From: an uncultured Clostridium sp.
Lineage (GTDB): Bacteria > Bacillota > Clostridia > TANB77 > CAG-508
Direction of reading: 5' to 3'
Assembly: GCA_930980855.1 (NCBI GenBank)
Contig: CAKNIZ010000003.1
Span: 32,338 to 96,337, forward strand
Length of the DNA stretch: 64,000 bases
Shown here: positions 1 to 64,000 of the stretch, in pieces
Position numbering within the stretch: position 1 is the first letter of the stretch
How the letters are laid out: the number at the start of each line of letters is the position of its first letter
Notes under the pieces: model-generated
Databases searched by the model: none
The model's input: the letters and a program-made list of their open reading frames with translations, nothing else
What the model was told of the DNA's origin: nothing
Position numbers and translations under genes: made by a program

Positions 1-311
1 TGATTGTAACAGAGCAAACTTGGTATATTGTTAGAAATACAAGAGGTGTTACTGGATTTGTTGGTTCAGGAACAGACCCTATTCCACTAACAGAAAGCGA
101 AATTAGAAAAATGGGCTTTGATATTCAATCTATTAATGTGGATTATGAAGTAAATGACCAAGTAAAAGTTATAAATGGGCCTTTTACTGATTTCATAGGA
201 AATGTTATAGAAATTAATAAGGATAAGCACAAAGTAAAAGTTCTAATTTCAATGTTTGGAAGAGAAACTCCAGTAGAATTAGATTTCTCAGAAGTAGAGA
301 AAGTTAAATAG
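1..311 (+). CDS. nusG: Transcription termination/antitermination factor NusG, C-terminal part (5' end outside window)
   Basis: The frame is open from the window edge (codons from nt 3) to TAG at 309-311. The translation ..TWYIVRNTRGVTGFVGSGTDPIPL.. plus the KOW-like VKVINGPFTDFIGNVIEI.. is typical of NusG. It lies directly upstream of rplK-rplA, as is canonical. Confidence 0.9.
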   Translation, partial: IVTEQTWYIVRNTRGVTGFVGSGTDPIPLTESEIRKMGFDIQSINVDYEVNDQVKVINGPFTDFIGNVIEINKDKHKVKVLISMFGRETPVELDFSEVEKVK

Positions 312-424
312 TTAAATTGCAAGACAAAGTTACATTAGTTTGTCCGAGCAAAGCTCGTGACATATGCGAAGCAACTTTTCTTATAAATTATTTTTGATAT
401 ACAAACCAAAGGAGGTGCAAGAAC

Positions 425-865
425 ATGGCAGGAAATAAGAAAGAGGAAGCAAAAGAAGTTATCATTAAATTACAAATTCCAGCAGGAAAAGCAACACCAG
501 CTCCACCAGTAGGACCAGCATTAGGTGGTAGTGGAGTTAACATTATGGACTTCGTAAAACAATTTAATGATAGAACAGCAAAACAAGCTGGATTAATAAT
601 ACCAGTTGTTATTACAGTTCATAAAGACAAATCTTTTGATTTCATTACAAAGGAACCACCAATGGCTGTATTAATTAAAAAAGCAGCTAAAATTGAAAAA
701 GGTTCTGGAAAACCAAATAAAGAAAAAGTAGCAAAACTTTCAAAAGCACAAGTTGAAGAAATTGCTAAAACAAAAATGCCAGACTTAAATGCTGCATCAT
801 TAGAAGCCGCAATGAGTATGGTAAAAGGTACAGCTCGTTCAATGGGCGTAACAGTTGAAGAATAA
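425..865 (+). CDS. rplK: 50S ribosomal protein L11
   Basis: 146 aa. [35 protein letters not shown] is the L11 signature region. The AAAGGAGG SD lies 8 nt upstream of the ATG. Confidence 0.97.
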
Positions 866-914
866 TAATTAATTGGGAGAGATTCAAGTCTCGATAAAAC
901 CAAAGGAGGTAGAA

Positions 915-1598
915 ATGAAAAGAGGAAAAAGATATCAAGATAGTGCAAAACTTGTTGATTCTAAGAAATTATATTCAGCAAAAGAAGCAATTGAGATAAT
1001 TGAAAAAATGCCTAAAACAAAATTTGACCAAACTGTTGAATTACATGTTAAATTAGGTGTTGATTCAAAACATGCTGATCAACAAGTTAGAGGAACAGTA
1101 GTTCTTCCAAATGGAACAGGAAAAACTCAAAAAGTTTTAGTTTTTGCAAAAGGACCTAAAGCAGAAGAAGCAAAAGCAGCAGGAGCTGATTTCGTAGGAG
1201 CAGAGGAGTTAATTCCAAAAATTCAAAATGAAAATTGGTTTGATTATGATGTTGTAGTAGCAACACCAGATATGATGGGTGTTGTAGGAAGACTAGGTAA
1301 AGTATTAGGACCAAAAGGATTAATGCCAAACCCTAAATCAGGAACAGTAACAATGGATGTTACAAAAGCAATAAATGAAATCAAATCAGGAAAAGTTGAA
1401 TATAGATTAGATAAAAGTAATATTATTCACTTAGGATTTGGAAAAGTTTCATTTGGTGCAGATAAGCTATTAGAAAACTATAATGTAATCATGGCTGCAA
1501 TTATAAAAGCTAAACCAGCTGCAGCTAAAGGACAATATATTAAGAGTGTATCTATAGCTCCAACAATGGGACCTGGTTTGTATATAGACCAAAAATAA
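915..1598 (+). CDS. rplA: 50S ribosomal protein L1
   Basis: [15 protein letters not shown].. matches the L1 family. I chose the ATG at 915 because AAAGGAGG precedes it; the track ORF start at 873 is an upstream extension. Confidence 0.95.
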
Positions 1599-1599
1599 T

Positions 1600-1798
1600 T
1601 TATAATAGCCAAAGACAGTAGGCAAGAGCTTAAGTCCTACCGAGGTTAATAAGGAGATAAAATCAATCTATTAGCCTTGAGAATGGCTATATAGGTTGAT
1701 TTTTGTAATTGTTAATGGTTATACTATTTGTTAATATCAACAATAATTAACAAAAACATATTGCAAAAGCAAATTAATTTTTAGGAGGTGAATATTAA
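1600..1798 (+). promoter_or_regulatory. Probable ribosomal protein L10 (rplJ) leader with attenuator hairpin
   Basis: A 200-nt untranslated gap lies upstream of rplJ-rplL, where Firmicutes carry the L10 leader. It contains the stem GTAGG..CCTAC (about 1617-1641). A nested hairpin ATCAATCTA-TTAGCC..GGCTA-TATAGGTTGAT (1662-1700) is followed by TTTT. No covariance-model search was run. Confidence 0.5.
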
Positions 1799-2344
1799 AT
1801 GGCAAATAAGAATGTTATTGCTATAAAAGAAGCAAAAGTTAATGAGTTAGCAGAACATATAAAAGGTGCAAAATTAATTCTTTTAGTAGATTATAGAGGC
1901 ACAACTGTTGCTGATGATACAAAACTAAGAAAAGATATAAGAGAAGCTAATGGTGATATAAAAGTTATGAAAAATAACATAATAAAAAGAGCATTAGAAG
2001 CTAATAAGGAATCTGGATTAGATGATATATTAGAAGGACCAACAGCAATTGTTTCTGCAACAGAAGACTATTTGCAACCTTTAAAAGCAGTTTACAAATT
2101 TACAAAAGATCATGAAAACTACAAAATTAAAGGTGGAATGATTGACGGAGAAGTTAAGAGTGTAGAAGAAATTATGACACTAGCAAAACTTCCATCAAGA
2201 GAAGAATTACTTGCAAAACTTGCAGGAAGTTTACTTGGAACTATTTCAAAACTTGCTGTTGCGCTTGACCAAGTAAAAGTAAAGAAAGAAGCAGAAGGCG
2301 ATAGCCCAAAAGTAGAAGTTGCTGCTGAAGTTACAGCAGAATAA
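1799..2344 (+). CDS. rplJ: 50S ribosomal protein L10
   Basis: 181 aa. The L10-like N-terminus is (..VNELAEHIKGAKLILLVDYRGTTVADDTKLRK..). AGGAGG is upstream, and the position between rplA and rplL fits. Confidence 0.95.
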   Translation: MANKNVIAIKEAKVNELAEHIKGAKLILLVDYRGTTVADDTKLRKDIREANGDIKVMKNNIIKRALEANKESGLDDILEGPTAIVSATEDYLQPLKAVYKFTKDHENYKIKGGMIDGEVKSVEEIMTLAKLPSREELLAKLAGSLLGTISKLAVALDQVKVKKEAEGDSPKVEVAAEVTAE

Positions 2345-2468
2345 ATTGAAATAAAAAATAATTTAAATTAAATTATTAAGTTATTCAAAGTTAAAAAATA
2401 AAAATAGTTGTGAAAAGCCAATTTCACAAAAAGTAAGAAAAATAATGAAAATAAGGAGGAATTTTAAA

Positions 2469-2834
2469 ATGGCAAAAGTTGATGAATTATTAGAATCAAT
2501 CGATAGCTTAACAGTAATAGAGCTAGCTGATTTAGTTAAGAAAATTGAAGAAAAATATGGTGTATCTGCAGCAGCAGTTGCAGCACCAGTTGCAGGAGCA
2601 GCAGGAGCAGCTGCTGAAGAAAAGAGTGCTTTCAATGTAGTACTTAAAGATGTAGGAGCAAACAAAATCCAAGTTATAAAAGTTGTTAGAGACGCAACAG
2701 GATTAGGATTAAAAGAAGCAAAAGACCTAGTTGACGGAGCTCCAAAAACAGTAAAAGAAAATGTTGCTAAAGAAGAAGCAGAAGAATTAAAAGCAAAATT
2801 TGCTGAAGCTGGTGCAACAGTTGAATTACAATAA
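2469..2834 (+). CDS. rplL: 50S ribosomal protein L7/L12
   Basis: [36 protein letters not shown].. followed by an Ala-rich hinge and the [24 protein letters not shown]-domain. I chose the ATG at 2469, after AAGGAGG. Confidence 0.95.
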
Positions 2835-2854
2835 TTATAATTTAATATTCACTA

Positions 2855-2888
2855 AAAATGGCTCAAGGTTAGCTTGAGTCATTTTTTT
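2855..2888 (+). terminator. Rho-independent terminator after rplL
   Basis: The hairpin GGCTCAAG-GTTA-GCTTGAGTC is followed by a run of seven T. Confidence 0.75.
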
Positions 2889-2935
2889 GACCAGTGAGTC
2901 AACCAAAAAAAGGAGTCCCCATTGGTCGAAAATTC

Positions 2936-2964
2936 TTGACTTTAATGAATATAAGTTATATCAT
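2936..2964 (+). promoter_or_regulatory. Candidate sigma-A promoter of plsX
   Basis: TTGACT (2936-2941), a 17-nt spacer, then TATCAT (2959-2964). A palindrome TTGACCAGTGAGTCAA at 2887-2902 just upstream could be an operator. Confidence 0.4.
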
Positions 2965-2999
2965 TATTGCAAATTATTATGACAGGGGGAGAATACACA

Positions 3000-4073
3000 A
3001 TGAGAATTCTATTAGATGCAATGGGTGGAGATAATGCACCAGACGCAAATATTAAAGGAGCAGTTAGTGCTATAAATGAAGTTGAAGCTGAAGTTGTATT
3101 AATTGGAAATGAAAAAGTTATTAATGATAAAGTAAAAAGTTTTTATGGGAAGGAATTGAAGGAGATATCTCCAAGATTATCTATACATAATGCTACAGAA
3201 CAAATTGAAATGGAAGATATTCCAACACAAGCAATTAAGACTAAAAAAGATTCTTCTATGGTTGTAGGATTTAATTTACTAAAACAAGGCAAAGGTGATG
3301 TTTTTATTTCTGCTGGAAATTCAGGAGCATTGCTTACAGGAGCTACTTTATTAGTTGGCAGAATAAAGGGTGTAGATAGACCAGCACTAGCAGGTATCTT
3401 GCCAGCTTATCATGGAAGATTGGTTTTAATGGATTGTGGTGCAAACACAAATTGTAAGCCAATAAATTTATTACAATTTGCTCAAATGTCTAGTATATAT
3501 ATGCATAATACTTTAGGTATTGAGGCTCCAAAAATTGGCTTATTGAACATAGGAACTGAGGAAACAAAAGGTAATGAACTGGTAAAACAATCATATCAAT
3601 TATTAAAAAAATATTCAAAAGATTTAAACATTAATTTTATTGGTAATTTAGAAGGAAGAGAAGCATTTTTAGGTGGCGTTGATGTTGTAATTGCTGATGG
3701 ATTTACAGGAAATGTTTTTCTAAAATCTGTGGAAGGATTAGGCAAATTTGTAAAAAAGTCATTAAAAGAAAGTTTAATGCATAGTATTTGGAGTAAGATA
3801 GCAAGTCTACCAAGTTTACCAGCAATAAAAAGATTTGCTAAAGTAGTAGACTATAAAGAATATGGTGGCGCTTTGTTTCTAGGAGTTCAAAAGCCTGTAG
3901 TAAAAGCACATGGAAGTAGTGACGAAAAGTTATTCAAGTTTACAATTAAACAAGCTGAACAATTTGTAAAAAATAAAGCTGTTGACCAATTGACCGAAGT
4001 TTACGAATCATCAGAAAACAAGGAAAAAATGCTTGAAATCAAGGAATTCATATCACAATTAGAAACAAAATAA
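3000..4073 (+). CDS. plsX: Phosphate acyltransferase PlsX
   Basis: MRILLDAMGGDNAP.. is the canonical PlsX N-terminus, and ..GNSGALL.., ..ADGFTGNVFLK.. are present. I chose the ATG at 3000, after GGGGGAG. Confidence 0.93.
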   Translation: MRILLDAMGGDNAPDANIKGAVSAINEVEAEVVLIGNEKVINDKVKSFYGKELKEISPRLSIHNATEQIEMEDIPTQAIKTKKDSSMVVGFNLLKQGKGDVFISAGNSGALLTGATLLVGRIKGVDRPALAGILPAYHGRLVLMDCGANTNCKPINLLQFAQMSSIYMHNTLGIEAPKIGLLNIGTEETKGNELVKQSYQLLKKYSKDLNINFIGNLEGREAFLGGVDVVIADGFTGNVFLKSVEGLGKFVKKSLKESLMHSIWSKIASLPSLPAIKRFAKVVDYKEYGGALFLGVQKPVVKAHGSSDEKLFKFTIKQAEQFVKNKAVDQLTEVYESSENKEKMLEIKEFISQLETK

Positions 4074-4163
4074 AAAAGAATTAAAAAAGAGCTTGACAAT
4101 TAGGAAGCAATGTATTATTGTATTTATATGAGTTTATCGCATGTGAGGGGAGGTGAACTTAAG

Positions 4164-4406
4164 ATGAGTTCAGAAGAAATTTTTGAAAAAGTAAAGAAAA
4201 TTATAGTTGAGCAATTAGGTGTTGCTGAAACATCTATTACAATGGAAGCATCTTTTATAGATGATTTAGGCGCAGACTCTTTAGATATAGTTGAACTTAT
4301 AATGGCACTAGAAGAGGAATTTGATATGGAAATTCCAGATAGCGATGCAGAAAAAGTTGTAACTGTAGGAGATGTTGTTGATTATATAAAAGACCATGTT
4401 GCTTAA
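4164..4406 (+). CDS. acpP: Acyl carrier protein
   Basis: 80 aa. The phosphopantetheine site [19 protein letters not shown] is present. I chose the ATG at 4164, after GAGGGGAGG. Confidence 0.95.
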
Positions 4407-4432
4407 TAAATATATAATTTACGCGTAAAATT

Positions 4433-4460
4433 GAAAGGGTAAGTTTCCCTTTCTTTTTTA
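4433..4460 (+). terminator. Rho-independent terminator after acpP
   Basis: The hairpin AAAGGG-TAAGTT-TCCCTTT is followed by CTTTTTT. Confidence 0.6.
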
Positions 4461-4504
4461 TTTAACAGTAAAAATCAAGTTCTTACTATTAAATAAAAGT
4501 ATTG

Positions 4505-4690
4505 CATACGTATACTACTATTTTATTATCACTATAGTATGATTGTATATTTGAACTTTTGGTTCCTTGCGGGAGCTTTGCTCCAAACGCACTTCGCTAA
4601 AGTCCCTTTAGCTCGTTTGAACGCTCACGCGGAACTGCAAAGTTTCAAATATACAATCATATTAAAATAATAATAAGTATTGAATTGTAT
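4505..4690. repeat. Long-hairpin intergenic repeat, copy A
   Basis: A GC-richer core (about 4561-4642) is about 85% identical to the reverse complement of the core at 16881-16965. AT-rich, copy-specific inverted arms flank it (TATGATTGTATATTTGAA.. / ..TTCAAATATACAATCATA). Confidence 0.7.
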
Positions 4691-4771
4691 ATAAAATTGT
4701 TACAGAATTGTAAAAAGAATTTTATTGAAAAAAATAGTAATATATAATAAGATATTAATGGAGGTTTGTAC

Positions 4772-6772
4772 ATGAAAGGGAAAGAAATAGCGGAATTAAT
4801 ATCAACTGCATATGAGATGAAAAATCCAAATAATGCAATTGCGTTATTTGATCTTTTGTGTGACCAAATTAACTTTCCACATTTTGCAGAATATGAAAGA
4901 GGGTATACAGTAGGAAAAAATGGTAGAGCTATCGAAGATGATATTTCCGAATTTATAAAAGCAGTGGAGCAGAAGCTAAAAGGAACAGAAGAGTTAGAAG
5001 GATTCTATGAAAATTTAGAAGATGGTTTTCTTTGCTATATAGATGACGACATCATAAAGTTAAAAAAATTCTTTGAAGAAGGAATTTTTATGACAGGAAG
5101 TATTGTAAAATCCATAAAATCCGATGATATCAAAACAAAGATAATAAAATCAGCATTAAAAAATGGAGAAATCAATTATATTTATATAGATGTATTATCC
5201 TCTATAAATAATGATGAGTTAAAAGAAAAAGTTTTGGAACAAATAGAAGATCCAAGTTTTAGAATATATTTAATATGCTCTTTGAATTCTGACGAACTCA
5301 AAGAAAAGTATATGGAAAGAGTATCACCAGCAGATAGATTTAAAATAATAATATCACTAAAATCAGATGAGTTAAAATTAGAATATGCAAGAACAATCAA
5401 TAAAAATAAATTGCAAGCAGCAATATTAATGCATCTTAAAAGTGACGAACTTAAACTTGAAAACATGAATGAAATTGACATAGCTGTAGTGCAAACTATA
5501 AAATCAGATGATATAAAAATAAAGTGGCTATTAGATAATAGAGAAAAACTTTCAGAAGAAGAAGTATTTAGAATATTGTTTTCTCTTAAAAATGACAATA
5601 TAAAGTTACAAAATATAGATTTACTAGAAGATAGAAACAGTAAAATAGAATTGCTAAATAGAGCTAAAAGACCGGACCTAAAGTTATTAATGCATACGTG
5701 CAACAAATTGGGTATTAATATATTTGATGAATTAATTAATTCAAACAATGGAATTTATCCAGAAAATTATAATAGAAAATGGCAAAAAATAGGAATACCT
5801 CAAGATATGTCTTTTGGAATTGAAATAGAAGCTGCTTCAGAATATGCGTTTTTATATACACAATTTCCTCATATATGTAAAAGATGGGATATGACTAATG
5901 AACGCGTAAATAGAAAGTATTTGGAAGAAGAAAATATTTATATTATAGAAGCAAGTTCTCCAATTCTTTCAGATTGCAATGAGGATATCCAAGATATTTA
6001 TAGAGTATGTACATTATTAAAAAGTGGCGGACTTGAAGTTGAAGATAATTGTGGAGGACATGTTCATATTGGCGCAAATTACTTAACTACAAAAGAATCA
6101 TATCAAAGACTTATAGAACTATGGTGTAACTGTGAAAAAATAATTTTTGAAATTTGTGATGAACCATATAGTGTAAAAAGATTTACTTATGATGATTATG
6201 CAACTCCAATATCAGGTATATTAAAAGAAGGGAAAATAGAGGATGAACAAAACCTGAATAAAGATGAATTTATTGCCCAATTACAAAGTGTCCAAGGAGA
6301 CAGATATAAATCAATAAACTTTGCAAATGTAGGCAAAAAAGCTTCTACTATAGAATTTAGAATACCAAATGGTAGTCTTAATCCAAATGTATGGATTGAA
6401 AATATAAAATTATTTGGCAGAATGATGAAAATAGCAGAGGAGTTAGGAAAATTAGATAATAGGGAAACGAAAGAATATACAAGAGAAGAAAGAAGAAAAC
6501 TATGGCTTGCGACTATGCTTACAAATGCAAATGTACCAGAAGAAGATAAGGCAAAATTTTTAATTAATTTATTATTTGATGAAGAAGAATATAAACAAAT
6601 ATATTTTGAAAGATATAACACAAATAAAGGACAATTTAAAAATGAAAATGATAAATTTTCAATTATAGATTTTAAAAATTTATATAGAGAAATGAACTAT
6701 ATACAAAAAAACAAAGAAAGAAGAGGTAGAGAAAATGGAACAAAGGATGAGGATAGCTTTGACAGAGGTTAA
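4772..6772 (+). CDS. Repeat-rich protein with C-terminal amidoligase (GS-like carboxylate-amine ligase, Amidoligase_2-type) domain
   Basis: The ATG at 4772 follows GGAGG. Residues about 115-300 carry some 8-9 tandem units of about 25 aa containing (I/L)KSD(D/E)(I/L)K. The C-terminal part has the motifs GIEIEA, EASSPIL, CGGHVHIG and IEFRIPNG, which I recognise as the amidoligase pattern. Confidence 0.6.
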   Translation: MKGKEIAELISTAYEMKNPNNAIALFDLLCDQINFPHFAEYERGYTVGKNGRAIEDDISEFIKAVEQKLKGTEELEGFYENLEDGFLCYIDDDIIKLKKFFEEGIFMTGSIVKSIKSDDIKTKIIKSALKNGEINYIYIDVLSSINNDELKEKVLEQIEDPSFRIYLICSLNSDELKEKYMERVSPADRFKIIISLKSDELKLEYARTINKNKLQAAILMHLKSDELKLENMNEIDIAVVQTIKSDDIKIKWLLDNREKLSEEEVFRILFSLKNDNIKLQNIDLLEDRNSKIELLNRAKRPDLKLLMHTCNKLGINIFDELINSNNGIYPENYNRKWQKIGIPQDMSFGIEIEAASEYAFLYTQFPHICKRWDMTNERVNRKYLEEENIYIIEASSPILSDCNEDIQDIYRVCTLLKSGGLEVEDNCGGHVHIGANYLTTKESYQRLIELWCNCEKIIFEICDEPYSVKRFTYDDYATPISGILKEGKIEDEQNLNKDEFIAQLQSVQGDRYKSINFANVGKKASTIEFRIPNGSLNPNVWIENIKLFGRMMKIAEELGKLDNRETKEYTREERRKLWLATMLTNANVPEEDKAKFLINLLFDEEEYKQIYFERYNTNKGQFKNENDKFSIIDFKNLYREMNYIQKNKERRGRENGTKDEDSFDRG

Positions 6773-7196
6773 ATGCGTTTTAGAAAATTCAGAAGATGGG
6801 GTATTAACAAAAATACCAAATAAATTTAAAGAATATCTAAATGCAAATATGGATAAAGAATTTACACCAAGCTTTATTCCAGGACTTGCAATATTTGCAC
6901 AACCAATCTCAATGGAAGCAAAGGAACTCCTAAAATTAGTTTATAGAGATTTCTTAGCAACAGAGGATGAAAGAAAAATACTTATTCAGAAAGAAGAAAA
7001 GATATTAAATACAAATGTAGAACAAGAACAAAATGAAAAAATACAAACAGCTCAAGTGAACGTTTTCGAAAAAAAGGAAGAAAGGCCAAAAGAGAATGAG
7101 CCAATAAAAAATTTGCAACTTATTAAAGTAGAAGAAAAATGGTATAAAAAGCTATTTAGAAGGCTTAAAAAACTTGTAAATGGCACAAAATTATAG
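6747..7196 (+). CDS. Hypothetical protein, overlapping and possibly coupled to the amidoligase gene
   Basis: An ORF of 149-153 aa (ATG at 6735 or 6747) overlaps the end of the upstream gene by 26-38 nt. The composition is coding-like and the C-terminal half is K/E-rich. I recognise no family. Confidence 0.45.
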   Translation: MRIALTEVKCVLENSEDGVLTKIPNKFKEYLNANMDKEFTPSFIPGLAIFAQPISMEAKELLKLVYRDFLATEDERKILIQKEEKILNTNVEQEQNEKIQTAQVNVFEKKEERPKENEPIKNLQLIKVEEKWYKKLFRRLKKLVNGTKL

Positions 7197-7232
7197 TATA
7201 ATAACAAAAGAGTTTAAGACTAGAGGAGAGAT

Positions 7233-7901
7233 ATGGATACAGAAAAAATTGAAAATAATATTAACTATTATTTTAAGAATAAAAATTTATTGAAAACTGC
7301 ATTAACTCATACTTCATATGCAAACGAAAATAATGTTAATAGTTATGAAAAACTAGAGTTTTTAGGAGATAGTATTTTAGAATTTGTATCTAGTAAATAT
7401 TTATATAACCATTTTCAAGAATTAACAGAAGGAGAGTTAACAAAGGTAAGAGCGCAGGTTGTATGTGAAGATAGCCTTAAAAATGTAGCAATTAAACATG
7501 AATTCTATAATTATATATTAGTTGGAAAAAGCGAAAGAGCAAATGAGGGGAATAAAAAGACAGCAATACTTGCAGATTGTGTAGAAGCGATAATTGCAGC
7601 GATATACTTTGATGGAGGCTTAAATAAGGCAGAAGAATTTATAATAGATAATTTAAAAGAAGCCATGGAATATGCAGCAAAACATATAGGAATGAAAGAC
7701 TATAAAACTGTGCTTCAAGAAAAATTACAAAAGAATGGAGATGTACATATAGAATATAATATTGTAAAAGAAGAAGGTCCAGATCATGACAAACTTTTTA
7801 CAGCAGAAGTAAAATGTGATGGAATTTTATTAGCAAGAGGAGAAGGTAAAAGTAAGAAAATGGCTGAAATGCAGGCCGCAAAAATAGCATTAGAGGAGTA
7901 G
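7233..7901 (+). CDS. rnc: Ribonuclease III
   Basis: The RNase III signature EKLEFLGDSILEF is present, with a C-terminal dsRBD (..DYKTVLQEKLQK..GPDHDKLFTAEV..). Confidence 0.95.
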   Translation: MDTEKIENNINYYFKNKNLLKTALTHTSYANENNVNSYEKLEFLGDSILEFVSSKYLYNHFQELTEGELTKVRAQVVCEDSLKNVAIKHEFYNYILVGKSERANEGNKKTAILADCVEAIIAAIYFDGGLNKAEEFIIDNLKEAMEYAAKHIGMKDYKTVLQEKLQKNGDVHIEYNIVKEEGPDHDKLFTAEVKCDGILLARGEGKSKKMAEMQAAKIALEE

Positions 7902-7904
7902 AGT

Positions 7905-8942
7905 ATGAAGAAGGAATATATTATACCAATTTTTGTACCAAACTTAGGATGTCCAATGGAATGTACTTTTTGTAGTCAAGAAAAAATAACAGGAAAGCAA
8001 ACCAATGTAACAGCTAAAGATGTAAAAGAAACAATTGAATATTATTTAAAGAATTTTAAAGATGATAGCAAATATGTAGAGGTTGCTTTTTTTGGAGGAA
8101 GCTTTACAGGAATAGATGTAGAAATTCAAAAAGAATTATTAGAAGCAGCAAATGAGTACATAAAAAAAGGAAAAGTAAATAGTATAAGACTTTCTACTAG
8201 ACCTGATTATATTAACAAAGATATACTAAAAATGTTAAAAAAATATCATGTCAAAACAATAGAATTGGGAGTTCAATCTTCAAATAATTATATTTTATCG
8301 AAAAGTAAAAGAGGACATACTTTTGAAGATGTAATAAAAGCCTCAAAAATGATAAGATTACATGGATTTAGATTAGGACATCAAATGATGGTTGGTATGC
8401 CAGAAAGTACAGAATTAGATGAAATAAATACAACTAAAGATTTAATAAAATTAAAACCTAAAATGGTAAGAATATATCCTGTATTAGTTATAAAAGGAAC
8501 AGAGCTGGCTAGAGAATATGAAGATGGAGAATATGTGCCACTTACTGTAGAACAAGCTGTAGAAAGATGCAAAGAAATTATATACATGTTTAGAAAGAAA
8601 AAAATAGATGTTATAAGAGTTGGACTTCAAAATACAGATGAAATAACAGACCCTAAGAAGGAAACAAGTGAAGTGTTAGCAGGTCCTTACCATCCAGCAT
8701 TCAGACAACTTGTAGAAGATAGCATGTGGTATGATAGCATTGCAGAAAAAATAAAAAAGATTAATATGAAGGTAAAAGAAGTAGAAATTACTGTAAATCC
8801 AGAGTCTGTTAACAATGTTATAGGACACAAAAAAGAGAATGCTAAAAAATTAAAAGAAATGTATGATGTAGACATTGCAGTAAAACCAGATGAAAATATG
8901 AAACCTGGTAAATTTGAAATAAACGTTATAGAAACATATTAA
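7905..8942 (+). CDS. Radical SAM protein (ELP3-like family commonly found downstream of rnc)
   Basis: A CPMECTFCSQ (CxxxCxxC) cluster lies near the N-terminus. 345 aa. Confidence 0.8.
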   Translation: MKKEYIIPIFVPNLGCPMECTFCSQEKITGKQTNVTAKDVKETIEYYLKNFKDDSKYVEVAFFGGSFTGIDVEIQKELLEAANEYIKKGKVNSIRLSTRPDYINKDILKMLKKYHVKTIELGVQSSNNYILSKSKRGHTFEDVIKASKMIRLHGFRLGHQMMVGMPESTELDEINTTKDLIKLKPKMVRIYPVLVIKGTELAREYEDGEYVPLTVEQAVERCKEIIYMFRKKKIDVIRVGLQNTDEITDPKKETSEVLAGPYHPAFRQLVEDSMWYDSIAEKIKKINMKVKEVEITVNPESVNNVIGHKKENAKKLKEMYDVDIAVKPDENMKPGKFEINVIETY

Positions 8943-8953
8943 GAGGTTGAATT

Positions 8954-9808
8954 ATGATATATACTATTAAATCAGATATATTTGAACTTGCAGATATTTT
9001 TGATTGTGGACAATGTTTTAGATGGAATAAAGAACCGGACGGAAGTTATACAGGAGTATTTGCCGAAAATGTTTTAAATGTAAGTAAAGAAGGAAATACA
9101 GTTACTTTTAAAGGAATTTGCAATGGTAACATTGAAGAAATATGTAGAAATTATTTTGATTTAGATAGAGATTACAATGATATAAGAAATAAACTTTCCA
9201 AAATTGATGAAAACTTGAAAATTAGTGTTGAATATGGAAAAGGTATTAGAATATTAAATCAAGATTTATGGGAGACAATAATTTCATTTATAATATCTGC
9301 AAATAATAATATTCCTAGAATCAAAGGCATCATAGAAAGATTATCTAAAGAATATGGTAAAAAAATTACTTATGAGGGAAAAGATTATTATACATTTCCA
9401 ACACCTGAAAGTCTAAGTAAAGCTACGGTCCAGGACTTTAGAAATTTAGGACTAGGATTTAGAGATATAAGACTATATGAAACAACAAATATGATAATAA
9501 ATAAAGAAGTCGATTTAGAAAAACTAAAAGACATGAACACACTAGAAGCAAGAGAGGAATTATTAAAACTTTCAGGCGTTGGTCCAAAAGTAGCTGATTG
9601 TATATTGCTATTTTCTAATTTAAAAAGATTCGATGTATTCCCTATCGATGTGTGGGTAAGAAGAGTAATGAACGAATTATATATTAAAAAAGAAGATGAA
9701 ACGAAAGTTACTAAAAAAGAAATTCAAAAATTAGCAGATAGCAAATTTGGAGATATGCAAGGTTTAGCTCAACAATATTTATTTTATTGGAAAAGAGAAA
9801 CTGCGTAA
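8954..9808 (+). CDS. ogg: 8-oxoguanine DNA glycosylase (OGG1-type, HhH-GPD)
   Basis: N-terminal DCGQCFRW motif, the HhH-GPD segment LSGVGPKVADCILLF, and ..FPIDVWVRR.. Confidence 0.8.
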   Translation: MIYTIKSDIFELADIFDCGQCFRWNKEPDGSYTGVFAENVLNVSKEGNTVTFKGICNGNIEEICRNYFDLDRDYNDIRNKLSKIDENLKISVEYGKGIRILNQDLWETIISFIISANNNIPRIKGIIERLSKEYGKKITYEGKDYYTFPTPESLSKATVQDFRNLGLGFRDIRLYETTNMIINKEVDLEKLKDMNTLEAREELLKLSGVGPKVADCILLFSNLKRFDVFPIDVWVRRVMNELYIKKEDETKVTKKEIQKLADSKFGDMQGLAQQYLFYWKRETA

Positions 9809-9831
9809 TTTTTATATAAAAGGAGAAAACT

Positions 9832-12800
9832 TTGAATATTATATATGGTAGAAGCGGAAGCGGAAAAAGTGAATATATATATAATAAAATAAAAGAAGAA
9901 ATAAAATCTGGAATAAAAACATATATAATAACTCCAGAGCAATTCTCATTCACAGCAGAAAAGAAACTATTAGAAACTTTAGAAGAGGGTGCTACTACAA
10001 CCGTAGAAGTACTTTCTTTTGAAAGAATGGCATATAGAGTTATAAAAGAAGTATTTGGAGAAGGCACAAAAAACTTAATAAATTCTAGTAAAGCAATGAT
10101 AATATCATCACTTTTAGAAGAATATCAATCAAACTTTAATTTCCTTAGTAAAAGCATGGAAAATATAGACATGATATTAAAACAAATTACTGAATTTAAA
10201 AAACACAATATAACTGTAGAAATGCTTGAAAGTCAAATAGAAAAAACAAATGATACATATTTAAAATTAAAACTAAAAGATATGCTTTTTATATATTCAA
10301 AGTTTGAAGAAAAAATAAGAAGTGATTATATAGATGAAAACGATTTATTAACACTACTAGCAGATAATATTGAAAAAAGTCATTTATTTGATAATGCAAT
10401 TTTCTATATTGATGAATTTGCTGGATTTACTAAACAGGAATATAATGTATTATCTAGTTTAATGCAAATTGCTAAAGAAATATATATAACAGTTTGCACA
10501 GATGATTTAAGAGTAATTAAAAGTCCAGAAGTAGACATATTTTATGATAATAAGCAAACTATTCAAACATTAAAACAAATAGGAGAAATAAAAAAGGAGA
10601 TACATTTAGATAAATCTTATAGATTTAAAAATGCAGAACTTGAGCATCTAGAAAAAAATATTTTCGCAATTCCATACACAATTTATGGTAAAAATGTGGA
10701 AAACATTAGTCTAACGATTGCCAAAAATGAATTTGAAGAAATAGAATATGTTGCAAAAGAAATTTTTAAACTAGTAAGGGATAAGGGATATAGATACAAA
10801 GATATTGGAGTAATAACAAAAAACTTAGAGGAATATACAAGCTTGTGTAAAGCTATTTTTAGTGAGTATAATATTCCTGTTTTTATTGATGAAAAAAAAG
10901 ATATTACTCAAGATATTTTCATAAAATATGTATTATCAATTTTAGACATATTTGCAAAAAATTGGTCTTACGAATCTGTATTCAACTATTTAAAAACAGG
11001 AATTGTAAAAGTTGATAGGATTTACGAATTAGAAAATTATTGCTTAAAATGGAATATAAAAGGAAAGAAATGGTATGAATCTCCATGGAACTTTGATGAA
11101 GATACATCATTCCTAGAAATTCAAAAAGAGGTAGTTATACCATTACTTGCGTTAAAGAAAAATTTAGACGGTGTAAAAACTGCAGACAAAATAAGTAAAG
11201 AGTTATATAACTTTTTAATAAACAATATTTTAGATCAAGAAAGTATTGAGCCTGAAAGTTTTAATGTTGTTGTAGAAGTATTAGATGAAATATCTGATTT
11301 ATTTGAAAATATAAAAATGTCGTTTGATACATATATAAAACTTTTAAAAACAGGACTATCACATAAAGAAATAGGACAAATACCACAAACTGTAGACAAA
11401 GTAACAGTTGGAGATGTAAACAGGTCAAAAACTCATAAAATAAGAGCTATATTTGTAATAGGTGTAAATGATGGAATATTCCCTAGTGTTCAGTCAAGCG
11501 AAGGATTCTTTAATGACAAAGATAGAGAAGGACTAAAAAAACAAGGAATAGAGCTTGCAAAAGGTACACTAGAAAAAATGTATGAGGAAAACTTCAACAT
11601 ATATAAGGCTTTTTCAACTGCAGAAGAAAAAATATATATATCTTATCCAGCAGCAGATATAGAAGATAAACCACTTAGAAAATCTACCATGATTTCAAAA
11701 TTAAAAAGGATTTATCCAAAATTAGAAGAAAAAGTGTATGAGCCAAATAATGCCGAAATATACAATAAAGAAGTAACATTTGCCAATCTTTTATCTAGTG
11801 TAAATGAGCAAAAAGATAAAGAATGGTATGAACTATATAAATGGTATAAAGACGATGAAAAATGGGCTAAAAAATTAGATAATGCCCTAAATGGTTTAGA
11901 TTATACAAATGTACCAGAAAAAATAAATAAAGAAAATGTACGAAAACTATATGGCTCTACCTTAAATACTACAGTATCAAGATTAGAAAAGTATAGAAGT
12001 TGTTCGTTTGCATATTATTTAAAATATGGGCTTAAATTATCAGATAAAGAAAAAATGGATATAAAACCTGTAGATACAGGTTCATTTATGCATGAAGTAA
12101 TAGATACGTTCTTCAAAAAAGTTGATGATATAAAAAATATAACAGAAGAAGATATGAAAAAAGTTATAGATGAAATTATAGAAGAAGAACTTTCATTGAA
12201 AAAGAATTACATTTTTACTGCAACAGCCAAGTATAGAACTTTAGTAAGAAGATTAAAAAAAGTAATTTATTTATCAATGAAATATATAGTGCAAAGCTTA
12301 AAACTAAGTGATTTTGATGTACTACAAAGTGAATTAGAATTTGGAAACAATAACTATCCAGCAATAGAAATGGCATTAGAAGATGGTAGAAGAGTATCAA
12401 TTACAGGAAAAGTAGATAGAATAGATATTGCAAAAGCGCCAAATGGAAAATACATGAGAATAATAGATTATAAATCATCTACTAAAGATATAGAACTAAA
12501 TAAGGTAATTGCAGGATTACAATTACAGCTTCTTACATATGTTGATGCAATAAAACAAAAAGAAAATTTAGAGCCAGCAGGAGCATTGTATTTTACATTA
12601 TTAGAGCCTAAAATTATAGGCACAAATAAAAATATGACAAAAGAAGAAATAGAAGATATTATAAGGAAAAATTATAAAATGAATGGGCTAGTATTAGCTG
12701 ATGTAAATGTAATCAAAATGATGGATAATACATTGGAAAGTGGAAAATCAGATATAATACCAGTTAGCTTAAATGAAAGCGGAGAAATTAATTATAAATC

Positions 12801-13068
12801 TTCAAAAACAGTAACTAAAGAAGAGTTCGAAAACTTGCAAAAATATACGATAGACATTATAAAACAAATTTCAAAAGAAATCTTAGATGGGGAAATAAAT
12901 TTAAGACCATATTACATAGTAAATGAAAAGAAGACACCTTGCACATATTGTGAGTATAAATCAATATGTCAATTTAATCCAAGGATGGCTGGAAATTCAT
13001 ATTATTATGTTGGAAATAAAAATAGACAAGAAATACTAGATGAATTAAGCAAAAGGAATGAGAAATAA
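9832..13068 (+). CDS. addB: ATP-dependent helicase/nuclease AddAB, subunit B
   Basis: TTG start after AAAGGAGA. The N-terminus is GRSGSGKSEY (Walker A). The C-terminal nuclease/Fe-S region carries ..CSFAYYLKYGL.. and CTYCEYKSICQF. 1078 aa. Confidence 0.9.
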   Translation: MNIIYGRSGSGKSEYIYNKIKEEIKSGIKTYIITPEQFSFTAEKKLLETLEEGATTTVEVLSFERMAYRVIKEVFGEGTKNLINSSKAMIISSLLEEYQSNFNFLSKSMENIDMILKQITEFKKHNITVEMLESQIEKTNDTYLKLKLKDMLFIYSKFEEKIRSDYIDENDLLTLLADNIEKSHLFDNAIFYIDEFAGFTKQEYNVLSSLMQIAKEIYITVCTDDLRVIKSPEVDIFYDNKQTIQTLKQIGEIKKEIHLDKSYRFKNAELEHLEKNIFAIPYTIYGKNVENISLTIAKNEFEEIEYVAKEIFKLVRDKGYRYKDIGVITKNLEEYTSLCKAIFSEYNIPVFIDEKKDITQDIFIKYVLSILDIFAKNWSYESVFNYLKTGIVKVDRIYELENYCLKWNIKGKKWYESPWNFDEDTSFLEIQKEVVIPLLALKKNLDGVKTADKISKELYNFLINNILDQESIEPESFNVVVEVLDEISDLFENIKMSFDTYIKLLKTGLSHKEIGQIPQTVDKVTVGDVNRSKTHKIRAIFVIGVNDGIFPSVQSSEGFFNDKDREGLKKQGIELAKGTLEKMYEENFNIYKAFSTAEEKIYISYPAADIEDKPLRKSTMISKLKRIYPKLEEKVYEPNNAEIYNKEVTFANLLSSVNEQKDKEWYELYKWYKDDEKWAKKLDNALNGLDYTNVPEKINKENVRKLYGSTLNTTVSRLEKYRSCSFAYYLKYGLKLSDKEKMDIKPVDTGSFMHEVIDTFFKKVDDIKNITEEDMKKVIDEIIEEELSLKKNYIFTATAKYRTLVRRLKKVIYLSMKYIVQSLKLSDFDVLQSELEFGNNNYPAIEMALEDGRRVSITGKVDRIDIAKAPNGKYMRIIDYKSSTKDIELNKVIAGLQLQLLTYVDAIKQKENLEPAGALYFTLLEPKIIGTNKNMTKEEIEDIIRKNYKMNGLVLADVNVIKMMDNTLESGKSDIIPVSLNESGEINYKSSKTVTKEEFENLQKYTIDIIKQISKEILDGEINLRPYYIVNEKKTPCTYCEYKSICQFNPRMAGNSYYYVGNKNRQEILDELSKRNEK

Positions 13069-13877
13069 TGAAAAGAGTAACAAAAGTAATAATAATCACA
13101 GTAGCAGTTATTTTAACATTTATAATAGGATTTGTAGCTTATGATAGACTAACAATAAATAACAAGTATAGTATTAATGAAAAAAATCTAAAAATTCCAA
13201 TTTTAGTTTATCATGATATAGTAGAAAGTGAATCAGAAGTAGAATATGATTATATGCAAACTCCAAAAGAAACATTTGAAAAGCAAATAACAGGTCTTAT
13301 GAAATTGGGATATAAACCTATAAGTTATGAAGATTTAATAGCATATAAAAACGGAGAAGAAAAAATATATAAAAAAAGTTTTTTGATTGTTTTTGATGAT
13401 GGATTTGATGGAGTATATCAATATGCTTATCCATTTGCAAAAGAACATAATATTCCTATAACTAGTTTTATAATTAATTATTGCGTAGGGTTAGACGGAT
13501 ATTATACTTGGGATAATGCCAGAGAAATGGACAAAAGTGGAGTCGTAAAAATATATTCTCATAGTTTAAAACATGATAACTATGATACATATTCAAAAGA
13601 AGACTTACTAGAGGATGTAAATACATCTATTGAACAAATAGAAGAAGAGTTAGGTCATGATATTAAAAAAATATTTACATATCCTTGTGGAAAATTTACT
13701 GAAGAAGGGCAAGAATATTTATGGAAAAATGGAATTATACAAAACTTGACAGATAATAAAATTAATCAAAGTAAAAATTTGAATTTAGCTGGACTTCACA
13801 GAATGTATCCATTAAATGATAGCGTATGGAAAATATTATTGAAAATAGAGTATAGGAGTATTAAATATTCTGAATAA
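13068..13877 (+). CDS. Membrane-anchored polysaccharide deacetylase (NodB/CE4 family)
   Basis: An N-terminal TM helix, then the motifs FLIVFDDGFDGVY and HSLKHD. The start codon overlaps the addB stop (ATAATG). Confidence 0.75.
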   Translation: MKRVTKVIIITVAVILTFIIGFVAYDRLTINNKYSINEKNLKIPILVYHDIVESESEVEYDYMQTPKETFEKQITGLMKLGYKPISYEDLIAYKNGEEKIYKKSFLIVFDDGFDGVYQYAYPFAKEHNIPITSFIINYCVGLDGYYTWDNAREMDKSGVVKIYSHSLKHDNYDTYSKEDLLEDVNTSIEQIEEELGHDIKKIFTYPCGKFTEEGQEYLWKNGIIQNLTDNKINQSKNLNLAGLHRMYPLNDSVWKILLKIEYRSIKYSE

Positions 13878-13889
13878 TTATATATTAAA

Positions 13890-14005
13890 ATTTACAGTAG
13901 TTATATATTCAAAGATTTTTTGTTTCTTGCTGTCGGACACAAAGTCCTCCAAGCTGCACGAAACTGCAAAATCTTGAATATATGATTTAACTATGTGTAG
14001 AAAGA
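13890..14005. repeat. Long-hairpin intergenic repeat, copy B (short/degenerate)
   Basis: It shares the core ends (..TTGTTTCTTGCTG.. / ..GCACGAAACTGCAAAA) with copy A in the same orientation, but lacks about 40 nt of the core centre. It is flanked by its own inverted arms (TTATATATTCAAAGATTTT / AAAATCTTGAATATATGA). Confidence 0.5.
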
Positions 14006-14013
14006 AGATAGAA

Positions 14014-15042
14014 ATGAAGTATAAATTTGACTGGAAAGATAAAATAAAAAATGAAGAATTAGAAAAAGTCATAGAAATTATAAAAACTAATGGACTAGTT
14101 TTAGTACCAACAGAAACAGTTTATGGTATAGCTGCTAGTGCTTTATCTGATGAAGCATGTAAAAAAATATTTATCGCAAAAGGAAGAGCACAAGATAATC
14201 CATTAATTGTACATGTATCAGATAAAGAAATGATAAGAAGATTAGTTAAAAATGTATCAGATATAGAAGAAAAACTAATAAATGCATTTATGCCAGGTCC
14301 TTTTACTTTAGTTTTAGAAAAAAATAATGTAATATGTGATACTGCATCAGCCAAAAATCCAACAATAGGTATTAGAATGCCATCAAATAGCATAATCCAT
14401 GAAATAATAAAAGAATCGCAAATTCCACTTGCAGCACCAAGTGCAAATATTTCAGGAAAGCCTAGTGGAACTTGTATAGAAGACATATTTGAAGAACTAA
14501 AAGATAATGTAGATTGCATTATTGACGGTGGGGAATGTAAAATAGGAATAGAATCGACCGTTGTAAAAGTAATAAACAATGTACCAACAATACTTAGACC
14601 AGGGTATGTAACTGAAGAAGATATAAGAAAAGTATGCGGAAATGTAAGATTAAGTGAAAACTTATTTAAAAAGGTAGAAGAAAACGAAAAAGTAGAAAGT
14701 CCAGGCATGAAATACAGACATTATGCACCAAAAACTAAATGTGTGTTAGTTGCTAAATCGGAAAATCAAATAGCTAAGATAAATGAAATATTGCTAGAAA
14801 ATGAAGATGTCTGTGTTATTGGATTTAAAGAAGATAGAGACTTAATAAATGCAAAAAAATATATAAATGTAGGAAGCAAATATAACTTAGAAGAAGTTGC
14901 AAGAAATATTTTTTCTGCATTAAGAAAAGTAGATAAAGAGAATGTGGATTTAGCAGTTATAGAAGGTGTAGAAAAAGAAGGTTTAGGCTTAAGCATAATG
15001 AATAGATTAGTAAGAGCCTGTGAAAATAAAGTTATAGAATAA
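14014..15042 (+). CDS. tsaC: L-threonylcarbamoyladenylate synthase (Sua5/YwlC/TsaC type, with Sua5 C-domain)
   Basis: ..LVLVPTETVYGIAASAL.., ..KGRAQDNPLIVHV.., ..SANISGKPS.. I prefer the ATG at 14014; the track start at 13993 lies inside repeat B. Confidence 0.88.
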   Translation: MKYKFDWKDKIKNEELEKVIEIIKTNGLVLVPTETVYGIAASALSDEACKKIFIAKGRAQDNPLIVHVSDKEMIRRLVKNVSDIEEKLINAFMPGPFTLVLEKNNVICDTASAKNPTIGIRMPSNSIIHEIIKESQIPLAAPSANISGKPSGTCIEDIFEELKDNVDCIIDGGECKIGIESTVVKVINNVPTILRPGYVTEEDIRKVCGNVRLSENLFKKVEENEKVESPGMKYRHYAPKTKCVLVAKSENQIAKINEILLENEDVCVIGFKEDRDLINAKKYINVGSKYNLEEVARNIFSALRKVDKENVDLAVIEGVEKEGLGLSIMNRLVRACENKVIE

Positions 15043-15051
15043 GGAGAAAAT

Positions 15052-15609
15052 ATGTATTTAATTGTAGGATTAGGAAATCCAGAACCAGAATATAGTAAAA
15101 CAAGACATAACATGGGATTTGATGTTATTAATATGTTATCTGAAAAATATAATATTCCAGTTAATAAAAAAGGTTTTGAGGGATTATATGGTATTGGCGA
15201 AATAGAATGTAAAAAAGTAATTTTATTAAAACCACAGACATATATGAATGAAAGTGGCAAAAGTGTTATTAAAGCAAAAGACTATTATAAAATTCCATTG
15301 GAAAATATCATAATAATCTATGATGATATAGATTTAGATGTTGGAACTGTTAAACTTAGAAAAAAAGGTGGAGCAGGCACTCATAATGGAATGAAATCTG
15401 TAATTGAGTTTTTAGGAAAAGGAGACTTTATACATATTAGAATAGGTACAGGAAAGCCAGAATTTAAAGAATTACTAATAGCTCATGTTATAGGAAAATT
15501 AGATGATAAAACTTATGAAACATTGATACCTTCAATAGAAAAAGCATGTTTATCAATTACAGAAATTTTAAAAAATGGTATAGATGTGGCAATGAATAAG
15601 TTTAATTAA
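15052..15609 (+). CDS. pth: Peptidyl-tRNA hydrolase
   Basis: MYLIVGLGNPEPEYSKTRHNMGF.. is the canonical Pth N-terminus. 185 aa. Confidence 0.95.
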   Translation: MYLIVGLGNPEPEYSKTRHNMGFDVINMLSEKYNIPVNKKGFEGLYGIGEIECKKVILLKPQTYMNESGKSVIKAKDYYKIPLENIIIIYDDIDLDVGTVKLRKKGGAGTHNGMKSVIEFLGKGDFIHIRIGTGKPEFKELLIAHVIGKLDDKTYETLIPSIEKACLSITEILKNGIDVAMNKFN

Positions 15610-15621
15610 AAAGAGGTGGAA

Positions 15622-16788
15622 ATGTATAATATATTAATTAATAAAAATTATGATGAGAATATAACTAATATTGTGGTTGTACAAGATGGAAAAGTTGTTG
15701 AAATATATAATGAAAATTTAGATGAGGAAAGATTAGAAGGTAACATATATTTAGGAAAAGTTAAGAATATAATGCCTGGTATGCAATCTGCTTTTATAGA
15801 TATTGGAGAAGATAAAAATGCCTTAGTACATATAAAAGATTTAATTCCAAAAGCAAGTGATGTGACTGGTAATGTATTTGAAGATACATCTAAAATGGAT
15901 ATTTCAAAAATTGTAAAATCAGGGGACGAAATATTAGTTCAAGTAAAAAGGGATTGTAATAAGCAAAAAGGACCAAGAGTTACTACAGATATTAAGTTGT
16001 ATGGTAGATTTATAATACTATTACCTTGTTCAAAATTTATTACTATATCTCAAAAAATAGAAAATAAAAAAGAAGAGAAAAGGTTAAAAGCAATAGTAAA
16101 AAATAATATGCCAGAAGAATATGGAGCAATCATAAGAACTGTTGCTGAAGGTAGAAATGAAGAAGAAATAGTAGATGAAATAAATATATTAAGGAATATG
16201 TGGAAGTCAATATTAGGAAATGTGGAAAACATAAAAAATAAGAAATTTGCTCCAGTACAAATTTTTGATAATTCTGGAATTACAGGGAAAATTATTACTG
16301 ATTTAGCTGAGAATAATTTGGAAAAAATATATACTAATATGGAAACATTAAAAGATAAGTATTTAGATTTAAAAGATAAAATAGAAATTGTAGATAATCC
16401 TTTAGAAAAATTTGAAGCTCAAAAACATATGAATCTTAATAGAAAGTTATGGCTTAAATGTGGAGGGTTTATAACTATAGACTGTACAGAAGCCTTAACT
16501 GCTATAGATGTAAATTCTGCTAAATTTACAGGAAAAAGAGAATTAGAAAAAACAGTGCTTAAAGTTAATATGGAAGCTACAGAAGAGATAACTAAACAGA
16601 TTAGATTACGTGACATAGGTGGAATTATTATAATAGACTATATAGATATGGAAAATGAAGAAGATAGGGAAAAGATAAGAAATTATATTGTAGAATGCTT
16701 TAAAAATGATAGATCAAAAGTACAAGTATTAGAATTTACTAAACTTGGATTATTAGAAATTACTAGAAAACATATTTTTGGAAGATAA
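15622..16788 (+). CDS. rng: Ribonuclease E/G family protein (short form)
   Basis: S1 domain GNIYLGKVKNIMPGMQSAFIDIGEDKNALVHI and the catalytic region ..TAIDVNSAKF.. ..IGGIIIIDYIDM.. I chose the ATG at 15622, after AAGAGG. Confidence 0.8.
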   Translation: MYNILINKNYDENITNIVVVQDGKVVEIYNENLDEERLEGNIYLGKVKNIMPGMQSAFIDIGEDKNALVHIKDLIPKASDVTGNVFEDTSKMDISKIVKSGDEILVQVKRDCNKQKGPRVTTDIKLYGRFIILLPCSKFITISQKIENKKEEKRLKAIVKNNMPEEYGAIIRTVAEGRNEEEIVDEINILRNMWKSILGNVENIKNKKFAPVQIFDNSGITGKIITDLAENNLEKIYTNMETLKDKYLDLKDKIEIVDNPLEKFEAQKHMNLNRKLWLKCGGFITIDCTEALTAIDVNSAKFTGKRELEKTVLKVNMEATEEITKQIRLRDIGGIIIIDYIDMENEEDREKIRNYIVECFKNDRSKVQVLEFTKLGLLEITRKHIFGR

Positions 16789-16810
16789 GTTATAATAAAA
16801 AAAGATTGCT

Positions 16811-17031
16811 TTAATTAAATTTTGATTTTTTGTTACTTATTAAAAACTTTAATATCATTAAAAAAGTATGTTAGTAGATTTTGCAGCTCCGCGTAAGCGT
16901 TCAAACGAGCTGGAAGGATTCCAGCGAAGTGCGTTTGGAGCGAAGCGACCGCAAGGAGCCAAAAATTTACTAACATACTTTTAAGTAATATTAGAATTCT
17001 ATTAAGTAATAAAAAAATCAAAATTTAATTA
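16811..17031. repeat. Long-hairpin intergenic repeat, copy C (about 220-bp near-palindrome)
   Basis: Arms of about 75 nt (AATTAAATTTTGATTTTTTGTTACTTAT..AAAAGTATGTTAGTAGATTTT and its complement at 16966-17031) enclose the conserved GC-richer core at 16881-16965. It fills the whole gap between the convergent rng and acyl-CoA ligase genes. Confidence 0.75.
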
Positions 17032-17036
17032 CAATA

Positions 17037-18752
17037 TTAATTTTTAAATTTTTTACAAGCTTTTGCAATTTTCTTCATTTCCTCATTTCTTTTAATTTTT
17101 TGAGTAGTTGTTTTTATAAGAGGATCTGAAGAAATTATAATTTGTCTAATATACTTATAAGCTGGCATTTGTTTATTAATTTTTGTTTTTATATCATTCC
17201 AAATTTTATCACAATATTCATTGTCTTTTATACCTGGAAAAGCTTTCTTTAATTCTTCTTCGTCATATATAATTTTAGCACAAAGTGTTACATCTGTATT
17301 TCTATCTAATTTAGAATTATCTAGTAAGCCAAATACCATACTTTCTGTCACATATGGAAGTTTATTAATTAATATTTCTAATTCTTCTGGAAAAATTTTT
17401 TTACCATTTTTTAAAACTATCATATCTTTTTTTCTGCCAGTTACAAAAAGAAATCCATCATTATCTATATATCCTAAGTCTCCCGTATAGAAATATCCAT
17501 CTTTTAGTACTTCATTAGTTGCTTCTTCATTTTTATAATATCCAAGCATTATTGCTGGAGTTTTTGTAATAATTTCACCAATTCCATTTGCATCTGGATT
17601 ATCTATTTTAATTTCAATTGTTGGAAGCGGGAAGCCAACTGAACCAGTTTTCTTATGAAAACTATTTTCACCTGCAATAACAGGAGCTGTTTCAGTAAGG
17701 CCATATCCTTGATGAACATCAAAACCAAAATCATTGTAACCTTTTATGGTCTCCTTATCCATCGGAGCACCACCAGCTATTATTGTTCTTAACTTTCCAC
17801 CAAGCCCATCTATAATAGATTTAAATATTTTTCTCTTAGTTTCAATATTTGAATGTCTAAATAATACTCTCATAATATTTACAAGAACTGTTTTCTTTTG
17901 CTCTTTTATTGTTTTTAGTATTTTTTTATACATTATTTCAAGCATTAAAGGAACACATACAAATCCTGTTACTTGGTATTCAACTAAATTTTTTTGGATA
18001 TATTTTAAACCATCACAAATAGCTATTGTTATACCACAAGATGTTCCAAAAAGAAAAGTGGTTGTACTTTCAAATGTATGATGAAGTGGTAAAAAAGATA
18101 AAAATTTATCTTCTGTTGTTATTTCTATCATTTGGCTAAGTGCATATAAATCCATACAAATAGCATATTGTGAAAGCATAACCGCTTTTGCAATACTTGT
18201 TGTACCAGAAGTAAATAAAATAATACTCATTTCTTTATTATTAATTGAAATATCATTATATGATTTATGGTCTAATTTTTTGCCTTCTTTTAATAATTGT
18301 GAGTAAGATAAAATAGTGTCTTTTTCTTCTGATAAATCCATACATATTTTTATTTTACAATTAGATTTATTTACTGCATCTAAGTATTTTGAACTAAAAA
18401 TAATACTATCTGCTTCACTTCTTTTTAATAAATCTAATAATTCATTTTCAGGTAGAGATTTATCTAAGGGAACTACAACTAAACCAGCGGTAGTGATTGC
18501 TAAATAACTTACGCACCATTCATATCTATTATCTGCTATTAATGCAACTCTTTTACAATTTTGATTTAAAAGACTACATGCTAAATCTTCTATATCTTTT
18601 GCAAATTGCTTATACGTTACTTTTATATGTTCAGTAGAATCTGGAGATTCTTTGTATTCAAAAGCAATAAGGTCTTTATACTTGGCTTTGTATAAATTTA
18701 CCAACTCACGAAAGTCATTTAATTTTTGACCTTCATATAATTTATTGTTCAT
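17037..18752 (-). CDS. Long-chain acyl-CoA synthetase (AMP-binding family)
   Basis: AMP-binding motifs ILFTSGTTSIAKAVMLS, GYGLTETAP and YFYTGDLGYIDNDGFLFVTGRKKD. 571 aa. Confidence 0.85.
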   Translation of the reverse strand: MNNKLYEGQKLNDFRELVNLYKAKYKDLIAFEYKESPDSTEHIKVTYKQFAKDIEDLACSLLNQNCKRVALIADNRYEWCVSYLAITTAGLVVVPLDKSLPENELLDLLKRSEADSIIFSSKYLDAVNKSNCKIKICMDLSEEKDTILSYSQLLKEGKKLDHKSYNDISINNKEMSIILFTSGTTSIAKAVMLSQYAICMDLYALSQMIEITTEDKFLSFLPLHHTFESTTTFLFGTSCGITIAICDGLKYIQKNLVEYQVTGFVCVPLMLEIMYKKILKTIKEQKKTVLVNIMRVLFRHSNIETKRKIFKSIIDGLGGKLRTIIAGGAPMDKETIKGYNDFGFDVHQGYGLTETAPVIAGENSFHKKTGSVGFPLPTIEIKIDNPDANGIGEIITKTPAIMLGYYKNEEATNEVLKDGYFYTGDLGYIDNDGFLFVTGRKKDMIVLKNGKKIFPEELEILINKLPYVTESMVFGLLDNSKLDRNTDVTLCAKIIYDEEELKKAFPGIKDNEYCDKIWNDIKTKINKQMPAYKYIRQIIISSDPLIKTTTQKIKRNEEMKKIAKACKKFKN

Positions 18753-18846
18753 AATTTTACCACCTAACTTATATTTTTATCTTACTTATTGTATATCAAA
18801 ATGTGGAAATTATCAAGGGAAAAAGAAAGATTTAAAAATTTCAACC

Positions 18847-18875
18847 TTGTCAAAAAATGTGAAATATTGTATAAT
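18847..18875 (+). promoter_or_regulatory. Candidate sigma-A promoter upstream of the capA-like gene
   Basis: TTGTCA (18847-18852), a 17-nt spacer ending in TG, then TATAAT (18870-18875). Confidence 0.5.
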
Positions 18876-18899
18876 TTATATTATTAATTGGAGGAAAAT

Positions 18900-20099
18900 A
18901 TGGCGAATAACAGAAGAAGGAAAACAAGAAAATCAAATGCAATAATTGAAACAATTAGTAACAAAAACTTCATAATAATTTCAAGCATCCTTTTAGCACT
19001 TATCATTATATGTGTAATTGTTAATGTAATACTTCATATAAACGAAACAAGAAAAATAGCAGAAGAGCAAAAAAGGATAGCAGAACATGTAGAAGAAGTA
19101 TACACATCAGCAGAGGCAGATATTGATGCCGCAAATAATTATAAATCAAACTCAATTATTAGAATTTCAGCAGTTGGAGATATATTATTTGGAAACAATT
19201 TACAAAAATATGGAGCAAATGAGAACGGATTGTACACAGATATTTTTTCAGACATATCAAAATATTTTAAAGATTCAAACATTGTTTTAGGAACATATGA
19301 GCATAACATTACGGAAGAAAATAAGGTATTTGCAAATGCAATAAGAGAAACAGGAATTAATCTTGTGACTTTAGCCAATAATCACACTTTAGATAATGGA
19401 CCAGAAGGACTAAATGAAACAAAAGAATATTTAGAATCAATAGGAATTGAAACAACAGGAGTATATAGAGAAGAACCAAGTAATAGAGTAAAAATTAAGG
19501 AAGAAAGAGGAGCAAAACTTGCATTTCTAACATACACATATGATGATGGCTCTACAGGAATAAATATCTACAATGAAGAAGATGTAAAAGCAGATTTAAC
19601 TTATGCAGAAGAAAACGCAGACTATGTGGTAGTACTTATGCACTGGGGAGATGTATATTCAAATAGTGCAAATGATACGCAAAAATCTCAAGCACAATTT
19701 TTAGTAGATAATGGTGCAGACTTAATAATAGGAGCACATCCATCAGCATTAGAACCAATGGAAATTATAAAAAATAGTGAAGGAAAAGATTGTTTAGTAG
19801 CATATTCGTTAGGAGATTTTACATCAGATTTTAGTAATGAAAACTCAAATTTGGAATTAATACTAAATATCCAATTATATTACAATTCAGAAGAAAATTC
19901 AGTTTCACTATATAAAGTAGACTATGTTCCTATTTATATGATAGATTATGGAGCAAAATATAAAGAAAATAGATTTAAATTATTAGATATGAAAAATGAA
20001 ATTGCAAACTATGGAAAAGAAGGAAACGATTTAGATAAGAAAACATACGATAAATTAGTTAGAGGAATAGATAAACTAAATAGTATTATTCAAAAGTAG
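18900..20099 (+). CDS. CapA-family (PGA_cap metallophosphatase-like) membrane-anchored protein
   Basis: An N-terminal TM anchor, then ISAVGDILFGNN, LANNHTLDNG, MHWGDVYS and GAHPS, typical of CapA/PgsA-like proteins. I chose the ATG at 18900, after GGAGG. Confidence 0.8.
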   Translation: MANNRRRKTRKSNAIIETISNKNFIIISSILLALIIICVIVNVILHINETRKIAEEQKRIAEHVEEVYTSAEADIDAANNYKSNSIIRISAVGDILFGNNLQKYGANENGLYTDIFSDISKYFKDSNIVLGTYEHNITEENKVFANAIRETGINLVTLANNHTLDNGPEGLNETKEYLESIGIETTGVYREEPSNRVKIKEERGAKLAFLTYTYDDGSTGINIYNEEDVKADLTYAEENADYVVVLMHWGDVYSNSANDTQKSQAQFLVDNGADLIIGAHPSALEPMEIIKNSEGKDCLVAYSLGDFTSDFSNENSNLELILNIQLYYNSEENSVSLYKVDYVPIYMIDYGAKYKENRFKLLDMKNEIANYGKEGNDLDKKTYDKLVRGIDKLNSIIQK

Positions 20100-20111
20100 T
20101 AGGAGGAATAT

Positions 20112-21389
20112 ATGAAAGTAGGATTTGTATCACTTGGCTGTAGCAAAAACTTAGTAGATACAGAAATGATGATAGGCTTATTTAAAAAGAATAAATATGA
20201 AATCGTAAATGACCCTTCACAAGCAGAAATTATAGTAATAAATACATGTGGTTTCATAGAGCCAGCAAAAGAAGAAGCAATAAATACAATACTAGAGATG
20301 GCAAAATATAAAGAAGAAAATTGTAAATACTTAATTGTTACAGGTTGTTTAGTAGAAAGATACAAAGATGACCTAATCAAAGCTATTCCAGAAGTAGATT
20401 TATTTATCAAATTTAGTGAATATGACTCAATTTGGGAACAAATAGATAATCTAATTAATTCTCAAACAAAAGAAGGAAAATTAGAATTTTTAGATAGAGT
20501 TATATCAACTGGAAAGAATTATGCATATATAAGAATTGCAGAAGGATGTAATAATTTTTGTACTTTTTGTGCAATACCATATATAAGAGGTAGATTTACG
20601 AGTAGAAAAATTGAAGACATTATAGAAGAAGCAAAAAAACTTGCCAAAGAAGGATACAAGGAGCTTATTGTTATAGCTCAAGATACTACAAAATATGGTG
20701 TAGATATCTATGGAAAGCCTAAACTAGCAGAACTTCTTCATGAGCTTAGCAAAATTGAAGGAATTGAATGGATAAGATTTTTATATGCTTATCCAGAGAC
20801 AATAACAGATGAATTAATAGAAGAAGTAAAAAACAATAATAAAATCTGTAAATATTTTGATATACCAATGCAACATATTTCAGACAATATATTAAAGAAA
20901 ATGAATAGAAAAAGTACAGGAGAAAGCATAAGAAAATTGATTGTAAAACTAAGAGAAAATATTCCTGGAGTAGTAATAAGAAGTACATTAATGGTAGGAT
21001 TTCCAGGAGAGACAGAAGAAGACTTCAATGAAATGTATGAATTCGTAAAATGGGCAAAACTAGATAAACTAGGATGTTTTACTTATTCGAAAGAAGAAGG
21101 AACTACTGCATATAAAATGGAAAATCAAGTTCATCCAATGACTAAAAAAAGAAGATACAATAAAATAATGAGCCTGCAACAAAAAATATCAGAAGAAAAC
21201 ATGAAAAATCATCTAGGGAAAACATTGAAAGTATTAGTTGAAGGAAATGGAATTGGAAGAACATACATGGATGTTCCAGATATAGATGGTGTAACTTATA
21301 TAAAAGGCAAATGCGAATTAAATTCTTTTGTGGAGTGCAAAATAACAGATATTAAAGAATATGATTTAATTGGAGAAGTGATTCAATGA
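20112..21389 (+). CDS. rimO: Ribosomal protein S12 methylthiotransferase RimO
   Basis: MKVGFVSLGCSKNLVDTEMM.. is an MTTase N-domain. The radical SAM motif is CNNFCTFC, and a C-terminal TRAM-like domain is present. Confidence 0.9.
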   Translation: MKVGFVSLGCSKNLVDTEMMIGLFKKNKYEIVNDPSQAEIIVINTCGFIEPAKEEAINTILEMAKYKEENCKYLIVTGCLVERYKDDLIKAIPEVDLFIKFSEYDSIWEQIDNLINSQTKEGKLEFLDRVISTGKNYAYIRIAEGCNNFCTFCAIPYIRGRFTSRKIEDIIEEAKKLAKEGYKELIVIAQDTTKYGVDIYGKPKLAELLHELSKIEGIEWIRFLYAYPETITDELIEEVKNNNKICKYFDIPMQHISDNILKKMNRKSTGESIRKLIVKLRENIPGVVIRSTLMVGFPGETEEDFNEMYEFVKWAKLDKLGCFTYSKEEGTTAYKMENQVHPMTKKRRYNKIMSLQQKISEENMKNHLGKTLKVLVEGNGIGRTYMDVPDIDGVTYIKGKCELNSFVECKITDIKEYDLIGEVIQ

Positions 21390-22519
21390 AAATATTAATT
21401 GTAATAGATCAATATGATAATTTGAGTAATGGAACAACAATATCAGCAAAAAGATTTGTAGATGGACTAAGGAAAGATGGAAATGAAGTACAAATATTAA
21501 GTACGGGGAAAGATGAGAAAGATAAATTTGGACTAAAAACATATTGGTTCCCAAAAGTAATAGATAAATACTTTAAAGCAAATGAAATGGTATTTGCAAA
21601 ACCAGATGAAGAAGTAATGAGGGAAGTATTTAAGAATCAAGATGTAATACACTTTTATATGCCATTTGTGTTAGCTAGAAAAGGTGTTAAAATAGCAGAA
21701 GAAATGCATATTCCACATACAACAGCATTTCATGTACAACCAGAAAATATAACTTATGCAGTTGGTCTTGGAACAAATCAATTGATAAATGATAAAATTT
21801 ACACATATTTTAGAACATATTATAATAAATTTAGACATATACACTGTCCAAGTAAGTTTATTGCAAATCAACTCGAAAATCATGGATATACAGCGAAACT
21901 TCATGTTATTTCTAATGGAGTAGATGAAGATTTCAAATTTGATAGAAAAGAAAAGCCAGAAGAATTAAAAGATAAATTTATTATCACTATGGTTGGTAGA
22001 TATTCTCCTGAAAAAAGACAAGATGTGTTAATTGATGCAATAAAGAAATCTAAATATTCAGATAAAATTCAATTAATACTTGGAGGAAAAGGCCAATGCT
22101 ATGAAAAATATAAGGAACAGTCAAAAGATTTAAAAAATCCACCAATAATGCAATTCTTTGAAAAAAATGATTTAGCAAATGTACTTTCTTATACAGACCT
22201 ATATGTTCATAGTGCAGATGCTGAAATAGAGGCAATATCATGTTTAGAAGCAATAGCATGTGGAAATGTACCAATAATATCTAATAGTAATGAATCTGCT
22301 ACAGTGCAATTCGCATTAAATGATAAAAGCTTATTTGAACATGGAAATAGTGAAGATTTAGCTAAAAAAATAGATTACTTTATAGAAAATCCAGAGTATT
22401 TAATACAAATGAGAAAAGAATATGCTGAATTTGCTAATAAATTTAGAATAGATAATAGTATAAAACTAATGGAAAAAATGTTTGAAGAAGAGATAGAGGA
22501 TTATGGAAAGAAAAAATAA
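21386..22519 (+). CDS. Glycosyltransferase family 4 (likely glycolipid synthase)
   Basis: A GT-B N-terminus (MKILIVIDQY..NGTTISAKRF) and a C-terminal E..E region (ADAEIEAISCLEAIACGNVPI). The start overlaps the rimO stop (ATGA). Confidence 0.75.
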   Translation: MKILIVIDQYDNLSNGTTISAKRFVDGLRKDGNEVQILSTGKDEKDKFGLKTYWFPKVIDKYFKANEMVFAKPDEEVMREVFKNQDVIHFYMPFVLARKGVKIAEEMHIPHTTAFHVQPENITYAVGLGTNQLINDKIYTYFRTYYNKFRHIHCPSKFIANQLENHGYTAKLHVISNGVDEDFKFDRKEKPEELKDKFIITMVGRYSPEKRQDVLIDAIKKSKYSDKIQLILGGKGQCYEKYKEQSKDLKNPPIMQFFEKNDLANVLSYTDLYVHSADAEIEAISCLEAIACGNVPIISNSNESATVQFALNDKSLFEHGNSEDLAKKIDYFIENPEYLIQMRKEYAEFANKFRIDNSIKLMEKMFEEEIEDYGKKK

Positions 22520-23228
22520 GGGTGATTTATTACACTGTTCAATAATTTATAAAATATTGAGCAGTTTGTTATATTTAATTGCATATCCAATTTTATTCAT
22601 CATTACTAAATTATGGCTAGGACTAAAGGTAGAAGGAAGAGAGAACTTAAATAAAGTAGGAGATGAATATATTACTGTTGCAAATCATATTAATATGATT
22701 GATTGCGCAATGATAGTACTTTCAATATTCCCACGAATTCCGTACTTTTTGACTTTGCAATCAAATTTAGAAATTCCTTTTATTAAATATTTAGTCATGC
22801 TTTTTAGAGGAATACCAATTCCTCGTAATATATCAGGAAAAGAAAAAATGGTAAATACAATAGATGGCTTATTAAAAAAAGGTGAAGTTGTAGGTATTTA
22901 TCCAGAAGGACATCTAATTCCGTATTATGACGGACTTAGAGAATTTAAAAATGGAGCATTTGCATTTTCAGTAAAAAATCAAGTACCTGTAGTTCCGATT
23001 TTATTTACTTATAGAGAGGTAAATGATATAAGAAGATTTATAAGAAAGAAACCTTTTATAACTCTTACAATATTAGAACCAGAATATCCAAAAAAAGAAA
23101 TTACAAAAGAAAATGTAATTGAGTTAAAAAATAGAGTATATAAAAAGATGGAAATGGAAAGAAGAATGAAAAAACTTTATAATGAACAACTAGAAAATGA
23201 CGCAGAAATGCAGGAAGAGAAAATATAA
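22503..23228 (+). CDS. Lysophospholipid (1-acyl-sn-glycerol-3-phosphate) acyltransferase family protein
   Basis: The HX4D motif NHINMID and the YPEGH motif are present, with an N-terminal TM segment. Confidence 0.8.
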   Translation: MERKNKGDLLHCSIIYKILSSLLYLIAYPILFIITKLWLGLKVEGRENLNKVGDEYITVANHINMIDCAMIVLSIFPRIPYFLTLQSNLEIPFIKYLVMLFRGIPIPRNISGKEKMVNTIDGLLKKGEVVGIYPEGHLIPYYDGLREFKNGAFAFSVKNQVPVVPILFTYREVNDIRRFIRKKPFITLTILEPEYPKKEITKENVIELKNRVYKKMEMERRMKKLYNEQLENDAEMQEEKI

Positions 23229-23231
23229 TTG

Positions 23232-23258
23232 AAAAGCCCCCCAAGCGGGGGGCTTTTT
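23232..23258. terminator. Bidirectional rho-independent terminator
   Basis: AAAAGCCCCCC-AAGC-GGGGGGCTTTTTT lies between convergent genes. Confidence 0.85.
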
Positions 23259-23540
23259 TCAGTACTTTTCTTCCTCATCTTCATCCTCGTCATCCTCGGA
23301 TTCGAAGAACTCTTGATAGAACATACCAAATCCCATACCGACTAGAGGAATCCCTGTAAGGGGACCATAGGCGATAATAAGGTTGATTGTCAATGAGAGT
23401 GTATCGCTTCCGGGGAGGACTGTTTTGGTTGCGTTGCAGTAAAGCAACACTAGACCAATGATGATGGAGATTGCTGCAGAGGCAGCGAGGCAGATGTTTG
23501 AAAGGGTGCTCCGGTTTTTGCATGCTTCATTGAATTTCAT
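23259..23540 (-). CDS. Small two-TM membrane protein with a poly-acidic C-terminal tail (compositionally foreign)
   Basis: 93 aa, MKFNEACKNRSTLSNICLAASAAISIIIGLVLL..GIPLVGMGFGMFYQEFFESEDDEDEDEEEKY. GGAGG precedes the ATG on the minus strand. G+C is about 46% by hand count over 23281-23460, versus a much lower value in the neighbours. Confidence 0.55.
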   Translation of the reverse strand: MKFNEACKNRSTLSNICLAASAAISIIIGLVLLYCNATKTVLPGSDTLSLTINLIIAYGPLTGIPLVGMGFGMFYQEFFESEDDEDEDEEEKY

Positions 23541-23798
23541 AACAATACCTCCAAAAAAATTGTTACTATTTATTATACCATATTTTATGTAAAATGTAAA
23601 ATTTGTATAAATATGATTGAAAAAATAGACGAATTAGTATATAATATATATAGTTGTAAGAAAGGTTAAAAATGGTGAAGAAATGAGAATTAATAAACTA
23701 TTTAAAAATATAAATATCATATTATAGTTGGAAGTTTATTAATTTTGTATATAAATTATAAAGTTCTTTCTTTAATGTGATTTAAAGGAGGGATTTTT

Positions 23799-24578
23799 TT
23801 GATATATTTAGAAAACGTGACCAAATCTTTTGGAAATAGAGAATTATTAAAAATAAATAAATTAGAAATTGGTGATGGTGAAAAAGTTGGAATAGTAGGA
23901 AAAAACGGAGCAGGAAAAACATCTTTAATAAATAGAATATTATCAAATGACGAGAATGTAAGAATTAGTGGGCAAGCTAAGATCGGATATTTTAGTCAGG
24001 ATTTGAGTATTTTAGATAATGAAGCAACTGTTTTTCAAAATGTTATGAATGATACAATACAAAGTGAAGTTACTGTTAGAAATATACTTGCAAATCTTAA
24101 TATAAAAGGAAATGATGTATATAAAAAAGTAGGAGTTTTAAGCGGAGGAGAAAGAGTTAAGGTATCTATTGCAAAACTACTTGTATCTGATTACAATGTA
24201 TTAATCTTAGATGAGCCTACTAATTTTTTAGATATACCTTCGATAGAGGCACTAGAAAAACTTTTAAGAGAATATAAAGGTACAATTTTATTAGTTACTC
24301 ATGATAAAACACTTATCAATAATATTGCTCAAAACTTATTAATTATAGAAGACAAGAATATTGTTGAGTTTGAAGGAAATTTAGAAAAGTATCAAGAATA
24401 TAAGGAAAAGAAGAAATTAGTAAATAAAGCAAATTTAGAAAACGATAAATTATTGCTTAGTATGAAGATATCTGAGATTATATCTAAGCTATCTATTGAA
24501 AAAGATGAAGGCAAAAGAAATGAATTAGAACAAATCTATAAGGAACTTATAGAAAAAAAGAAGGATTTATTATTATAA
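23799..24578 (+). CDS. Single-NBD ABC ATPase resembling the second half of ABC-F proteins
   Basis: TTG start after AAAGGAGGG. Walker A is GKNGAGKTSL, the signature is LSGGERVKV, Walker B is LILDEPTNFLD, and ..KIGYFSQD.. is present. The tail is K/E-rich and coiled. No partner permease gene is adjacent. Confidence 0.75.
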   Translation: MIYLENVTKSFGNRELLKINKLEIGDGEKVGIVGKNGAGKTSLINRILSNDENVRISGQAKIGYFSQDLSILDNEATVFQNVMNDTIQSEVTVRNILANLNIKGNDVYKKVGVLSGGERVKVSIAKLLVSDYNVLILDEPTNFLDIPSIEALEKLLREYKGTILLVTHDKTLINNIAQNLLIIEDKNIVEFEGNLEKYQEYKEKKKLVNKANLENDKLLLSMKISEIISKLSIEKDEGKRNELEQIYKELIEKKKDLLL

Positions 24579-24584
24579 AGTGAA

Positions 24585-24626
24585 AACTGTGTGAATTAGC
24601 TTAAAAACTAGTCACACAGTTCTTTT
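24585..24626 (+). terminator. Rho-independent terminator
   Basis: The hairpin AACTGTGTGA..TCACACAGTT is followed by CTTTTC. Confidence 0.6.
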
Positions 24627-24688
24627 CATGCAAAAAATCACTTATCACCATTTTAAGGCAAATTCATATTATATCTTGAGGTGATAAA

Positions 24689-25963
24689 ATGTTTTTTGCA
24701 TCAATTATACTTGCACTAATATCTCTCATTCTTTCAATATTAATAAGCATTGGTTGGATAACTGAAATAGCATGTTATTTTGGGTATTTTATAGCAATAT
24801 ATTTAGTAACCTTTGTTGCATTAATACCAGGATTTAATTATGTATTTACATTCTTCAGTCTATTATTTAATAAAAATAAAAAGAAGAAACCAATAAAATG
24901 CGAAGTAGATGTAACAGTTTTAGTTCCTGTTTACAATGCGGAAAACTTAATAAAAGAAACATTAGAGTCAATTAAAAATCAAAAGTACAATGGACGTATA
25001 TATATAAATATTATAGATGATGGTTCAACAGACAACTCTATAAAAGTAATAGAAGACATGAATCTAGATTCAAATGTTACTTTAATAGAATTAAAACATA
25101 AGGGAAAAGCATATGCATTAAATGAAGGATTAAAACGAGTAAAAACGGACTATACAATTACAGTAGATAGTGATACAGTTCTTCATCCATTAGCAATAAG
25201 AAATATAATGCATAAGTTAGTAAACTCAGGAAAAGATACAGCTGCAACAGCAGGAAGTTTATTTGTGAAAAATGCTAAAAAGAGTTTTATTACAAAATTA
25301 CAACAATGGGATTATACTTTAGGAATATTTGGTGTAAAACTAGTTCAAAGCGGATATAACTCAACATTAGTTGCACAAGGTGCGTTTAGTGCATATAAGA
25401 CAAAACTTGTAAGAGAAATAGGCGGATGGCAAGATTGCGTTGGAGAAGATATTGTTCTAACATGGCAATTATTAAGCAAGGGATATAAAACTAATTTTGC
25501 AAAAAATGCCGTTGCTTTCACAGAAGTTCCTGAAAATTTAAGCTTGCTTGGAAAGCAAAGAAAAAGATGGGCTAGAGGTATGATAGAGGCATTCGAAAGA
25601 GTAAAAGTTTATACTTCAAAGAAAATGAGCTTTAAATCTAAATTTTTAATGAGTTTAAATATATTTTTCCCATTTACAGATTTAGCACTTCTTATATTTG
25701 TGCCATTAGGGTTAATATTACTTGCTTTTTGTAATCCACTACTAATAGGATGGATATCATTACTTGTAATTCCATTAGGATTGCTACTATGTGCATTAAT
25801 TGAAATAAAAAGAAATAATATGATGAAAGAAATTGATTGCAAGTTAGAGAGAAGAAGTAAATTGGCATTTATATTCTATATATTAATATATGCATTTATT
25901 CTATCTCCTTATTGCTTAGCTGGGTATATTTCAGAATTATGTAGTAGTAAGAAAAATTGGTAA
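24689..25963 (+). CDS. Processive family-2 glycosyltransferase (IcaA/PgaC/cellulose-synthase-like)
   Basis: N- and C-terminal TM helices. The motifs are VLVPVYNAE, IIDDGSTDNS, VDSDT, GEDI and QRKRWARG (QxxRW). Confidence 0.85.
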   Translation: MFFASIILALISLILSILISIGWITEIACYFGYFIAIYLVTFVALIPGFNYVFTFFSLLFNKNKKKKPIKCEVDVTVLVPVYNAENLIKETLESIKNQKYNGRIYINIIDDGSTDNSIKVIEDMNLDSNVTLIELKHKGKAYALNEGLKRVKTDYTITVDSDTVLHPLAIRNIMHKLVNSGKDTAATAGSLFVKNAKKSFITKLQQWDYTLGIFGVKLVQSGYNSTLVAQGAFSAYKTKLVREIGGWQDCVGEDIVLTWQLLSKGYKTNFAKNAVAFTEVPENLSLLGKQRKRWARGMIEAFERVKVYTSKKMSFKSKFLMSLNIFFPFTDLALLIFVPLGLILLAFCNPLLIGWISLLVIPLGLLLCALIEIKRNNMMKEIDCKLERRSKLAFIFYILIYAFILSPYCLAGYISELCSSKKNW

Positions 25964-25990
25964 AAAAGAGGAAAAATTCCTCTTTTTACA
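25964..25990. terminator. Possible bidirectional terminator hairpin
   Basis: AAGAGG-AAAAATT-CCTCTT is flanked by A and T runs, between convergent genes. Confidence 0.45.
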
Positions 25991-27927
25991 TAAATAAACT
26001 AAACACTCCATTAATTAGCATACATAGTATTATTCCAATAGTAGTAGGAAGTATAAATGAAATAATACACCATTTCCAACTTTTTGTTTCTTTTTTTATA
26101 GTAAGTAATGTTGTACCACATGGGAAATGTAATAACGAAAATATCATAACATTTATGGCAGTTACTATAGTCCAGCCATTAGCGCTTAGTATATTAAATA
26201 TACTGTGAATATTATCCATTTCAACTAGACTTCCGGTTTGCATGTAGCACATAAGTATAATTGGTAAAACAATTTCATTTGCAGGAAGACCTAATATAAA
26301 TGCTGTTAAAATGTATCCGTCCAATCCCATAAGTTTAGCAAATGGGTCAAAGAAGTTTGCTATATATGTAAGTAAACTTATATCCGAAATTTGAATATTA
26401 GAAAGTATCCAAATTATAATTCCAGCAGGTATAGCAACAGATAAAGCTCTTCCTAGTACAAATAAAGTTCTATCAACTAATGAATGAATTAATATTTTAC
26501 CAAATTGAGGTTTTCTATAGGGTGGAAGTTCCAATAAAGTGCAATTTGTAGAACCTTTTAATATCGTTTTAGAAAGTACATAAGAAATTAGAAAAGTAAA
26601 ACCTATACCAATACATATTACAGTAAAGACTATGAATGTAGATATAAGGCTGGATTTTAAACTTTCTCCTGAATATATGGCTCCACTAAAGAAAATTGTA
26701 GCTATTGTAATTAGAAAAGGGAATCTTCCATTGCAGGGAACAAAACTATTTGTGAGTATGGCAATTAGTCTTTCACGAGGCGAACTAATAATTCTGCATC
26801 CTATTACACCAGCAGCATTACATCCAAATCCCATGCACATAGTTAGTGCTTGTTTTCCAGAAGAACAACATTTTTTAAAACATTTATCTAGGTTAAATGC
26901 AATTCTTGGTAGATATCCTAAATCCTCTAAAAGAGTAAATAAAGGGAAGAATATACACATTGGAGGTAGCATAACACTAACAATCCAAGTTACTGTTTTA
27001 TATACTCCATTAAATAGTAAGGAAAGTAGCCAACTAGGAGTGTTAATGTTTATAAAAAAGTTTTCTAATATTGGTCTTAAAAAGCTAAAGAATTGTGACA
27101 AAAGTTCAGATGGATAATTTGCGCCTACGATGGTAATCCAAAAAATGAGACAGAAAAAGAGTATCATAATTGGAATACCAAACTTTTTTGATGTTAGTAT
27201 TTTGTCTATTTTTTTATCTCTTTCATTATAATTTTCATTTTCAATAGTACAAACCTCAGATGTAATTTCATTTGCTTTAGCAAAAACTTTTTCTAAGAAA
27301 TCTTTGTCTGTTATACATTCTTCTATTCTATTGGGAGTAGGAGAGATTGCATTAGTGCAAACTTTTTGAGTGGTAACCATTAAATTTTGTAATGTCTTTT
27401 TCTTTCTCGCAATTGTACCAACAACAGGAACTCCAAGTATGGTAGATAATTTTTCAAGATTAATTTTAATTCCTTTTTTCCTAGCTTCATCTAATAAATT
27501 CACACAAACAATTACTTTATCTGTTAAATTCATTATTTGATATACCAAGTTTAAATTTCTTTCTAAACATGTTGCATCAACTATAACTAATGTAACATCT
27601 GCTTTTCCAGAACTTATATAGTCTTTTGCAACTTTCTCTTCTTCAGAATCTGTGAGCAAAGAGTAAGTTCCGAGGGATATCTACTAACAAGTATTTTTTA
27701 TTATTATATGTACATATTCCAGCAGCATTTTCAACAGTTTTGCCAGTCCAATTTCCGGTATGTTGATGCATCCCTGTAAGACCATTGAAAATAGTAGACT
27801 TTCCAACATTGGGATTTCCAGCTATTGCAATGGTATAATCGTAATTATTAAAATCATTTATATTAGATATAATCTTATTCCCAGTAGAGTTTTTAGATAG
27901 TCCCATATATGCCTCCTGCTTAATCAT
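25986..27927 (-). pseudogene. feoB: Ferrous iron transporter FeoB, disrupted by a 1-nt frameshift
   Basis: The ORF at 27643-27927 encodes the G-domain ([25 protein letters not shown]) and then leaves frame. The ORF at 25986-27659 continues with ..[14 protein letters not shown].. and the membrane domain. Removing one C from GATATCCCTCGGAAC (about 27671-27676, minus-strand reading) restores [15 protein letters not shown]. Confidence 0.85.
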
Positions 27928-28187
27928 ATGAATATGGGTTGTACGAATATGTTAGAAGTGTGAAAGAAAAATGCGAAAAGCAATTGACAAATGTAAGAAA
28001 TAGATGTAAATAAACATAGAAGAGGAACTATGTATTTTAGGCGAACCTAAAAATTGCTTAAAGTATATAGTTTTTTTGTGCGTTAAAAAATTTGAAAACA
28101 CGGGAGGAATAAAATGAAAAAAGAAAGTAAAGTGCAAAATAATAAGAGAAGAAGGATAATAACACTAATGATAGTTATGATTTTAAA

Positions 28188-28586
28188 ATGAAGGCAGGAA
28201 AAAAATTAAGTGAAATAACAGGAAATGAAACATTGAACACAGTTGCCTATGATAGTTTAGGAAACAAAGTAGTAATTCCAGCAAAGTTTAAAGTATTGAA
28301 CCCGACGGATAATGTAGAAAATGGAATAATAATTGAGGATGTTGGTGCCGGTAATAATAATACAAAAGGAAATCAATTTATATGGATACCAATAGGGAAA
28401 ATAAAAACGACTGAAGGAGAAAAAGAAATAACTTTTGGAAGATATACATATAATCATATAACTCAACCGCAAGCAGCAAGTTTATGTCAAAGTATGTATA
28501 GTAATAATAATTTTACAAGTTACCGCGGTTTTGGAACTGCAAATTATAAATATAATATGGTAGCTAGACCTATTTTATATTTGTAA
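28188..28586 (+). CDS. Hypothetical protein, possibly the downstream part of a split gene
   Basis: 132-aa ORF. A 25-codon ORF at 28114-28188 (MKKESKVQNNKRRRIITLMIVMILK) looks like the signal-anchor of the same gene, cut off by a frameshift. I recognise no family with confidence. Confidence 0.35.
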   Translation: MKAGKKLSEITGNETLNTVAYDSLGNKVVIPAKFKVLNPTDNVENGIIIEDVGAGNNNTKGNQFIWIPIGKIKTTEGEKEITFGRYTYNHITQPQAASLCQSMYSNNNFTSYRGFGTANYKYNMVARPILYL

Positions 28587-28655
28587 TATAAAAAGTGCTT
28601 CCGAAAACTTCCTTTTTCTGATATAATGTAAAAAAATAATGAAATGAGGGATTTT

Positions 28656-29549
28656 ATGGAAGTAAAAGAAATTGTAAAAAAATTAAGTTATTACACACCA
28701 GAGTTGCCAAAAGAAGCAATAAAAGAAGCTCTAAAGAAAAAGGATGAGATGATTCCTGAATTATTAAAAATGTTAGAATATACAAAAGAAAATGTGGAGA
28801 AAATTTACAATGAAGAGGATAAATTTTTTGGGTACACTTATGCATTTTATATATTGGCAGAATTAAAGGAAAAAAGAGCATTTCCATATTTAATAGATTT
28901 GATGAAAAAAGATGAACAGGTAGTAGAATATATATTAGGTGATGAATATCCAGAGGATTTGCAAAGATTACTTGCAAGTACATATGATGGAAATGACAAT
29001 GCATTATTTGAAATAATTGAAAATAAAGAAATAAATGAGTATGTTAGAAGCTGTGCATTACAAACTTTTTCAATATTATATTTATACGGAGTGAAGGAAA
29101 GAGAATTTTTAGTAAATTATTTTAAAAAGCTATTAGAGCAAAAAGAAGATGATGATAATTCATATTTATATGACGAAATTATTGAAGAAATATGTGATTT
29201 AAAATTAATTGAATTAAAGGAAAAGATTGATTTAATTTATAATGATAAAGAAAGAGAAGAACACAAGAAGGTATTAGAAGATGGCAAAGAAATAAATAGA
29301 AATGTTTTTCCATTAAAACCATGTTATGAATACATATATGATACTGTTGGAATAATGGAAGAATGGCAATGTTTTTGTTATAAGGAAGATGAGGAATTTA
29401 AAAATTCAGATGATTATAAAATATGTAAATTTATAATTTTACAAAGAGAAAACGAACATCATCAAAACACCTATAAAGTGGGACGTAATGATTTATGTCC
29501 ATGTGGAAGTGGCAAAAAGTACAAAAACTGTTGTGGTAAAAATGCGTAA
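28656..29549 (+). CDS. DUF1186-like protein with a C-terminal SEC-C metal-binding motif
   Basis: The C-terminus [20 protein letters not shown] is the SEC-C motif. I chose the ATG at 28656, after GAGGGA. Confidence 0.8.
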
Positions 29550-29596
29550 AACCCTTATAAAATAAGGATTTATAAAAATCAAAAAAATCGAAAATT

Positions 29597-29711
29597 TTGT
29601 CCACAGTGGACAGTTGTCCACGATTTGTCCACATAAATTTAATTTTGTGGACAAAAGGAAAGAAAACCCTTATATATCAACGAGAATCTACGTGGACAAA
29701 TTTGTGGACAT
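29597..29711. repeat. Cluster of seven TGTCCAC / GTGGACA motifs (candidate arm-type or regulator sites; DnaA-box-like)
   Basis: TTGTCCACA at 29597-29605 (+). CTGTCCACT at 29605-29613 (-). TTGTCCACG at 29614-29622 (+). TTGTCCACA at 29625-29633 (+). TTGTCCACA at 29646-29654 (-). TTGTCCACG at 29691-29699 (-). ATGTCCACA at 29703-29711 (-). Confidence 0.7.
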
Positions 29712-29724
29712 AGTTATCTAAAAT

Positions 29725-29750
29725 GTCAGCATTCGAAATGCTGGCATTTT
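29725..29750 (+). terminator. Terminator-like hairpin upstream of int
   Basis: CAGCAT-TCGAA-ATGCTG is followed by GCATTTT. Confidence 0.4.
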
Positions 29751-29789
29751 CCGTTTCACTAAATATTTTAGTGAAGGAGAGAGATAATT

Positions 29790-31100
29790 ATGGTAAGCGT
29801 AAGAAAACGTGGAAAGGTATATGAATACCGATTTGAAATAGCAACAGTTGATGGAACAAGAAAATGGATAACGAAGTCAGGTTATTCAACAAAATCAGAA
29901 GCATTTAAGGAGGGAGCAAAAGCCTATAATGATTATTATTACAATGGAAACAAAGTACAATTAAAAGAAAATATGTCCTATGCAGATTTTTTAGATTATT
30001 GGATAGATACTTATGCTAGTTTTAATTTGCATTATTCGACTACAATATCTTATATAAATATTATTAAGAATCACGTTAAGCCGAGAATAGGATTTTATAA
30101 ATTATGGCAATTAGATACAAGATTATTGCAAGAATTTATAAATAAAATATATGTTGAATATGCTTTTTCTAAAAATTATATGGCAAGTATTTTGAAAGTT
30201 GTTAAAGGTTCTCTAAAGTATGCGTGTTATACATTAAATTATATTAACACTGATCCGGCAGAACACGTTCATACTCCAAGAATAGATAAAATTGATACTG
30301 ATCCTGCACACATATTTACTCAAGAGGAAATAGAGAGAATATTGGAGAGATTTAAAGGAACACACTCAATTTATTATTCATTTTTAACTGCTTATTATAC
30401 AGGAATGAGAGTATCTGAAGTATATGGGTTGACTTGGGACTGCATTGATTTCAATAAAAAGACATTGACTATAAATAAAAATATAATCAAAAAAAATCAA
30501 TATGGATTACCAAAAAGAAAAAATATTACTAAAGGACATTCGGTTGGAGTTTGGTATTATGGAGATTGTAAAAATCCACAAAGTAAAAGAACTATATCTA
30601 TTGGTGATACTTTAGTAAATGCTTTAAAAGAATATAAAAAAGAGCAGGAGGAAAATCAAAAGTTTTATGGCGACTCATATCTTTATTATTATGAAAAGAG
30701 AGTATTAAATGATATTACTAAAAAAGAGGAAATAAAATTAGTTGAAGCAAAAGCAGAATTAGAAGTTGCTTTACCAAAGGCTGAATTAGTTTTTGTTAAA
30801 GAAAATGGACAGTTTTTAGGAACTGATTCGCCAAAATACGCGTTTAAAGTAATTCATTATGAATTAGGTATTAATAGTAGATTTCACGATTTCAGAGATA
30901 CGCACGCAACTAGGTTAATTGAAAATGGTGCAGATATTAAAGCAGTATCAAAAAGATTAGGACATTCTAGCATACAAACTACTTATAATATTTATGTTAA
31001 AGTTACAAACAAAATGGAAACTGAAACAGTAGATAAATTTGAAGAATATACTAATACTTTAAATATTCCTCAAACATTAGAAATTCCATATCAAGTATGA
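29790..31100 (+). CDS. int: Tyrosine site-specific integrase with an AP2-like N-terminal arm-binding domain
   Basis: The N-terminus VRKRGKVYEYRFEIATVDGTRKWITKSGYSTKSEA is AP2-like. The catalytic region carries ..TGMRVSEVYGLTW.. and HDFRDTHATRLIENGADIKAVSKRLGHSSIQTTYNIY (R..HxxR..Y). Confidence 0.92.
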   Translation: MVSVRKRGKVYEYRFEIATVDGTRKWITKSGYSTKSEAFKEGAKAYNDYYYNGNKVQLKENMSYADFLDYWIDTYASFNLHYSTTISYINIIKNHVKPRIGFYKLWQLDTRLLQEFINKIYVEYAFSKNYMASILKVVKGSLKYACYTLNYINTDPAEHVHTPRIDKIDTDPAHIFTQEEIERILERFKGTHSIYYSFLTAYYTGMRVSEVYGLTWDCIDFNKKTLTINKNIIKKNQYGLPKRKNITKGHSVGVWYYGDCKNPQSKRTISIGDTLVNALKEYKKEQEENQKFYGDSYLYYYEKRVLNDITKKEEIKLVEAKAELEVALPKAELVFVKENGQFLGTDSPKYAFKVIHYELGINSRFHDFRDTHATRLIENGADIKAVSKRLGHSSIQTTYNIYVKVTNKMETETVDKFEEYTNTLNIPQTLEIPYQV

Positions 31101-31165
31101 TTTATACATTTTTTTTTCTCTAATAAGTAATATAATATTTATAAGAAAAAGGAGTGTGATCATAA

Positions 31166-31315
31166 ATGAGTAAAATAAAGTTAAAAGTAGATAGTTTAGA
31201 ATACGGAATGCTTGTGAATGGATTAGTTGAATTAAGGAACAAGTTATTAAGAGAAAAAGAAGATACAACTCCTATTGATGAATTATTAATAAAATTAGTA
31301 GATAAGAAAGGATAA
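31166..31315 (+). CDS. Small conserved ICE protein (49 aa), paralog of the ORF at 55574-55780; not in the supplied ORF track
   Basis: AAAGGAG lies 8 nt upstream of the ATG at 31166. The translation is MSKIKLKVDSLEYGMLVNGLVELRNKLLREKEDTTPIDELLIKLVDKKG. It shares LxNxLLREKEDTxPxDExLxK and an identical 24-nt string (TTATTAAGAGAAAAAGAAGATACA) with 55574-55780. Confidence 0.5.
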   Translation: MSKIKLKVDSLEYGMLVNGLVELRNKLLREKEDTTPIDELLIKLVDKKG

Positions 31316-31322
31316 AGATAAA

Positions 31323-31619
31323 ATGATAGAAGATTATAGTAAAAGATATCCGGAATATAATCGTGGATACTGGTTTTCACAAAGAAATCAAAGATTTTTA
31401 TACTCTTATGATAAGAACAATAGAGCATTTTATTTAATTGATGAACAAGAACAAAATATAACGAAGATAGATAATGAAGAATGTATTAGACTGTTAAGAA
31501 ATACTTATGCACTACAACTTGAACAAGGACTTATTGATTGGCTTATAAATGAAGAAAAATCGGGATTAAAGTATTTTAAAAATATAGATGAGTTAGAAAA
31601 ATACTATGATGAGATGTAA
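31323..31619 (+). CDS. Hypothetical protein
   Basis: 98-aa ORF, closely spaced after the small ORF and followed by a terminator. No family recognised. Confidence 0.45.
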   Translation: MIEDYSKRYPEYNRGYWFSQRNQRFLYSYDKNNRAFYLIDEQEQNITKIDNEECIRLLRNTYALQLEQGLIDWLINEEKSGLKYFKNIDELEKYYDEM

Positions 31620-31633
31620 AAATAACATATTTT

Positions 31634-31664
31634 GAACTGGTAATAAAATATCAGTTCTTTTTTT
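31634..31664 (+). terminator. Rho-independent terminator
   Basis: GAACTGG-TAATAAAATA-TCAGTTC is followed by TTTTTTT. Confidence 0.7.
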
Positions 31665-31739
31665 GTGCCTTGAAATGGCAGTACATAGCCATCTTATTTA
31701 TATAAGGTGGCTAAATATAAAAGAAAGGAGGAGATGAAG

Positions 31740-32564
31740 ATGTCACAATGTAAGGTAATTGCAGTTGCTAATCAAAAGGGTGGAGTTGGTAAAACAACAA
31801 CGGCTTTTAGTACAGGAGTTGCATTATCTCAAATGGGTAAGAAAGTTCTTTTAGTGGACGCTGATCCACAAGGTGATTTAACGACTTATATGGGTTGGTA
31901 TGAACAAGATAAATTACCTTTAACATTAGCAGATTTAATGGAACAGTCTATGAATGATGAGCCAATAAAAGTAAAAGAAGCAATATTACACCATAAAGAA
32001 AATGTAGACTTAATTCCTGCTAATTTGGATTTGTCGGCAATGGAAATGTCATTAGTCAATGCAATGAGTAGGGAGTACACTATGAGAAATTGTTTGTCAG
32101 AAATCAAAAAAGATTATGATTATATTATAATGGACTGTATGCCAAGTTTAGGTATCGTAACAATAAATGCTCTTGCTAGTGCAGATAGTGTTATTATTCC
32201 AGTTCAATCACAATTTCTTGCTGCAAAAGGTATGACGCATTTATTAAAAACAATTTCTAAAGTAAGAAGACAGATTAACCCAGATTTAAAAGTAGATGGT
32301 GTATTACTAACTTTGGTAGATAAAAGAACAAATTTATCAAAAGAAGTAAAAACACAACTACAAGAAAATTATGGAAGTATGTTCAATTTCTTTGAAACAC
32401 AAATACCACTTGCAGTAAAAACAGCAGAATCAACTTCACGAGGTAAGAGCATATTCACTTACGATAAAAACAGTAAAGTGGCAGAGGCATATTCTTCATT
32501 TGCAAAGGAGGTGGTTGATATTGGCAAAGAACGAAACAAAAATGCCGTTTGCAAAGTTAGATGA
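31740..32564 (+). CDS. parA: ParA/Soj-family partition ATPase
   Basis: Deviant Walker A VANQKGGVGKTT, plus ..LVDADPQGDLT.. and ..IIMDCMPSLG.. I chose the ATG at 31740, after AAGGAGG. Confidence 0.9.
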   Translation: MSQCKVIAVANQKGGVGKTTTAFSTGVALSQMGKKVLLVDADPQGDLTTYMGWYEQDKLPLTLADLMEQSMNDEPIKVKEAILHHKENVDLIPANLDLSAMEMSLVNAMSREYTMRNCLSEIKKDYDYIIMDCMPSLGIVTINALASADSVIIPVQSQFLAAKGMTHLLKTISKVRRQINPDLKVDGVLLTLVDKRTNLSKEVKTQLQENYGSMFNFFETQIPLAVKTAESTSRGKSIFTYDKNSKVAEAYSSFAKEVVDIGKERNKNAVCKVR

Positions 32565-33459
32565 CTTGTTTACAACAGAAGAAGAACGACAAACGGCTAA
32601 TTTAGAAAAAGTTATTGATATACCAATAACAGAAATTGAAGACTTTCCAAATCACCCATTTAAAGTTATTGTAAATGATGAATTAAAGGAAATGGCAAGT
32701 AGTATAGAAAAAGATGGTGTTCGAGAGCCTGCATTAGTAAGACCAATAGGAAATGGTAAATACCAAATGATTTCTGGACATAGAAGAAAGAAAGCAAGTG
32801 AAATTGCAAACAAAGAAACTATGCCCTGCATTGTTAGAGATTTAACAGATGAGCAGGCTGCAATAATAATGGTTGATAGCAACTTGCAACAAAGACAAAA
32901 AATATTATTTAGTGAAAGAGCATTTGCTTATAAAATACGAATGGAAGCCGAAAAACATCAAGGTAAGAGAACAGATTTAACTTCGTGCCAAGTTGGCACA
33001 AAGTTGAGAACTGATTTGAAACTTGCCGAAAAAAGTGATGATAGTGCTAGACAAATACAAAGATATATAAGACTGACTGAACTAATAAAGCCATTACTTG
33101 ATATGGTGGATAGTGAAGAAATTGCATTTAGTCCGGCAGTAGAACTTTCATTCCTTACAAAGCAAGAACAAAAATGGCTTATGAATAGTATTGAATGTAA
33201 TGTTGCTACACCATCATTATCACAGGCACAAGAAATGAAACGATTAAGTCAAAGTGGGAAGTTAAGTGAAGATAAAATTGAAGAACTATTGAGTCAACAA
33301 AAGCCAAATCAAGTGGAAAAATTAAAACTTGATTTCAAAAACTTAACTCCCAAAATGCCAAGAGGTATGCCAAAGGAAAAGTATGCCGATCACATTTACA
33401 AAGCATTGGACTTTTACAACAAGTATTTGGAAAAAAAGCGAAGTATGGAAGCAAGGTAG
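32542..33459 (+). CDS. parB: ParB-like N-terminal (ParB/Srx) domain protein
   Basis: ..IEDFPNHPFKV.., ..EPALVRP..GKYQMISGHRRKKA.. (ParB box II-like) and an HTH-like middle. It overlaps the end of parA. Confidence 0.85.
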   Translation: MPFAKLDDLFTTEEERQTANLEKVIDIPITEIEDFPNHPFKVIVNDELKEMASSIEKDGVREPALVRPIGNGKYQMISGHRRKKASEIANKETMPCIVRDLTDEQAAIIMVDSNLQQRQKILFSERAFAYKIRMEAEKHQGKRTDLTSCQVGTKLRTDLKLAEKSDDSARQIQRYIRLTELIKPLLDMVDSEEIAFSPAVELSFLTKQEQKWLMNSIECNVATPSLSQAQEMKRLSQSGKLSEDKIEELLSQQKPNQVEKLKLDFKNLTPKMPRGMPKEKYADHIYKALDFYNKYLEKKRSMEAR

Positions 33460-33506
33460 TGGGAGTATTTTTTACGAAAAATCCCTCCTTACAAACCTCC
33501 CTAGTA

Positions 33507-33530
33507 TATTACTAACTGTATTACTAACTG
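33507..33530 (+). repeat. Tandem 12-bp direct repeat (TATTACTAACTG x2) downstream of parB
   Basis: Two perfect adjacent copies, read directly from the sequence. Confidence 0.6.
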
Positions 33531-33604
33531 AAAAAAAATATATAATTACACAAATGCAAAAATTATTGTTTTAGATTATACTGGAATCAAAGGAAGTGAT
33601 TGGT

Positions 33605-34207
33605 ATGAAAAAGAAAATTGTATTTGTGATTTTTCTAGTGATTTTACTTGCAGTATTGAGTGTAGTATTTGTTGGAAATATGGCAAATGAAAGGAAAGAG
33701 GTGGAAAAAAGTGTTGTGAATGAAACAAGTGATGTTCCAGAGATAAATGAGGTAGAGAAAGAGGAAGAAACAGTTGAGAAAACAGAGCAAGAGTCTACTT
33801 CAAATGGATTAACAGAGGAAAAACAAGAGGAGCGAGAAGAAACTGAGGCTCAAAAAAGTAATGAAAAACAGCCTACTGTGATCCAAAAAGAAGAAAGTAA
33901 TAAATCTGTTAAAACGGAGCAAAGCGAGAGTAAACCTCAAATCCAAGAGGAACAAAAACAGGAACAGAAGCCACCTGCTACGAGCAATGTTCAAGAACAA
34001 ACACCAGTACCACAAGTAGACGAGGAATACGAAAGGTTAAAAAAGCAGGTAGAATATGCTACTTACGAGGAATGTCAAAAAGCAGGGTTTGAAAAAGCCT
34101 TTGCAGATACAGTAAATATATTGGGTTTTAGTTGTCAGGAAATAATTTATAAAGGCGAAGTTTTAGGATATAAGTTACACCTTGATTATACAAATCCAAT
34201 GGAATAA
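33605..34207 (+). CDS. Membrane-anchored E/Q/K-rich protein with a small C-terminal globular domain
   Basis: MKKKIVFVIFLVILLAVLSVVFVG is a TM anchor. It is followed by a low-complexity acidic linker of about 110 aa, then ..YATYEECQKAGFEKAF.. Confidence 0.5.
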   Translation: MKKKIVFVIFLVILLAVLSVVFVGNMANERKEVEKSVVNETSDVPEINEVEKEEETVEKTEQESTSNGLTEEKQEEREETEAQKSNEKQPTVIQKEESNKSVKTEQSESKPQIQEEQKQEQKPPATSNVQEQTPVPQVDEEYERLKKQVEYATYEECQKAGFEKAFADTVNILGFSCQEIIYKGEVLGYKLHLDYTNPME

Positions 34208-34223
34208 AGAATAATTTTAGTGG

Positions 34224-34255
34224 AAGCGACCATAAAACGGTTGCTTTTTTTATTT
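34224..34255 (+). terminator. Rho-independent terminator
   Basis: AAGCGACC-ATAAAAC-GGTTGCTT (one G-U pair) is followed by TTTTTT. Confidence 0.55.
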
Positions 34256-34276
34256 TTAGAAAGGAAATGATTAGAT

Positions 34277-37048
34277 ATGAAATGTAAAAAATTATTATCA
34301 GTATTACTAATTGCATTAACATTGTTTGAAGTGTTTTCTTTTACAATGCCAGCAATAGTTAGTGCAGCAACAAACGCAACATTATCACACCCCAAAGTGC
34401 CAGATGTATGGTACACAAGACGTGGTGGTGGAAAGCCTTATATGTCAGCACAATATGAAACTTATACAATGAATGGAAAAGTCGTTTATTGTATTGAGCC
34501 GGGAATTGATATTGCAACAACAAGTTATTTAGGTTATGACGGTTTGCAATCATCTCCATATAGTGCAGAAATCAATAAGAAAATAGAACTTATTGGTCAT
34601 TATGGATACGATTATCCCGGACATCAAACATTAAGATATAGAATGGCTACACAAGCCCTTATATGGGAAACAACAGGAGGTCAAATTGTAGAGTTCTGGA
34701 CACAAGCCTCTGGACACGGTGATTATATCAATATAGACGCAGAGAAAAATGAAATAATGAGATTAGTAAATTCTCATTACAATAAACCTAGTTTTAATGG
34801 AACAAAACAAGAAGCAGTAATCGGGCAAGAATTTAAACTTACTGATTCAAATGGTGTATTAAGTGAGTATGAGGTTTATAGTTCTGATGGACTTTCTGTA
34901 AGAATTGATGGAAATGATATTTATATCACACCTCTTGAAGTAGGTGAACAAACATTAAATGTAGTAAGAAAACATTATGATAATTTTACAACTATTGTGT
35001 ATTTAGGAAATGGAGTAAACTCTCAAAAAATGGGATATTTTAGATTTTCTGATCCAGTAGTTGCTTCTGTTAAAGTTGATACAAAAGGTGGAGATGTAAC
35101 AGTAGAGAAGAAAGATAATGATACACAAACAAATGAGCCACAAGGTGTTGAAGCAACATTAGAGGGTGCAGTTTATGGTATTTATAATCTTAATGATGAA
35201 TTAGTTGAGAAAGTTACAACTAAGGCTGACGGAACAGTTACAAGTCCAATTTTGCCAGACATTGGAACATTTTATTTGCAAGAAATCAGTCCAAGTACAG
35301 GATATGAACTTGATACAAATAAATACTATTTTGAAATTACTACCGAAGATTTACACCCTGCAATAAGTGTGTATGAACAAATTATCAAAAGAGATGTGGA
35401 AATCAACAAGTATTATGCTAGTCCTGAAACAGGTATTTTAAAACCAGAAGTAAATATCGAATTTGGTATTTATGATAGTAAAGGAAATCACGTTACAACA
35501 GTTAAGACTGACGAACAAGGTTACTCAAAAGTTAATCTCGTTTATGGCACATATACTGTAAAACAACTTAATACAACAGATGGACACGAGAAAGTAAAAG
35601 ACTTTAAAATAGTTGTTAATGGAAACTCACCACAAACAATTAGATACGCTTTATCAAATGCCCCAATTACTGCAAAATTAAAACTTGTAAAAACAGATTC
35701 TGAATCAGGAAAAGTTATACCTTATGAAAATGTAACATTTAAAATCAAAAATCTTGATACAGGAGAATATGTATGTCAAAAAGTAACTTATCCAGATAAA
35801 GAAGAAATCTGTGAGTTCAAAACCGATGAAAACGGTGTGTTTATCACTCCTTATCCTTTAACAAGTGCCACTTATCAAATCGAGGAACTAACCAGTCCGT
35901 CTGGATACCTTTTAAATGAAGAAGGTATTGTATTTAGACTAGATGAGAACAGTACAATTATAGAAGATGATGAGTATGGAAAATATATTGAAGTTGAGTT
36001 TGCTAATGATAAGATAATGGGTGAAGTTGTAATTGAAAAGACAGGAGAAGCATTTACTGTTGAAGATGGAAAATACTCTTATGAAGAAATCAAATTGAGT
36101 GGAGTAGAATTTTCAATTTATGCAGATGAAGACATCATTACTCCAGACGGTGTTACTCATCATAAAAAGGGCGAGTTCATAAAATCTATTGAAACAGGAT
36201 CAGAGGGAACTGCCACATTTACTGACCTTTATTTAGGAAAATATTTAATCAAGGAAACCAAGACAGTAAATGACCACGTTATAGATACAACGGAACACAA
36301 AGTAGAATTAACTGAAATTGATAATAAAACTGCTGTTGTATCTGAAACATTAAAACTAAAAAATGAATTGAAAAAAGCAGAACTTGAATTCACTAAAACA
36401 GATTTAGTAAATGGAGAGCCAATTCCTAATACAATAATTGAAATTTATGTAGAAGATACAAATGAACTAATTTTCACAGGAGAAACTGATGAGAATGGTA
36501 AAATTATTATTACTGATTTAGTTGCAGGAAAAAAATACTATATTTTAGAAAAAGAAAGTGCAACAGGATATGTAATAACAGATGAAAAAGTCACTTTTGA
36601 AATTACAGAAGATGGCGAAGTAGTAAAAGCAGAAATGAAAAACAAACCTATTACTGGAACATTAGAATTTACAAAAGTAGATTTATCGACAGGAACACCA
36701 CTACCAGATACTTTAATCGAAATTTATAATGAACAAGATGAATTAGTATTTAGTGGTAGAACTGATGAAAACGGAAAAATTGTCATTGAAGAAATGAGAT
36801 ATGGACGTTACTATATTTTGGAAAAGGAGGCACCGGCAGGATACGTTCTTAATGAAGAAAGAATGTATTTTGAGATTAGAGAAGATGGTGAAATCGTAAA
36901 AGCGACAATGGAAAATGAAAAAATTGTTGTTGAAGTTCCTAATACAGGAATTAACGATTATCATTTAATTGAAATCTTTGGTGGCTTACTAATTATAAGT
37001 GGAATAGGAGTTGTTGTTTATGTTAAAAAAAGAAAAAAACAACAATAA
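34277..37048 (+). CDS. Cell-wall-anchored adhesin: thioester (TED) domain plus multiple CnaB/SpaA-type domains and a VPNTG sorting signal
   Basis: A signal peptide is present. The thioester motifs are VYCIEPG (about 34483) and TQALIWE (about 34650). Repeated CnaB-like units occur (e.g. LEFTKTDLVNGEPIPNTIIEIY..GYV twice, about 36373-36910). The C-terminus is VPNTG followed by a hydrophobic helix and KKRKK. Confidence 0.85.
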   Translation: MKCKKLLSVLLIALTLFEVFSFTMPAIVSAATNATLSHPKVPDVWYTRRGGGKPYMSAQYETYTMNGKVVYCIEPGIDIATTSYLGYDGLQSSPYSAEINKKIELIGHYGYDYPGHQTLRYRMATQALIWETTGGQIVEFWTQASGHGDYINIDAEKNEIMRLVNSHYNKPSFNGTKQEAVIGQEFKLTDSNGVLSEYEVYSSDGLSVRIDGNDIYITPLEVGEQTLNVVRKHYDNFTTIVYLGNGVNSQKMGYFRFSDPVVASVKVDTKGGDVTVEKKDNDTQTNEPQGVEATLEGAVYGIYNLNDELVEKVTTKADGTVTSPILPDIGTFYLQEISPSTGYELDTNKYYFEITTEDLHPAISVYEQIIKRDVEINKYYASPETGILKPEVNIEFGIYDSKGNHVTTVKTDEQGYSKVNLVYGTYTVKQLNTTDGHEKVKDFKIVVNGNSPQTIRYALSNAPITAKLKLVKTDSESGKVIPYENVTFKIKNLDTGEYVCQKVTYPDKEEICEFKTDENGVFITPYPLTSATYQIEELTSPSGYLLNEEGIVFRLDENSTIIEDDEYGKYIEVEFANDKIMGEVVIEKTGEAFTVEDGKYSYEEIKLSGVEFSIYADEDIITPDGVTHHKKGEFIKSIETGSEGTATFTDLYLGKYLIKETKTVNDHVIDTTEHKVELTEIDNKTAVVSETLKLKNELKKAELEFTKTDLVNGEPIPNTIIEIYVEDTNELIFTGETDENGKIIITDLVAGKKYYILEKESATGYVITDEKVTFEITEDGEVVKAEMKNKPITGTLEFTKVDLSTGTPLPDTLIEIYNEQDELVFSGRTDENGKIVIEEMRYGRYYILEKEAPAGYVLNEERMYFEIREDGEIVKATMENEKIVVEVPNTGINDYHLIEIFGGLLIISGIGVVVYVKKRKKQQ

Positions 37049-37670
37049 GAAAGGCAAAAAGAGTCAACTTTTAATAGTTGGCTCTTTGCTTATCTTAATT
37101 GGAGTTAGCGTAATTGGAATGAAAATATTTCTTGATATGAGAACAGATAATTTAGAAGATAAAGCACTTGTAGAATTTTATGAGGAACAAGAAAAAGTAG
37201 ATGAAGATTTACCTACTGAAACAGAAGAAACAGAAAGTAAAGATAATGAAGTGAAACCAACTAATTCATTAAATTATATTGCAGTTTTGAAAATACCAAG
37301 TATAAACCTTGAAAGAGGTTTAGTTGCAAAAGATAGTTACTACAATAATGTAAATCGAAATATCAAAATTCTTGACGAATCAGATATGCCAGATCAAGAA
37401 AATGGAAATGTAATTTTAGCAGCACATAGTGGAAATGGAAGAACTGCATTTTTTAGAAATCTTGATAAAATGCAAATAGATGATACAGTAAGCATTTTCT
37501 ATAATGGCTATGAATATAAGTACCGTATGATTAACACTTATGATATTGAGAAAACTGGTACTGCTGAAATAACAAGAAATGGACAAAAAAGCACATTGAC
37601 ACTTATTACTTGCAGACACAATACAAATAAACAAATTGTAATCATTTGCGAATTAGTTGAAAAAATATAA
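37020..37670 (+). CDS. Sortase
   Basis: A TM anchor, AAHSGNG (His), TLITCRH (catalytic Cys, about 37600). It overlaps the end of the adhesin gene. Confidence 0.88.
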   Translation: MLKKEKNNNKKGKKSQLLIVGSLLILIGVSVIGMKIFLDMRTDNLEDKALVEFYEEQEKVDEDLPTETEETESKDNEVKPTNSLNYIAVLKIPSINLERGLVAKDSYYNNVNRNIKILDESDMPDQENGNVILAAHSGNGRTAFFRNLDKMQIDDTVSIFYNGYEYKYRMINTYDIEKTGTAEITRNGQKSTLTLITCRHNTNKQIVIICELVEKI

Positions 37671-37684
37671 GGAGGAACGCATAT

Positions 37685-37918
37685 ATGGAAGCGAAATACA
37701 ATTTGAATTTAATTACCAAGACATTAGAAAAATTATTCAAAGCAGGGTTTAATACTGATAAAAAAATACTTGCTATGCAGATGTCAGATTTAAAGAAAAT
37801 ACCAACATTATCTTCTAATGAAATAATGATAATTATAGAGTTTAAGGAAGCAATTAAAAATAAAGATATAATTGCTTTTTTAAGTGGAAATCAAGGGAAA
37901 GGAAATGAGAAACAATGA
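37685..37918 (+). CDS. Hypothetical protein
   Basis: 77-aa ORF with GGAGGA upstream. It overlaps the next ORF by ATGA. Confidence 0.45.
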   Translation: MEAKYNLNLITKTLEKLFKAGFNTDKKILAMQMSDLKKIPTLSSNEIMIIIEFKEAIKNKDIIAFLSGNQGKGNEKQ

Positions 37919-38109
37919 AAACATTTGAAGTCGATGTAAATATAAATGGAAAAATCACTTTTGAAGTGCAGGCACACAATAAAAAAGAAGCCCAAGCAAA
38001 AGTTGATGAGTTATTAGGAAATACTGCTTTAAAAGAAGCATTAGAAAAATATCAAAATAATATTACTTTGAATAGCAAAGTAAGAGATAATAGAGATTTA
38101 GAAAGATAG
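37915..38109 (+). CDS. DpnD/PcfM-like small protein
   Basis: MKTFEVDVNINGKITFEVQAHNKKEAQAKVDELLGN.. fits the pattern I recall for DpnD/PcfM (MKtYkV..........E[VI]EA.s.EEA). Confidence 0.45.
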   Translation: MKTFEVDVNINGKITFEVQAHNKKEAQAKVDELLGNTALKEALEKYQNNITLNSKVRDNRDLER

Positions 38110-38124
38110 AAAGGAGATTATAAA

Positions 38125-38460
38125 ATGCCATATCAAAAAAGAATACCACCGGTAAAAGTGGAATTAAGTATAGAAAAATTTAATTTATTAGTGGAAATGC
38201 TTACAAGATATACACAAATGAGTGATGAAAGAGTTGCACAACTTGCAACTAAAATGAAAGATAAATTATTAAGATATAGTATTCCAAGAACAGAGGAAGA
38301 ACAAGAAACGAAAGTTGATATTAGATTTTATCCTAATGAAGCCTCTGAAATTATATATATGTTAATTTACAATGTAGAAGATTTAGAAATTAGTACAAAC
38401 TATTTTGAAGTCCTACAAAAAGTGAGAGAAGCAAAAAAACAAGAAATGAATAATGAATAA
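38125..38460 (+). CDS. Hypothetical protein
   Basis: 111-aa ORF with AAAGGAG upstream. Confidence 0.45.
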   Translation: MPYQKRIPPVKVELSIEKFNLLVEMLTRYTQMSDERVAQLATKMKDKLLRYSIPRTEEEQETKVDIRFYPNEASEIIYMLIYNVEDLEISTNYFEVLQKVREAKKQEMNNE

Positions 38461-38479
38461 GAACAAAATATAGAACAGA

Positions 38480-41400
38480 ATGGAGGTGATTATATTGGCT
38501 AGAAGAATTAGAGATATTACTGCTCTATATGGAGAAACATTGCAAGATTTAACTAAAAATCCAGAGGAATGGGTTTCTTTTATGGAATGTGCTGCAATGA
38601 ATTATAAATATTCTTTCTCCGATCAAGCACTTATTTATGCTCAAAAGCCAGAAACTATTGCTTGTGCTGAAATTGAAACGTGGAATAAAGCATTTAAAAG
38701 GTGGGTAAATAAAGGAGCAACTGGTATTGCTTTACTAACTGAAAAAAATGGATACCCATATATGAGATATGTTTTTGATGTATCAGATACGAATAGTAGA
38801 TTAGGTAAAAACTTTCTTCTTTGGACTGTTACAAAAGCATACGAAGAATATGTTATTGAAGTATTGGAAAATAGATATGGCGAGTTAGAGGATAAAAGTT
38901 CACTTGCAAATGCAATTATTTCATCAGCATATAATATGGTAGAAGATAATTTGCCCGATTATTTGGAAGATTTAAAACAATTTTCAAATAACAGTATATT
39001 AGGCTCACAAGACGATACTCATATAAAAGCAACTTATCAAAGTTTATTATCTAATAGTGTTGCTTTTATGATGATGAAAAGATGTGGGATTGATCCTAAT
39101 GAATACTTTAAAGCAGATGATTTTAAAGATATAAAAGAGTTCAATACTTACGATACAATAACAAGATTAGGTATTGCTACAAGTGATATATCAGAAATGG
39201 GTTTGCGTGAAATATATTCTACTATTAAAAATGTGCGAATAAATGAAATAGATAAAATTCGCACATTTGATAAAGAAAATCAAAAAGATTATGATATAAG
39301 TGATAACAGAAATATTGAAAGTGAAAGGAGCGAGGAATATGAAAGAAATAACTTACACAATGCAGGGAGATTACAGAATACCAGACCTAATGCTACCACA
39401 GAAAGAGAGAAAAGAGGTCAATGGGAAATACGCATTGATGAGGTTAAGATACCTAAAAGACCACAAGAAAGCATTATACACGACACTTCTAATGAAAGAC
39501 CAGTTGATGGAACACCTATCAGAGATACAGGAACAAGTAGAAACGAAAGTGGAACAATTAGTATCACAGATGATGAAACAAGAAAACGTGACGGAAGAAT
39601 TGAAACAACAAGACCAAATGAGATGGGTGGGCTTGATGAACAACTTGAAGATATCAGCAGAGGAGATAGCAACGAAAGAACTAATTTACAATTAGGTGTG
39701 TTTGATAAGGACAGTAGTAACTGTCCTTATGTTGTTATAGACGCAAAAGTAAATCAGATATTAAGTTTTGCTAATTTAAAAGTTACTAATGAAGAAATTA
39801 AAAATTATTTTGAAACTGAAAAAAATAGAACTAAAAGGGCAGAATATCTTAAAAATGCTTTTGATAATGTTTATGTTGGTATTTTTATTGAAACAGAATT
39901 ATATGGGTATAAAGCATTTGACAATGGACTTTTAATTTGGAAAGGAAATTTCTTATCAAGAGATACAGAAAGTTTTATAAGTTGGGAAGATTTGACTGAC
40001 CACTATAATTCAATGATATTGTTGCACCAATTATATGATCGAAAACAAAAGTTACCAACTGAAAAAGAACAATTATCATTATTAGACCTTAACGAGAAAC
40101 AAGAAAGACCAGAGTTAGAATTTTCACAAGAGTTTATAGATACTTTTTTTCAAGAACAAAACCCTGAAAGAAAGTTTTATATTTATAGACAATTACAAAG
40201 TAGTTTGTCTACAAATGAGAATATAACATTTTTAAAAAATCTCTATGGATTAAGTGGAAGTACCCATACAGTAAAAGGCTCTGGTGTTGGATTTGATAGT
40301 AGTAGCAAAGGTATTACTTTATATCGTGGATATGAAGCAGATGAAATAGAAATTTTATTGAAATGGAATAATATTGAAAAAAGACTAAAAGAACTAATCA
40401 AATTAGACCGTTATCTAAATCCAAAGGAAATGGAGTATTATCCGAAGTGGCTAGAAGAACACGAAAATAGTCAAAAAGAAGAATATGAAGATACTCTGGA
40501 ACAAGAAGAAAAAAATGATACTGAAATTATAGAAGAAAATGTAGATTATATAGAAGAATATGAGTATCATTTAGGAGATAAAGTCTATATTGGTGCAGAC
40601 GAATATGAGATTATTTCTTTTGATGATAATACAGTCAGACTATATGATTACCAATATCCATTGTTTAATCAAGAATTTTCAAGAGAAGAATTTGATAGGA
40701 AAGTTCAAGAAAATCCTGCAAATGACCATTTAAAAGTCAGAAAATTAAAACAAGAAGAACAAACATCTCCTAATGAATATGGAGAGTTTAATGATGAAGT
40801 TGATCTTGTTGAACACATCTTGCACCAACATAAGATATTTGATATAAAAGTGAATTTTAACTCTGATGAAGAAATCGTGGGTTATGATGATGAAAATGAG
40901 TGGGTAGGAAAAGAATTATATGATTTTCTATTTAATCAATTATTTGAATATAATGATGATGGAACTGTTAAATTAGTTGATAAAAATGATATAGAAAGAT
41001 TAAAAGAATATCAAAAGAAATACGAAGTTGCAGAAAAACAAAAAGAAGAACTAGATGATTTAATTGGAGAACATCTAACAATAGATAACAGAAAGTTTAT
41101 TGTAGATAGTATCAATAATGATAGAGTATCATTAAAAGATATTACTTTTCAAGGAACAACTGGTTTTCCAATATTTAGAGATGAAAGTATAGACTATGTA
41201 AAAGAATTACTGGCTGAAAAGGAAAAAGCAGAGTTTGTACCTGTTTTTGAGAAAAAGAAAAAATCAAGAATTACTACTTTTGATTTACACCCAGAAATTA
41301 AAAATGAAGATAGAAATAATTTTCATATTACTGATGATATGTTAGGAGTAGGAACAGACAGGGAAAAGTTTAATCGAAATATTGCTGCAATAAAAGTTTT

Positions 41401-44400
41401 GAAACTATGTGAAAAAGAAAATCGTTTTGCAACTCCTGAAGAACAAAAAGTGTTATCACAGTATGTTGGTTGGGGTGGATTACCACAAGCATTTGATGAT
41501 AAAAATAGTTCGTGGTCTAGTGAATATTTAGAATTAAAGAATTTATTAGATGAAGATGAATACAAATCAGCAATGGAATCTACTTTAACTGCTTTTTATA
41601 CACCACCTGTTGTTATTAGAACAATGTATAAAGCATTAGAGCAAATGGGTATGAAAACGGCAAATATCCTAGAGCCTGCGTGTGGAACTGGTAATTTTAT
41701 AGGAATGTTGCCAGATACTCTTAACGAATGTAAGTTATATGGTGTTGAACTCGATAAAATATCTGGTAAAATAGCACAACAATTATATCAAAAGAGTTCT
41801 ATTGCAGTACAAGGTTTTGAAAACACGGTACTTCCAGACTCTTTTTTTGATGGTTGTATTGGAAACGTACCTTTTGGAGATTTTAAATTATTAGATAAAA
41901 AGTATGATAAAAATAATTTTTTAATCCACGATTATTTCTTCGCAAAAGCCATAGATAAAGTCAGACCGGGTGGAGTAATTGCTTTTATTACGAGCAAAGG
42001 AACATTAGATAAAGAAAGCCCTGCTGTACGAAAATATATTGCTCAAAGAGCAGACCTTTTAGGGGCTATTCGTTTGCCAGATAATACTTTCAAAGCAAAT
42101 GCAGGAACAAAAGTAACATCAGATATTATATTCCTACAAAAAAGAGATTCTATTACAGATTTAGAGCCAGAATGGGTACATTTAGATACAAATGAAGATG
42201 GTATCAAAATGAATAAATATTTTATAGATCACCCAGAGATGATCTGTGGTAATATGGTAATGGAGTCAACACAATTTGGAATGGACTCTACTTGTAAAGC
42301 AAATGAAGATACTACACTTGAAGAACAATTAAATGACGCAATTCAAAATATACACGCCGAAATAAAAGAATATGAATTTGATGACATTGGAGAAGATGAA
42401 GAAGATTTATCTATTCCTGCAGATGTTAATGTTAGAAATTTCTCATACACGCTTGTAGATAACAAAATATATTACCGTGAAAATAGTAGAATGTATCCAC
42501 AAGAATTACCACTAACGACACAAAATAGAATAAAAGGCTTAATTGAAATTAGAGATTGCGTCAGAACTCTAATTGAACTACAAACAGAAGATTATCCAGA
42601 TGAAGAAATAAAACAAGAACAGAAAAAATTGAATACTTTGTATGATAATTTTATAAAGAAATATGGATTAATCAATAGCAGAGCAAATACCTCTGCTTTT
42701 TCTAATGATAATAGTTTTTATTTGTTATGCTCATTAGAAATATTAGATGAAAATAAAGAATTAAAAAATAAAGCAGATATGTTTACTAAAAGGACTATTA
42801 AGCCGAATATTCAAATAACAAAAGTCGATACTGCACAAGAAGCATTAGTTGTATCTATATCTGAAAAAGCAAGAGTTGACCTTGATTATATGCAACAGTT
42901 ATGTGGTATAGATATGGATAAGATGTTAGAAGATTTAGAGGGACAAATATTCAATGTTCCTATTTATGGTGATCCTAATGTATGGGTAACTGCCGATGAA
43001 TATTTAAGTGGTAATGTTCGTGAAAAATTAAAAATAGCAGAAGAATTTGCCAAAACTGATTCAAGGTTTGAAACAAATGTAAAACATCTAAAAGAAGTAC
43101 AGCCAAAAGATTTAGAAGCAAGCGAAATTGCCGTAAGATTAGGTGCAACGTGGCTTCCACCAGAAGATATAGAAGAATTTATATGGTATTTACTAACTCC
43201 TTCGTGGTATGTAAAAGATAATGTAAAAGTGCATTATATGGAAAGTACGGCACAATGGAGTATTGAAAATAAGAATTATGATAGAGGTAATGTAAAAGCA
43301 AATTCGACTTTTGGTACTCATAGAGTGAATGCTTATAAGATCATAGAAGAAACACTTAATTTAAAAGATGTTAGGGTATATGATTATACAATAGATGATG
43401 AGGGTAGAAGAATACCAGAATTAAATAAAAAGGAAACGGCTATTGCTCAAGCCAAGCAAGAACAAATTAAGACTGCTTTTGAAGAATGGATATGGACTGA
43501 TCCAGAACGTAGGCAAAGACTATGTAAAATGTATAATGAAAAATTTAACTCAATTCGACCACGAGAATATGATGGCTCACATATAAGGTTTGATGGAATG
43601 AATCCAGAAATAAAACTTCGTAAACATCAAATCAATGGAATTGCCAGAATACTTTATGGAGGGAACACCCTATTAGCACACGAAGTTGGAGCAGGGAAAA
43701 CATTTACAATGGTCGCTGCTGCAATGGAAGCAAAAAGATTAGGTCTATGCAACAAGAGTATGTTTGTTGTTCCTAATCATATAGTAGAGCAATTTAGTTC
43801 GGAGTTTTTGCAATTATATCCGTCTGCCAACATTCTCGTAACGACAAAGAAAGATTTTGAAACAGGAAACAGAAAAAAGTTTTGTTCAAGAATTGCAACA
43901 GGAGATTATGACGCAGTTATCATTTCACACAGTCAATTTGAAAAAATACCAATGTCAGTTGAAAGACAGACACAAATACTTCAAAAACAGATAGATGATA
44001 TTATGAGAAGTATTACCGATTTAAAAGAAAATCACGGAGAACGATTTACTATTAAACAACTAATGAAAACACAAAAAAGTTTGGAAACAAAATTAAAGAA
44101 ACTCAATGACACATCAAGAAAAGATGATGTTGTAACATTTGAGGAATTAGGAGTAGATAGAATATTTGTTGATGAGGCACATTATTATAAAAATCTTTTT
44201 CTTTATACTAAAATGAGAAATGTTGGAGGAATAGCACAAACGGAAGCACAAAAGTCTAGCGATTTATTTATGAAATGTCGTTATCTTGATGAACTAACTG
44301 GAGGAAAAGGAGTAACTTTTGCGACAGGAACACCAGTAAGTAACAGTATGGTAGAGTTATATACAATGCAAAGGTACTTACAGTACGCAGAACTTGAAAA

Positions 44401-46084
44401 AAGAAATCTCCAAAACTTTGACGCGTGGGCTTCAACTTTTGGAGAAACAGTTACCGCTATTGAATTAGCACCAGAGGGAACAGGTTACCGTGCCAAAACG
44501 AGGTTTGCCAAGTTTTATAATTTACCAGAACTACTGGCAATGTTTAAAGAGGTTGCAGATATTCAAACATCAGATATGCTTAATCTACCAGTACCAAAAG
44601 CAAACTATGAAAATGTTGTAGTAAAGCCAACAGAAATACAAAAAGAAATGGTTGCAGATTTAGCAGACCGTGCTGAAAGAGTAAGAAATAAAATGGTGGA
44701 TTCATCTATTGATAATATGCTTAAAATCACGAATGATGGTAGAAAACTAGCACTAGACCAACGTCTTATGAATGAAATATTACCAGATGATCCAAACAGT
44801 AAAGTGGCTACCTGTGCTAAAAATATTTATCGTATATGGGAAGAAAATAAAGACCAGCAACTTACTCAACTTGTATTCTGTGATTTATCTACTCCACATA
44901 ATGACGGTAAGTTTAATGTGTATGATGATTTAAAGAAAAAATTAGAAGAAATGGGTGTACCAGAAGATGAAGTACAATTTATTCACTATGCAAATACTGA
45001 CATTAGAAAGAAAGAATTATTTTCAAAAGTTCGTAAAGGAATAACGAGAGTTTTGATGGGCAGTACCCAAAAAATGGGGGCAGGAACTAACTGTCAAGAT
45101 AAACTTATTGCACTACACGATCTTGACTGTCCGTGGCGACCTAGCGACCTTATACAACGCTCTGGAAGAATAATAAGACAAGGAAACAATAATCCAGAAG
45201 TATTTATTTATCGTTATGTAACAGAGGGAACATTTGACGCATATCTTTATCAGTTAGTAGAAAATAAACAAAGATTTATATCACAAATAATGACATCTAA
45301 AACACCAGTAAGAAGTGCAGAAGATATTGATGAAACAGCATTATCTTATGCTGAAATTAAATCACTTGCTTCTGGAAATCCTTTAATAATTGAAAAAACA
45401 GAACTTGATACAGAGGTTGCTAAACTAAAACTTTTAAAACAAAGTCATTTAAGTCAAATCTATGCCATAGAAGATAGAATAATCAAATATTATCCTAATG
45501 AAATCAAAAGATTAGAAACAAAAATATCTAATTTAAAAGAGGACATAGAACTTTTAAAAAGCAATACAACAGGCGAAGAAATAAAGTTTGATAAGATGAT
45601 TATTCAAGGAAAAACTTATATAGATAGAATGGAAGCAGGAAATAAAATACTAGAAATATGCAAAGGAATGCCCAATCCAGAGCCAATAGAATTGGGAGAA
45701 TATAAAGGCTTTAAAACAAGTATAGAATTTGATAAAATAGGCAGAACTTTTAATTTTATTTTAAAAAATAAATTATCTTATGAAGTGGGATTAGGAACTG
45801 ATCAAAGTGGTAATATTACTCGTATTGATAATGAATTAAAAGATATAGAAGATACTTTAAAATCAACAATAGATTCATTAGAAGATACAAAAGTACAATT
45901 TGAAAATGCCAAAGAAGAAGCAAAAAGACCATTCAAACAAGAACAAGAGTTAAAGGAAAAATCTAAAAGACTTGATGAATTAAATATAAAATTAAATATG
46001 AATGATAAGGAAAAAGAAGTGATAGATTTTTCTGACAATGAAGAAGTAGAATGTCAAAACTATGAAAGGGCTTATGCAAGATAA
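38480..46084 (+). CDS. Giant polyvalent ICE protein: ArdC-N-like ssDNA-binding region, N6-adenine DNA methyltransferase, SNF2-family helicase
   Basis: An uninterrupted 2534-codon frame. The ArdC-N-like segment is YSFSDQALIYAQKPETIACAEIETWNKAFKRWVNKGATGIAL. Methyltransferase motif I is ILEPACGTGNFIG (about 41664) and motif IV is GNVPFG (about 41860). Helicase motifs are LLAHEVGAGKTF (about 43672), VDEAHYYKN (about 44169) and QRSGRIIRQGN (about 45155). The real start may be the TTG at 38495, 6 nt after GGAGGTG. Confidence 0.85.
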   Translation: MEVIILARRIRDITALYGETLQDLTKNPEEWVSFMECAAMNYKYSFSDQALIYAQKPETIACAEIETWNKAFKRWVNKGATGIALLTEKNGYPYMRYVFDVSDTNSRLGKNFLLWTVTKAYEEYVIEVLENRYGELEDKSSLANAIISSAYNMVEDNLPDYLEDLKQFSNNSILGSQDDTHIKATYQSLLSNSVAFMMMKRCGIDPNEYFKADDFKDIKEFNTYDTITRLGIATSDISEMGLREIYSTIKNVRINEIDKIRTFDKENQKDYDISDNRNIESERSEEYERNNLHNAGRLQNTRPNATTEREKRGQWEIRIDEVKIPKRPQESIIHDTSNERPVDGTPIRDTGTSRNESGTISITDDETRKRDGRIETTRPNEMGGLDEQLEDISRGDSNERTNLQLGVFDKDSSNCPYVVIDAKVNQILSFANLKVTNEEIKNYFETEKNRTKRAEYLKNAFDNVYVGIFIETELYGYKAFDNGLLIWKGNFLSRDTESFISWEDLTDHYNSMILLHQLYDRKQKLPTEKEQLSLLDLNEKQERPELEFSQEFIDTFFQEQNPERKFYIYRQLQSSLSTNENITFLKNLYGLSGSTHTVKGSGVGFDSSSKGITLYRGYEADEIEILLKWNNIEKRLKELIKLDRYLNPKEMEYYPKWLEEHENSQKEEYEDTLEQEEKNDTEIIEENVDYIEEYEYHLGDKVYIGADEYEIISFDDNTVRLYDYQYPLFNQEFSREEFDRKVQENPANDHLKVRKLKQEEQTSPNEYGEFNDEVDLVEHILHQHKIFDIKVNFNSDEEIVGYDDENEWVGKELYDFLFNQLFEYNDDGTVKLVDKNDIERLKEYQKKYEVAEKQKEELDDLIGEHLTIDNRKFIVDSINNDRVSLKDITFQGTTGFPIFRDESIDYVKELLAEKEKAEFVPVFEKKKKSRITTFDLHPEIKNEDRNNFHITDDMLGVGTDREKFNRNIAAIKVLKLCEKENRFATPEEQKVLSQYVGWGGLPQAFDDKNSSWSSEYLELKNLLDEDEYKSAMESTLTAFYTPPVVIRTMYKALEQMGMKTANILEPACGTGNFIGMLPDTLNECKLYGVELDKISGKIAQQLYQKSSIAVQGFENTVLPDSFFDGCIGNVPFGDFKLLDKKYDKNNFLIHDYFFAKAIDKVRPGGVIAFITSKGTLDKESPAVRKYIAQRADLLGAIRLPDNTFKANAGTKVTSDIIFLQKRDSITDLEPEWVHLDTNEDGIKMNKYFIDHPEMICGNMVMESTQFGMDSTCKANEDTTLEEQLNDAIQNIHAEIKEYEFDDIGEDEEDLSIPADVNVRNFSYTLVDNKIYYRENSRMYPQELPLTTQNRIKGLIEIRDCVRTLIELQTEDYPDEEIKQEQKKLNTLYDNFIKKYGLINSRANTSAFSNDNSFYLLCSLEILDENKELKNKADMFTKRTIKPNIQITKVDTAQEALVVSISEKARVDLDYMQQLCGIDMDKMLEDLEGQIFNVPIYGDPNVWVTADEYLSGNVREKLKIAEEFAKTDSRFETNVKHLKEVQPKDLEASEIAVRLGATWLPPEDIEEFIWYLLTPSWYVKDNVKVHYMESTAQWSIENKNYDRGNVKANSTFGTHRVNAYKIIEETLNLKDVRVYDYTIDDEGRRIPELNKKETAIAQAKQEQIKTAFEEWIWTDPERRQRLCKMYNEKFNSIRPREYDGSHIRFDGMNPEIKLRKHQINGIARILYGGNTLLAHEVGAGKTFTMVAAAMEAKRLGLCNKSMFVVPNHIVEQFSSEFLQLYPSANILVTTKKDFETGNRKKFCSRIATGDYDAVIISHSQFEKIPMSVERQTQILQKQIDDIMRSITDLKENHGERFTIKQLMKTQKSLETKLKKLNDTSRKDDVVTFEELGVDRIFVDEAHYYKNLFLYTKMRNVGGIAQTEAQKSSDLFMKCRYLDELTGGKGVTFATGTPVSNSMVELYTMQRYLQYAELEKRNLQNFDAWASTFGETVTAIELAPEGTGYRAKTRFAKFYNLPELLAMFKEVADIQTSDMLNLPVPKANYENVVVKPTEIQKEMVADLADRAERVRNKMVDSSIDNMLKITNDGRKLALDQRLMNEILPDDPNSKVATCAKNIYRIWEENKDQQLTQLVFCDLSTPHNDGKFNVYDDLKKKLEEMGVPEDEVQFIHYANTDIRKKELFSKVRKGITRVLMGSTQKMGAGTNCQDKLIALHDLDCPWRPSDLIQRSGRIIRQGNNNPEVFIYRYVTEGTFDAYLYQLVENKQRFISQIMTSKTPVRSAEDIDETALSYAEIKSLASGNPLIIEKTELDTEVAKLKLLKQSHLSQIYAIEDRIIKYYPNEIKRLETKISNLKEDIELLKSNTTGEEIKFDKMIIQGKTYIDRMEAGNKILEICKGMPNPEPIELGEYKGFKTSIEFDKIGRTFNFILKNKLSYEVGLGTDQSGNITRIDNELKDIEDTLKSTIDSLEDTKVQFENAKEEAKRPFKQEQELKEKSKRLDELNIKLNMNDKEKEVIDFSDNEEVECQNYERAYAR
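39339..39695 (+). CDS. tnpV: TnpV-like protein gene nested in the +1 frame of the giant ORF
   Basis: AAGGAG (39325-39330) lies 8 nt before the ATG at 39339, and the stop is TAG at 39693-39695. The 118-aa translation MKEITYTMQGDYRIPDLMLPQKE..GKYALMRLRYLKDHKKALYTTLLMKDQLMEHLSEIQ..DQMRWVGLMNNLKISAEEIATKELIYN matches, from memory, the full-length TnpV family of clostridial transposons/ICEs. Confidence 0.55.
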   Translation: MKEITYTMQGDYRIPDLMLPQKERKEVNGKYALMRLRYLKDHKKALYTTLLMKDQLMEHLSEIQEQVETKVEQLVSQMMKQENVTEELKQQDQMRWVGLMNNLKISAEEIATKELIYN

Positions 46085-46142
46085 TTTACACATTGGAACT
46101 ACGAAAATGCTTCCTATAAAATATAAATAGGAGGTGTTTTAA

Positions 46143-46475
46143 ATGAACTTGTTTGATGAAACTTTTATCAGGAATTACTGTGAAGATAGTTTTGGTGAAT
46201 TTGTGTCAGATGTCTGTGTTAGATTAAAAAGAAATAATATGTCATACAGATCAGCACAAGAAAAAATGGAAAAATTACAATGTGATTTTCCAAAATTAAG
46301 AAAAATTATAGAAGATAATGAAAGTGAAGAATTAACGAAAGAAGAAGCCGAAGCATTAGGAAAATACTTGCGATCGGCAGATGACGCAAGATGGGAAGAA
46401 GCAAAGGAATTATTTTTAATGGGTATGAGGGAATCTTATTACCTTTTTAAATTGCTACGAATAATTAAAAAATAA
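46143..46475 (+). CDS. Hypothetical protein
   Basis: 110-aa ORF with AGGAGG upstream, followed by a terminator. Confidence 0.5.
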   Translation: MNLFDETFIRNYCEDSFGEFVSDVCVRLKRNNMSYRSAQEKMEKLQCDFPKLRKIIEDNESEELTKEEAEALGKYLRSADDARWEEAKELFLMGMRESYYLFKLLRIIKK

Positions 46476-46483
46476 AAACAGTA

Positions 46484-46521
46484 AAAAGCGATTTTAGTAT
46501 AAAAACTAGAATCGCTTTTTT
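46484..46521 (+). terminator. Rho-independent terminator
   Basis: AAAAGCGATTTTAG..CTAGAATCGCTTTT is followed by TT. Confidence 0.7.
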
Positions 46522-46541
46522 AGATTGGAGGGAATAATAAT

Positions 46542-46757
46542 ATGAAAACTTATAAAGTTGAAATTGAAGAAATACTACAAAATGTTTATGACATTGAGGC
46601 TAATTCTCTTGAAGAAGCAATAAATATTGCAGAGGAAAGATATCGCAATGAAGAATATATATTGGAAGCAGAAGATTTAAAGAAAACTAATTTTAGGGAA
46701 TATAAAGATGAAGTTACAAGAGATGAAAAACCAAAGAAAAAAGAACTGGAAAGGTAG
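46542..46757 (+). CDS. DpnD/PcfM-like small protein
   Basis: MKTYKVEIEEILQNVYDIEANSLEEAINIAEERYRNEEYILEAEDLKKTNF is a good fit to the DpnD/PcfM pattern as I recall it. Confidence 0.55.
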   Translation: MKTYKVEIEEILQNVYDIEANSLEEAINIAEERYRNEEYILEAEDLKKTNFREYKDEVTRDEKPKKKELER

Positions 46758-46766
46758 GTAAATAAA

Positions 46767-47114
46767 ATGCAAAATGAAATGAAAATTAGAGAAGAATTGT
46801 ATTCAAAATTGGAAAAAGAGTACAATTCTTTTATTGAAGATTTAAAGAAAAGTCCACCAGAGAAGATTATTGATAAAGCGTATGAAAAGGTTATGAAAGA
46901 AGAATTATGTGCAATGTTTTATCCAGAATATGATAGATATGATATTGACCAAATAAAAGCGTTAAATAAAACAAAAGAGCCTTTACAAGAATTATATGAT
47001 GGGTGGATGGATAATGATAGTGGCATACACCAAGCACTTGAAGATTGCACATTTGAGGTGTTGGAAGAATTAGTGCAAGAGCAAAAACAAAAAAATAAAT
47101 CAATGGAAAGGTAG
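46767..47114 (+). CDS. Hypothetical protein (DUF3848-like by recollection)
   Basis: 115-aa ORF, tightly coupled to its neighbours. Confidence 0.45.
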   Translation: MQNEMKIREELYSKLEKEYNSFIEDLKKSPPEKIIDKAYEKVMKEELCAMFYPEYDRYDIDQIKALNKTKEPLQELYDGWMDNDSGIHQALEDCTFEVLEELVQEQKQKNKSMER

Positions 47115-47122
47115 TGATTTAT

Positions 47123-48082
47123 ATGGCTTACTACTCACCAGAGATTATACAAAAAGTAAAGCAAATGGACTTACTAACTTATTTAAAAAATTATGAGCCA
47201 GAAGAATTAGTACAGTTCAATAGAAATACTTTTATGACCAAGACTCACGACAGTTTAAAGATTTCCAATGGTATGTGGTATTGGTTTTCAAGAGGAATTG
47301 GAGGTAAAAGTGCGTTAGAATATTTAATAAAAGTAAAAGAATATTCTTTTTTAGAAGCAGTAGAAACTATTATTGGTAAAGTTGCAGTTGTACCCCCAAA
47401 AGAATATAAAAGTTACTCTGCAAAAAAGGAAAATAGATTATATTTACCAAAGAAAGCACCTAATAATAACAAAGCCAAAGCATATTTAATTAGTCGAGGA
47501 ATTGATGAAAATATCATACAAGAATGTATAGATAATGATCTGATTTATCAAGATTATCCTAACAACAATGTTGTATTTGTTGGATATGATAACAATAAAA
47601 ATGCAAGGTATGCAATGTGTAGAGGAACAAATGAAAGTAGATATATGAAAGAAGCAACAGGAAGTCATAAGGCTTTTTCTTTTAGATTAGAAGCATTAGA
47701 GAAAACAGATAGAATACACTTGTTTGAAAGTGCTATTGACTTACTTTCTTATGCTACTTTAATGAAAATATATAATCGAGAATGGTACAATGAAACACTT
47801 ATATCATTAGGAGGAGTTTATCAACCTGCCAAAGAAATAAAAGATAGTTCATTACCGATTTCTTTAAAATATTATTTGAATAATCACCCGGAAATTAAAA
47901 AGATTATTCTTCATTTAGATAATGACAATGCAGGTAGAAACTCAACATTGGCAATTCAAACATTGTTAAAAGATAAGTATGAAATCATTGATGATCCACC
48001 AAAAGTAGGAAAGGATGTCAATGATTTTTTATGCAAAAAATTAGGAATAAATCCAAAGAAAAATAGAGAAAGGGAAAGGTAA
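47123..48082 (+). CDS. Toprim-domain (DUF3991-type, primase-like) protein
   Basis: ..LLTYLKNYEPEELV..SLKISNGMWYWFSRGIGGKSALEYL.. and the Toprim acidic motifs LFESAIDLLS and LHLDNDNAGR. Confidence 0.75.
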   Translation: MAYYSPEIIQKVKQMDLLTYLKNYEPEELVQFNRNTFMTKTHDSLKISNGMWYWFSRGIGGKSALEYLIKVKEYSFLEAVETIIGKVAVVPPKEYKSYSAKKENRLYLPKKAPNNNKAKAYLISRGIDENIIQECIDNDLIYQDYPNNNVVFVGYDNNKNARYAMCRGTNESRYMKEATGSHKAFSFRLEALEKTDRIHLFESAIDLLSYATLMKIYNREWYNETLISLGGVYQPAKEIKDSSLPISLKYYLNNHPEIKKIILHLDNDNAGRNSTLAIQTLLKDKYEIIDDPPKVGKDVNDFLCKKLGINPKKNRERER

Positions 48083-48086
48083 AATT

Positions 48087-48629
48087 ATGAGATTTGATTA
48101 TTATGAATTAGCAAAAATTTTAAAAGAAAGAAGATTAGAATTAGGACTTACAATAAGAAATGTAGAAGATTTAACAGGTATAAATCATAGCGAAGTATCA
48201 CGAATTGAAAACGGTTTGAAACCTAAAATTGATATTATTGCATTGATTAAAATATGTGAAGTTTTAGATTTAGATTTTGAAAAATTACTGAAGGTAACTA
48301 ATTATTTAGTTGACGAAGATTATAGAAAGAGAGGAATGGAAATTATGAAAAAGTTTAAAGTTTTATTACAAAAATCAAAACAAATTGAATTAGAAGTTGG
48401 TGCAGAAAGCGAAGAAAAAGTAGCCGAAGTTGTGAATGATATTTTAGATAAAATTGATTTATTTGAACTAGATGGAATGGAAATATCAAACGAATTTACT
48501 GAAATGGAAATCGAAGAAATAGATGATAATGAAGAAGAAAAGGAAGAAGAATTAGAAGAAAATGTAGATGAAAAATGTTGTAAGAGTTGCCCATATTTTT
48601 GTTCAGAATGTGGAAGATGTTTACTTTAA
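48087..48629 (+). CDS. XRE-family HTH protein fused to a DpnD/PcfM-like module, an acidic linker and a Cys-rich tail
   Basis: The HTH is LGLTIRNVEDLTGINHSEVSRIENG. The middle KKFKVLLQKSKQIELEVGAESEEKVAEVVNDIL resembles the two small DpnD/PcfM-like ORFs. The C-terminus is CCKSCPYFCSECGRC. Confidence 0.7.
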   Translation: MRFDYYELAKILKERRLELGLTIRNVEDLTGINHSEVSRIENGLKPKIDIIALIKICEVLDLDFEKLLKVTNYLVDEDYRKRGMEIMKKFKVLLQKSKQIELEVGAESEEKVAEVVNDILDKIDLFELDGMEISNEFTEMEIEEIDDNEEEKEEELEENVDEKCCKSCPYFCSECGRCLL

Positions 48630-48670
48630 GAACAGGCTATCTTTAAGAAAGGTATGTCCTAGCCAGCACT

Positions 48671-48714
48671 GAATATATACTCCCGTATATATTCGTATGT
48701 GGGGAAAGTCCCCA
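48671..48714 (+). promoter_or_regulatory. Candidate oriT inverted repeats
   Basis: A perfect 10-bp inverted repeat GAATATATAC-TCCC-GTATATATTC (48671-48694) is followed by TGGGGA-AAG-TCCCCA (48700-48714). Both lie in a locally GC-richer gap upstream of the mobC/relaxase module. Confidence 0.3.
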
Positions 48715-48733
48715 AACCCCTTATGAGAATATC

Positions 48734-48768
48734 AGAGCCAATTATTTAAAAATATGTTGGCTCTTTTT
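48734..48768 (+). terminator. Rho-independent terminator
   Basis: AGAGCCAA..TTGGCTCT is followed by TTTTT. Confidence 0.7.
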
Positions 48769-48803
48769 CTTATTAAAAATTATGAGAGAAAGGAAAATGA
48801 AAT

Positions 48804-48959
48804 ATGAAAGAATTATTATTTTTTATAATGGGAATGATCATTGGAGGTTTATCAATGACAACTCTTATGTGTTGTTTACAGATTAACAGAATAAATGAAA
48901 TGGAAGCAAAATGTACAGAGTTAGAAAAAGCAAATACGGAGGTGCAAGATGAGAAATAG
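48804..48959 (+). CDS. Small TM protein (DUF3789-like) preceding mobC; not in the supplied ORF track
   Basis: The ATG at 48804 follows AAAGGAAAA, and the stop is TAG at 48957-48959. The 51-aa translation is MKELLFFIMGMIIGGLSMTTLMCCLQINRINEMEAKCTELEKANTEVQDEK. Its stop overlaps the mobC start region. Confidence 0.45.
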   Translation: MKELLFFIMGMIIGGLSMTTLMCCLQINRINEMEAKCTELEKANTEVQDEK

Positions 48960-49278
48960 AAATATAAAAAAACAAGTATGGCTTAATAGAGAAGAAGCAA
49001 CGCAATTAAAAAAGAAAGCAAAGAAAGTTGGACTTAATGAATCAGAGTTATTAAGAAACTTGATTATAGGTTTTGAGCCGAGAGAAAAACCGGGAGAAGA
49101 ATTTTATGACACAATGAAAGAGATGAGAGCAATAGGAAATAATCTTAATCAAATTGCAAGAAAAGCACACTCACTTAATTTCATTGATGAGCCACTATAT
49201 AGAAAAGAAGCAGAAAAGTGGAATCAGTTTATGCTTAAAGTAAAAAAGGAATATCTACTACCGAAAGAAAATAAATAA
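48949..49278 (+). CDS. mobC: Relaxosome accessory protein MobC
   Basis: The motifs ..LNESELLRNLI.. and GNNLNQIARKAH are typical of MobC (ribbon-helix-helix family). Confidence 0.85.
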   Translation: MRNRNIKKQVWLNREEATQLKKKAKKVGLNESELLRNLIIGFEPREKPGEEFYDTMKEMRAIGNNLNQIARKAHSLNFIDEPLYRKEAEKWNQFMLKVKKEYLLPKENK

Positions 49279-49411
49279 TTTTATACTATATTCTTCCATA
49301 ATATAGATAATTTTTAATTTTAATGATATAATTAGAGCAATATTAAATTAAGAGTTTTTTAGTAAAATAGTAAACGCTAACTACTAATATTTTGGAGGAA
49401 AAATTATATAA

Positions 49412-50368
49412 ATGAAAAGTAAGAAGAATAAAAACAAGAAATCAAAGTATATACTATTGTTTCTTTTGATTATAGTAATATGTGCAATATTTTTTGTGCA
49501 ATGGGCAATGAAACCCGAAAATTTTAGAGAAGTGAAAGATCAAATTAGAGGATTGTTTTTTGAAAGTAAGATAGAAGATTCTTATAATGCAAAATCTCTT
49601 ATTATGGTTGATCTTTCAAATGATGAAAACTTTATATCAAAAAAGGCAGAAGAAAAACAATTACCTGCAAGTTTAGCAAAATTATATGTTATTGAATATG
49701 CAACAACTTTAACAGATTTAGATGATATTGTTTTAGCAGATTATGAAGCACTCTCACTAACAAAGCAAGGCTCATCTGTTGCTAATATTAAAGAAACAAA
49801 TTATTATATTCATAATTTGTTTGCTGCAATGTTAGTGCCATCCGGAAATGACGCTGCATACGTTGTTGCAGATTACTGTGGTGGCATTATTTCTCCAAAT
49901 ACTAAAACAAGTCAAGAACGTGTAGAAGTGTTTATGGAGAGCTTAAATTTATATTTAAAAGAACAAGGATATGATGACACCGTATTATATGATCCTAGTG
50001 GTTTTGATACAGAAGCACGCACAACTGTATTAGATTTAAAAGAGGTTACAAAAAAATTATTGGAATATGAATGGTTTAGAGATATAGTATCGCAAACTTC
50101 TTATACGGCTACTTTACCAGATGGAAGTACGCAAACGTGGAAGAACACAAATACTTTTCTTGATCCTACATCAGAATATTATAATGAAAATGTAATCGGA
50201 GTTAAAACAGGATCATTATCTGATGATTACAATCTAGTAGTATTATATAAAATGCACGGAAAAGAATTCCTAATATGTAGTTTAGGATCACAGTCAGATT
50301 ATTCAAGATATGATGATGTCAATTATATTTTAAAAACAATAGATGAGTCAGATTACTTAAAAAAATAG
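49412..50368 (+). CDS. Membrane-anchored D-alanyl-D-alanine carboxypeptidase (peptidase S11, PBP5-like)
   Basis: An N-terminal TM anchor, SxxK as PASLAKL, SGN as PSGNDAAY, and KTG as VKTGSL. Confidence 0.85.
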   Translation: MKSKKNKNKKSKYILLFLLIIVICAIFFVQWAMKPENFREVKDQIRGLFFESKIEDSYNAKSLIMVDLSNDENFISKKAEEKQLPASLAKLYVIEYATTLTDLDDIVLADYEALSLTKQGSSVANIKETNYYIHNLFAAMLVPSGNDAAYVVADYCGGIISPNTKTSQERVEVFMESLNLYLKEQGYDDTVLYDPSGFDTEARTTVLDLKEVTKKLLEYEWFRDIVSQTSYTATLPDGSTQTWKNTNTFLDPTSEYYNENVIGVKTGSLSDDYNLVVLYKMHGKEFLICSLGSQSDYSRYDDVNYILKTIDESDYLKK

Positions 50369-50417
50369 TAAATATAATTTTGAGAAAAAACTACTTATTA
50401 AGTAAGGAGATTTTGAT

Positions 50418-51041
50418 ATGTTAAATTTTAGTCAAGAAACAATATATAGCATTTTATGTGCAGTATTACCTTGTGCTATTTATTATATAATTAGAAAAAT
50501 AAAAGGACAAAAAACATCAATTTTACCAATAATCATCTTTGTTCTTTATATTTGGCAAGTGTATGAATTGACTGGTGCAGGAGGACTTTCTGATATAATA
50601 TATGCTCCACAAGGTGGAGATAATCAGTCGATTATAAAGGCAACTATAAATCTTGTCCCTTTTAACATTATTGAAAGAACATTCTTTTTGAATATTTTAA
50701 TGCTTATTCCATTAGGATTTTTAGTGCCTTTTATTTGGAAAAACTATCGTAAATGTTATAAAACAGTATTATTGGGTGCAGGTTTTTCATTGTTAATAGA
50801 AATATCACAGCTGATTACAACTCGTGCAACAGATATAAATGATTTAATTGCTAATACAATAGGGGCTTTAATTGGATATATTCTTTGGAAAATATTTTCA
50901 TTATTATTTGGTGAAAGAATGAAAAAATCGGCAGATGGAAATAGTGATGTAATTTGGTATATACTATTGAGTTTCTTTGGTATGTTTTTCTTATATTATC
51001 CATTTTGGTTTTCAAGATATATAGCACCATTGATTTTTTAA
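50418..51041 (+). CDS. VanZ-family membrane protein
   Basis: A multi-TM protein with ..NILMLIPLGFLVPF.. and ..RATDINDLIANTIGALIGY.., typical of VanZ-like proteins. Confidence 0.85.
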   Translation: MLNFSQETIYSILCAVLPCAIYYIIRKIKGQKTSILPIIIFVLYIWQVYELTGAGGLSDIIYAPQGGDNQSIIKATINLVPFNIIERTFFLNILMLIPLGFLVPFIWKNYRKCYKTVLLGAGFSLLIEISQLITTRATDINDLIANTIGALIGYILWKIFSLLFGERMKKSADGNSDVIWYILLSFFGMFFLYYPFWFSRYIAPLIF

Positions 51042-51150
51042 CGTATCATTATACGGTATTTGTTGTAGTATAGATTATTTGCTGTTTTTATGATATAATT
51101 AGCACAACAAAGAAATCGTTAAATTAAAATTTGTGGAGGTGTATGTTTTT

Positions 51151-51321
51151 ATGAAAAAAAGAAAAATAATTCGAGGAATTATACTAACAGTTTTACTAAT
51201 ATGTACTGCTTATTTGATTTACTCTATTATAACAAATCCACTTGGTGAACACGACATTATGTTTGCTCTTGCAGTTACAGCAGGATTTATTGCGTTAGCA
51301 TACGATAAAGAAAAAGAGTAA
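51151..51321 (+). CDS. Small two-TM protein
   Basis: GGAGGTG precedes the ATG at 51151. The translation begins MKKRKIIRGIILTVLLICTAYLIYSII.. Confidence 0.4.
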   Translation: MKKRKIIRGIILTVLLICTAYLIYSIITNPLGEHDIMFALAVTAGFIALAYDKEKE

Positions 51322-51342
51322 TACAAATTACAATTTATCGAA

Positions 51343-51372
51343 AAGATTATCAAAACGAGATAGTCTTTTTTT
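51343..51372 (+). terminator. Rho-independent terminator
   Basis: AAGATTATC-AAAACGA-GATAGTCTT is followed by TTTTT. Confidence 0.55.
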
Positions 51373-51492
51373 GTTGCTTATTAAAAAAGTTTTAGGAAAA
51401 AATTTTAATTGCTTGACTTAAATTTTTTATTATTCTATCATTTAGTCAGAGGAAGATCTTACTCAAAAAATATGAGGAGGAATGATAAAAAA

Positions 51493-52500
51493 ATGTATCA
51501 CGCAAGATTTAAAAAGAGTCATTATGAAGCAGGCTACAAGTGGGGTAGTTTACTATATAAAAATGGAAGTATTATAAGTAGTCAACACACTTTTGTTATA
51601 ACAAAAGAAAGAAAAGAGTTTGCTAAACAATGCTTACCAATATATAAAAAATATTATCCAGAAATATTAGAGGAAATAAGAGGTATTGCTGATGGGCAAA
51701 AAAGTTCTTATGAAGATTTATATACTTTCTTAATTAGTATGTATTGTTTTGAATTTAATAATCATTGTACTTGCTTTGCATTTAAAGATGATCATAATAT
51801 AATTTTTGGAAGAAATAGTGACTTTTTGGTAGAATTAGAAAAATTATATATGAACTGTTTATACAAATTAGACGGTGGATATGCTTTTAATGGAAATACA
51901 ACAGCATTTGTTCAAATGGAAGATGGGGTAAATGAATATGGACTAGCAGTAGGACTTACTTTTGTTTATCCTAAAATAAGAAAAGCAGGATTAAATTCTG
52001 GTATGTTAGTACGTTATTTGCTAGAAAAATGCAAAACAACGGAAGAAGCAATAATAAAACTAAAAGAGTTACCTATTGCTTCAGCACAAACTTTAACAAT
52101 AATAGATAAAAAAGGAAAAATGGTAGTAGCAGAATGTAATCCTAAAAATATAGAAATAATTAGACCAAATGAAGACGGAAACTTTGTTGCTACGGCAAAT
52201 AATTTTAACTCATTAAAAATGAAAGAATATAGAAATATTGGAATTGATGACTGGAACTCTGATGAAAGATATAAAGTTGCCTATAATTCATTAAAGGAAA
52301 ATAAAAATGCTTTTTCATTTGAATTAGCAAAAAATATATTGTCTGGAGAGTTTGGATTTATGTGCCAATATGATCGAAAGACAGGTGCAGATACGGTATG
52401 GTCAGTAATATATGATTTAAAAAATAACAGAATATATAGAGTTGAAGGAAATCCATCACGAAAACAGTTTAAAGAAGATACAAGAATGAAGTTTAAATAA
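51493..52500 (+). CDS. C45-family (Ntn-type, acyl-CoA:6-APA acyltransferase / choloylglycine-hydrolase-like) peptidase/hydrolase
   Basis: It begins MYHARFKKSHYEAGYKWG.. The candidate N-terminal-nucleophile motif is NHCTCFAF, with ..GRNSDF.. The promoter is TTGACT (51413) - 17 nt - TATCAT (51436). The start is uncertain (51472 or 51493). Confidence 0.6.
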   Translation: MYHARFKKSHYEAGYKWGSLLYKNGSIISSQHTFVITKERKEFAKQCLPIYKKYYPEILEEIRGIADGQKSSYEDLYTFLISMYCFEFNNHCTCFAFKDDHNIIFGRNSDFLVELEKLYMNCLYKLDGGYAFNGNTTAFVQMEDGVNEYGLAVGLTFVYPKIRKAGLNSGMLVRYLLEKCKTTEEAIIKLKELPIASAQTLTIIDKKGKMVVAECNPKNIEIIRPNEDGNFVATANNFNSLKMKEYRNIGIDDWNSDERYKVAYNSLKENKNAFSFELAKNILSGEFGFMCQYDRKTGADTVWSVIYDLKNNRIYRVEGNPSRKQFKEDTRMKFK

Positions 52501-52557
52501 TAAATTGGGGCTTATCAGAAATGGTAGGCTCTTTTTTTATGCCCAAAATAGAAAGGA

Positions 52558-53922
52558 GTGAGGAAAATTGCTACAACAGGAATATGGAAAATAGAAAAAA
52601 GACTGGATCACGTTATAGATTATACAACTAATATAGAAAAAACTCTTAATAGTGAATATGGAAGAGAAACATATTATGACTTGCATAATGTAATTGACTA
52701 CGTTGAAGCAGATTTTAAAACAGAGAAACAATACTATGTTTCTGGTGTAAACTGTAATGTTGAAACTGCTTATGAGGAAATGATTATTACAAAACAACAA
52801 TACAATAAGACAAGTGGTATTTTAGGGTTTCACGCATTTCAAAGTTTTGCAGAGGGAGAAGTAACACCAGAACAAGCCCATTTAATTGGTTTAAAACTTG
52901 CCGAAGAAATGTGGGGAGATAGATTTGAAGTAATCGTTAGCACTCACTTAAATACAAAACATTATCATAATCATTTTGTTATCAATTCCGTTAGTTTTAA
53001 AGATGGCAAAAGATACTATGATAATAGAACAACTTATGCAAGATTAAGAGAGTTGTCAGATTCGCTTTGTCAAGAATATGGATTAAATGTTCTTGAAGAA
53101 AAGCCGTGTAGAAATAGTAAAATAAATTATGCTAATTACTACAAAGGATATGTAGAAAAGAACAATTACTATACTACGACAAAGGCAGATATTGATAGAG
53201 CCATTGCACAAGCATATTCATATAAAGACTTTGAAAATCTAATGAGAGCAATGGACTATGAACTCACTTATCGTGGGCAAAACATATTAAGTGTAAGACG
53301 TGATCCTTACAAAAAGAATATCAGAGTAGAAAGAAACTTTGGTAAAGATTATAGTATTCAAAGAATTAAGGAAAGAATAGAAACAGAACAAGAAAAGAGA
53401 ATACCATTTATAGAAGAATATGGTGTTAAGAAGAAAAGATATACTCCAAAGATAAAGCAAAAACACAAAGGACTATATGGACTGTTTCTTCATTATTGTT
53501 ATTTATTAAAGGTCTTTCCAGAAAAATATCCACGAAGAAAATTAAGTCCTGCTATTCGAGCAGACATAAAAGAAATGGATAATATATCAAAACAAACAGA
53601 ATTGCTTGTAAGTAATAAATTAGAAACTTACGAGCAATTTTTTGCATTTAAGACACAAAAAACGAAAGAATTAGATAATTTGTTAGATCAGAGGAGCAAA
53701 TTGTGGTACAAGCATAAAAAATCTAAAAATCCAAGTGAAAAGCAAATGATTAGAAATCAAATTGATGAGTTATCTATTTCTATAAAAGAATTACGAAAGG
53801 AGGTGGTTTTATGTGATGAAATAGAGGAAAGAAGTTCTAAAATAGAACAGAATGTAAAAGACTTTGAAGAAGAACAAAGAAAGGAGGAAATCAAGAATGA
53901 ACACATCAGGGGACGCTGCTGA
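52558..53922 (+). CDS. Relaxase/mobilisation nuclease (MobA/VirD2-type, PF03432-like)
   Basis: ..ATTGIWKIEKRLDHVIDYTTN.. is a typical relaxase N-terminus. The His triad is HLNTKHYHNHFVINS, and a long coiled C-terminus follows. The start is a non-ATG codon (GTG at 52558 or ATT at 52567). Confidence 0.85.
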   Translation: MRKIATTGIWKIEKRLDHVIDYTTNIEKTLNSEYGRETYYDLHNVIDYVEADFKTEKQYYVSGVNCNVETAYEEMIITKQQYNKTSGILGFHAFQSFAEGEVTPEQAHLIGLKLAEEMWGDRFEVIVSTHLNTKHYHNHFVINSVSFKDGKRYYDNRTTYARLRELSDSLCQEYGLNVLEEKPCRNSKINYANYYKGYVEKNNYYTTTKADIDRAIAQAYSYKDFENLMRAMDYELTYRGQNILSVRRDPYKKNIRVERNFGKDYSIQRIKERIETEQEKRIPFIEEYGVKKKRYTPKIKQKHKGLYGLFLHYCYLLKVFPEKYPRRKLSPAIRADIKEMDNISKQTELLVSNKLETYEQFFAFKTQKTKELDNLLDQRSKLWYKHKKSKNPSEKQMIRNQIDELSISIKELRKEVVLCDEIEERSSKIEQNVKDFEEEQRKEEIKNEHIRGRC

Positions 53923-54667
53923 AAGTGTTGTTAGAATGAGTTTGCAGGGTACAGAGGTAGCATTAAAACTTACAGGAAGTGCAGCAAAAAATATTGCAGC
54001 ACTTCTTTATGCTATTTATAAAGATAAAAAGCAAACAAAAGGAAAGACAACACTTACTAATATGTTGAAATCTGGTAAAGAATTGAAAGTCTTTACAGTT
54101 AAAAAAGATGATTTGAAAACTTTTCAACAACAAGCCAAACAGTATGGGGTTTTATATACTGCACTCATCAACAAAAACAATAAAAACTTTGACGGTATGG
54201 TTGATATTATGGTAAGGGCAGAGGACGCTTCCAAAATCAACAGAATAGTAAAAAGATTTGATTTAGGCACTTATGATGGAGCAACTATTAAAAGTGAAAT
54301 TGTCAAAGATAAAGCAGAGAAAAATGCCAAAGATATGGGTGTTCAAGAAAAGAGTGCAGAAGATAAACTTGTAGATGATATTTTATCAAAACCTGTTCAA
54401 AAAGAGGAGAATGAAGTGTCAAACCCCAATGTTGCGAAGATGGAAAAAAGCCCTCCGTCCGAGCATTCATCAGAGAACAAAAACAAATCAGAAATGGGTA
54501 CTAAATCTAAAAAGCCATCAGTTAGAGAGGAATTAAAGAATATAAAAGAAGAACAAAAAGCAAAATTAGATTTAGATAATTCTGATCGTAAAAAAGATAT
54601 ACCAAACAAGGTTGCAGAACATAAGCAACCTACACCAAAAAAGAAAAAATCAAAAGAAAGAGGGTAG
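53897..54667 (+). CDS. PcfB-family (DUF3801) conjugation protein
   Basis: MNTSGDAAESVVRMSLQGTEVALKLTGSAAKNIAALLYAI..ELKVFTVKKDDLKTFQQQAKQYGVLY fits the PcfB pattern. I chose the ATG at 53897, after AAGGAGG. Confidence 0.7.
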   Translation: MNTSGDAAESVVRMSLQGTEVALKLTGSAAKNIAALLYAIYKDKKQTKGKTTLTNMLKSGKELKVFTVKKDDLKTFQQQAKQYGVLYTALINKNNKNFDGMVDIMVRAEDASKINRIVKRFDLGTYDGATIKSEIVKDKAEKNAKDMGVQEKSAEDKLVDDILSKPVQKEENEVSNPNVAKMEKSPPSEHSSENKNKSEMGTKSKKPSVREELKNIKEEQKAKLDLDNSDRKKDIPNKVAEHKQPTPKKKKSKERG

Positions 54668-54673
54668 AGAAAT

Positions 54674-55561
54674 ATGGATTTTGACGAAATTCTAAATGGC
54701 TCTAATCAAGGGCAAAAAGATTATAATCCAAAGCCATTTGATAAAGAAGAATGGGCAAAAAGGAAAAATCAAGAGAGAAAAGAACTCTATGATTTAATTG
54801 ATAAAACTGCAGATGAAATCAAAGTTGATTCTGCAAAGTTTAAAGCATATTTAGACACACAAGCAACATTTGATAAATATTCTGTTGGAAATGCACTTTT
54901 AATTACTGCTCAAATGCCTACTGCAACACAGATAAAAGATTATGATGGTTGGCAAGAAGCAAAAGCATTTGTAAAGAAGAATCCTCAATGGATCAAAATA
55001 TTAGAGCCGGGAGATTCATACCAAAGAGCAGATGGAAGTATGGCAACATCATACAACCCAAAAAGAATGCTTGATATATCACAAACAAGTGCAAAGTCTA
55101 TAAATAGAACAAATAATTATGATGATAAAACAATGTTAAGGGCATTTTTACACCAAAGTCCAGTTGATATAAAGGCAGTAGATAACTTATCAGATGGAAA
55201 AGGTGCAGAATGGAATAAAGATGATAATGTTTTATATATTCGTAGAGGTTTAGACGCACCTGTTATCTTTAATGCTTTATCGGTGGAACTTGCAAGAGCA
55301 GGGTTGGAAGAAACCGGCAGTAAAGAACTAGATGACTTTAAATGTTATTGTACGTCTTATTTGGTATGTAAAAAACACGGTATTGATGTATCTTCATATA
55401 GATTTGATAATTTACCTGAAGCAATAAAACAAATGGACGCAAGCGAAGTAAGAAATGAATTAGGAACAATTAGAGGAACTATGGAAGATATAAATACAAG
55501 AATGGGGCAATATTTTGAAAGTATTGCTAAAACTCAAAAAAATAAAGAATATGAAAGATAG
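54674..55561 (+). CDS. ArdC-N-like (ssDNA-binding, antirestriction-type) protein
   Basis: FKAYLDTQATFDKYSVGNALLITAQMPTATQIKDYDGWQEAKAFVKKN resembles the ArdC N-terminal domain. No C-terminal metalloprotease HExxH motif is seen. Confidence 0.5.
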   Translation: MDFDEILNGSNQGQKDYNPKPFDKEEWAKRKNQERKELYDLIDKTADEIKVDSAKFKAYLDTQATFDKYSVGNALLITAQMPTATQIKDYDGWQEAKAFVKKNPQWIKILEPGDSYQRADGSMATSYNPKRMLDISQTSAKSINRTNNYDDKTMLRAFLHQSPVDIKAVDNLSDGKGAEWNKDDNVLYIRRGLDAPVIFNALSVELARAGLEETGSKELDDFKCYCTSYLVCKKHGIDVSSYRFDNLPEAIKQMDASEVRNELGTIRGTMEDINTRMGQYFESIAKTQKNKEYER

Positions 55562-55573
55562 GAGGAACAAAAG

Positions 55574-55780
55574 ATGAGAGAAACTGTAAAAGTATTGGAA
55601 TTAGATAAATACGAAATTGGCATAATTATCAATGCTCTTAATGAATTTAGAAATAGATTATTAAGAGAAAAAGAAGATACAGAGCCAGTTGATGAAGTAT
55701 TACTAAAAGCCATTGACGCTCCAGAAAAAAAAAGACCTTTTTCAAGGTGCTTAACGAAAGATGAAAGAGGATACTTCTAA
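55574..55780 (+). CDS. Small conserved ICE protein, paralog of 31166-31315
   Basis: 68 aa with ..NALNEFRNRLLREKEDTEPVDEVLLKAID.. It overlaps the T4CP start by 20 nt. Confidence 0.5.
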   Translation: MRETVKVLELDKYEIGIIINALNEFRNRLLREKEDTEPVDEVLLKAIDAPEKKRPFSRCLTKDERGYF

Positions 55781-57566
55781 ATCAAAGTGGGTTTATATAA
55801 TTGGTATTATTCCTGTGATATGGTTGGCTCTTTTAGTTGCTCCCTATTTATATGGAGGTGGTTTATCTTCTATATTAAAGGGTATGACAAAAGCATTAAA
55901 AGAGCCATTTGATATTGAATTATGTGCTAATTCATTAAAAACAGTAGTAATATTTCTTGCAATGTATGGAATTGGTATCATAGTATATTTATCATCTAAA
56001 AAGAACTATCGTAGGCGTGAAGAACACGGCTCTGCAAAATGGGGCGTTGCAAGAGTAATAAACAAGAAATATAAACAATTACCAGATAACAACAATAAAC
56101 TTCTTACACAAAATGTAAGAATTGGTTTAAATGGTAAAAAACACAGAAGAAATCTCAATGTTTTAGTATGTGGTGGTAGTGGTGCCGGGAAAACAAGATT
56201 TTATTGCAAGCCAAATTTAATGCAATGTAATACAAGTTTTGTTGTGCTTGATCCAAAGGGCGAAATTGTCAGAGATGTTGGTTATTTATTAGAAAAATCA
56301 GGATATGAAGTAAAGGTACTAGACTTAATCAATATGGAAAAAAGTCATTGCTATAATCCATTTGTTTATTTGAAAAGTGACAATGATGTTCAAAAACTTG
56401 TAACAAACCTTTTCAAGGCGACTACACCAAAAGGATCATCTTCACAAGACCCATTCTGGGATACTGCTGCAAGTATGCTTTTATTAGCATTAGTATTTTA
56501 TTTATGGTATGAAGCACCAGAAGAAGAACAAAACTTTCCAATGGTTATGGAACTTTTGCGTGCAGGAGAGGTACACGAAGATGATGACACTTATTTAAGT
56601 CCATTAGATGTACTTTTTAACAAATTAGAGAGTAGAGAGCCAAATCATATCGCAGTAAAATACTACCGTGATTACCGTAGTGGCTCTGCTAAAACATTAA
56701 AATCTATTCAGATAACACTTGCTAGTAGATTAGAAAAGTTTAATTTGCAAAGTCTTGCTTCATTAACTATGACAGACGAATTAGATTTACCATCACTAGG
56801 AGAAAAGAAAGTGGCATTGTTTGCGCTTATTCCAGATAATGACACATCATTTAATTTTTTAGTTAGTATTTTATACACGCAACTGTTTCAGCAGTTGTTT
56901 TTTTTAGCAGATCATAAATATAACGGAAGTCTGCCAGTACACGTTCATTTTGTAATGGATGAGTTCGCAAACGTGTCATTGCCAGATGATTTTGACAAGA
57001 TTTTGTCAGTAATGAGATCAAGGGAAGTATCAGTAAGCATTATTCTTCAAAATTTGGCTCAATTAAAAGCATTGTTTGAAAAACAATGGGAGTCAATAGT
57101 CGGTAATTGTGATGAGTTCTTATATTTAGGTGGAAATGAACAAAGTACCCATAAATACGTTAGTGAACTATTAGGAAAAGAAACGATAGACCTTGACACT
57201 CACGGCAAAAGCACAGGACATTCTGGTAGTTATTCTACTAATTTTCAATTAAGTGGACGAGAACTAATGACACCTGATGAAGTAAGACTTTTAGATAATC
57301 AATATGCCATTTTATTTATTAGAGGAGAAAGACCAATACTTGATAATAAATATGACATATTAAAACACCCAAACGTATCTAAAACAACAGACGGAAAAGA
57401 AAAGCCATACTTTCACGGTGGTACAGAAAGAGCAGTTGCTTCCATTATATTTGATGAAAATATAGAAGTTGATAATTTAGAAAACTTTGAAGAAATAGAA
57501 AGTGAATACGAGATTATTTCTTCAGAAGATATTGATGAATATTTAAAAAGAAAGGACGGAATTTAA
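55761..57566 (+). CDS. Type IV secretion coupling protein (VirD4/TraG-like)
   Basis: Two N-terminal TM helices, Walker A VCGGSGAGKT (about 56166) and Walker B-like HFVMDEFAN. Confidence 0.9.
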   Translation: MKEDTSKSKWVYIIGIIPVIWLALLVAPYLYGGGLSSILKGMTKALKEPFDIELCANSLKTVVIFLAMYGIGIIVYLSSKKNYRRREEHGSAKWGVARVINKKYKQLPDNNNKLLTQNVRIGLNGKKHRRNLNVLVCGGSGAGKTRFYCKPNLMQCNTSFVVLDPKGEIVRDVGYLLEKSGYEVKVLDLINMEKSHCYNPFVYLKSDNDVQKLVTNLFKATTPKGSSSQDPFWDTAASMLLLALVFYLWYEAPEEEQNFPMVMELLRAGEVHEDDDTYLSPLDVLFNKLESREPNHIAVKYYRDYRSGSAKTLKSIQITLASRLEKFNLQSLASLTMTDELDLPSLGEKKVALFALIPDNDTSFNFLVSILYTQLFQQLFFLADHKYNGSLPVHVHFVMDEFANVSLPDDFDKILSVMRSREVSVSIILQNLAQLKALFEKQWESIVGNCDEFLYLGGNEQSTHKYVSELLGKETIDLDTHGKSTGHSGSYSTNFQLSGRELMTPDEVRLLDNQYAILFIRGERPILDNKYDILKHPNVSKTTDGKEKPYFHGGTERAVASIIFDENIEVDNLENFEEIESEYEIISSEDIDEYLKRKDGI

Positions 57567-57567
57567 A

Positions 57568-57900
57568 ATGAAAAATAACAAAAAATTAACTTTAAGTAAG
57601 AGAGGTAAAAAACTATTTAAAATATATGCAATGAGTATTTTTACTTTTGCAATAACTATTGGAACAAGTATGACAGTTTTAGCAGCAGATGATCCACTTA
57701 CAGTAGTAAACAACTTGTCAGATTTTATTTTTGGACTTATCCGTGCGATAGGTATGATTTTGCTAGGCTTTGGTGTGGTACAAATTGGTTTATCACTAAA
57801 AAGCCACGATCCATCACAACGTGCAAATGGTTTCTTAACACTTGCAGGTGGAGTAATCATTACCTTTGCAAAAGAAATATTAAATATGATAGCAGGATAA
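57568..57900 (+). CDS. Maff2-family / VirB2-like small membrane protein (candidate pilin-like T4SS subunit)
   Basis: A signal/anchor segment, then ..ILLGFGVVQIGLSLKSHDPSQRANGFLTLAGGVII.., the two-helix pattern of Maff2/TrbC-like proteins. Confidence 0.6.
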   Translation: MKNNKKLTLSKRGKKLFKIYAMSIFTFAITIGTSMTVLAADDPLTVVNNLSDFIFGLIRAIGMILLGFGVVQIGLSLKSHDPSQRANGFLTLAGGVIITFAKEILNMIAG

Positions 57901-57905
57901 AAGGG

Positions 57906-57930
57906 GAGCAAGTTATTTGCTCTCTATTTT
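57906..57930 (+). terminator. Weak hairpin/attenuator after the pilin-like gene
   Basis: GAGCAA-GTTAT-TTGCTC is followed by TCTATTTT. Confidence 0.35.
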
Positions 57931-57953
57931 ATTACTAAAAGGAGGTGCTAAAA

Positions 57954-58790
57954 TTGTCAGATAACTGGGTAGTTCAAAACTTACAGAATGCTTTGGATAC
58001 TTGGAATGAAAAATTGGCAGAAATATGGACTTTAATTACTCAATCGCCATCAGAATTTAAAGGTGGAGGTATATGGACAGTTATTACAAATATACACGGT
58101 GCATTACAAGCAATAGGACTGGCTTTATTAGTATTGTTCTTTGTTGTTGGAGTAATGCGAACTTGTGGTAGTTTCGCAGAAGTGAAAAAGCCAGAACACG
58201 CCGTTAAATTATTTATTCGATTTGCAATAGCAAAGGGTGTAGTAACGTATGGTTTAAATCTAATGCTTGCAGTATTTAAAATAATACAAGGAGTTATATC
58301 TACAATAATGACATCTGCTAATTTGGGAGGAGCAACAACAACTGTATTGCCACAAGAAATAATCACGGCAGTCGAGAGTTGTGGGTTCTTCGAGTCCATT
58401 CCTCTGTGGGCAGTCACACTCATTGGAGGATTATTCATCACAGTATTGAGTTTCATAATGATCCTTACCGTTTACGGTAGATTTTTTAAATTATATTTAT
58501 ATACGGCTATTGCTCCAATACCTTTAAGCACATTTGCTGGAGAGCCTACGCAAAATGTGGGAAAGAGTTTCCTTAAATCCTATTGTGCAGTATGTCTGGA
58601 GGGAGCGATTATCGTTTTAAGTTGTATTATATTTTCAGTATTTGCCTCATCTCCACCAGTAGTAGATACGTCAGCAACGGCAGTAACGCAAGTATGGTCG
58701 TATATAGGAGAATTGATTTTCAATATGTTAGTGCTTGTTGGAACAATTAAATTATCTGATCGAGTGGTAAGAGAGATGATGGGCTTATAG
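57954..58790 (+). CDS. VirB6/TrbL-like polytopic T4SS membrane protein
   Basis: At least 5 predicted TM segments. I prefer the TTG at 57954, 8 nt after GGAGG; the track start at 57945 (GTG) overlaps the SD. Confidence 0.6.
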   Translation: MSDNWVVQNLQNALDTWNEKLAEIWTLITQSPSEFKGGGIWTVITNIHGALQAIGLALLVLFFVVGVMRTCGSFAEVKKPEHAVKLFIRFAIAKGVVTYGLNLMLAVFKIIQGVISTIMTSANLGGATTTVLPQEIITAVESCGFFESIPLWAVTLIGGLFITVLSFIMILTVYGRFFKLYLYTAIAPIPLSTFAGEPTQNVGKSFLKSYCAVCLEGAIIVLSCIIFSVFASSPPVVDTSATAVTQVWSYIGELIFNMLVLVGTIKLSDRVVREMMGL

Positions 58791-58804
58791 GAGAGTGATA
58801 AAAG

Positions 58805-59101
58805 ATGAAATATTTAGTAACGCACATTTTAAGTGAGCAAGAAAGAACTGAATATGAAAGCAAAGGACTTTTTTGTTATGATTTACGAGATAGTGATTTT
58901 GGCAAAGATATTGCCAGTATTGAAAAGCGTGTTGGAGTCAATAGAATTGGCTCTATGATTACAGATAAAGAAATAAAATTGGGTAATACCATAAATGATA
59001 ATTGGGTAGATTATAACACTTTTGTTGAAAGCAATAGAAGTGTTGATACGGTTGAAGAATTATTATCTAAAACCAAAAACAAAGAAAGAGAGGCGAGATA
59101 A
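58805..59101 (+). CDS. Hypothetical protein (LPD28-like by recollection)
   Basis: 98-aa ORF with ..YDLRDSDFGKDIASIEKRVGVNRIGSMI.. Its stop overlaps the next start (TAATG). Confidence 0.45.
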   Translation: MKYLVTHILSEQERTEYESKGLFCYDLRDSDFGKDIASIEKRVGVNRIGSMITDKEIKLGNTINDNWVDYNTFVESNRSVDTVEELLSKTKNKEREAR

Positions 59102-60297
59102 TGGAGGATATTATAAAACAAACAAGAGATAATGTAGAAGCCTTTTTAAGAGAAGATATGGAACATCAAAATAAAAGCATTGATTATTTGTTAGTAAATC
59201 CAGAAACAAAAGAAACAATTACTCTTGCAAGTGATGGTGGAGAAGAAATAATACAATTTGCTCCGTACACAACAAAAGAAAACGGATATGAAAATGGATA
59301 TATGAATGTACCAGAATGGGATTTTAATTTTGACACATATCTTTTTGAAGAATTACAAAAAGGCTATGAAGTGGGTTATATGTCTGATGACTGCCATTAT
59401 GGAGTATGGCAAATTATTGATGAATGGTATCCAGAAGATATTGAAAATAAAGATGGAGTTCAAAAGTATTTAAAATATTGCAAAGATAATGAAATAACAA
59501 AAGAATATCTTGATAATAAAATAGGTCTTAATACAAAAGATGTAATGCAATATTATGAGAATTTAGAAATTGGAGATACAATGGAATATTTAGAATATAT
59601 TGCAGAGGTTGATGGATTAAATCCAGAAAATAATAAAGAGCATATCGTTAATTTCTACGAAAATAAACAAGACTATATAGATGGAGAAAGAATTGAAAGT
59701 GTATCTTTAAAGACCGAAAATTTAAAACAAAATATCAGAGATTATATTGAAGAAAATTATAATTTAGAAGAAAAGGATATGGGAGATGAAAGAGCCTATT
59801 TCACTTTTGTTTTAGGTTATGATGTATTACAAGATATGTTTAGAAATTCTACTGCTCCAGAGTGTGATCTTGTTTATGATTTTTGCGATTATGAAGCAGG
59901 GAGATTTTTAGAATCAAAAGAATATAGAAATCCAAAGCATTCTGGATATGAAATGTTAGTTGAGTGGGTAGATAAAAATAAAGGACAAATATTAGAAGAT
60001 TTTAAAGAGATGACTGGTGGAGAAATTGAAATTTATAATGGTAATATGCGAATTATAGAAAAAGGTTATAGAAATAAAGAGCCTGTTGCATTAGTAGAAA
60101 AAACAATAGGAAATGAAAAAGAGTATATAGTTGCTTTTTTCTATACAACAAAACAAGATAAATTAGAGTGGGCTTATGGATATTATTATGACAATGACAA
60201 AGTAAAAGCCCAAAAAGATTTTCAAAAAGTTGTTTCTGGAGATAATCTTGCAGATACCTTTAATAAAAAAGAAAGTAGGAATAACTATGAAAAATAA
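59101..60297 (+). CDS. Acidic hypothetical protein with a DUF3849-like C-terminus
   Basis: 398 aa, D/E/Y-rich. The C-terminus ..EKEYIVAFFYTTKQDKLEWAYGYYYDNDKVKAQKDFQK resembles DUF3849 as I recall it. Confidence 0.45.
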   Translation: MEDIIKQTRDNVEAFLREDMEHQNKSIDYLLVNPETKETITLASDGGEEIIQFAPYTTKENGYENGYMNVPEWDFNFDTYLFEELQKGYEVGYMSDDCHYGVWQIIDEWYPEDIENKDGVQKYLKYCKDNEITKEYLDNKIGLNTKDVMQYYENLEIGDTMEYLEYIAEVDGLNPENNKEHIVNFYENKQDYIDGERIESVSLKTENLKQNIRDYIEENYNLEEKDMGDERAYFTFVLGYDVLQDMFRNSTAPECDLVYDFCDYEAGRFLESKEYRNPKHSGYEMLVEWVDKNKGQILEDFKEMTGGEIEIYNGNMRIIEKGYRNKEPVALVEKTIGNEKEYIVAFFYTTKQDKLEWAYGYYYDNDKVKAQKDFQKVVSGDNLADTFNKKESRNNYEK

Positions 60298-60544
60298 AGA
60301 GCCTATAAAATATTTTACTCACCCTGAAAATTCTATATTTGCAGGTATGCAGATTAGAGAAAATCCAGATGACGCCTTTGAAAATGCCATTAAAAGAGGT
60401 ATGAAAAATCCAGAGGACTGGATGTATATGTATTCGGAAAATGGTAGAGATTATTTTAAACATTGCGACAGCAGATGTTATAAATCATACCCACAATTTG
60501 GTTTGGTAGAAACAATTAAAAATAAAATACAAAGGGAAAGGTAG
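60287..60544 (+). CDS. Hypothetical protein
   Basis: I chose the ATG at 60287, after AGGAATAA. 85 aa. It overlaps the upstream stop. Confidence 0.45.
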   Translation: MKNKEPIKYFTHPENSIFAGMQIRENPDDAFENAIKRGMKNPEDWMYMYSENGRDYFKHCDSRCYKSYPQFGLVETIKNKIQRER

Positions 60545-60551
60545 GAATATA

Positions 60552-60851
60552 ATGAGTAGAATAAAAGAAAGTGAATTATATATTTATACAGAAGATAATG
60601 AGAATTTTGAAAGTTATGATAATCAGAAGGCTTTATTTAAAACTAAAATTGTTTCTGATATGAAACATAACGGAGAAATTGTGGAAGTAATAGGTCTTTT
60701 GAAAGAAAAAGATATTTATAATGACAGGTATATTGTTCGTTTTAAAGATGGATCAATAGATAATAACATTATGAGTGTAGAATTAGATTTTGATTATAAA
60801 AAAGAAATAGAAAGAAAAACAAATCAAAAAAATAAGGAAAGGAGTAGATAA
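60552..60851 (+). CDS. Hypothetical protein
   Basis: 99-aa ORF, tightly coupled to its neighbours. Confidence 0.45.
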   Translation: MSRIKESELYIYTEDNENFESYDNQKALFKTKIVSDMKHNGEIVEVIGLLKEKDIYNDRYIVRFKDGSIDNNIMSVELDFDYKKEIERKTNQKNKERSR

Positions 60852-60854
60852 AAA

Positions 60855-61235
60855 GTGGAAGTAAAAATAAATCGTGAAATACGAAATTATACTGAAAGTA
60901 TATTCTTTGGACTGTCTTTACGACAGTTCATTTTTTCTATATTTGCTTGTGGAGTAGCCGTATTACTTTATTTTTTATTAAGAAGTAAGTTTGATATTGG
61001 CACATTGTCTTGGATGTGCATATTAGGTGCTGCTCCATTTGCAGCACTTGGTTTTCTAACTTATAACGGAATGACTGCTGAAAAGTTTATATGGGCTTGG
61101 ATTAAATCAGAAGTTTTAACTCCTCGTCATTTAACTTTCAAGCCAACAAACTTTTATTATGAACTTATGAAAGATAAATTAGAAAATAAAGAAAGCGAGG
61201 TAAAGAAGAATGAAAAGTCTGAAAGCAATATTTAA
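60855..61235 (+). CDS. PrgI-family (VirB3-like) T4SS membrane protein
   Basis: GTG start after AGGAG. ..EIRNYTESIFFGLSLRQFIFSIFACGVAVLLYF.. is the PrgI-family N-terminal pattern, and it sits immediately upstream of VirB4. Confidence 0.7.
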   Translation: MEVKINREIRNYTESIFFGLSLRQFIFSIFACGVAVLLYFLLRSKFDIGTLSWMCILGAAPFAALGFLTYNGMTAEKFIWAWIKSEVLTPRHLTFKPTNFYYELMKDKLENKESEVKKNEKSESNI

Positions 61236-63543
61236 AAATGACAAAGAAAAGTTTATTGCTCCAAAAGGAGTGCAAGATGTAGTGCCAGTAACCCGAATAT
61301 GGGAAGATGGCACTTTTTTAGTGGGAAAAAATAAATATTCAAAAACATATCGTTTTACAGATATAAACTATGCAGTAGCAAGTAGAAGTGATAAAGAAGC
61401 AATGTTTTTAGAATATTGTGAACTATTAAATAGTTTTGATACTGGTGCAACAACTAAAATAACTATATCCAATAGAAGATTGAATAAATTAGATTTTGAA
61501 AAAACTATTTTGTTACCACTTGTTGGAGATGATTTAGATGAGTATAGAAAAGAGTATAATAAAATGCTTATGGATCAAGCAAATAGTGCAAACGGAATAG
61601 TACAAGAAAAATATATTACAGTATCAGTAAATAAAAAGAGTTTGGAGGAAGCAAGAAATTATTTCTCACGAATAGGTGCAGATTTAACAAATCATTTTGC
61701 ACAACTTGGCTCAAAGTGTGTGGAATTGGACGCAGTAGAAAGATTAAGAATATGTCACGATTTTTATAGAACAGGAGAGGAAAATTCTTTTAATTTTGAT
61801 ATGTTATCAAATATGAAAAAAGGACATAGTTTTAAAGATTATATATGTCCTGATAGTTTCAAATTTGAAAGTGATTATTTTAAAATGGGAAAAAGATATG
61901 GGAGAGTAATATTCTTAAAAGAATATGCTTCCTATATAAAAGACAGTATGGTTGCAGAAATGACAGAACTTAATAGAAATTTAATGATGAGTGTTGATGT
62001 TCTTCCAATACCAATGGACGAAGCAGTACGAGAGGTTGAAAACAGACGACTTGGAGTTGAAACGAATATAACAAATTGGCAACGCAGACAAAATGCAAAT
62101 AATAATTTTAGTGCCGTAATTCCTTATGATTTAGAACAACAACGTAATGAATCAAAAGAGTTTTTAGACGATTTAACAACACGAGATCAAAGAATGTTTG
62201 TATGCGTCTTAACTCTTGTTCATACGGCAGATACAAAAGAACAATTAGATAATGATACAGAAAACTTGCTTACTACTGCAAGGAAGCATTTATGTCAGTT
62301 TGCAATTTTAAAATATCAACAACAAGATGGATTAAATACTGCAATGCCACACGGTGTAAGAAAAATAGACGCATTAAGAACACTTACAACAGAAAGTCTT
62401 GCAGTATTTATACCGTTCAAAGTACAGGAGATAAATCACGAGAACGGAATCTATTATGGGCAAAATGTAATCAGTAAAAATATGATTATAGCAGATAGAC
62501 GTCAATTACTGAATGGTAATTCATTTATATTAGGAGTTAGTGGAAGTGGTAAGTCATTTACTGGTAAAAATGAAATAGTATCAACAATATTGAGAAATCC
62601 AAACGCAGATGTAATCATTGTTGATCCAGAACGTGAGTATGGCTCACTTGTTAATGCTTTAAAAGGCGAAGTAATAAGAATATCAGCAACAAGTGATAGT
62701 CATATAAACGCAATGGATATGAATAGTGAGTATGGAGATGGTGCAAATCCTGTAATATTAAAGTCAGAGTTTATTTTATCTCTTTGTGAGCAGTTAATTG
62801 GTGGGAATAATCTCGGACCAAAGCAGAAGTCAATTATTGATCGTTGCACTGCTTCGGTCTATCGACATTTTCAACAAGGAAATTATCAAGGAACACCACC
62901 AACATTACAGGATTTTAGAGAGGAACTACTAAAACAGAGTGAGCCAGAAGCAAAGGAAATAGCATTAGCCATTGAATTGTTTACGAATGGTAGTTTAAAT
63001 ACGTTTGCAAAGGAAACAAATGTTGATACTGACAATAGACTAATATGTTACGATATTTTAGACTTAGGTAAACAGTTACAACCTATTGGAATGTTGGTCG
63101 TACTGGATAGTATTCTTAATAGAATAACAAGAAATAGAGCAAAAGGTAGAAATACCTTTATTTTTATCGATGAGATATACTTGCTTTTCCAACACGAATA
63201 TTCTGCAAATTTTCTGTTTACTTTATGGAAGCGTGTTCGTAAGTATGGGGCATTCGCAACAGGTATTACACAAAATGTTGATGACTTATTACAAAGTCAT
63301 ACTGCAAGAACTATGCTTGCAAACTCTGAATTTATAGTAATGCTTAATCAGGCAAGTACCGATCGTGTTGAACTTGCAAAATTGCTTAATATATCTGATT
63401 TACAAATGAACTATATTACTAATGTTGGAGCAGGACAAGGCTTAATTAAAATATCAAGTATTTTAGTTCCTTTTATAAATAGATTTCCTAAAAATACAAA
63501 ATTATACAAACTAATGACTACAAAACCGGGCGAGGGTATGTAG
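61210..63543 (+). CDS. virB4: VirB4-like conjugative transfer ATPase
   Basis: 777 aa, with Walker A GVSGSGKSF (about 62533) and Walker B FIFIDEIY. It overlaps the end of the prgI-like gene. Confidence 0.92.
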   Translation: MKSLKAIFKNDKEKFIAPKGVQDVVPVTRIWEDGTFLVGKNKYSKTYRFTDINYAVASRSDKEAMFLEYCELLNSFDTGATTKITISNRRLNKLDFEKTILLPLVGDDLDEYRKEYNKMLMDQANSANGIVQEKYITVSVNKKSLEEARNYFSRIGADLTNHFAQLGSKCVELDAVERLRICHDFYRTGEENSFNFDMLSNMKKGHSFKDYICPDSFKFESDYFKMGKRYGRVIFLKEYASYIKDSMVAEMTELNRNLMMSVDVLPIPMDEAVREVENRRLGVETNITNWQRRQNANNNFSAVIPYDLEQQRNESKEFLDDLTTRDQRMFVCVLTLVHTADTKEQLDNDTENLLTTARKHLCQFAILKYQQQDGLNTAMPHGVRKIDALRTLTTESLAVFIPFKVQEINHENGIYYGQNVISKNMIIADRRQLLNGNSFILGVSGSGKSFTGKNEIVSTILRNPNADVIIVDPEREYGSLVNALKGEVIRISATSDSHINAMDMNSEYGDGANPVILKSEFILSLCEQLIGGNNLGPKQKSIIDRCTASVYRHFQQGNYQGTPPTLQDFREELLKQSEPEAKEIALAIELFTNGSLNTFAKETNVDTDNRLICYDILDLGKQLQPIGMLVVLDSILNRITRNRAKGRNTFIFIDEIYLLFQHEYSANFLFTLWKRVRKYGAFATGITQNVDDLLQSHTARTMLANSEFIVMLNQASTDRVELAKLLNISDLQMNYITNVGAGQGLIKISSILVPFINRFPKNTKLYKLMTTKPGEGM

Positions 63544-63560
63544 TTTAGGAGGTGACTATA

Positions 63561-64000
63561 TTGGCAGATATAAAAGTAAAAGATACAAAGAACAAGACTA
63601 TAAAAACAATAGATAAAGGTATAATAGCAACAGAACGATTTAAAGATACCATTGTTCATACAAAAGAAAAAGCAGAAAATACTGGGGCAAGTGATGGCAA
63701 TATAGTTGAAGATGGAAGTGAAAAAATAAAGTTTGCAACAAATAGAACAGTTGATGAAACGATTTATCGTACTAATCAAATTGGAAAAAAATCACTTGCT
63801 AAAACAAAAGATAATTTTATTAAATCAAAAATAAAAATCAAAGCATTTAAAAATAAAATGACAAGTAAGAAAGTACAGAAAACAGTAGAAAAAACAACAA
63901 AAACAGCCATAAAAACAAGTAAAAGTGTTGCTAAAAATACAAAACAAGTTGCAAAGCAGTCTGTTAAGGCTTCACAAAGAGCAATAAATACGGCAAAACA
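63561..64000 (+). CDS. N-terminus of the next large T4SS/ICE protein (runs off the window)
   Basis: TTG at 63561, 6 nt after AGGAGGTG. The frame is open to the window end (LADIKVKDTKNKTIKTIDKGIIATERFKDTIVHTKEKAEN..). In related elements the gene after virB4 is a large K-rich protein carrying cell-wall hydrolase domains (from recollection). Confidence 0.55.
   Translation, partial: MADIKVKDTKNKTIKTIDKGIIATERFKDTIVHTKEKAENTGASDGNIVEDGSEKIKFATNRTVDETIYRTNQIGKKSLAKTKDNFIKSKIKIKAFKNKMTSKKVQKTVEKTTKTAIKTSKSVAKNTKQVAKQSVKASQRAINTAK

Follow-up and report, generated by a model that had tools for sequence, protein, structure and literature searches.

Several described systems stand close to the repeats reported here. 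Among MITEs, Correia/NEMIS of Neisseria, RUP of pneumococcus and ERIC/IRU of enterobacteria have a target-site duplication (TSD) of TA, whereas that of the present family is 8 bp. REPINs are mobilised by RAYT (Y1, tyrosine/HUH) transposases, and compensatory changes across the two sides of their hairpins have been reported to be common (PMC3116915). In Clostridia and gut metagenomes, TwoAYGGAY (RF01731) has been proposed as a CsrA-binding RNA (PMC4333381). The family described below is a previously undescribed, lineage-restricted, non-coding mobile repeat of an uncultured low-GC, gut-type member of the Clostridia, and an ordinary kind of selfish DNA. We read its members as palindromic mobile repeats of the MITE/foldback type that are also REPIN-like, a reading to which we assign a probability of about 0.68.

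Three copies lie at sites A, B and C of the window, the whole 64,000-nt stretch of clostridial DNA that was analysed, and have in common an asymmetric GC-rich core set between AT-rich inverted arms (Table 1). The sequences and coordinates quoted in an earlier sequence-only reading of this DNA are all correct, and its central claim, that the three sites share a GC-richer core, holds. The degenerate family pattern matches exactly A, B and C in the window, where chance would give no match, and the covariance model, run with filters off over the 64-kb window, finds these three copies and no more. Copy A is matched by the model at 4535-4664 with 57 bits; copy C scores 54.8 bits on the plus strand and 25.7 on the opposite one. 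The core of A (4554-4641) is 85% complementary to that of C (16880-16967) across 88 nt, which places the two in opposite orientation. Copies C, A and B fold with -81, -63.1 and -33.3 kcal/mol, respectively (z -9.9, -7.5 and -5.2 against shuffles, none of which folded as well). Where a core of about 85 nt had been attributed to all three sites, A and C carry a long form of 83 nt and B carries a short form of 52 nt, the commoner of the two, which is the long form without a 37-nt internal segment carrying the GGA hairpin. The apical and basal stems that had been quoted, GCTGGAA against GCTAAAG among them, are all present.

The near-palindrome recognised earlier at copy C does fill its convergent gap, and with 248 bp it occupies the whole distance between the genes for RNase G (15622-16788, +) and an AMP-binding protein (17037-18752, -); the flanks outside its unit are complementary in their own right (z 5.6). 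Copy A, whose arms of 39 nt each are 85% complementary, lies between a canonical ACP terminator (4433-4453, from a terminator scan) and an amidoligase gene that starts at ~4766. Copy B is situated between polysaccharide deacetylase and Sua5/TsaC genes and has a degenerate terminal inverted repeat (TIR), ATTAAAATTTACAGT (~13881-13895), on one side only. In all three window copies the TIRs are degenerate or missing, and within the mobile-repeat explanation as a whole these sites are probably old, partly decayed copies of the family.

Table 1. Repeat features in the window, with strand and the observations that define them.
Feature	Position	Strand	Basis or detail
Copy C, whole nested palindrome (outer arms and unit)	16798..17045	+	Inverted repeat 16798-16831/17012-17045
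Copy C, arms and long-form core unit	16856..16988	+	Covariance model 54.8 bits, E 1.7e-11
Copy C, long-form core, 83 nt	16881..16963	+	Pattern match, alignment, pair counts
Copy C, parts of the core			Basal stem GCTCC/GGAGC; apical hairpin GCTGGAA-GGA-TTCCAGC; side hairpin GC-GAA-GC
Copy A, whole element	4505..4690	-	Fold; arms 4523-4561/4638-4676
Copy A, long-form core, 83 nt	4558..4640	-	Basal stem GTTCC/GGAAC; apical hairpin GCTAAAG-GGA-CTTTAGC
Copy B, site	13890..14005	-	
Copy B, arms and short-form core unit	13893..13993	-	Covariance model 102.3 bits
Copy B, short-form core, 52 nt	13918..13969	-	Basal stem GTTTC/GAAAC; hairpin GGAC-TTTGT-GTCC after GGAG
Candidate collapsed element remnant, GTTACA-GAATTGTAA (outer TIR halves)	4699..4713		Also in L118; uncertain, read from sequence

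The basic unit of the family has the consensus AATTGTATATTCAAGATT - core - AATCTTTGAATATACAATT, in which the arms are AT-rich and inverted. It had been noted that the arms pair within a copy and differ between copies; this is so, but they are homologous, having diverged from that one consensus. The short core reads TTGCAG-GTTTC-GCGCAG-TTTGGAG-[GAC TTTAC GTC]-CGACAGCAAG-GAAAC-AAAA, and the long form has 37 extra nt (CGCGCA|AGCGTTCAAACGAGCTGGAAGGATTCCAGCGAAGTGC|GTTTGGAG), which hold a hairpin of 7 bp whose loop is GGA. The core is built on a 5-bp basal stem, GYTYC/GRARC, followed by a hairpin after GGAG whose length varies from GC-GAA-GC up to CTATAAAATTC-TTTG-GAATTTTATTAG, and the conserved junctions are TTGCAG, CGCG, TTTGGAG, CGAC and GCAAG. 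Basal stems of the family are GTTTC/GAAAC, GTTCC/GGAAC, GCTCC/GGAGC, GTCTC/GAGAC and GTTCT/AGAAC, with GGCAC/GTGGC in a species at 80% identity in RNase G. The long-form alignment holds nine distinct sequences, with the apical stems GCTGGAA/TTCCAGC, GCCGGAA/TTCCGGC, GCTAAAG/CTTTAGC, GCTAGAA/TTCTAGC, GCTGAAA/TTTTCAGC and GCTTAAAA/TTTTAAGC; eight of the nine have A(A/G)GGA(U/C) as their apical loop. The unpaired core sequences are fixed among the long forms despite strongly diverged arms. The internal helix TTCAAACG/CGTTTGGA of the long form and an RNAalifold alternative are indistinguishable, as both fall in a region without any variation. Units measure 87-125 bp and the composite element described below 155 bp, and no ORF fits them.

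The core is by no means confined to the three sites, an outcome that would have told against the sequence-only reading: from sampled DNA of the organism amounting to ~0.35 Mb, an nhmmer profile search of fetched contigs recovered ~44 distinct copies. In a scan of 596 Gb, with one genome per species, the exact pattern gave true matches in one MAG only, CALXVF01 ('uncultured Clostridia bacterium BRZ_ES__bin90'; n=10). A pattern scan of a metagenome collection gave 31 matches, all in the single assembly ERZ1643247, some stretches of whose contigs are identical to the window. The remaining ~22 genome matches come from DNA with a GC content of 0.31-0.68 (the organism's is <=0.31) and have no family arms, and by our own estimate their number is of the order expected by chance. 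A single diverged copy, together with two hairpins that consist of arms only, is present in the 80% species (L111), and no family copies were found in ~20-kb samples of relatives at 86%, 76% and 72%. Viral contigs and plasmid and phage collections held no family match. Rfam, searched at gathering and at permissive thresholds with the window and with single elements, gave no real match, in line with the earlier failure to recognise a named family.

Nearly all copies are intergenic, 25 of them between tandem, eight between convergent and five between divergent gene pairs. The core is antisense to the flanking tandem genes in 18/25 cases and sense in 7/25, a weak bias. Many copies stand at contig ends, as expected because the repeat breaks short-read assemblies. 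The window corresponds to scaffold_272 of assembly ERZ28573932. The organism's Pth protein is present in 65 index blocks of a public assembly collection, and the organism therefore occurs in many metagenome samples. Other candidate identities were set aside: a hammerhead-like reading of the reverse strand, CUGUCGGAC...CGAAAC, is missing CUGAUGA and is negative in Rfam; an attC-like reading of GTTAC...GTAAC has the wrong order and consensus and no cassette array; and an IS200/IS605-derived PATE, which would have unlike subterminal hairpins at its two ends and neither TIR nor TSD, was rejected given a single central hairpin with TIRs and TSDs present.

How the family spreads is best seen in a young, abundant and near-identical subfamily, where the unit is central in a 155-bp element with the layout GTTACAATTCACAGC - 18 nt (X) - unit - 18 nt (Y') - GCTGTGAATTGTAAC. 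The two ends form 15-bp TIRs, which are present in 16 copies, and the boundaries GTTAC...GTAAC are sharp, with conservation of ~90% inside and ~40% outside. On average the 8-bp flanks of the 16 copies are identical at 5.3 of 8 positions, against 2.8 +/- 0.36 when permuted, a value that 0 of 20,000 permutations match; at least 7/8 positions are identical in six of the 16, and three in the first set are perfect. One copy is nested in the arm of another with a perfect TSD, TTGAAACT. TIRs together with 8-bp TSDs indicate insertion through staggered cuts. The family thus has what is expected of a MITE, being small, non-coding and multicopy with sharp-ended TIRs, a TSD of fixed length and insertion polymorphism, and of the identities offered in the sequence-only reading a MITE or palindrome-associated element was the right one.

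Neither the window nor 285 kb of contigs from the organism yielded an autonomous element or a transposase with the family TIRs, and the collections of plasmids and phages likewise gave none; a search with the lone TIR for a parent IS returned the nested copy only. The ORFs of the window include an ICE, and a transposase is absent from them. A Y1_Tnp fragment, compared by tblastn with 0.63 Mb of sampled AT-rich loci, matched only L113, its own source, with none in the organism. One ORF family alone is repeated in the loci; considered as a parent IS, it was rejected, since its members are 60-70% identical, carry no Pfam domain and resemble paralogues. Several young near-consensus copies consist of bare arms and core within unique, non-palindromic flanks, and around them no TIR or target duplication was seen; a second mode of spreading is therefore needed. 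The unit is also exactly central in three different outer inverted repeats, namely the TIR element, the outer arms of copy C and the GATAGATAGTTGAAATTTAAA repeat of L063.

Comparison with relatives, whose loci were fetched via RNase G and PlsX homologues, shows copies coming and going. At the site of copy B, relatives at 94-98% (L108, L118 and L128) are empty, with a 13-bp gene junction, and the 98% relative L118 lacks copy A, its place being taken by 42 nt of unrelated sequence; at both sites extra differences blur the junctions, and neither is a clean empty site. At the copy C locus the core is in plus orientation in the window and in minus orientation in L108 (95%) and L123-L128 (94%), and since the breakpoints fall within the arms, the core has flipped in place. 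In five of these samples (L123-L127) the basal stem at copy C is a hybrid, GCTCC/GAAAC, that contains two mismatches, and the loop reads GAA, so that an uncompensated intermediate persists naturally. Relative to the non-identical X and Y sub-arms, too, the core is found both ways round (L002, L067, L068). No promoter-like site was found in the core and no recombinase nearby, and both orientations are known between strains only.

In further relatives the copy C locus has other contents: an ordinary terminator hairpin in the 86% relative, the arm hairpin AAAAAATTGTATATTTAAAATTTTCAAATATACAATTTTTT alone, with the core absent, in the 80% relative, and in the 76% relative a hairpin of similar stem, AAAAAAGATGTATAAA...TTTATACATCTTTTT, that is split by an IS. 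Arms without a core in a related genome had been named beforehand as an observation that would count against the sequence-only reading; they occur at one locus (L111), where deletion of the core is the likelier direction because collapsed remnants of full elements are known. Thus the first element of L034 is full, and in L004 it is a TIR stub, TTGCGA-ATTGTAGC (MAG against ERZ1643247, 93-99% nucleotide identity). At L079:439-488, family arms surround a 20-nt AT-rich centre. Full elements collapsed to stubs make interior deletion a common fate, and because such collapse is observed we read arm-only hairpins as remnants, not precursors. Beside copy A, the sequence GTTACA-GAATTGTAA resembles the L004 stub.

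The double changes to which the sequence-only reading had drawn attention are real. In the long-form alignment 96.1% of cells are paired and 19 of 43 pairs have changed on both sides, a count that 0 of 500 shuffles reach and that compares with 2-6 pairs in slid controls. The short-form alignment is similar: 96.5% of its cells are paired, both partners have changed in 14 of 30 pairs (0 of 500 shuffles; slid controls 3-6 pairs), and in it 10 of the 19 arm pairs have changed on both sides. One-sided changes, however, yield G·U and A·C almost equally (13 vs 12), and the two strands fold with equal stability (-52.6 and -53.4 kcal/mol). Pairing is maintained, yet the strand signature of an RNA is missing.

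Palindromic DNA has its own routes to matched arms. In quasi-palindrome mutagenesis, intrastrand template switching turns the mismatches of an imperfect repeat into perfect pairs, and conversion by arm-to-arm recombination likewise restores perfect pairing. Given the parity of G·U and A·C, the strand symmetry, the flips, the persisting hybrid stem and the precedent of REPINs, we take double changes to be what a DNA palindrome would be expected to show. Selection on an RNA accounts for the pattern no better than does templated correction within the palindrome combined with constraints on propagation, and such correction is probably the source of the double changes. Base-pair-preserving changes alone are no proof of a functional RNA, and the selection on a folded RNA or DNA that had been deduced from them is not established.

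In the mobile-repeat explanation, young elements are inserted by staggered cuts, presumably by a DDE-type transposase that acts in trans and was not found here, and copies are gained and lost between strains. Through its inverted arms the asymmetric core flips in place, and interior deletion leaves hairpins of arms or TIRs only. Paired changes would arise mainly at the DNA level, as arm-to-arm conversion and quasi-palindrome template switching copy a change across; lineage sorting of master copies, which would have to keep their foldback and core in order to propagate, may add to them. Resident copies are probably tolerated because of their intergenic position. Those flanked by an A-run and a T-run, such as copy C, probably replace the bidirectional terminator of relatives, and copy C is probably the default terminator of the RNase G and AMP-binding genes.

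The action of a terminal-repeat transposase leaves the invariance of the unpaired core and of the GGA loop unaccounted for; this invariance could reflect an RNA or protein-binding function. We hold it doubtful, on balance, that the core is a structured module recognised by sequence or shape, whether a CsrA-type sponge or terminator-linked RNA or a HUH-like mobilisation hairpin. In the HUH-like variant, a single-strand system would move TIR-less units without target duplication and would flip them. The design recurs in a second repeat family: its arms are ATATATGGTTTAGAATTC, its core is GC-rich, the loop of its covarying hairpin reads AGGGAC/GAGGAC, and it, too, is flipped between strains. The bare units, the centred position of the unit, the fixed loops and this second family keep both protein-binding-RNA and loop-targeting readings alive.

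It seems unlikely to us that the unit encodes a small structured RNA, as a gene or a module, and is merely carried along by the mobile element, with a CsrA-type sRNA as the candidate; so does the transcription that it would draw from promoter-like sequences at the element ends or from read-through of neighbours. Its helices covary, its junctions and loops are fixed, the ARGGAY loop of all but one of the long forms fits the CsrA-site consensus, and the second family, unrelated-looking and in the same genome, has a covarying hairpin of the same kind; but neither the balance of G·U and A·C nor the folding energy shows strand asymmetry, a core that flips in place turns GGA into UCC on a fixed transcript, and the abundant short form is without the GGA hairpin. 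The antisense placement of the core (18/25 tandem pairs) would suit such an RNA. So would the strongest promoter-like sequences of a 2-kb stretch, which are the inward TTCACA-17-TATAAT and TTCACA-17-TAAAAT at the element ends, yet promoter-like matches overall are at chance level for AT-rich DNA and the window copies have none; moreover, the copies are too similar for conservation of the hexamers to be separated from that of the spacer. A weak match of the short form to TwoAYGGAY (24.8 bits, E 0.056) is far under the gathering score of 43 and involves the outer AT-rich stem only, both AYGGAY hairpins being deleted. Copy C, a long form and the second family gave no match to the TwoAYGGAY model, and spurious matches to miRNA precursors reach equal E-values.

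It is quite improbable that the GC-rich core alone is mobile and enters the loops of pre-existing AT-rich palindromes such as terminators and other inverted repeats, although this would account for arms that pair within a copy and differ between copies with no need of compensation. The coreless hairpin of the 80% relative at the copy C locus, the similar hairpin of the 76% relative, the AT-rich centre at L079:439-488 and the central position of the unit in three outer inverted repeats can all be taken in this sense. Against it, all arms, those of the 80% species included, fit one consensus, and point changes are mirrored in the partner arm; for 16/17 TIR-less units the flanks are non-palindromic (z < 2.7), and since full elements collapse to terminal hairpins, arm-only hairpins are readily understood as deletion products. 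Very unlikely, in turn, is the proposal that the elements are host terminators or insulators under host selection, passively duplicated and not mobile. Many units do have A-run and T-run flanks, for example the inner AAAAAAGTATG...CATACTTTT of copy C (A6, T4) and those of L106 (A6 and T7), and copy C is the sole hairpin between its convergent genes, where relatives carry ordinary terminator hairpins. The terminator scan, however, whose rules omit A/T-run flanks beside an AT-rich stem, finds no terminator at the elements; copy A lies just 3' of a canonical terminator and is not needed there, and copy B occupies a gene junction that measures 13 bp in relatives, for which reasons the elements are not simply terminators. 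Five copies stand between divergent genes, and TIRs, 8-bp duplications and a nested insertion show active transposition.

As mobile palindromic repeats, these elements add a well-characterised MITE/foldback family to the poorly known uncultured low-GC Clostridia. The family breaks short-read assemblies and marks differences between strains, through presence or absence and through flipped cores. It also shows that DNA palindromes can yield strong, shuffle-beating covariation with no strand-specific RNA signature, and covariation alone should therefore not make RNA genes of repeats. Taken together, the orthologous flip, the hybrid stem and the collapsed elements offer a natural series in which the evolution of palindromic repeats could be followed. 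The family would be considerably more interesting if its core turned out to be an RNA that binds protein or to act as the handle of a novel mobilisation system.

Among known systems, parvovirus terminal repeats, chloroplast loop inversions and gut invertons resemble the family in their asymmetric centre and in the occurrence of both orientations at one locus, from which it differs in having no recombinase gene or promoter in the segment, in a size of 50-90 bp and in that its inversions are seen between strains. TwoAYGGAY has in common with it a long AT-rich outer stem around GC-richer hairpins, a GGA-containing loop and an occurrence in low-GC gut Firmicutes; it has two AYGGAY hairpins, whereas the long forms of the family have one ARGGAY loop and the short forms none. 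REPINs are likewise long hairpins made from inverted conserved arms, with compensation on both sides (PMC3116915), persistence in a lineage, and singlet or remnant forms comparable to the family's TIR-less units without TSD. They have no TIRs or TSDs, however, whereas the composite element has both, with a TSD of 8 bp; the RAYT/Y1 transposase was not found in the organism's sampled DNA; and the conserved part of a REPIN is its two ends, that of the family its centre. The MITEs Correia/NEMIS, RUP and ERIC/IRU, which have no sequence similarity to the family in the collections searched, agree with it in being small (the composite element of the family has ~155 bp), non-coding, AT-rich, intergenic and multicopy, and in their TIRs, their TSD, the long hairpin formed by the whole element, size variants arising from indels and restriction to a lineage. 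What sets the family apart from them is a conserved, asymmetric GC-rich centre, which also stands alone without TIR or TSD.

Several side observations concern family 1, the hairpin repeat family of window copies A, B and C. In one composite element (L094:4030-4115), the left arm and 5′ core are replaced by a different GC-rich insert (GTGAGCGTAGGCGACGTAGGAGCAGAGCATAACGTACGAGTGCTAAGCGAAGCGAACCACGAAG), which hints at exchangeable core modules. At L063:4520-4700, a unit is surrounded by an outer inverted repeat, TAGATAGATAGTTGAAATTTAAA, within which two convergent genes end; on either side of the unit, the repeat provides a stop codon for every reading frame. Another composite element begins 4 nt past the end of a reverse transcriptase gene; within this gene, 556 bp are deleted in the related strain of metagenome assembly ERZ1643247 (L061:~5388-5394).

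Two relatives of the organism carry an IS or an IS-like element near genes of the compared loci. The IS of the 76% relative interrupts a terminator hairpin that separates RNase G from an AMP-binding gene, and the entire ~27-bp hairpin is duplicated, with one on each side of the IS. The IS200-like element of the 72% relative lies downstream of the ACP gene, a position equivalent to that of window copy A.

The integrated conjugative element (ICE) of the window contains none of the hairpin repeats. Besides the integrase, helicase protein and relaxase located in the table, it encodes ParA/ParB, a SpaA/thioester adhesin with sortase, DUF3848/DUF3991-Toprim and DUF3801. Beside it, FeoB (25986-27927, minus strand) is apparently split into a 557-aa ORF, which lacks the start of the N-domain, and an upstream 94-aa ORF; in relatives FeoB is a single 639-aa gene. 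This may represent a frameshift or a pseudogene. A paralogous ORF family, represented in the window by a fragment, has members of ~415–445 aa that are 60–70% identical and carry no Pfam domain. A (TA)n microsatellite lies near the family ORF in three of the four loci (e.g. L048:3581-3603, L061:~7320 and L102:~2210) and may indicate phase variation. The ribosomal protein L10 leader is the sole Rfam family to reach its gathering score in the window.

Coordinates of features in the window and in compared loci (L-numbers)
Feature	Location	Strand	Details
L10 leader	window 1591-1714	+	RF00557, 47.8 bits
Paralogous ORF family	L048:3691-5025; L086:1056-2297; L061:6109-7239; window 28188-28586		window: fragment
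ICE	window 29790-64000		
ICE tyrosine integrase	window 29790-31100		
ICE direct repeat	window 31185-31294 and 55599-55708		110 nt, 72% identical
ICE SNF2-type helicase protein	window 38480-46084		2534 aa
ICE MobA/VirD2 relaxase	window 52558-53922		
Reverse transcriptase gene	L031:2038-3246	+	402 aa, RVT_1, YVDD motif
IS, 76% relative	L116:3060-4135		DUF772 + DDE_Tnp_1_6 fragments, long TIRs GTTTGTTGACAAAGTATATAAAAATATTTTGTT
IS200-like element, 72% relative	L113:1560-2140		72-aa Y1_Tnp fragment, GC-rich end hairpins
Second repeat family	L032:5330-5420; L079:2915-3015; L003:2800-2900 and 7075-7160; L037:~1235-1325; L082:10570-10660; L084:600-700 and 4515-4615		

The loci also contain a second family of repeats, built to the same plan as family 1. 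Between an A-run and a T-run, its copies have arms ATATATGGTTTAGAATTC and an asymmetric core that is GC-rich. The core reads ...CCGGAGC-AGGGAC-GCTCCGG..., in which the stem covaries and the RGGAC loop is fixed, and at one shared locus its orientation is inverted between the MAG CALXVF01 and the ERZ1643247 strain. GCGAAG/GTGAGC motifs are common to the second family and family 1.

Follow-up and report, generated by a model that had tools for sequence, protein, structure and literature searches.

A giant open reading frame (ORF) of 2534 amino acids, recognizable from the ORF list and from Pfam, occupies positions 38,480 to 46,084 on the forward strand of the window, a 64,000-nucleotide stretch of DNA from an uncultured Clostridium sp. 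Inside it, on the same strand, lies a second complete ORF of 118 codons in the +1 phase. This raises the question of whether both frames are genes and, if so, how they came to share the same nucleotides. The explanation that we favor, with a probability of roughly 85%, is that the small ORF is a tnpV gene with its own translation start, and that the giant gene runs through it in another phase, using the stretch as a tether between domains. That the region is translated in this way is inferred: the case is built on sequence evolution, and there is no direct evidence, in any organism, of translation from position 39,339 or of the full-length giant protein.

A tnpV-like gene nested within a giant ORF

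The nested ORF (39,339 to 39,695, forward strand) begins with the ATG at 39,339 and ends with a TAG at 39,693-39,695, giving a 357-nt overlap that corresponds to host codons 287-405. The first-pass annotation had placed it one nucleotide downstream in phase of a giant ORF that remained unbroken throughout the region, and both statements hold. It had also likened the product, end to end, to TnpV. Comparison with the Pfam TnpV profile (PF14198) substantiates this, with an E value of 2.8e-38 and 130.8 bits (cut-off 27), residues 5-116 aligning with profile positions 1-111 of 111. At 118 amino acids, the product falls within the TnpV size range of about 110-125 residues, and it is encoded on a mobile element, the window containing genes for a tyrosine integrase, a relaxase, a coupling protein and a VirB4-like ATPase that point to an ICE context. 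Membership of PF14198, length, start and the motifs GDY..P, GKY, WVGLMNN and AEE..ELIY are all shared with the free TnpV of Tn4451/Tn4453, mobilizable transposons and IMEs. However, tnpV of the Tn4451/Tn4453 type does not overlap another gene and most often follows a large serine recombinase gene, whereas the window copy is nested and its ICE carries a tyrosine integrase. No serine recombinase gene adjoins the window tnpV, so the Tn4451-type context, directly after TnpX, is not met.

The first-pass annotation suspected that the dual-frame arrangement might be widespread, and three differently selected samples bear this out. The first consisted of 80 genome loci picked solely by the N-terminal module of the giant protein; together with L001 (an S. 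suis plasmid gene), L002 and the window this makes 83 loci, 76 of them unique. A TnpV ORF lies in the +1 phase inside an open host ORF in 80 of the 80, and in 83 of 83 once the three additional loci are included. In IMG/VR, a nested TnpV is carried by all 51 loci in which a long ORF contains the full N-terminal module. When loci were instead picked by TnpV itself, the gene was nested in 63 of 80 metagenome loci and 18 of 80 IMG/VR loci. Over 200 loci, drawn from many genera, therefore show the same place and phase, the nested gene being 113-124 codons long. A nested TnpV, scoring 54 bits against Pfam and preceded by AGAGGAGG-N8-ATG, is also contained in the S. suis plasmid gene, which carries the annotation of a 2422-amino acid DEAD/DEAH helicase. 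It is important to point out that the loci are phylogenetically not entirely independent of one another, and that many come from metagenome bins, the taxonomic labels of which may be unreliable. Three outcomes testable in sequence had been named at the outset as refuting the arrangement, namely the lack of a TnpV match, a +1 frame riddled with stops in relatives, or an interrupted host frame, and none of them was encountered.

Selection on the two reading frames

The number of stop codons expected in the host frame was obtained by resampling synonymous codons at local codon usage without altering the TnpV protein. For the window, about 8.3 host-frame stops are expected, and the host frame was open in none of 300 resamplings. 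All 76 unique loci have zero host-frame stops versus 8.0 expected, the probability of an open frame being about 0.006 per locus, and the third frame has 17 stops. The host frame is stop-free because T is depleted at the third positions of tnpV codons (0.10 versus 0.31 outside the overlap), each of which is a first position in the host frame. A recount also confirmed the 51 T residues originally reported for positions 39,361 to 39,660.

Divergence at TnpV codon positions 1, 2 and 3 is 0.41, 0.31 and 0.54, respectively, and hence follows the TnpV frame, leaving the 'wobble' position of the host codon as the most conserved. In 31 independent close pairs, 307 substitutions were silent in TnpV and changed the host protein, versus 36 of the reverse kind (expected ratio 46:54, p=4e-64). 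Per-site rates give an omega of 0.07-0.10 for TnpV and of 0.67-0.98 for the host frame. The host value comes from few doubly-synonymous sites (25 observations), and therefore weak constraint on the host frame is not excluded. Host-frame identity within the overlap is 0.266 versus 0.224 in simulation, and 20 host-frame columns are conserved at 60% or more versus 52 for TnpV. TnpV is under strong purifying selection. In the host frame, selection acts to preserve openness while the amino acid sequence is nearly neutral. Both frames are thus selected, but differently.

Origin of the overlap

In the reading that we favor, frame A encodes a strongly constrained 118-amino acid TnpV, most likely translated from its own GAAAGGAG-N8-ATG within the giant gene's mRNA. 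In frame B, the giant gene reads the same DNA, one nucleotide earlier, as a tether joining its N-terminal module to the methylase/helicase body; the sequence of this tether is almost free to drift, but stop codons are rigorously excluded. We infer that the arrangement arose when a gene for the N-terminal module became fused to a downstream methylase/helicase gene across an intervening tnpV in another frame. A tnpV gene swallowed by the fusion of two ORFs was among the explanations first put forward and is the best-fitting origin, though one that is only inferred. Another was a genuine overprinted gene. Its dual coding stands but its polarity is reversed, as it is the host linker that has the properties of a young frame, being nearly neutral and disordered.

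The opposite history, in which TnpV was overprinted de novo in a pre-existing linker of the giant gene and later escaped repeatedly to Tn4451-like elements, seems unlikely to us, although several observations speak for it. A midpoint-rooted NJ tree of 198 TnpV sequences places 'nested' at the root, with at least nine switches between the nested and free states. Several free copies are T-poor at third positions (0.09-0.15) and have 2-4 host-phase stops, as if recently un-nested, and rare stand-alone genes for the N-terminal module are found without an adjoining tnpV (L292 and L297). However, TnpV is compact, well folded, of ordinary composition and strongly constrained, whereas the host frame, being disordered and nearly neutral, is by the usual overprinting criteria the younger of the two. 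The TnpV family is, moreover, very large, and its members are found in numerous other gene neighborhoods. Neither direction of origin can be taken as settled, since the tree with the nested state at its root was derived from 118 residues and is poorly resolved. The present-day dual coding is the same whichever polarity is assumed, and history alone differs.

A terminator-like hairpin downstream of tnpV

Ten nucleotides past the tnpV stop, and still within the host ORF, is a hairpin of uncertain status that resembles an intrinsic terminator (39,705 to 39,730, forward strand), with an 11-bp perfect stem and a T-rich tail. Its MFE is -20.4 kcal/mol, corresponding to a z-score of -6.4 against other 55-nt windows of the giant gene. 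Similar terminator-like sites occur in 17 of 75 homologous loci versus 1.6% expected, and no consensus structure was found for the hairpin within the window's own clade. The enrichment could partly follow from a host motif, K/E-D...P-Y/F-V/F. We regard a conserved terminator hairpin after tnpV as a lead and not a finding.

Building on this lead, the overlap could conceivably be a selected expression device, with TnpV as partner or regulator and free tnpV genes as repeated escapes, a proposal that we consider doubtful and largely speculative. Having its own start, its own stop and, in many lineages, a hairpin 10-60 nt downstream, tnpV would form a 'gene within a gene'. Transcripts ending at the hairpin would yield TnpV alone, since in them the host frame would lack a stop and whatever it encoded would be degraded, and read-through transcripts would add the giant protein. 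TnpV might then serve the giant protein as its dedicated partner or regulator, and might do likewise, more generally, for enzymes that process the DNA of mobile elements, and the free tnpV genes of Tn4451-like elements would represent repeated escapes from the nested state.

Initiation signals of the nested gene

Separate initiation of tnpV, as our preferred reading requires, was proposed in the first-pass annotation, which noted an AAGGAG 8 nt ahead of the ATG. This hexamer is indeed present at 39,325-39,330, within the Shine-Dalgarno block GAAAGGAG (39,323 to 39,330, forward strand). GAAAGGAG is found in 54 of 83 loci, and 8 nt is the dominant spacing to the ATG (56 loci). A Shine-Dalgarno-like core is located between -16 and -5 in 67 of 76 loci versus 9.5% of background ATGs, and the nested start codon is ATG in 74 of 76. 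In the upstream alignment, the Shine-Dalgarno sequence is the sole conserved block; in the host frame it encodes Glu-Arg-Ser, which accounts for the invariance of host R283. A TnpV-frame stop lies 10 or fewer codons before the ATG in 20 of the 76 loci and directly abuts it (0 codons upstream) in four. An internally initiated, separate product therefore has the support of the start signals, its translation remaining inferred. RNAalifold on 26 diverse loci gave no base pairs around the tnpV start. A candidate internal promoter (TTGATA-17-TATGAT, 39,267-39,295) was discarded, as such sites are no commoner than in shuffled sequence (12 versus 13.7).

Shine-Dalgarno-like sequences can also stimulate frameshifting, as in prfB and dnaX, and TnpV might alternatively be made as a fusion to the N-terminal module by programmed +1 ribosomal frameshifting near 39,330. 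Chimeras that start in the host frame and continue in that of TnpV do exist in databases (P0004, P0007, P0028, P0030, P0183 and P0214), but the point of the switch varies among them, and they resemble sporadic indels or errors in assembly. The almost universal ATG, predominantly 8 nt from the Shine-Dalgarno sequence, would be unexplained, free-standing homologs begin at the same methionine, and the TnpV-frame stops that directly or closely precede the ATG leave no room for a conserved shift site. Nothing resembling such a site is conserved in the upstream alignment beyond the Shine-Dalgarno sequence and the ATG. We consider frameshifting highly improbable.

The giant protein and its tether

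The giant protein starts with an N-terminal module, which is followed by a disordered tether and a second small module, then by a weak methyltransferase-like region and, last, by an SNF2/ResIII/Helicase_C helicase; all are encoded on the forward strand. The N-terminal module (amino acids 1-258; 38,480 to 39,253), delimited by AlphaFold and by homologous loci, has pLDDT values mostly of 73-93, with low confidence at residues 71-80 and 89-115, and is conserved in at least 596 genome loci. No Pfam match was obtained for amino acids 1-286 even at E values of up to 5, a profile search of PDB sequences found no match for the module, and a Foldseek search of the PDB with a 560-residue host model was empty. 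A resemblance to an ArdC-N-type ssDNA-binding N-terminal domain is supported by neither Pfam, PDB sequences nor Foldseek. The tether (amino acids 259-419; 39,254 to 39,736), defined by pLDDT and composition, contains the whole overlap. It is rich in R, G, E, D and S and is predicted to be disordered, with pLDDT values of 22-40, whereas the TnpV translation of the same DNA is predicted to fold well (pLDDT 86.5) into a beta-hairpin and helical bundle. Among the strings seen in the host-frame linker are GQWEIR and PNEMGGLDEQLEDISR. The first-pass annotation had named linker motifs from other large ICE proteins and proposed that they were TnpV motifs read out of phase. In substance this was correct: the host ..IR.. 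and ..G..DEQ.. overlie the GKY and WV..MNN of TnpV, and the exact positional coincidence in the alignment identifies the conserved host-linker motifs as an out-of-phase shadow of TnpV motifs.

Just past the overlap begins a second folded module of mixed helix and strand (amino acids about 420-515; 39,737 to 40,024), with pLDDT values of 65-83 over about amino acids 421-490 and then 60-72 to about amino acid 515, the homologs of which share the motif ..PYVV.D.KINQIL... The methyltransferase-like region scores below the Pfam cut-offs (Methyltransf_25, 19.1 bits with a cut-off of 27; DUF6094, 16.7 with a cut-off of 22.8). The helicase core and Helicase_C domain (amino acids 1711-2235; 43,610 to 45,184) are matched by Pfam SNF2-rel_dom (9.9e-12), ResIII (3.6e-8) and Helicase_C (9.5e-6) and partially by NCBIfam helicase models. 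Having an SNF2-family core, more than 2000 amino acids, several domains and a location on a conjugative element, the protein qualifies as a polyvalent/SNF2 giant, and the S. suis plasmid gene is homologous. Polyvalent proteins of conjugative elements and phages have been described by Iyer, Burroughs, Anand, de Souza and Aravind in 2017 (PMC5512222), in an article that makes no mention of TnpV, overlapping frames or linkers. The combination of giant size, multiple domains, a methylase-like region and an SNF2 helicase is similar to these proteins and to the 'snf2' genes of streptococcal ICEs.

Might the giant ORF not be translated through the overlap, with the N-terminal module and the methylase/helicase made separately and the frame kept open for some other cause? 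The terminator-like hairpin just past tnpV, seen both in the window and in roughly one locus in four, would suit this, as would database proteins that stop soon after the linker (P0014, P0020 and P0022) and annotation pipelines that sometimes begin the helicase gene downstream (L086). However, the absence of host stops in over 200 loci, at about eight expected per locus, is explained solely by selection for read-through, whereas a stand-alone N-terminal protein would just carry a stop codon. In addition, the 53 host ORFs that terminate inside the fetched DNA run to 1044-3261 codons (median 2587), most exceeding 2000 codons unbroken. We give separate products very little credence.

The ORF in the TnpV frame might in principle be a shadow or relic without function, or might have arisen in the window through a compensated double frameshift or an assembly artifact. 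This idea, which has in its favor only the tendency of T-poor, low-complexity sequence to leave several frames open, is already refuted by the codon-position divergence, the stop resampling and the substitution counts, and sits no better with the full-length Pfam match, with purifying selection specific to the TnpV frame or with a start, Shine-Dalgarno sequence and stop conserved in hundreds of independent assemblies. The open frames include two on the minus strand (39,371-39,643 and 39,418-39,672), both noted at the outset and present in the ORF list. These are not conserved, being open in only 0-25% of homologous loci, and were rejected as extra genes; their openness is a by-product of the T depletion.

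Comparison with known overlapping genes

To our knowledge, very few long bacterial genes that are fully nested on the same strand have solid evolutionary support, most claims being short or lineage-specific. The comS gene of Bacillus subtilis, 46 codons with its own RBS and out of frame within srfA (srfAB), is a young overprinted frame confined to a few Bacillus species. Similar to comS, which encodes a functionally separate protein, tnpV is a small same-strand gene in another frame lying wholly within a giant multidomain gene. Unlike comS, it is 113-124 codons long, belongs to a very large Pfam family and recurs across many genera, and it is the nested frame that appears older and more constrained, the frame of the giant gene being nearly neutral. 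In hepatitis B virus, the polymerase 'spacer' overlaps preS of the surface gene. There, as here, a disordered tether between enzyme domains shares its nucleotides with a functional protein in another frame and tolerates sequence change provided that it remains open. However, the gene families are unrelated, and the extreme size constraint of a virus contrasts with a bacterial conjugative element of tens of kilobases. Genes B within A and E within D of phiX174 are likewise out of frame, on the same strand and fully nested, as are small Escherichia coli ORFs such as gndA in gnd (PMC11230408). Yet the phiX174 genome is tiny, and the bacterial cases are below 50 codons and narrowly distributed, whereas nested tnpV is long and ancient, with frame-specific selection in hundreds of lineages.

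Nested tnpV is thus an unusually long and well-supported instance of bacterial dual coding, for which frame-specific selection is unambiguous. It also suggests a less familiar route to overlap, in which two parts of a large gene have seemingly been fused by reading over a small gene already in place, which serves as a tether indifferent to sequence, at the price of stop-codon purging alone. Full-text literature searches found no published description of tnpV nested in a giant gene, and the articles on TnpV that were examined contain no expression data for nested copies. There are consequences for annotation, since pipelines retain only one of the two genes and metagenomic protein sets hold frame-switching chimeras. 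RefSeq omits tnpV in the S. suis plasmid gene, and in L086 it annotates tnpV and begins the helicase gene about 1000 codons late.

The TnpV family and its possible role

The TnpV profile matches 11,285 representative clusters. No significant match for TnpV was found by phmmer against PDB sequences or by Foldseek against the PDB and BFVD, and no NCBIfam model matches it. Free-standing tnpV genes contain 1-22 stops in the host-equivalent phase and have T at about 0.13-0.40 of third positions. Most of those checked (7 of 10 tested) lie 2-68 nt 3' of large serine recombinase genes, and others follow a relaxase or coupling-protein gene. The first-pass annotation had raised the possibility that one of the two families is partly an annotation artifact of the other; the host-phase stops in free-standing copies, together with strong purifying selection, rule this out for TnpV. 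Long TnpV-containing proteins are not natural in-frame fusions but heterogeneous chimeras, joined to an adhesin, a recombinase C-terminus or a frame-shifted N-terminal module.

An Xis-like function for TnpV is merely postulated in the literature (PMC3158075). The constant companions of TnpV, namely large serine recombinases, relaxases, coupling proteins and the polyvalent protein, suggest that it may assist in processing DNA or in establishing mobile elements, an inferred function for which the nesting offers a lead by linking TnpV with the polyvalent 'snf2' genes found on conjugative elements. TnpV-carrying IMEs integrate into 'snf2' genes of S. suis ICEs, for which an 11-bp repeat, TTTTGCGGACA, has been published (PMC9815147). 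Nested tnpV is not an attachment site of this kind, the repeat being absent in or near the overlap in all loci. In loci that do contain TTTTGCGGACA, it sits at other places; in L072, for example, it is close to the 3' end of the giant ORF.

A tnpV gene nested in the giant ORF

The giant ORF (38480-46084, plus strand) encodes a protein of 2534 aa with Pfam matches to SNF2-rel_dom, ResIII and Helicase_C, as well as sub-threshold matches to two methyltransferase models. It remains open across the whole of a second, 118-aa ORF that lies one nucleotide later in phase on the same strand, running from an ATG at 39339 to a TAG at 39693-39695 and preceded by a Shine-Dalgarno sequence, AAGGAG, at 39325-39330, 8 nt before the start codon. 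The first-pass annotation had read this arrangement directly from the DNA and had likened the product to TnpV from end to end, a resemblance that the Pfam TnpV model (PF14198) supports along its entire length (positions 1-111 of 111; score 130.8 bits, cut-off 27; E=2.8e-38). The overlap has a GC content of 0.37-0.39, versus about 0.27 in its flanks, and an AT skew of about 0.45, and the 51 T counted between 39361 and 39660 proved correct. Two minus-strand ORFs reported within the overlap (39371-39643 and 39418-39672) are indeed open, which is a side effect of the T-poor plus strand, and the corresponding frames are open in just 0-25% of homologous loci.

The window is a conjugative element, with a tyrosine integrase, a DUF3991-Toprim protein, a relaxase, a coupling protein and a VirB4-like ATPase. 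Just 5' of the giant gene, at 34277-37670, are the gene of a 923-aa surface protein that combines a thioester domain with six SpaA-type repeats, and then a sortase gene.

Distribution of the nested arrangement

Homologous loci were collected with an alignment (A1) built from the N-terminal module of the giant protein alone (which lies upstream of the overlap), and therefore selection was blind to TnpV. Scanned against one genome per bacterial species, A1 detected at least 596 relatives, the best 80 of which were retrieved and combined with the window and two plasmid loci, one from Streptococcus suis and the other on a Subdoligranulum replicon. All 83 loci contain a TnpV-like ORF 3' of the N-terminal module, in +1 phase and within the host ORF. 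Where the host ORF ends inside the retrieved DNA (53 of 76 unique loci), it spans 1044-3261 codons, with a median of 2587. The same scan of IMG/VR found nesting at 51 of the 51 loci where a long ORF carries the complete N-terminal module. A second scan, using a TnpV alignment (A2), found it at 63 of 80 metagenome loci and 18 of 80 IMG/VR loci, the remainder being free-standing, and 11,285 representative protein clusters match the TnpV profile. The earlier suggestion that the dual-frame arrangement may be widespread is borne out by these figures.

Three nested loci are in bins labelled outside Bacillota, namely a Muribaculaceae MAG (L020), an Alistipes communis bin (L075) and a Flexilinea bin (L079), which may reflect either binning contamination or true transfer of the element across phyla. 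The IMG/VR scan also gave two rare stand-alone genes of the N-terminal module, encoding 254-285 aa, with neither tnpV nor a giant gene (L292, 874-1638; L297, 3932-4789), as well as many phage-contig proteins of about 120-160 aa (L301-L327) whose similarity is limited to the module's central core (profile positions 38-103).

Selection on the two reading frames

As a null model, each TnpV protein was held constant while synonymous codons were redrawn according to the codon frequencies of the giant gene concerned. Under this model about 8.0 host-frame stops are expected per locus and the frame is open in about 0.6% of draws; however, no stop was observed in any of the 76 unique loci, whereas the third frame has about 17 stops, matching expectation. 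The visible mechanism of this avoidance is a depletion of T at TnpV third codon positions, which are the first bases of host codons and where the T fraction (T3) is 0.10, versus 0.31 over the remainder of the gene.

Between pairs of loci, TnpV codon positions 1, 2 and 3 diverge by 0.41, 0.31 and 0.54, a profile typical of a conventional coding gene; the corresponding values in the N-terminal module are 0.46, 0.39 and 0.62. The host third position varies least in the overlap, contrary to the expectation if only the host frame were coding. Frame-specific conservation, a check proposed at the outset, gave a clear answer: among isolated substitutions in 31 phylogenetically independent close pairs, 307 are silent in TnpV and change the host protein and 36 do the reverse, against an expected ratio of 46:54 (p=4e-64). 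Per-site rates for classes SN, NS, NN and SS are 0.056, 0.0057, 0.0056 and 0.084, giving an omega of approximately 0.07-0.10 for TnpV and 0.67-0.98 for the host frame. Host-frame identity among divergent loci is 0.266, versus 0.224 with synonymous sites randomised, and the few conserved host columns in the overlap sit under the TnpV motifs GKY and WV..MNN, which confirms the earlier suggestion that the "motifs" of such linkers are those of TnpV seen in another reading frame.

The original reading was essentially right. We conclude that the nesting is real, although there is no direct proof that either product is translated. Same-strand nested dual coding is already a known phenomenon, to which this case adds an unusually strong new example; no description of the nesting was found in full-text searches and targeted reading on TnpV/PF14198, bacterial overprinting, SNF2 genes or polyvalent proteins. 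Among the nearest analogues are comS inside srfA, although comS is a short, narrowly distributed and young frame, and the overlap of the hepatitis B virus polymerase spacer with preS, where a tether likewise shares its DNA with a functional gene.

Inferred translation of TnpV and the downstream hairpin

In an alignment of 26 diverse loci the sole conserved block 5' of the tnpV start is GAAAGGAG-N8-ATG, and no RNA structure around the start was predicted in these loci. A Shine-Dalgarno-like core is present at -16 to -5 in 67 of 76 loci, versus 9.5% for background ATG trinucleotides inside the same genes, and the start codon is ATG in 74 of 76. The sole invariant residue in the C-terminal part of A1 is R283 (in "ERS"), and it is invariant because its AGG codon (39326-39328) supplies the core of the Shine-Dalgarno sequence of tnpV, not through protein-level constraint. 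Internal initiation is the single mechanism that fits all loci, an inference from sequence without direct proof of translation. Frameshifting from the host frame is excluded as a general route, since a TnpV-frame stop immediately precedes the ATG in four loci and lies within 10 codons of it in 20. A promoter-like TTGATA-17-TATGAT (10/12) is located at 39267-39295 (plus strand), 44 nt 5' of the tnpV ATG; such sites are not enriched there (12 versus 13.7 in shuffled sequence).

Within the giant ORF, 10 nt 3' of the tnpV stop, 11 perfectly paired bp form a hairpin that is followed by a T-rich tail (39705-39730, plus strand; MFE z=-6.4 relative to other windows of the giant gene). Terminator-like sites occur within 80 nt 3' of the tnpV stop in 17 of 75 loci, versus 1.6% expected on the basis of the remaining giant-ORF sequence; besides the window these are L002, L003, L008, L013, L022, L034, L036, L038, L040, L042, L045, L047, L049, L067, L073 and L082, with sites 12-59 nt from the stop. 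Stem sequences vary from lineage to lineage, and within the window's own clade the hairpin is not conserved, being missing from most close relatives. It may be partly a consequence of a host amino-acid motif; conceivably it is left over from an earlier tnpV cistron or acts as an internal attenuator.

Free-standing tnpV genes

Free-standing tnpV was found in Salmonella IncHI2, in Campylobacter and streptococcal plasmids and on many IMG/VR contigs. These copies have 1-22 stops in the phase that the giant ORF would have across them, with T3 of 0.13-0.40, and the genes 5' of ten that were checked encode seven large serine recombinases, two Mob_Pre relaxases and one coupling protein. Because free copies with such stops stand in other gene contexts, TnpV is an autonomous mobile-element protein family, and the option that it is an annotation artefact of the giant gene's linker can be ruled out. 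An Xis-like role has only been postulated (PMC3158075), and a Faecalibacterium study treats PF14198 as a domain of unknown function, possibly in transfer (PMC12084326). No structural neighbour of TnpV was found among PDB sequences or by Foldseek of its model against PDB and BFVD.

In one group (L123, L127, L131, L137, L139, L152, L161, L176 and similar) free tnpV lies 26 nt after the gene of a 626-aa serine recombinase. At 12 IMG/VR loci the match covers only TnpV residues ~29-36 to 118, which may reflect truncated genes, divergent N-termini or element boundaries. Seven (L212, L214, L217, L219, L223, L232, L243) stop within a few nt of a provirus or contig end, the others being L208, L216, L220, L227 and L231.

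Origin of the overlap

The AlphaFold model of TnpV (pLDDT 86.5) is an N-terminal beta-hairpin followed by a helical bundle. No structure is predicted for host residues 259-419 (pLDDT 22-40), which are flanked by the N-terminal module (~aa 10-258, mostly confident with some low-confidence stretches) and a second folded module (~aa 420-515). Nested tnpV exactly fills the gap between these modules and retains its own Shine-Dalgarno sequence, start and stop. By the usual criteria of overprinting, a constrained and well-folded frame (TnpV) paired with a disordered, almost neutral one marks the host-frame tether as the more recent of the two. This fits a history, inferred only, in which a 5' N-terminal-module gene would have fused with a 3' methylase/helicase gene through a tnpV located between them.

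The opposite order of events, in which TnpV arose in the linker and escaped later, is not excluded. A neighbor-joining tree of 198 sequences gives a nested root and at least nine switches between nested and free states, but is weakly resolved. Some free copies (the L123, L127 group) have a T-poor third position (0.09-0.15) and just 2-4 stops in the host-equivalent phase, and look as if they had recently departed from the nested state.

An 11-bp repeat, TTTTGCGGACA, is reported to flank IMEs that carry TnpV and have "snf2" genes of S. suis ICEs as their insertion targets (PMC9815147). At some loci this repeat is inside the giant ORF (L067, 15874-15884; L072, 17490-17500, near the 3' end of an ORF ending at 17527), and it was never found in nested tnpV at the loci examined.

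Annotation of the overlap in databases

Databases are inconsistent in how they handle the overlap: entries with the giant gene lack tnpV, and in entries with TnpV the giant gene is absent or begins about 1000 codons late in the same open frame. RefSeq annotates the giant gene without tnpV on the S. suis plasmid (L001, NZ_CP135064, 8133-15401). In Monoglobus (L086, NZ_OY725736, 2160-6350) it has tnpV and an "SNF2-related protein" from 5271, with the same frame open from 2160; a Cohnella locus (L088, NZ_CP051681, 2112-6335) is also among those inconsistently resolved. Six metagenomic proteins (P0004, P0007, P0028, P0030, P0183 and P0214) are chimeras that follow the host frame and then the TnpV frame, switching at varied points inside or just before the overlap, and are probably the result of indels or assembly errors.
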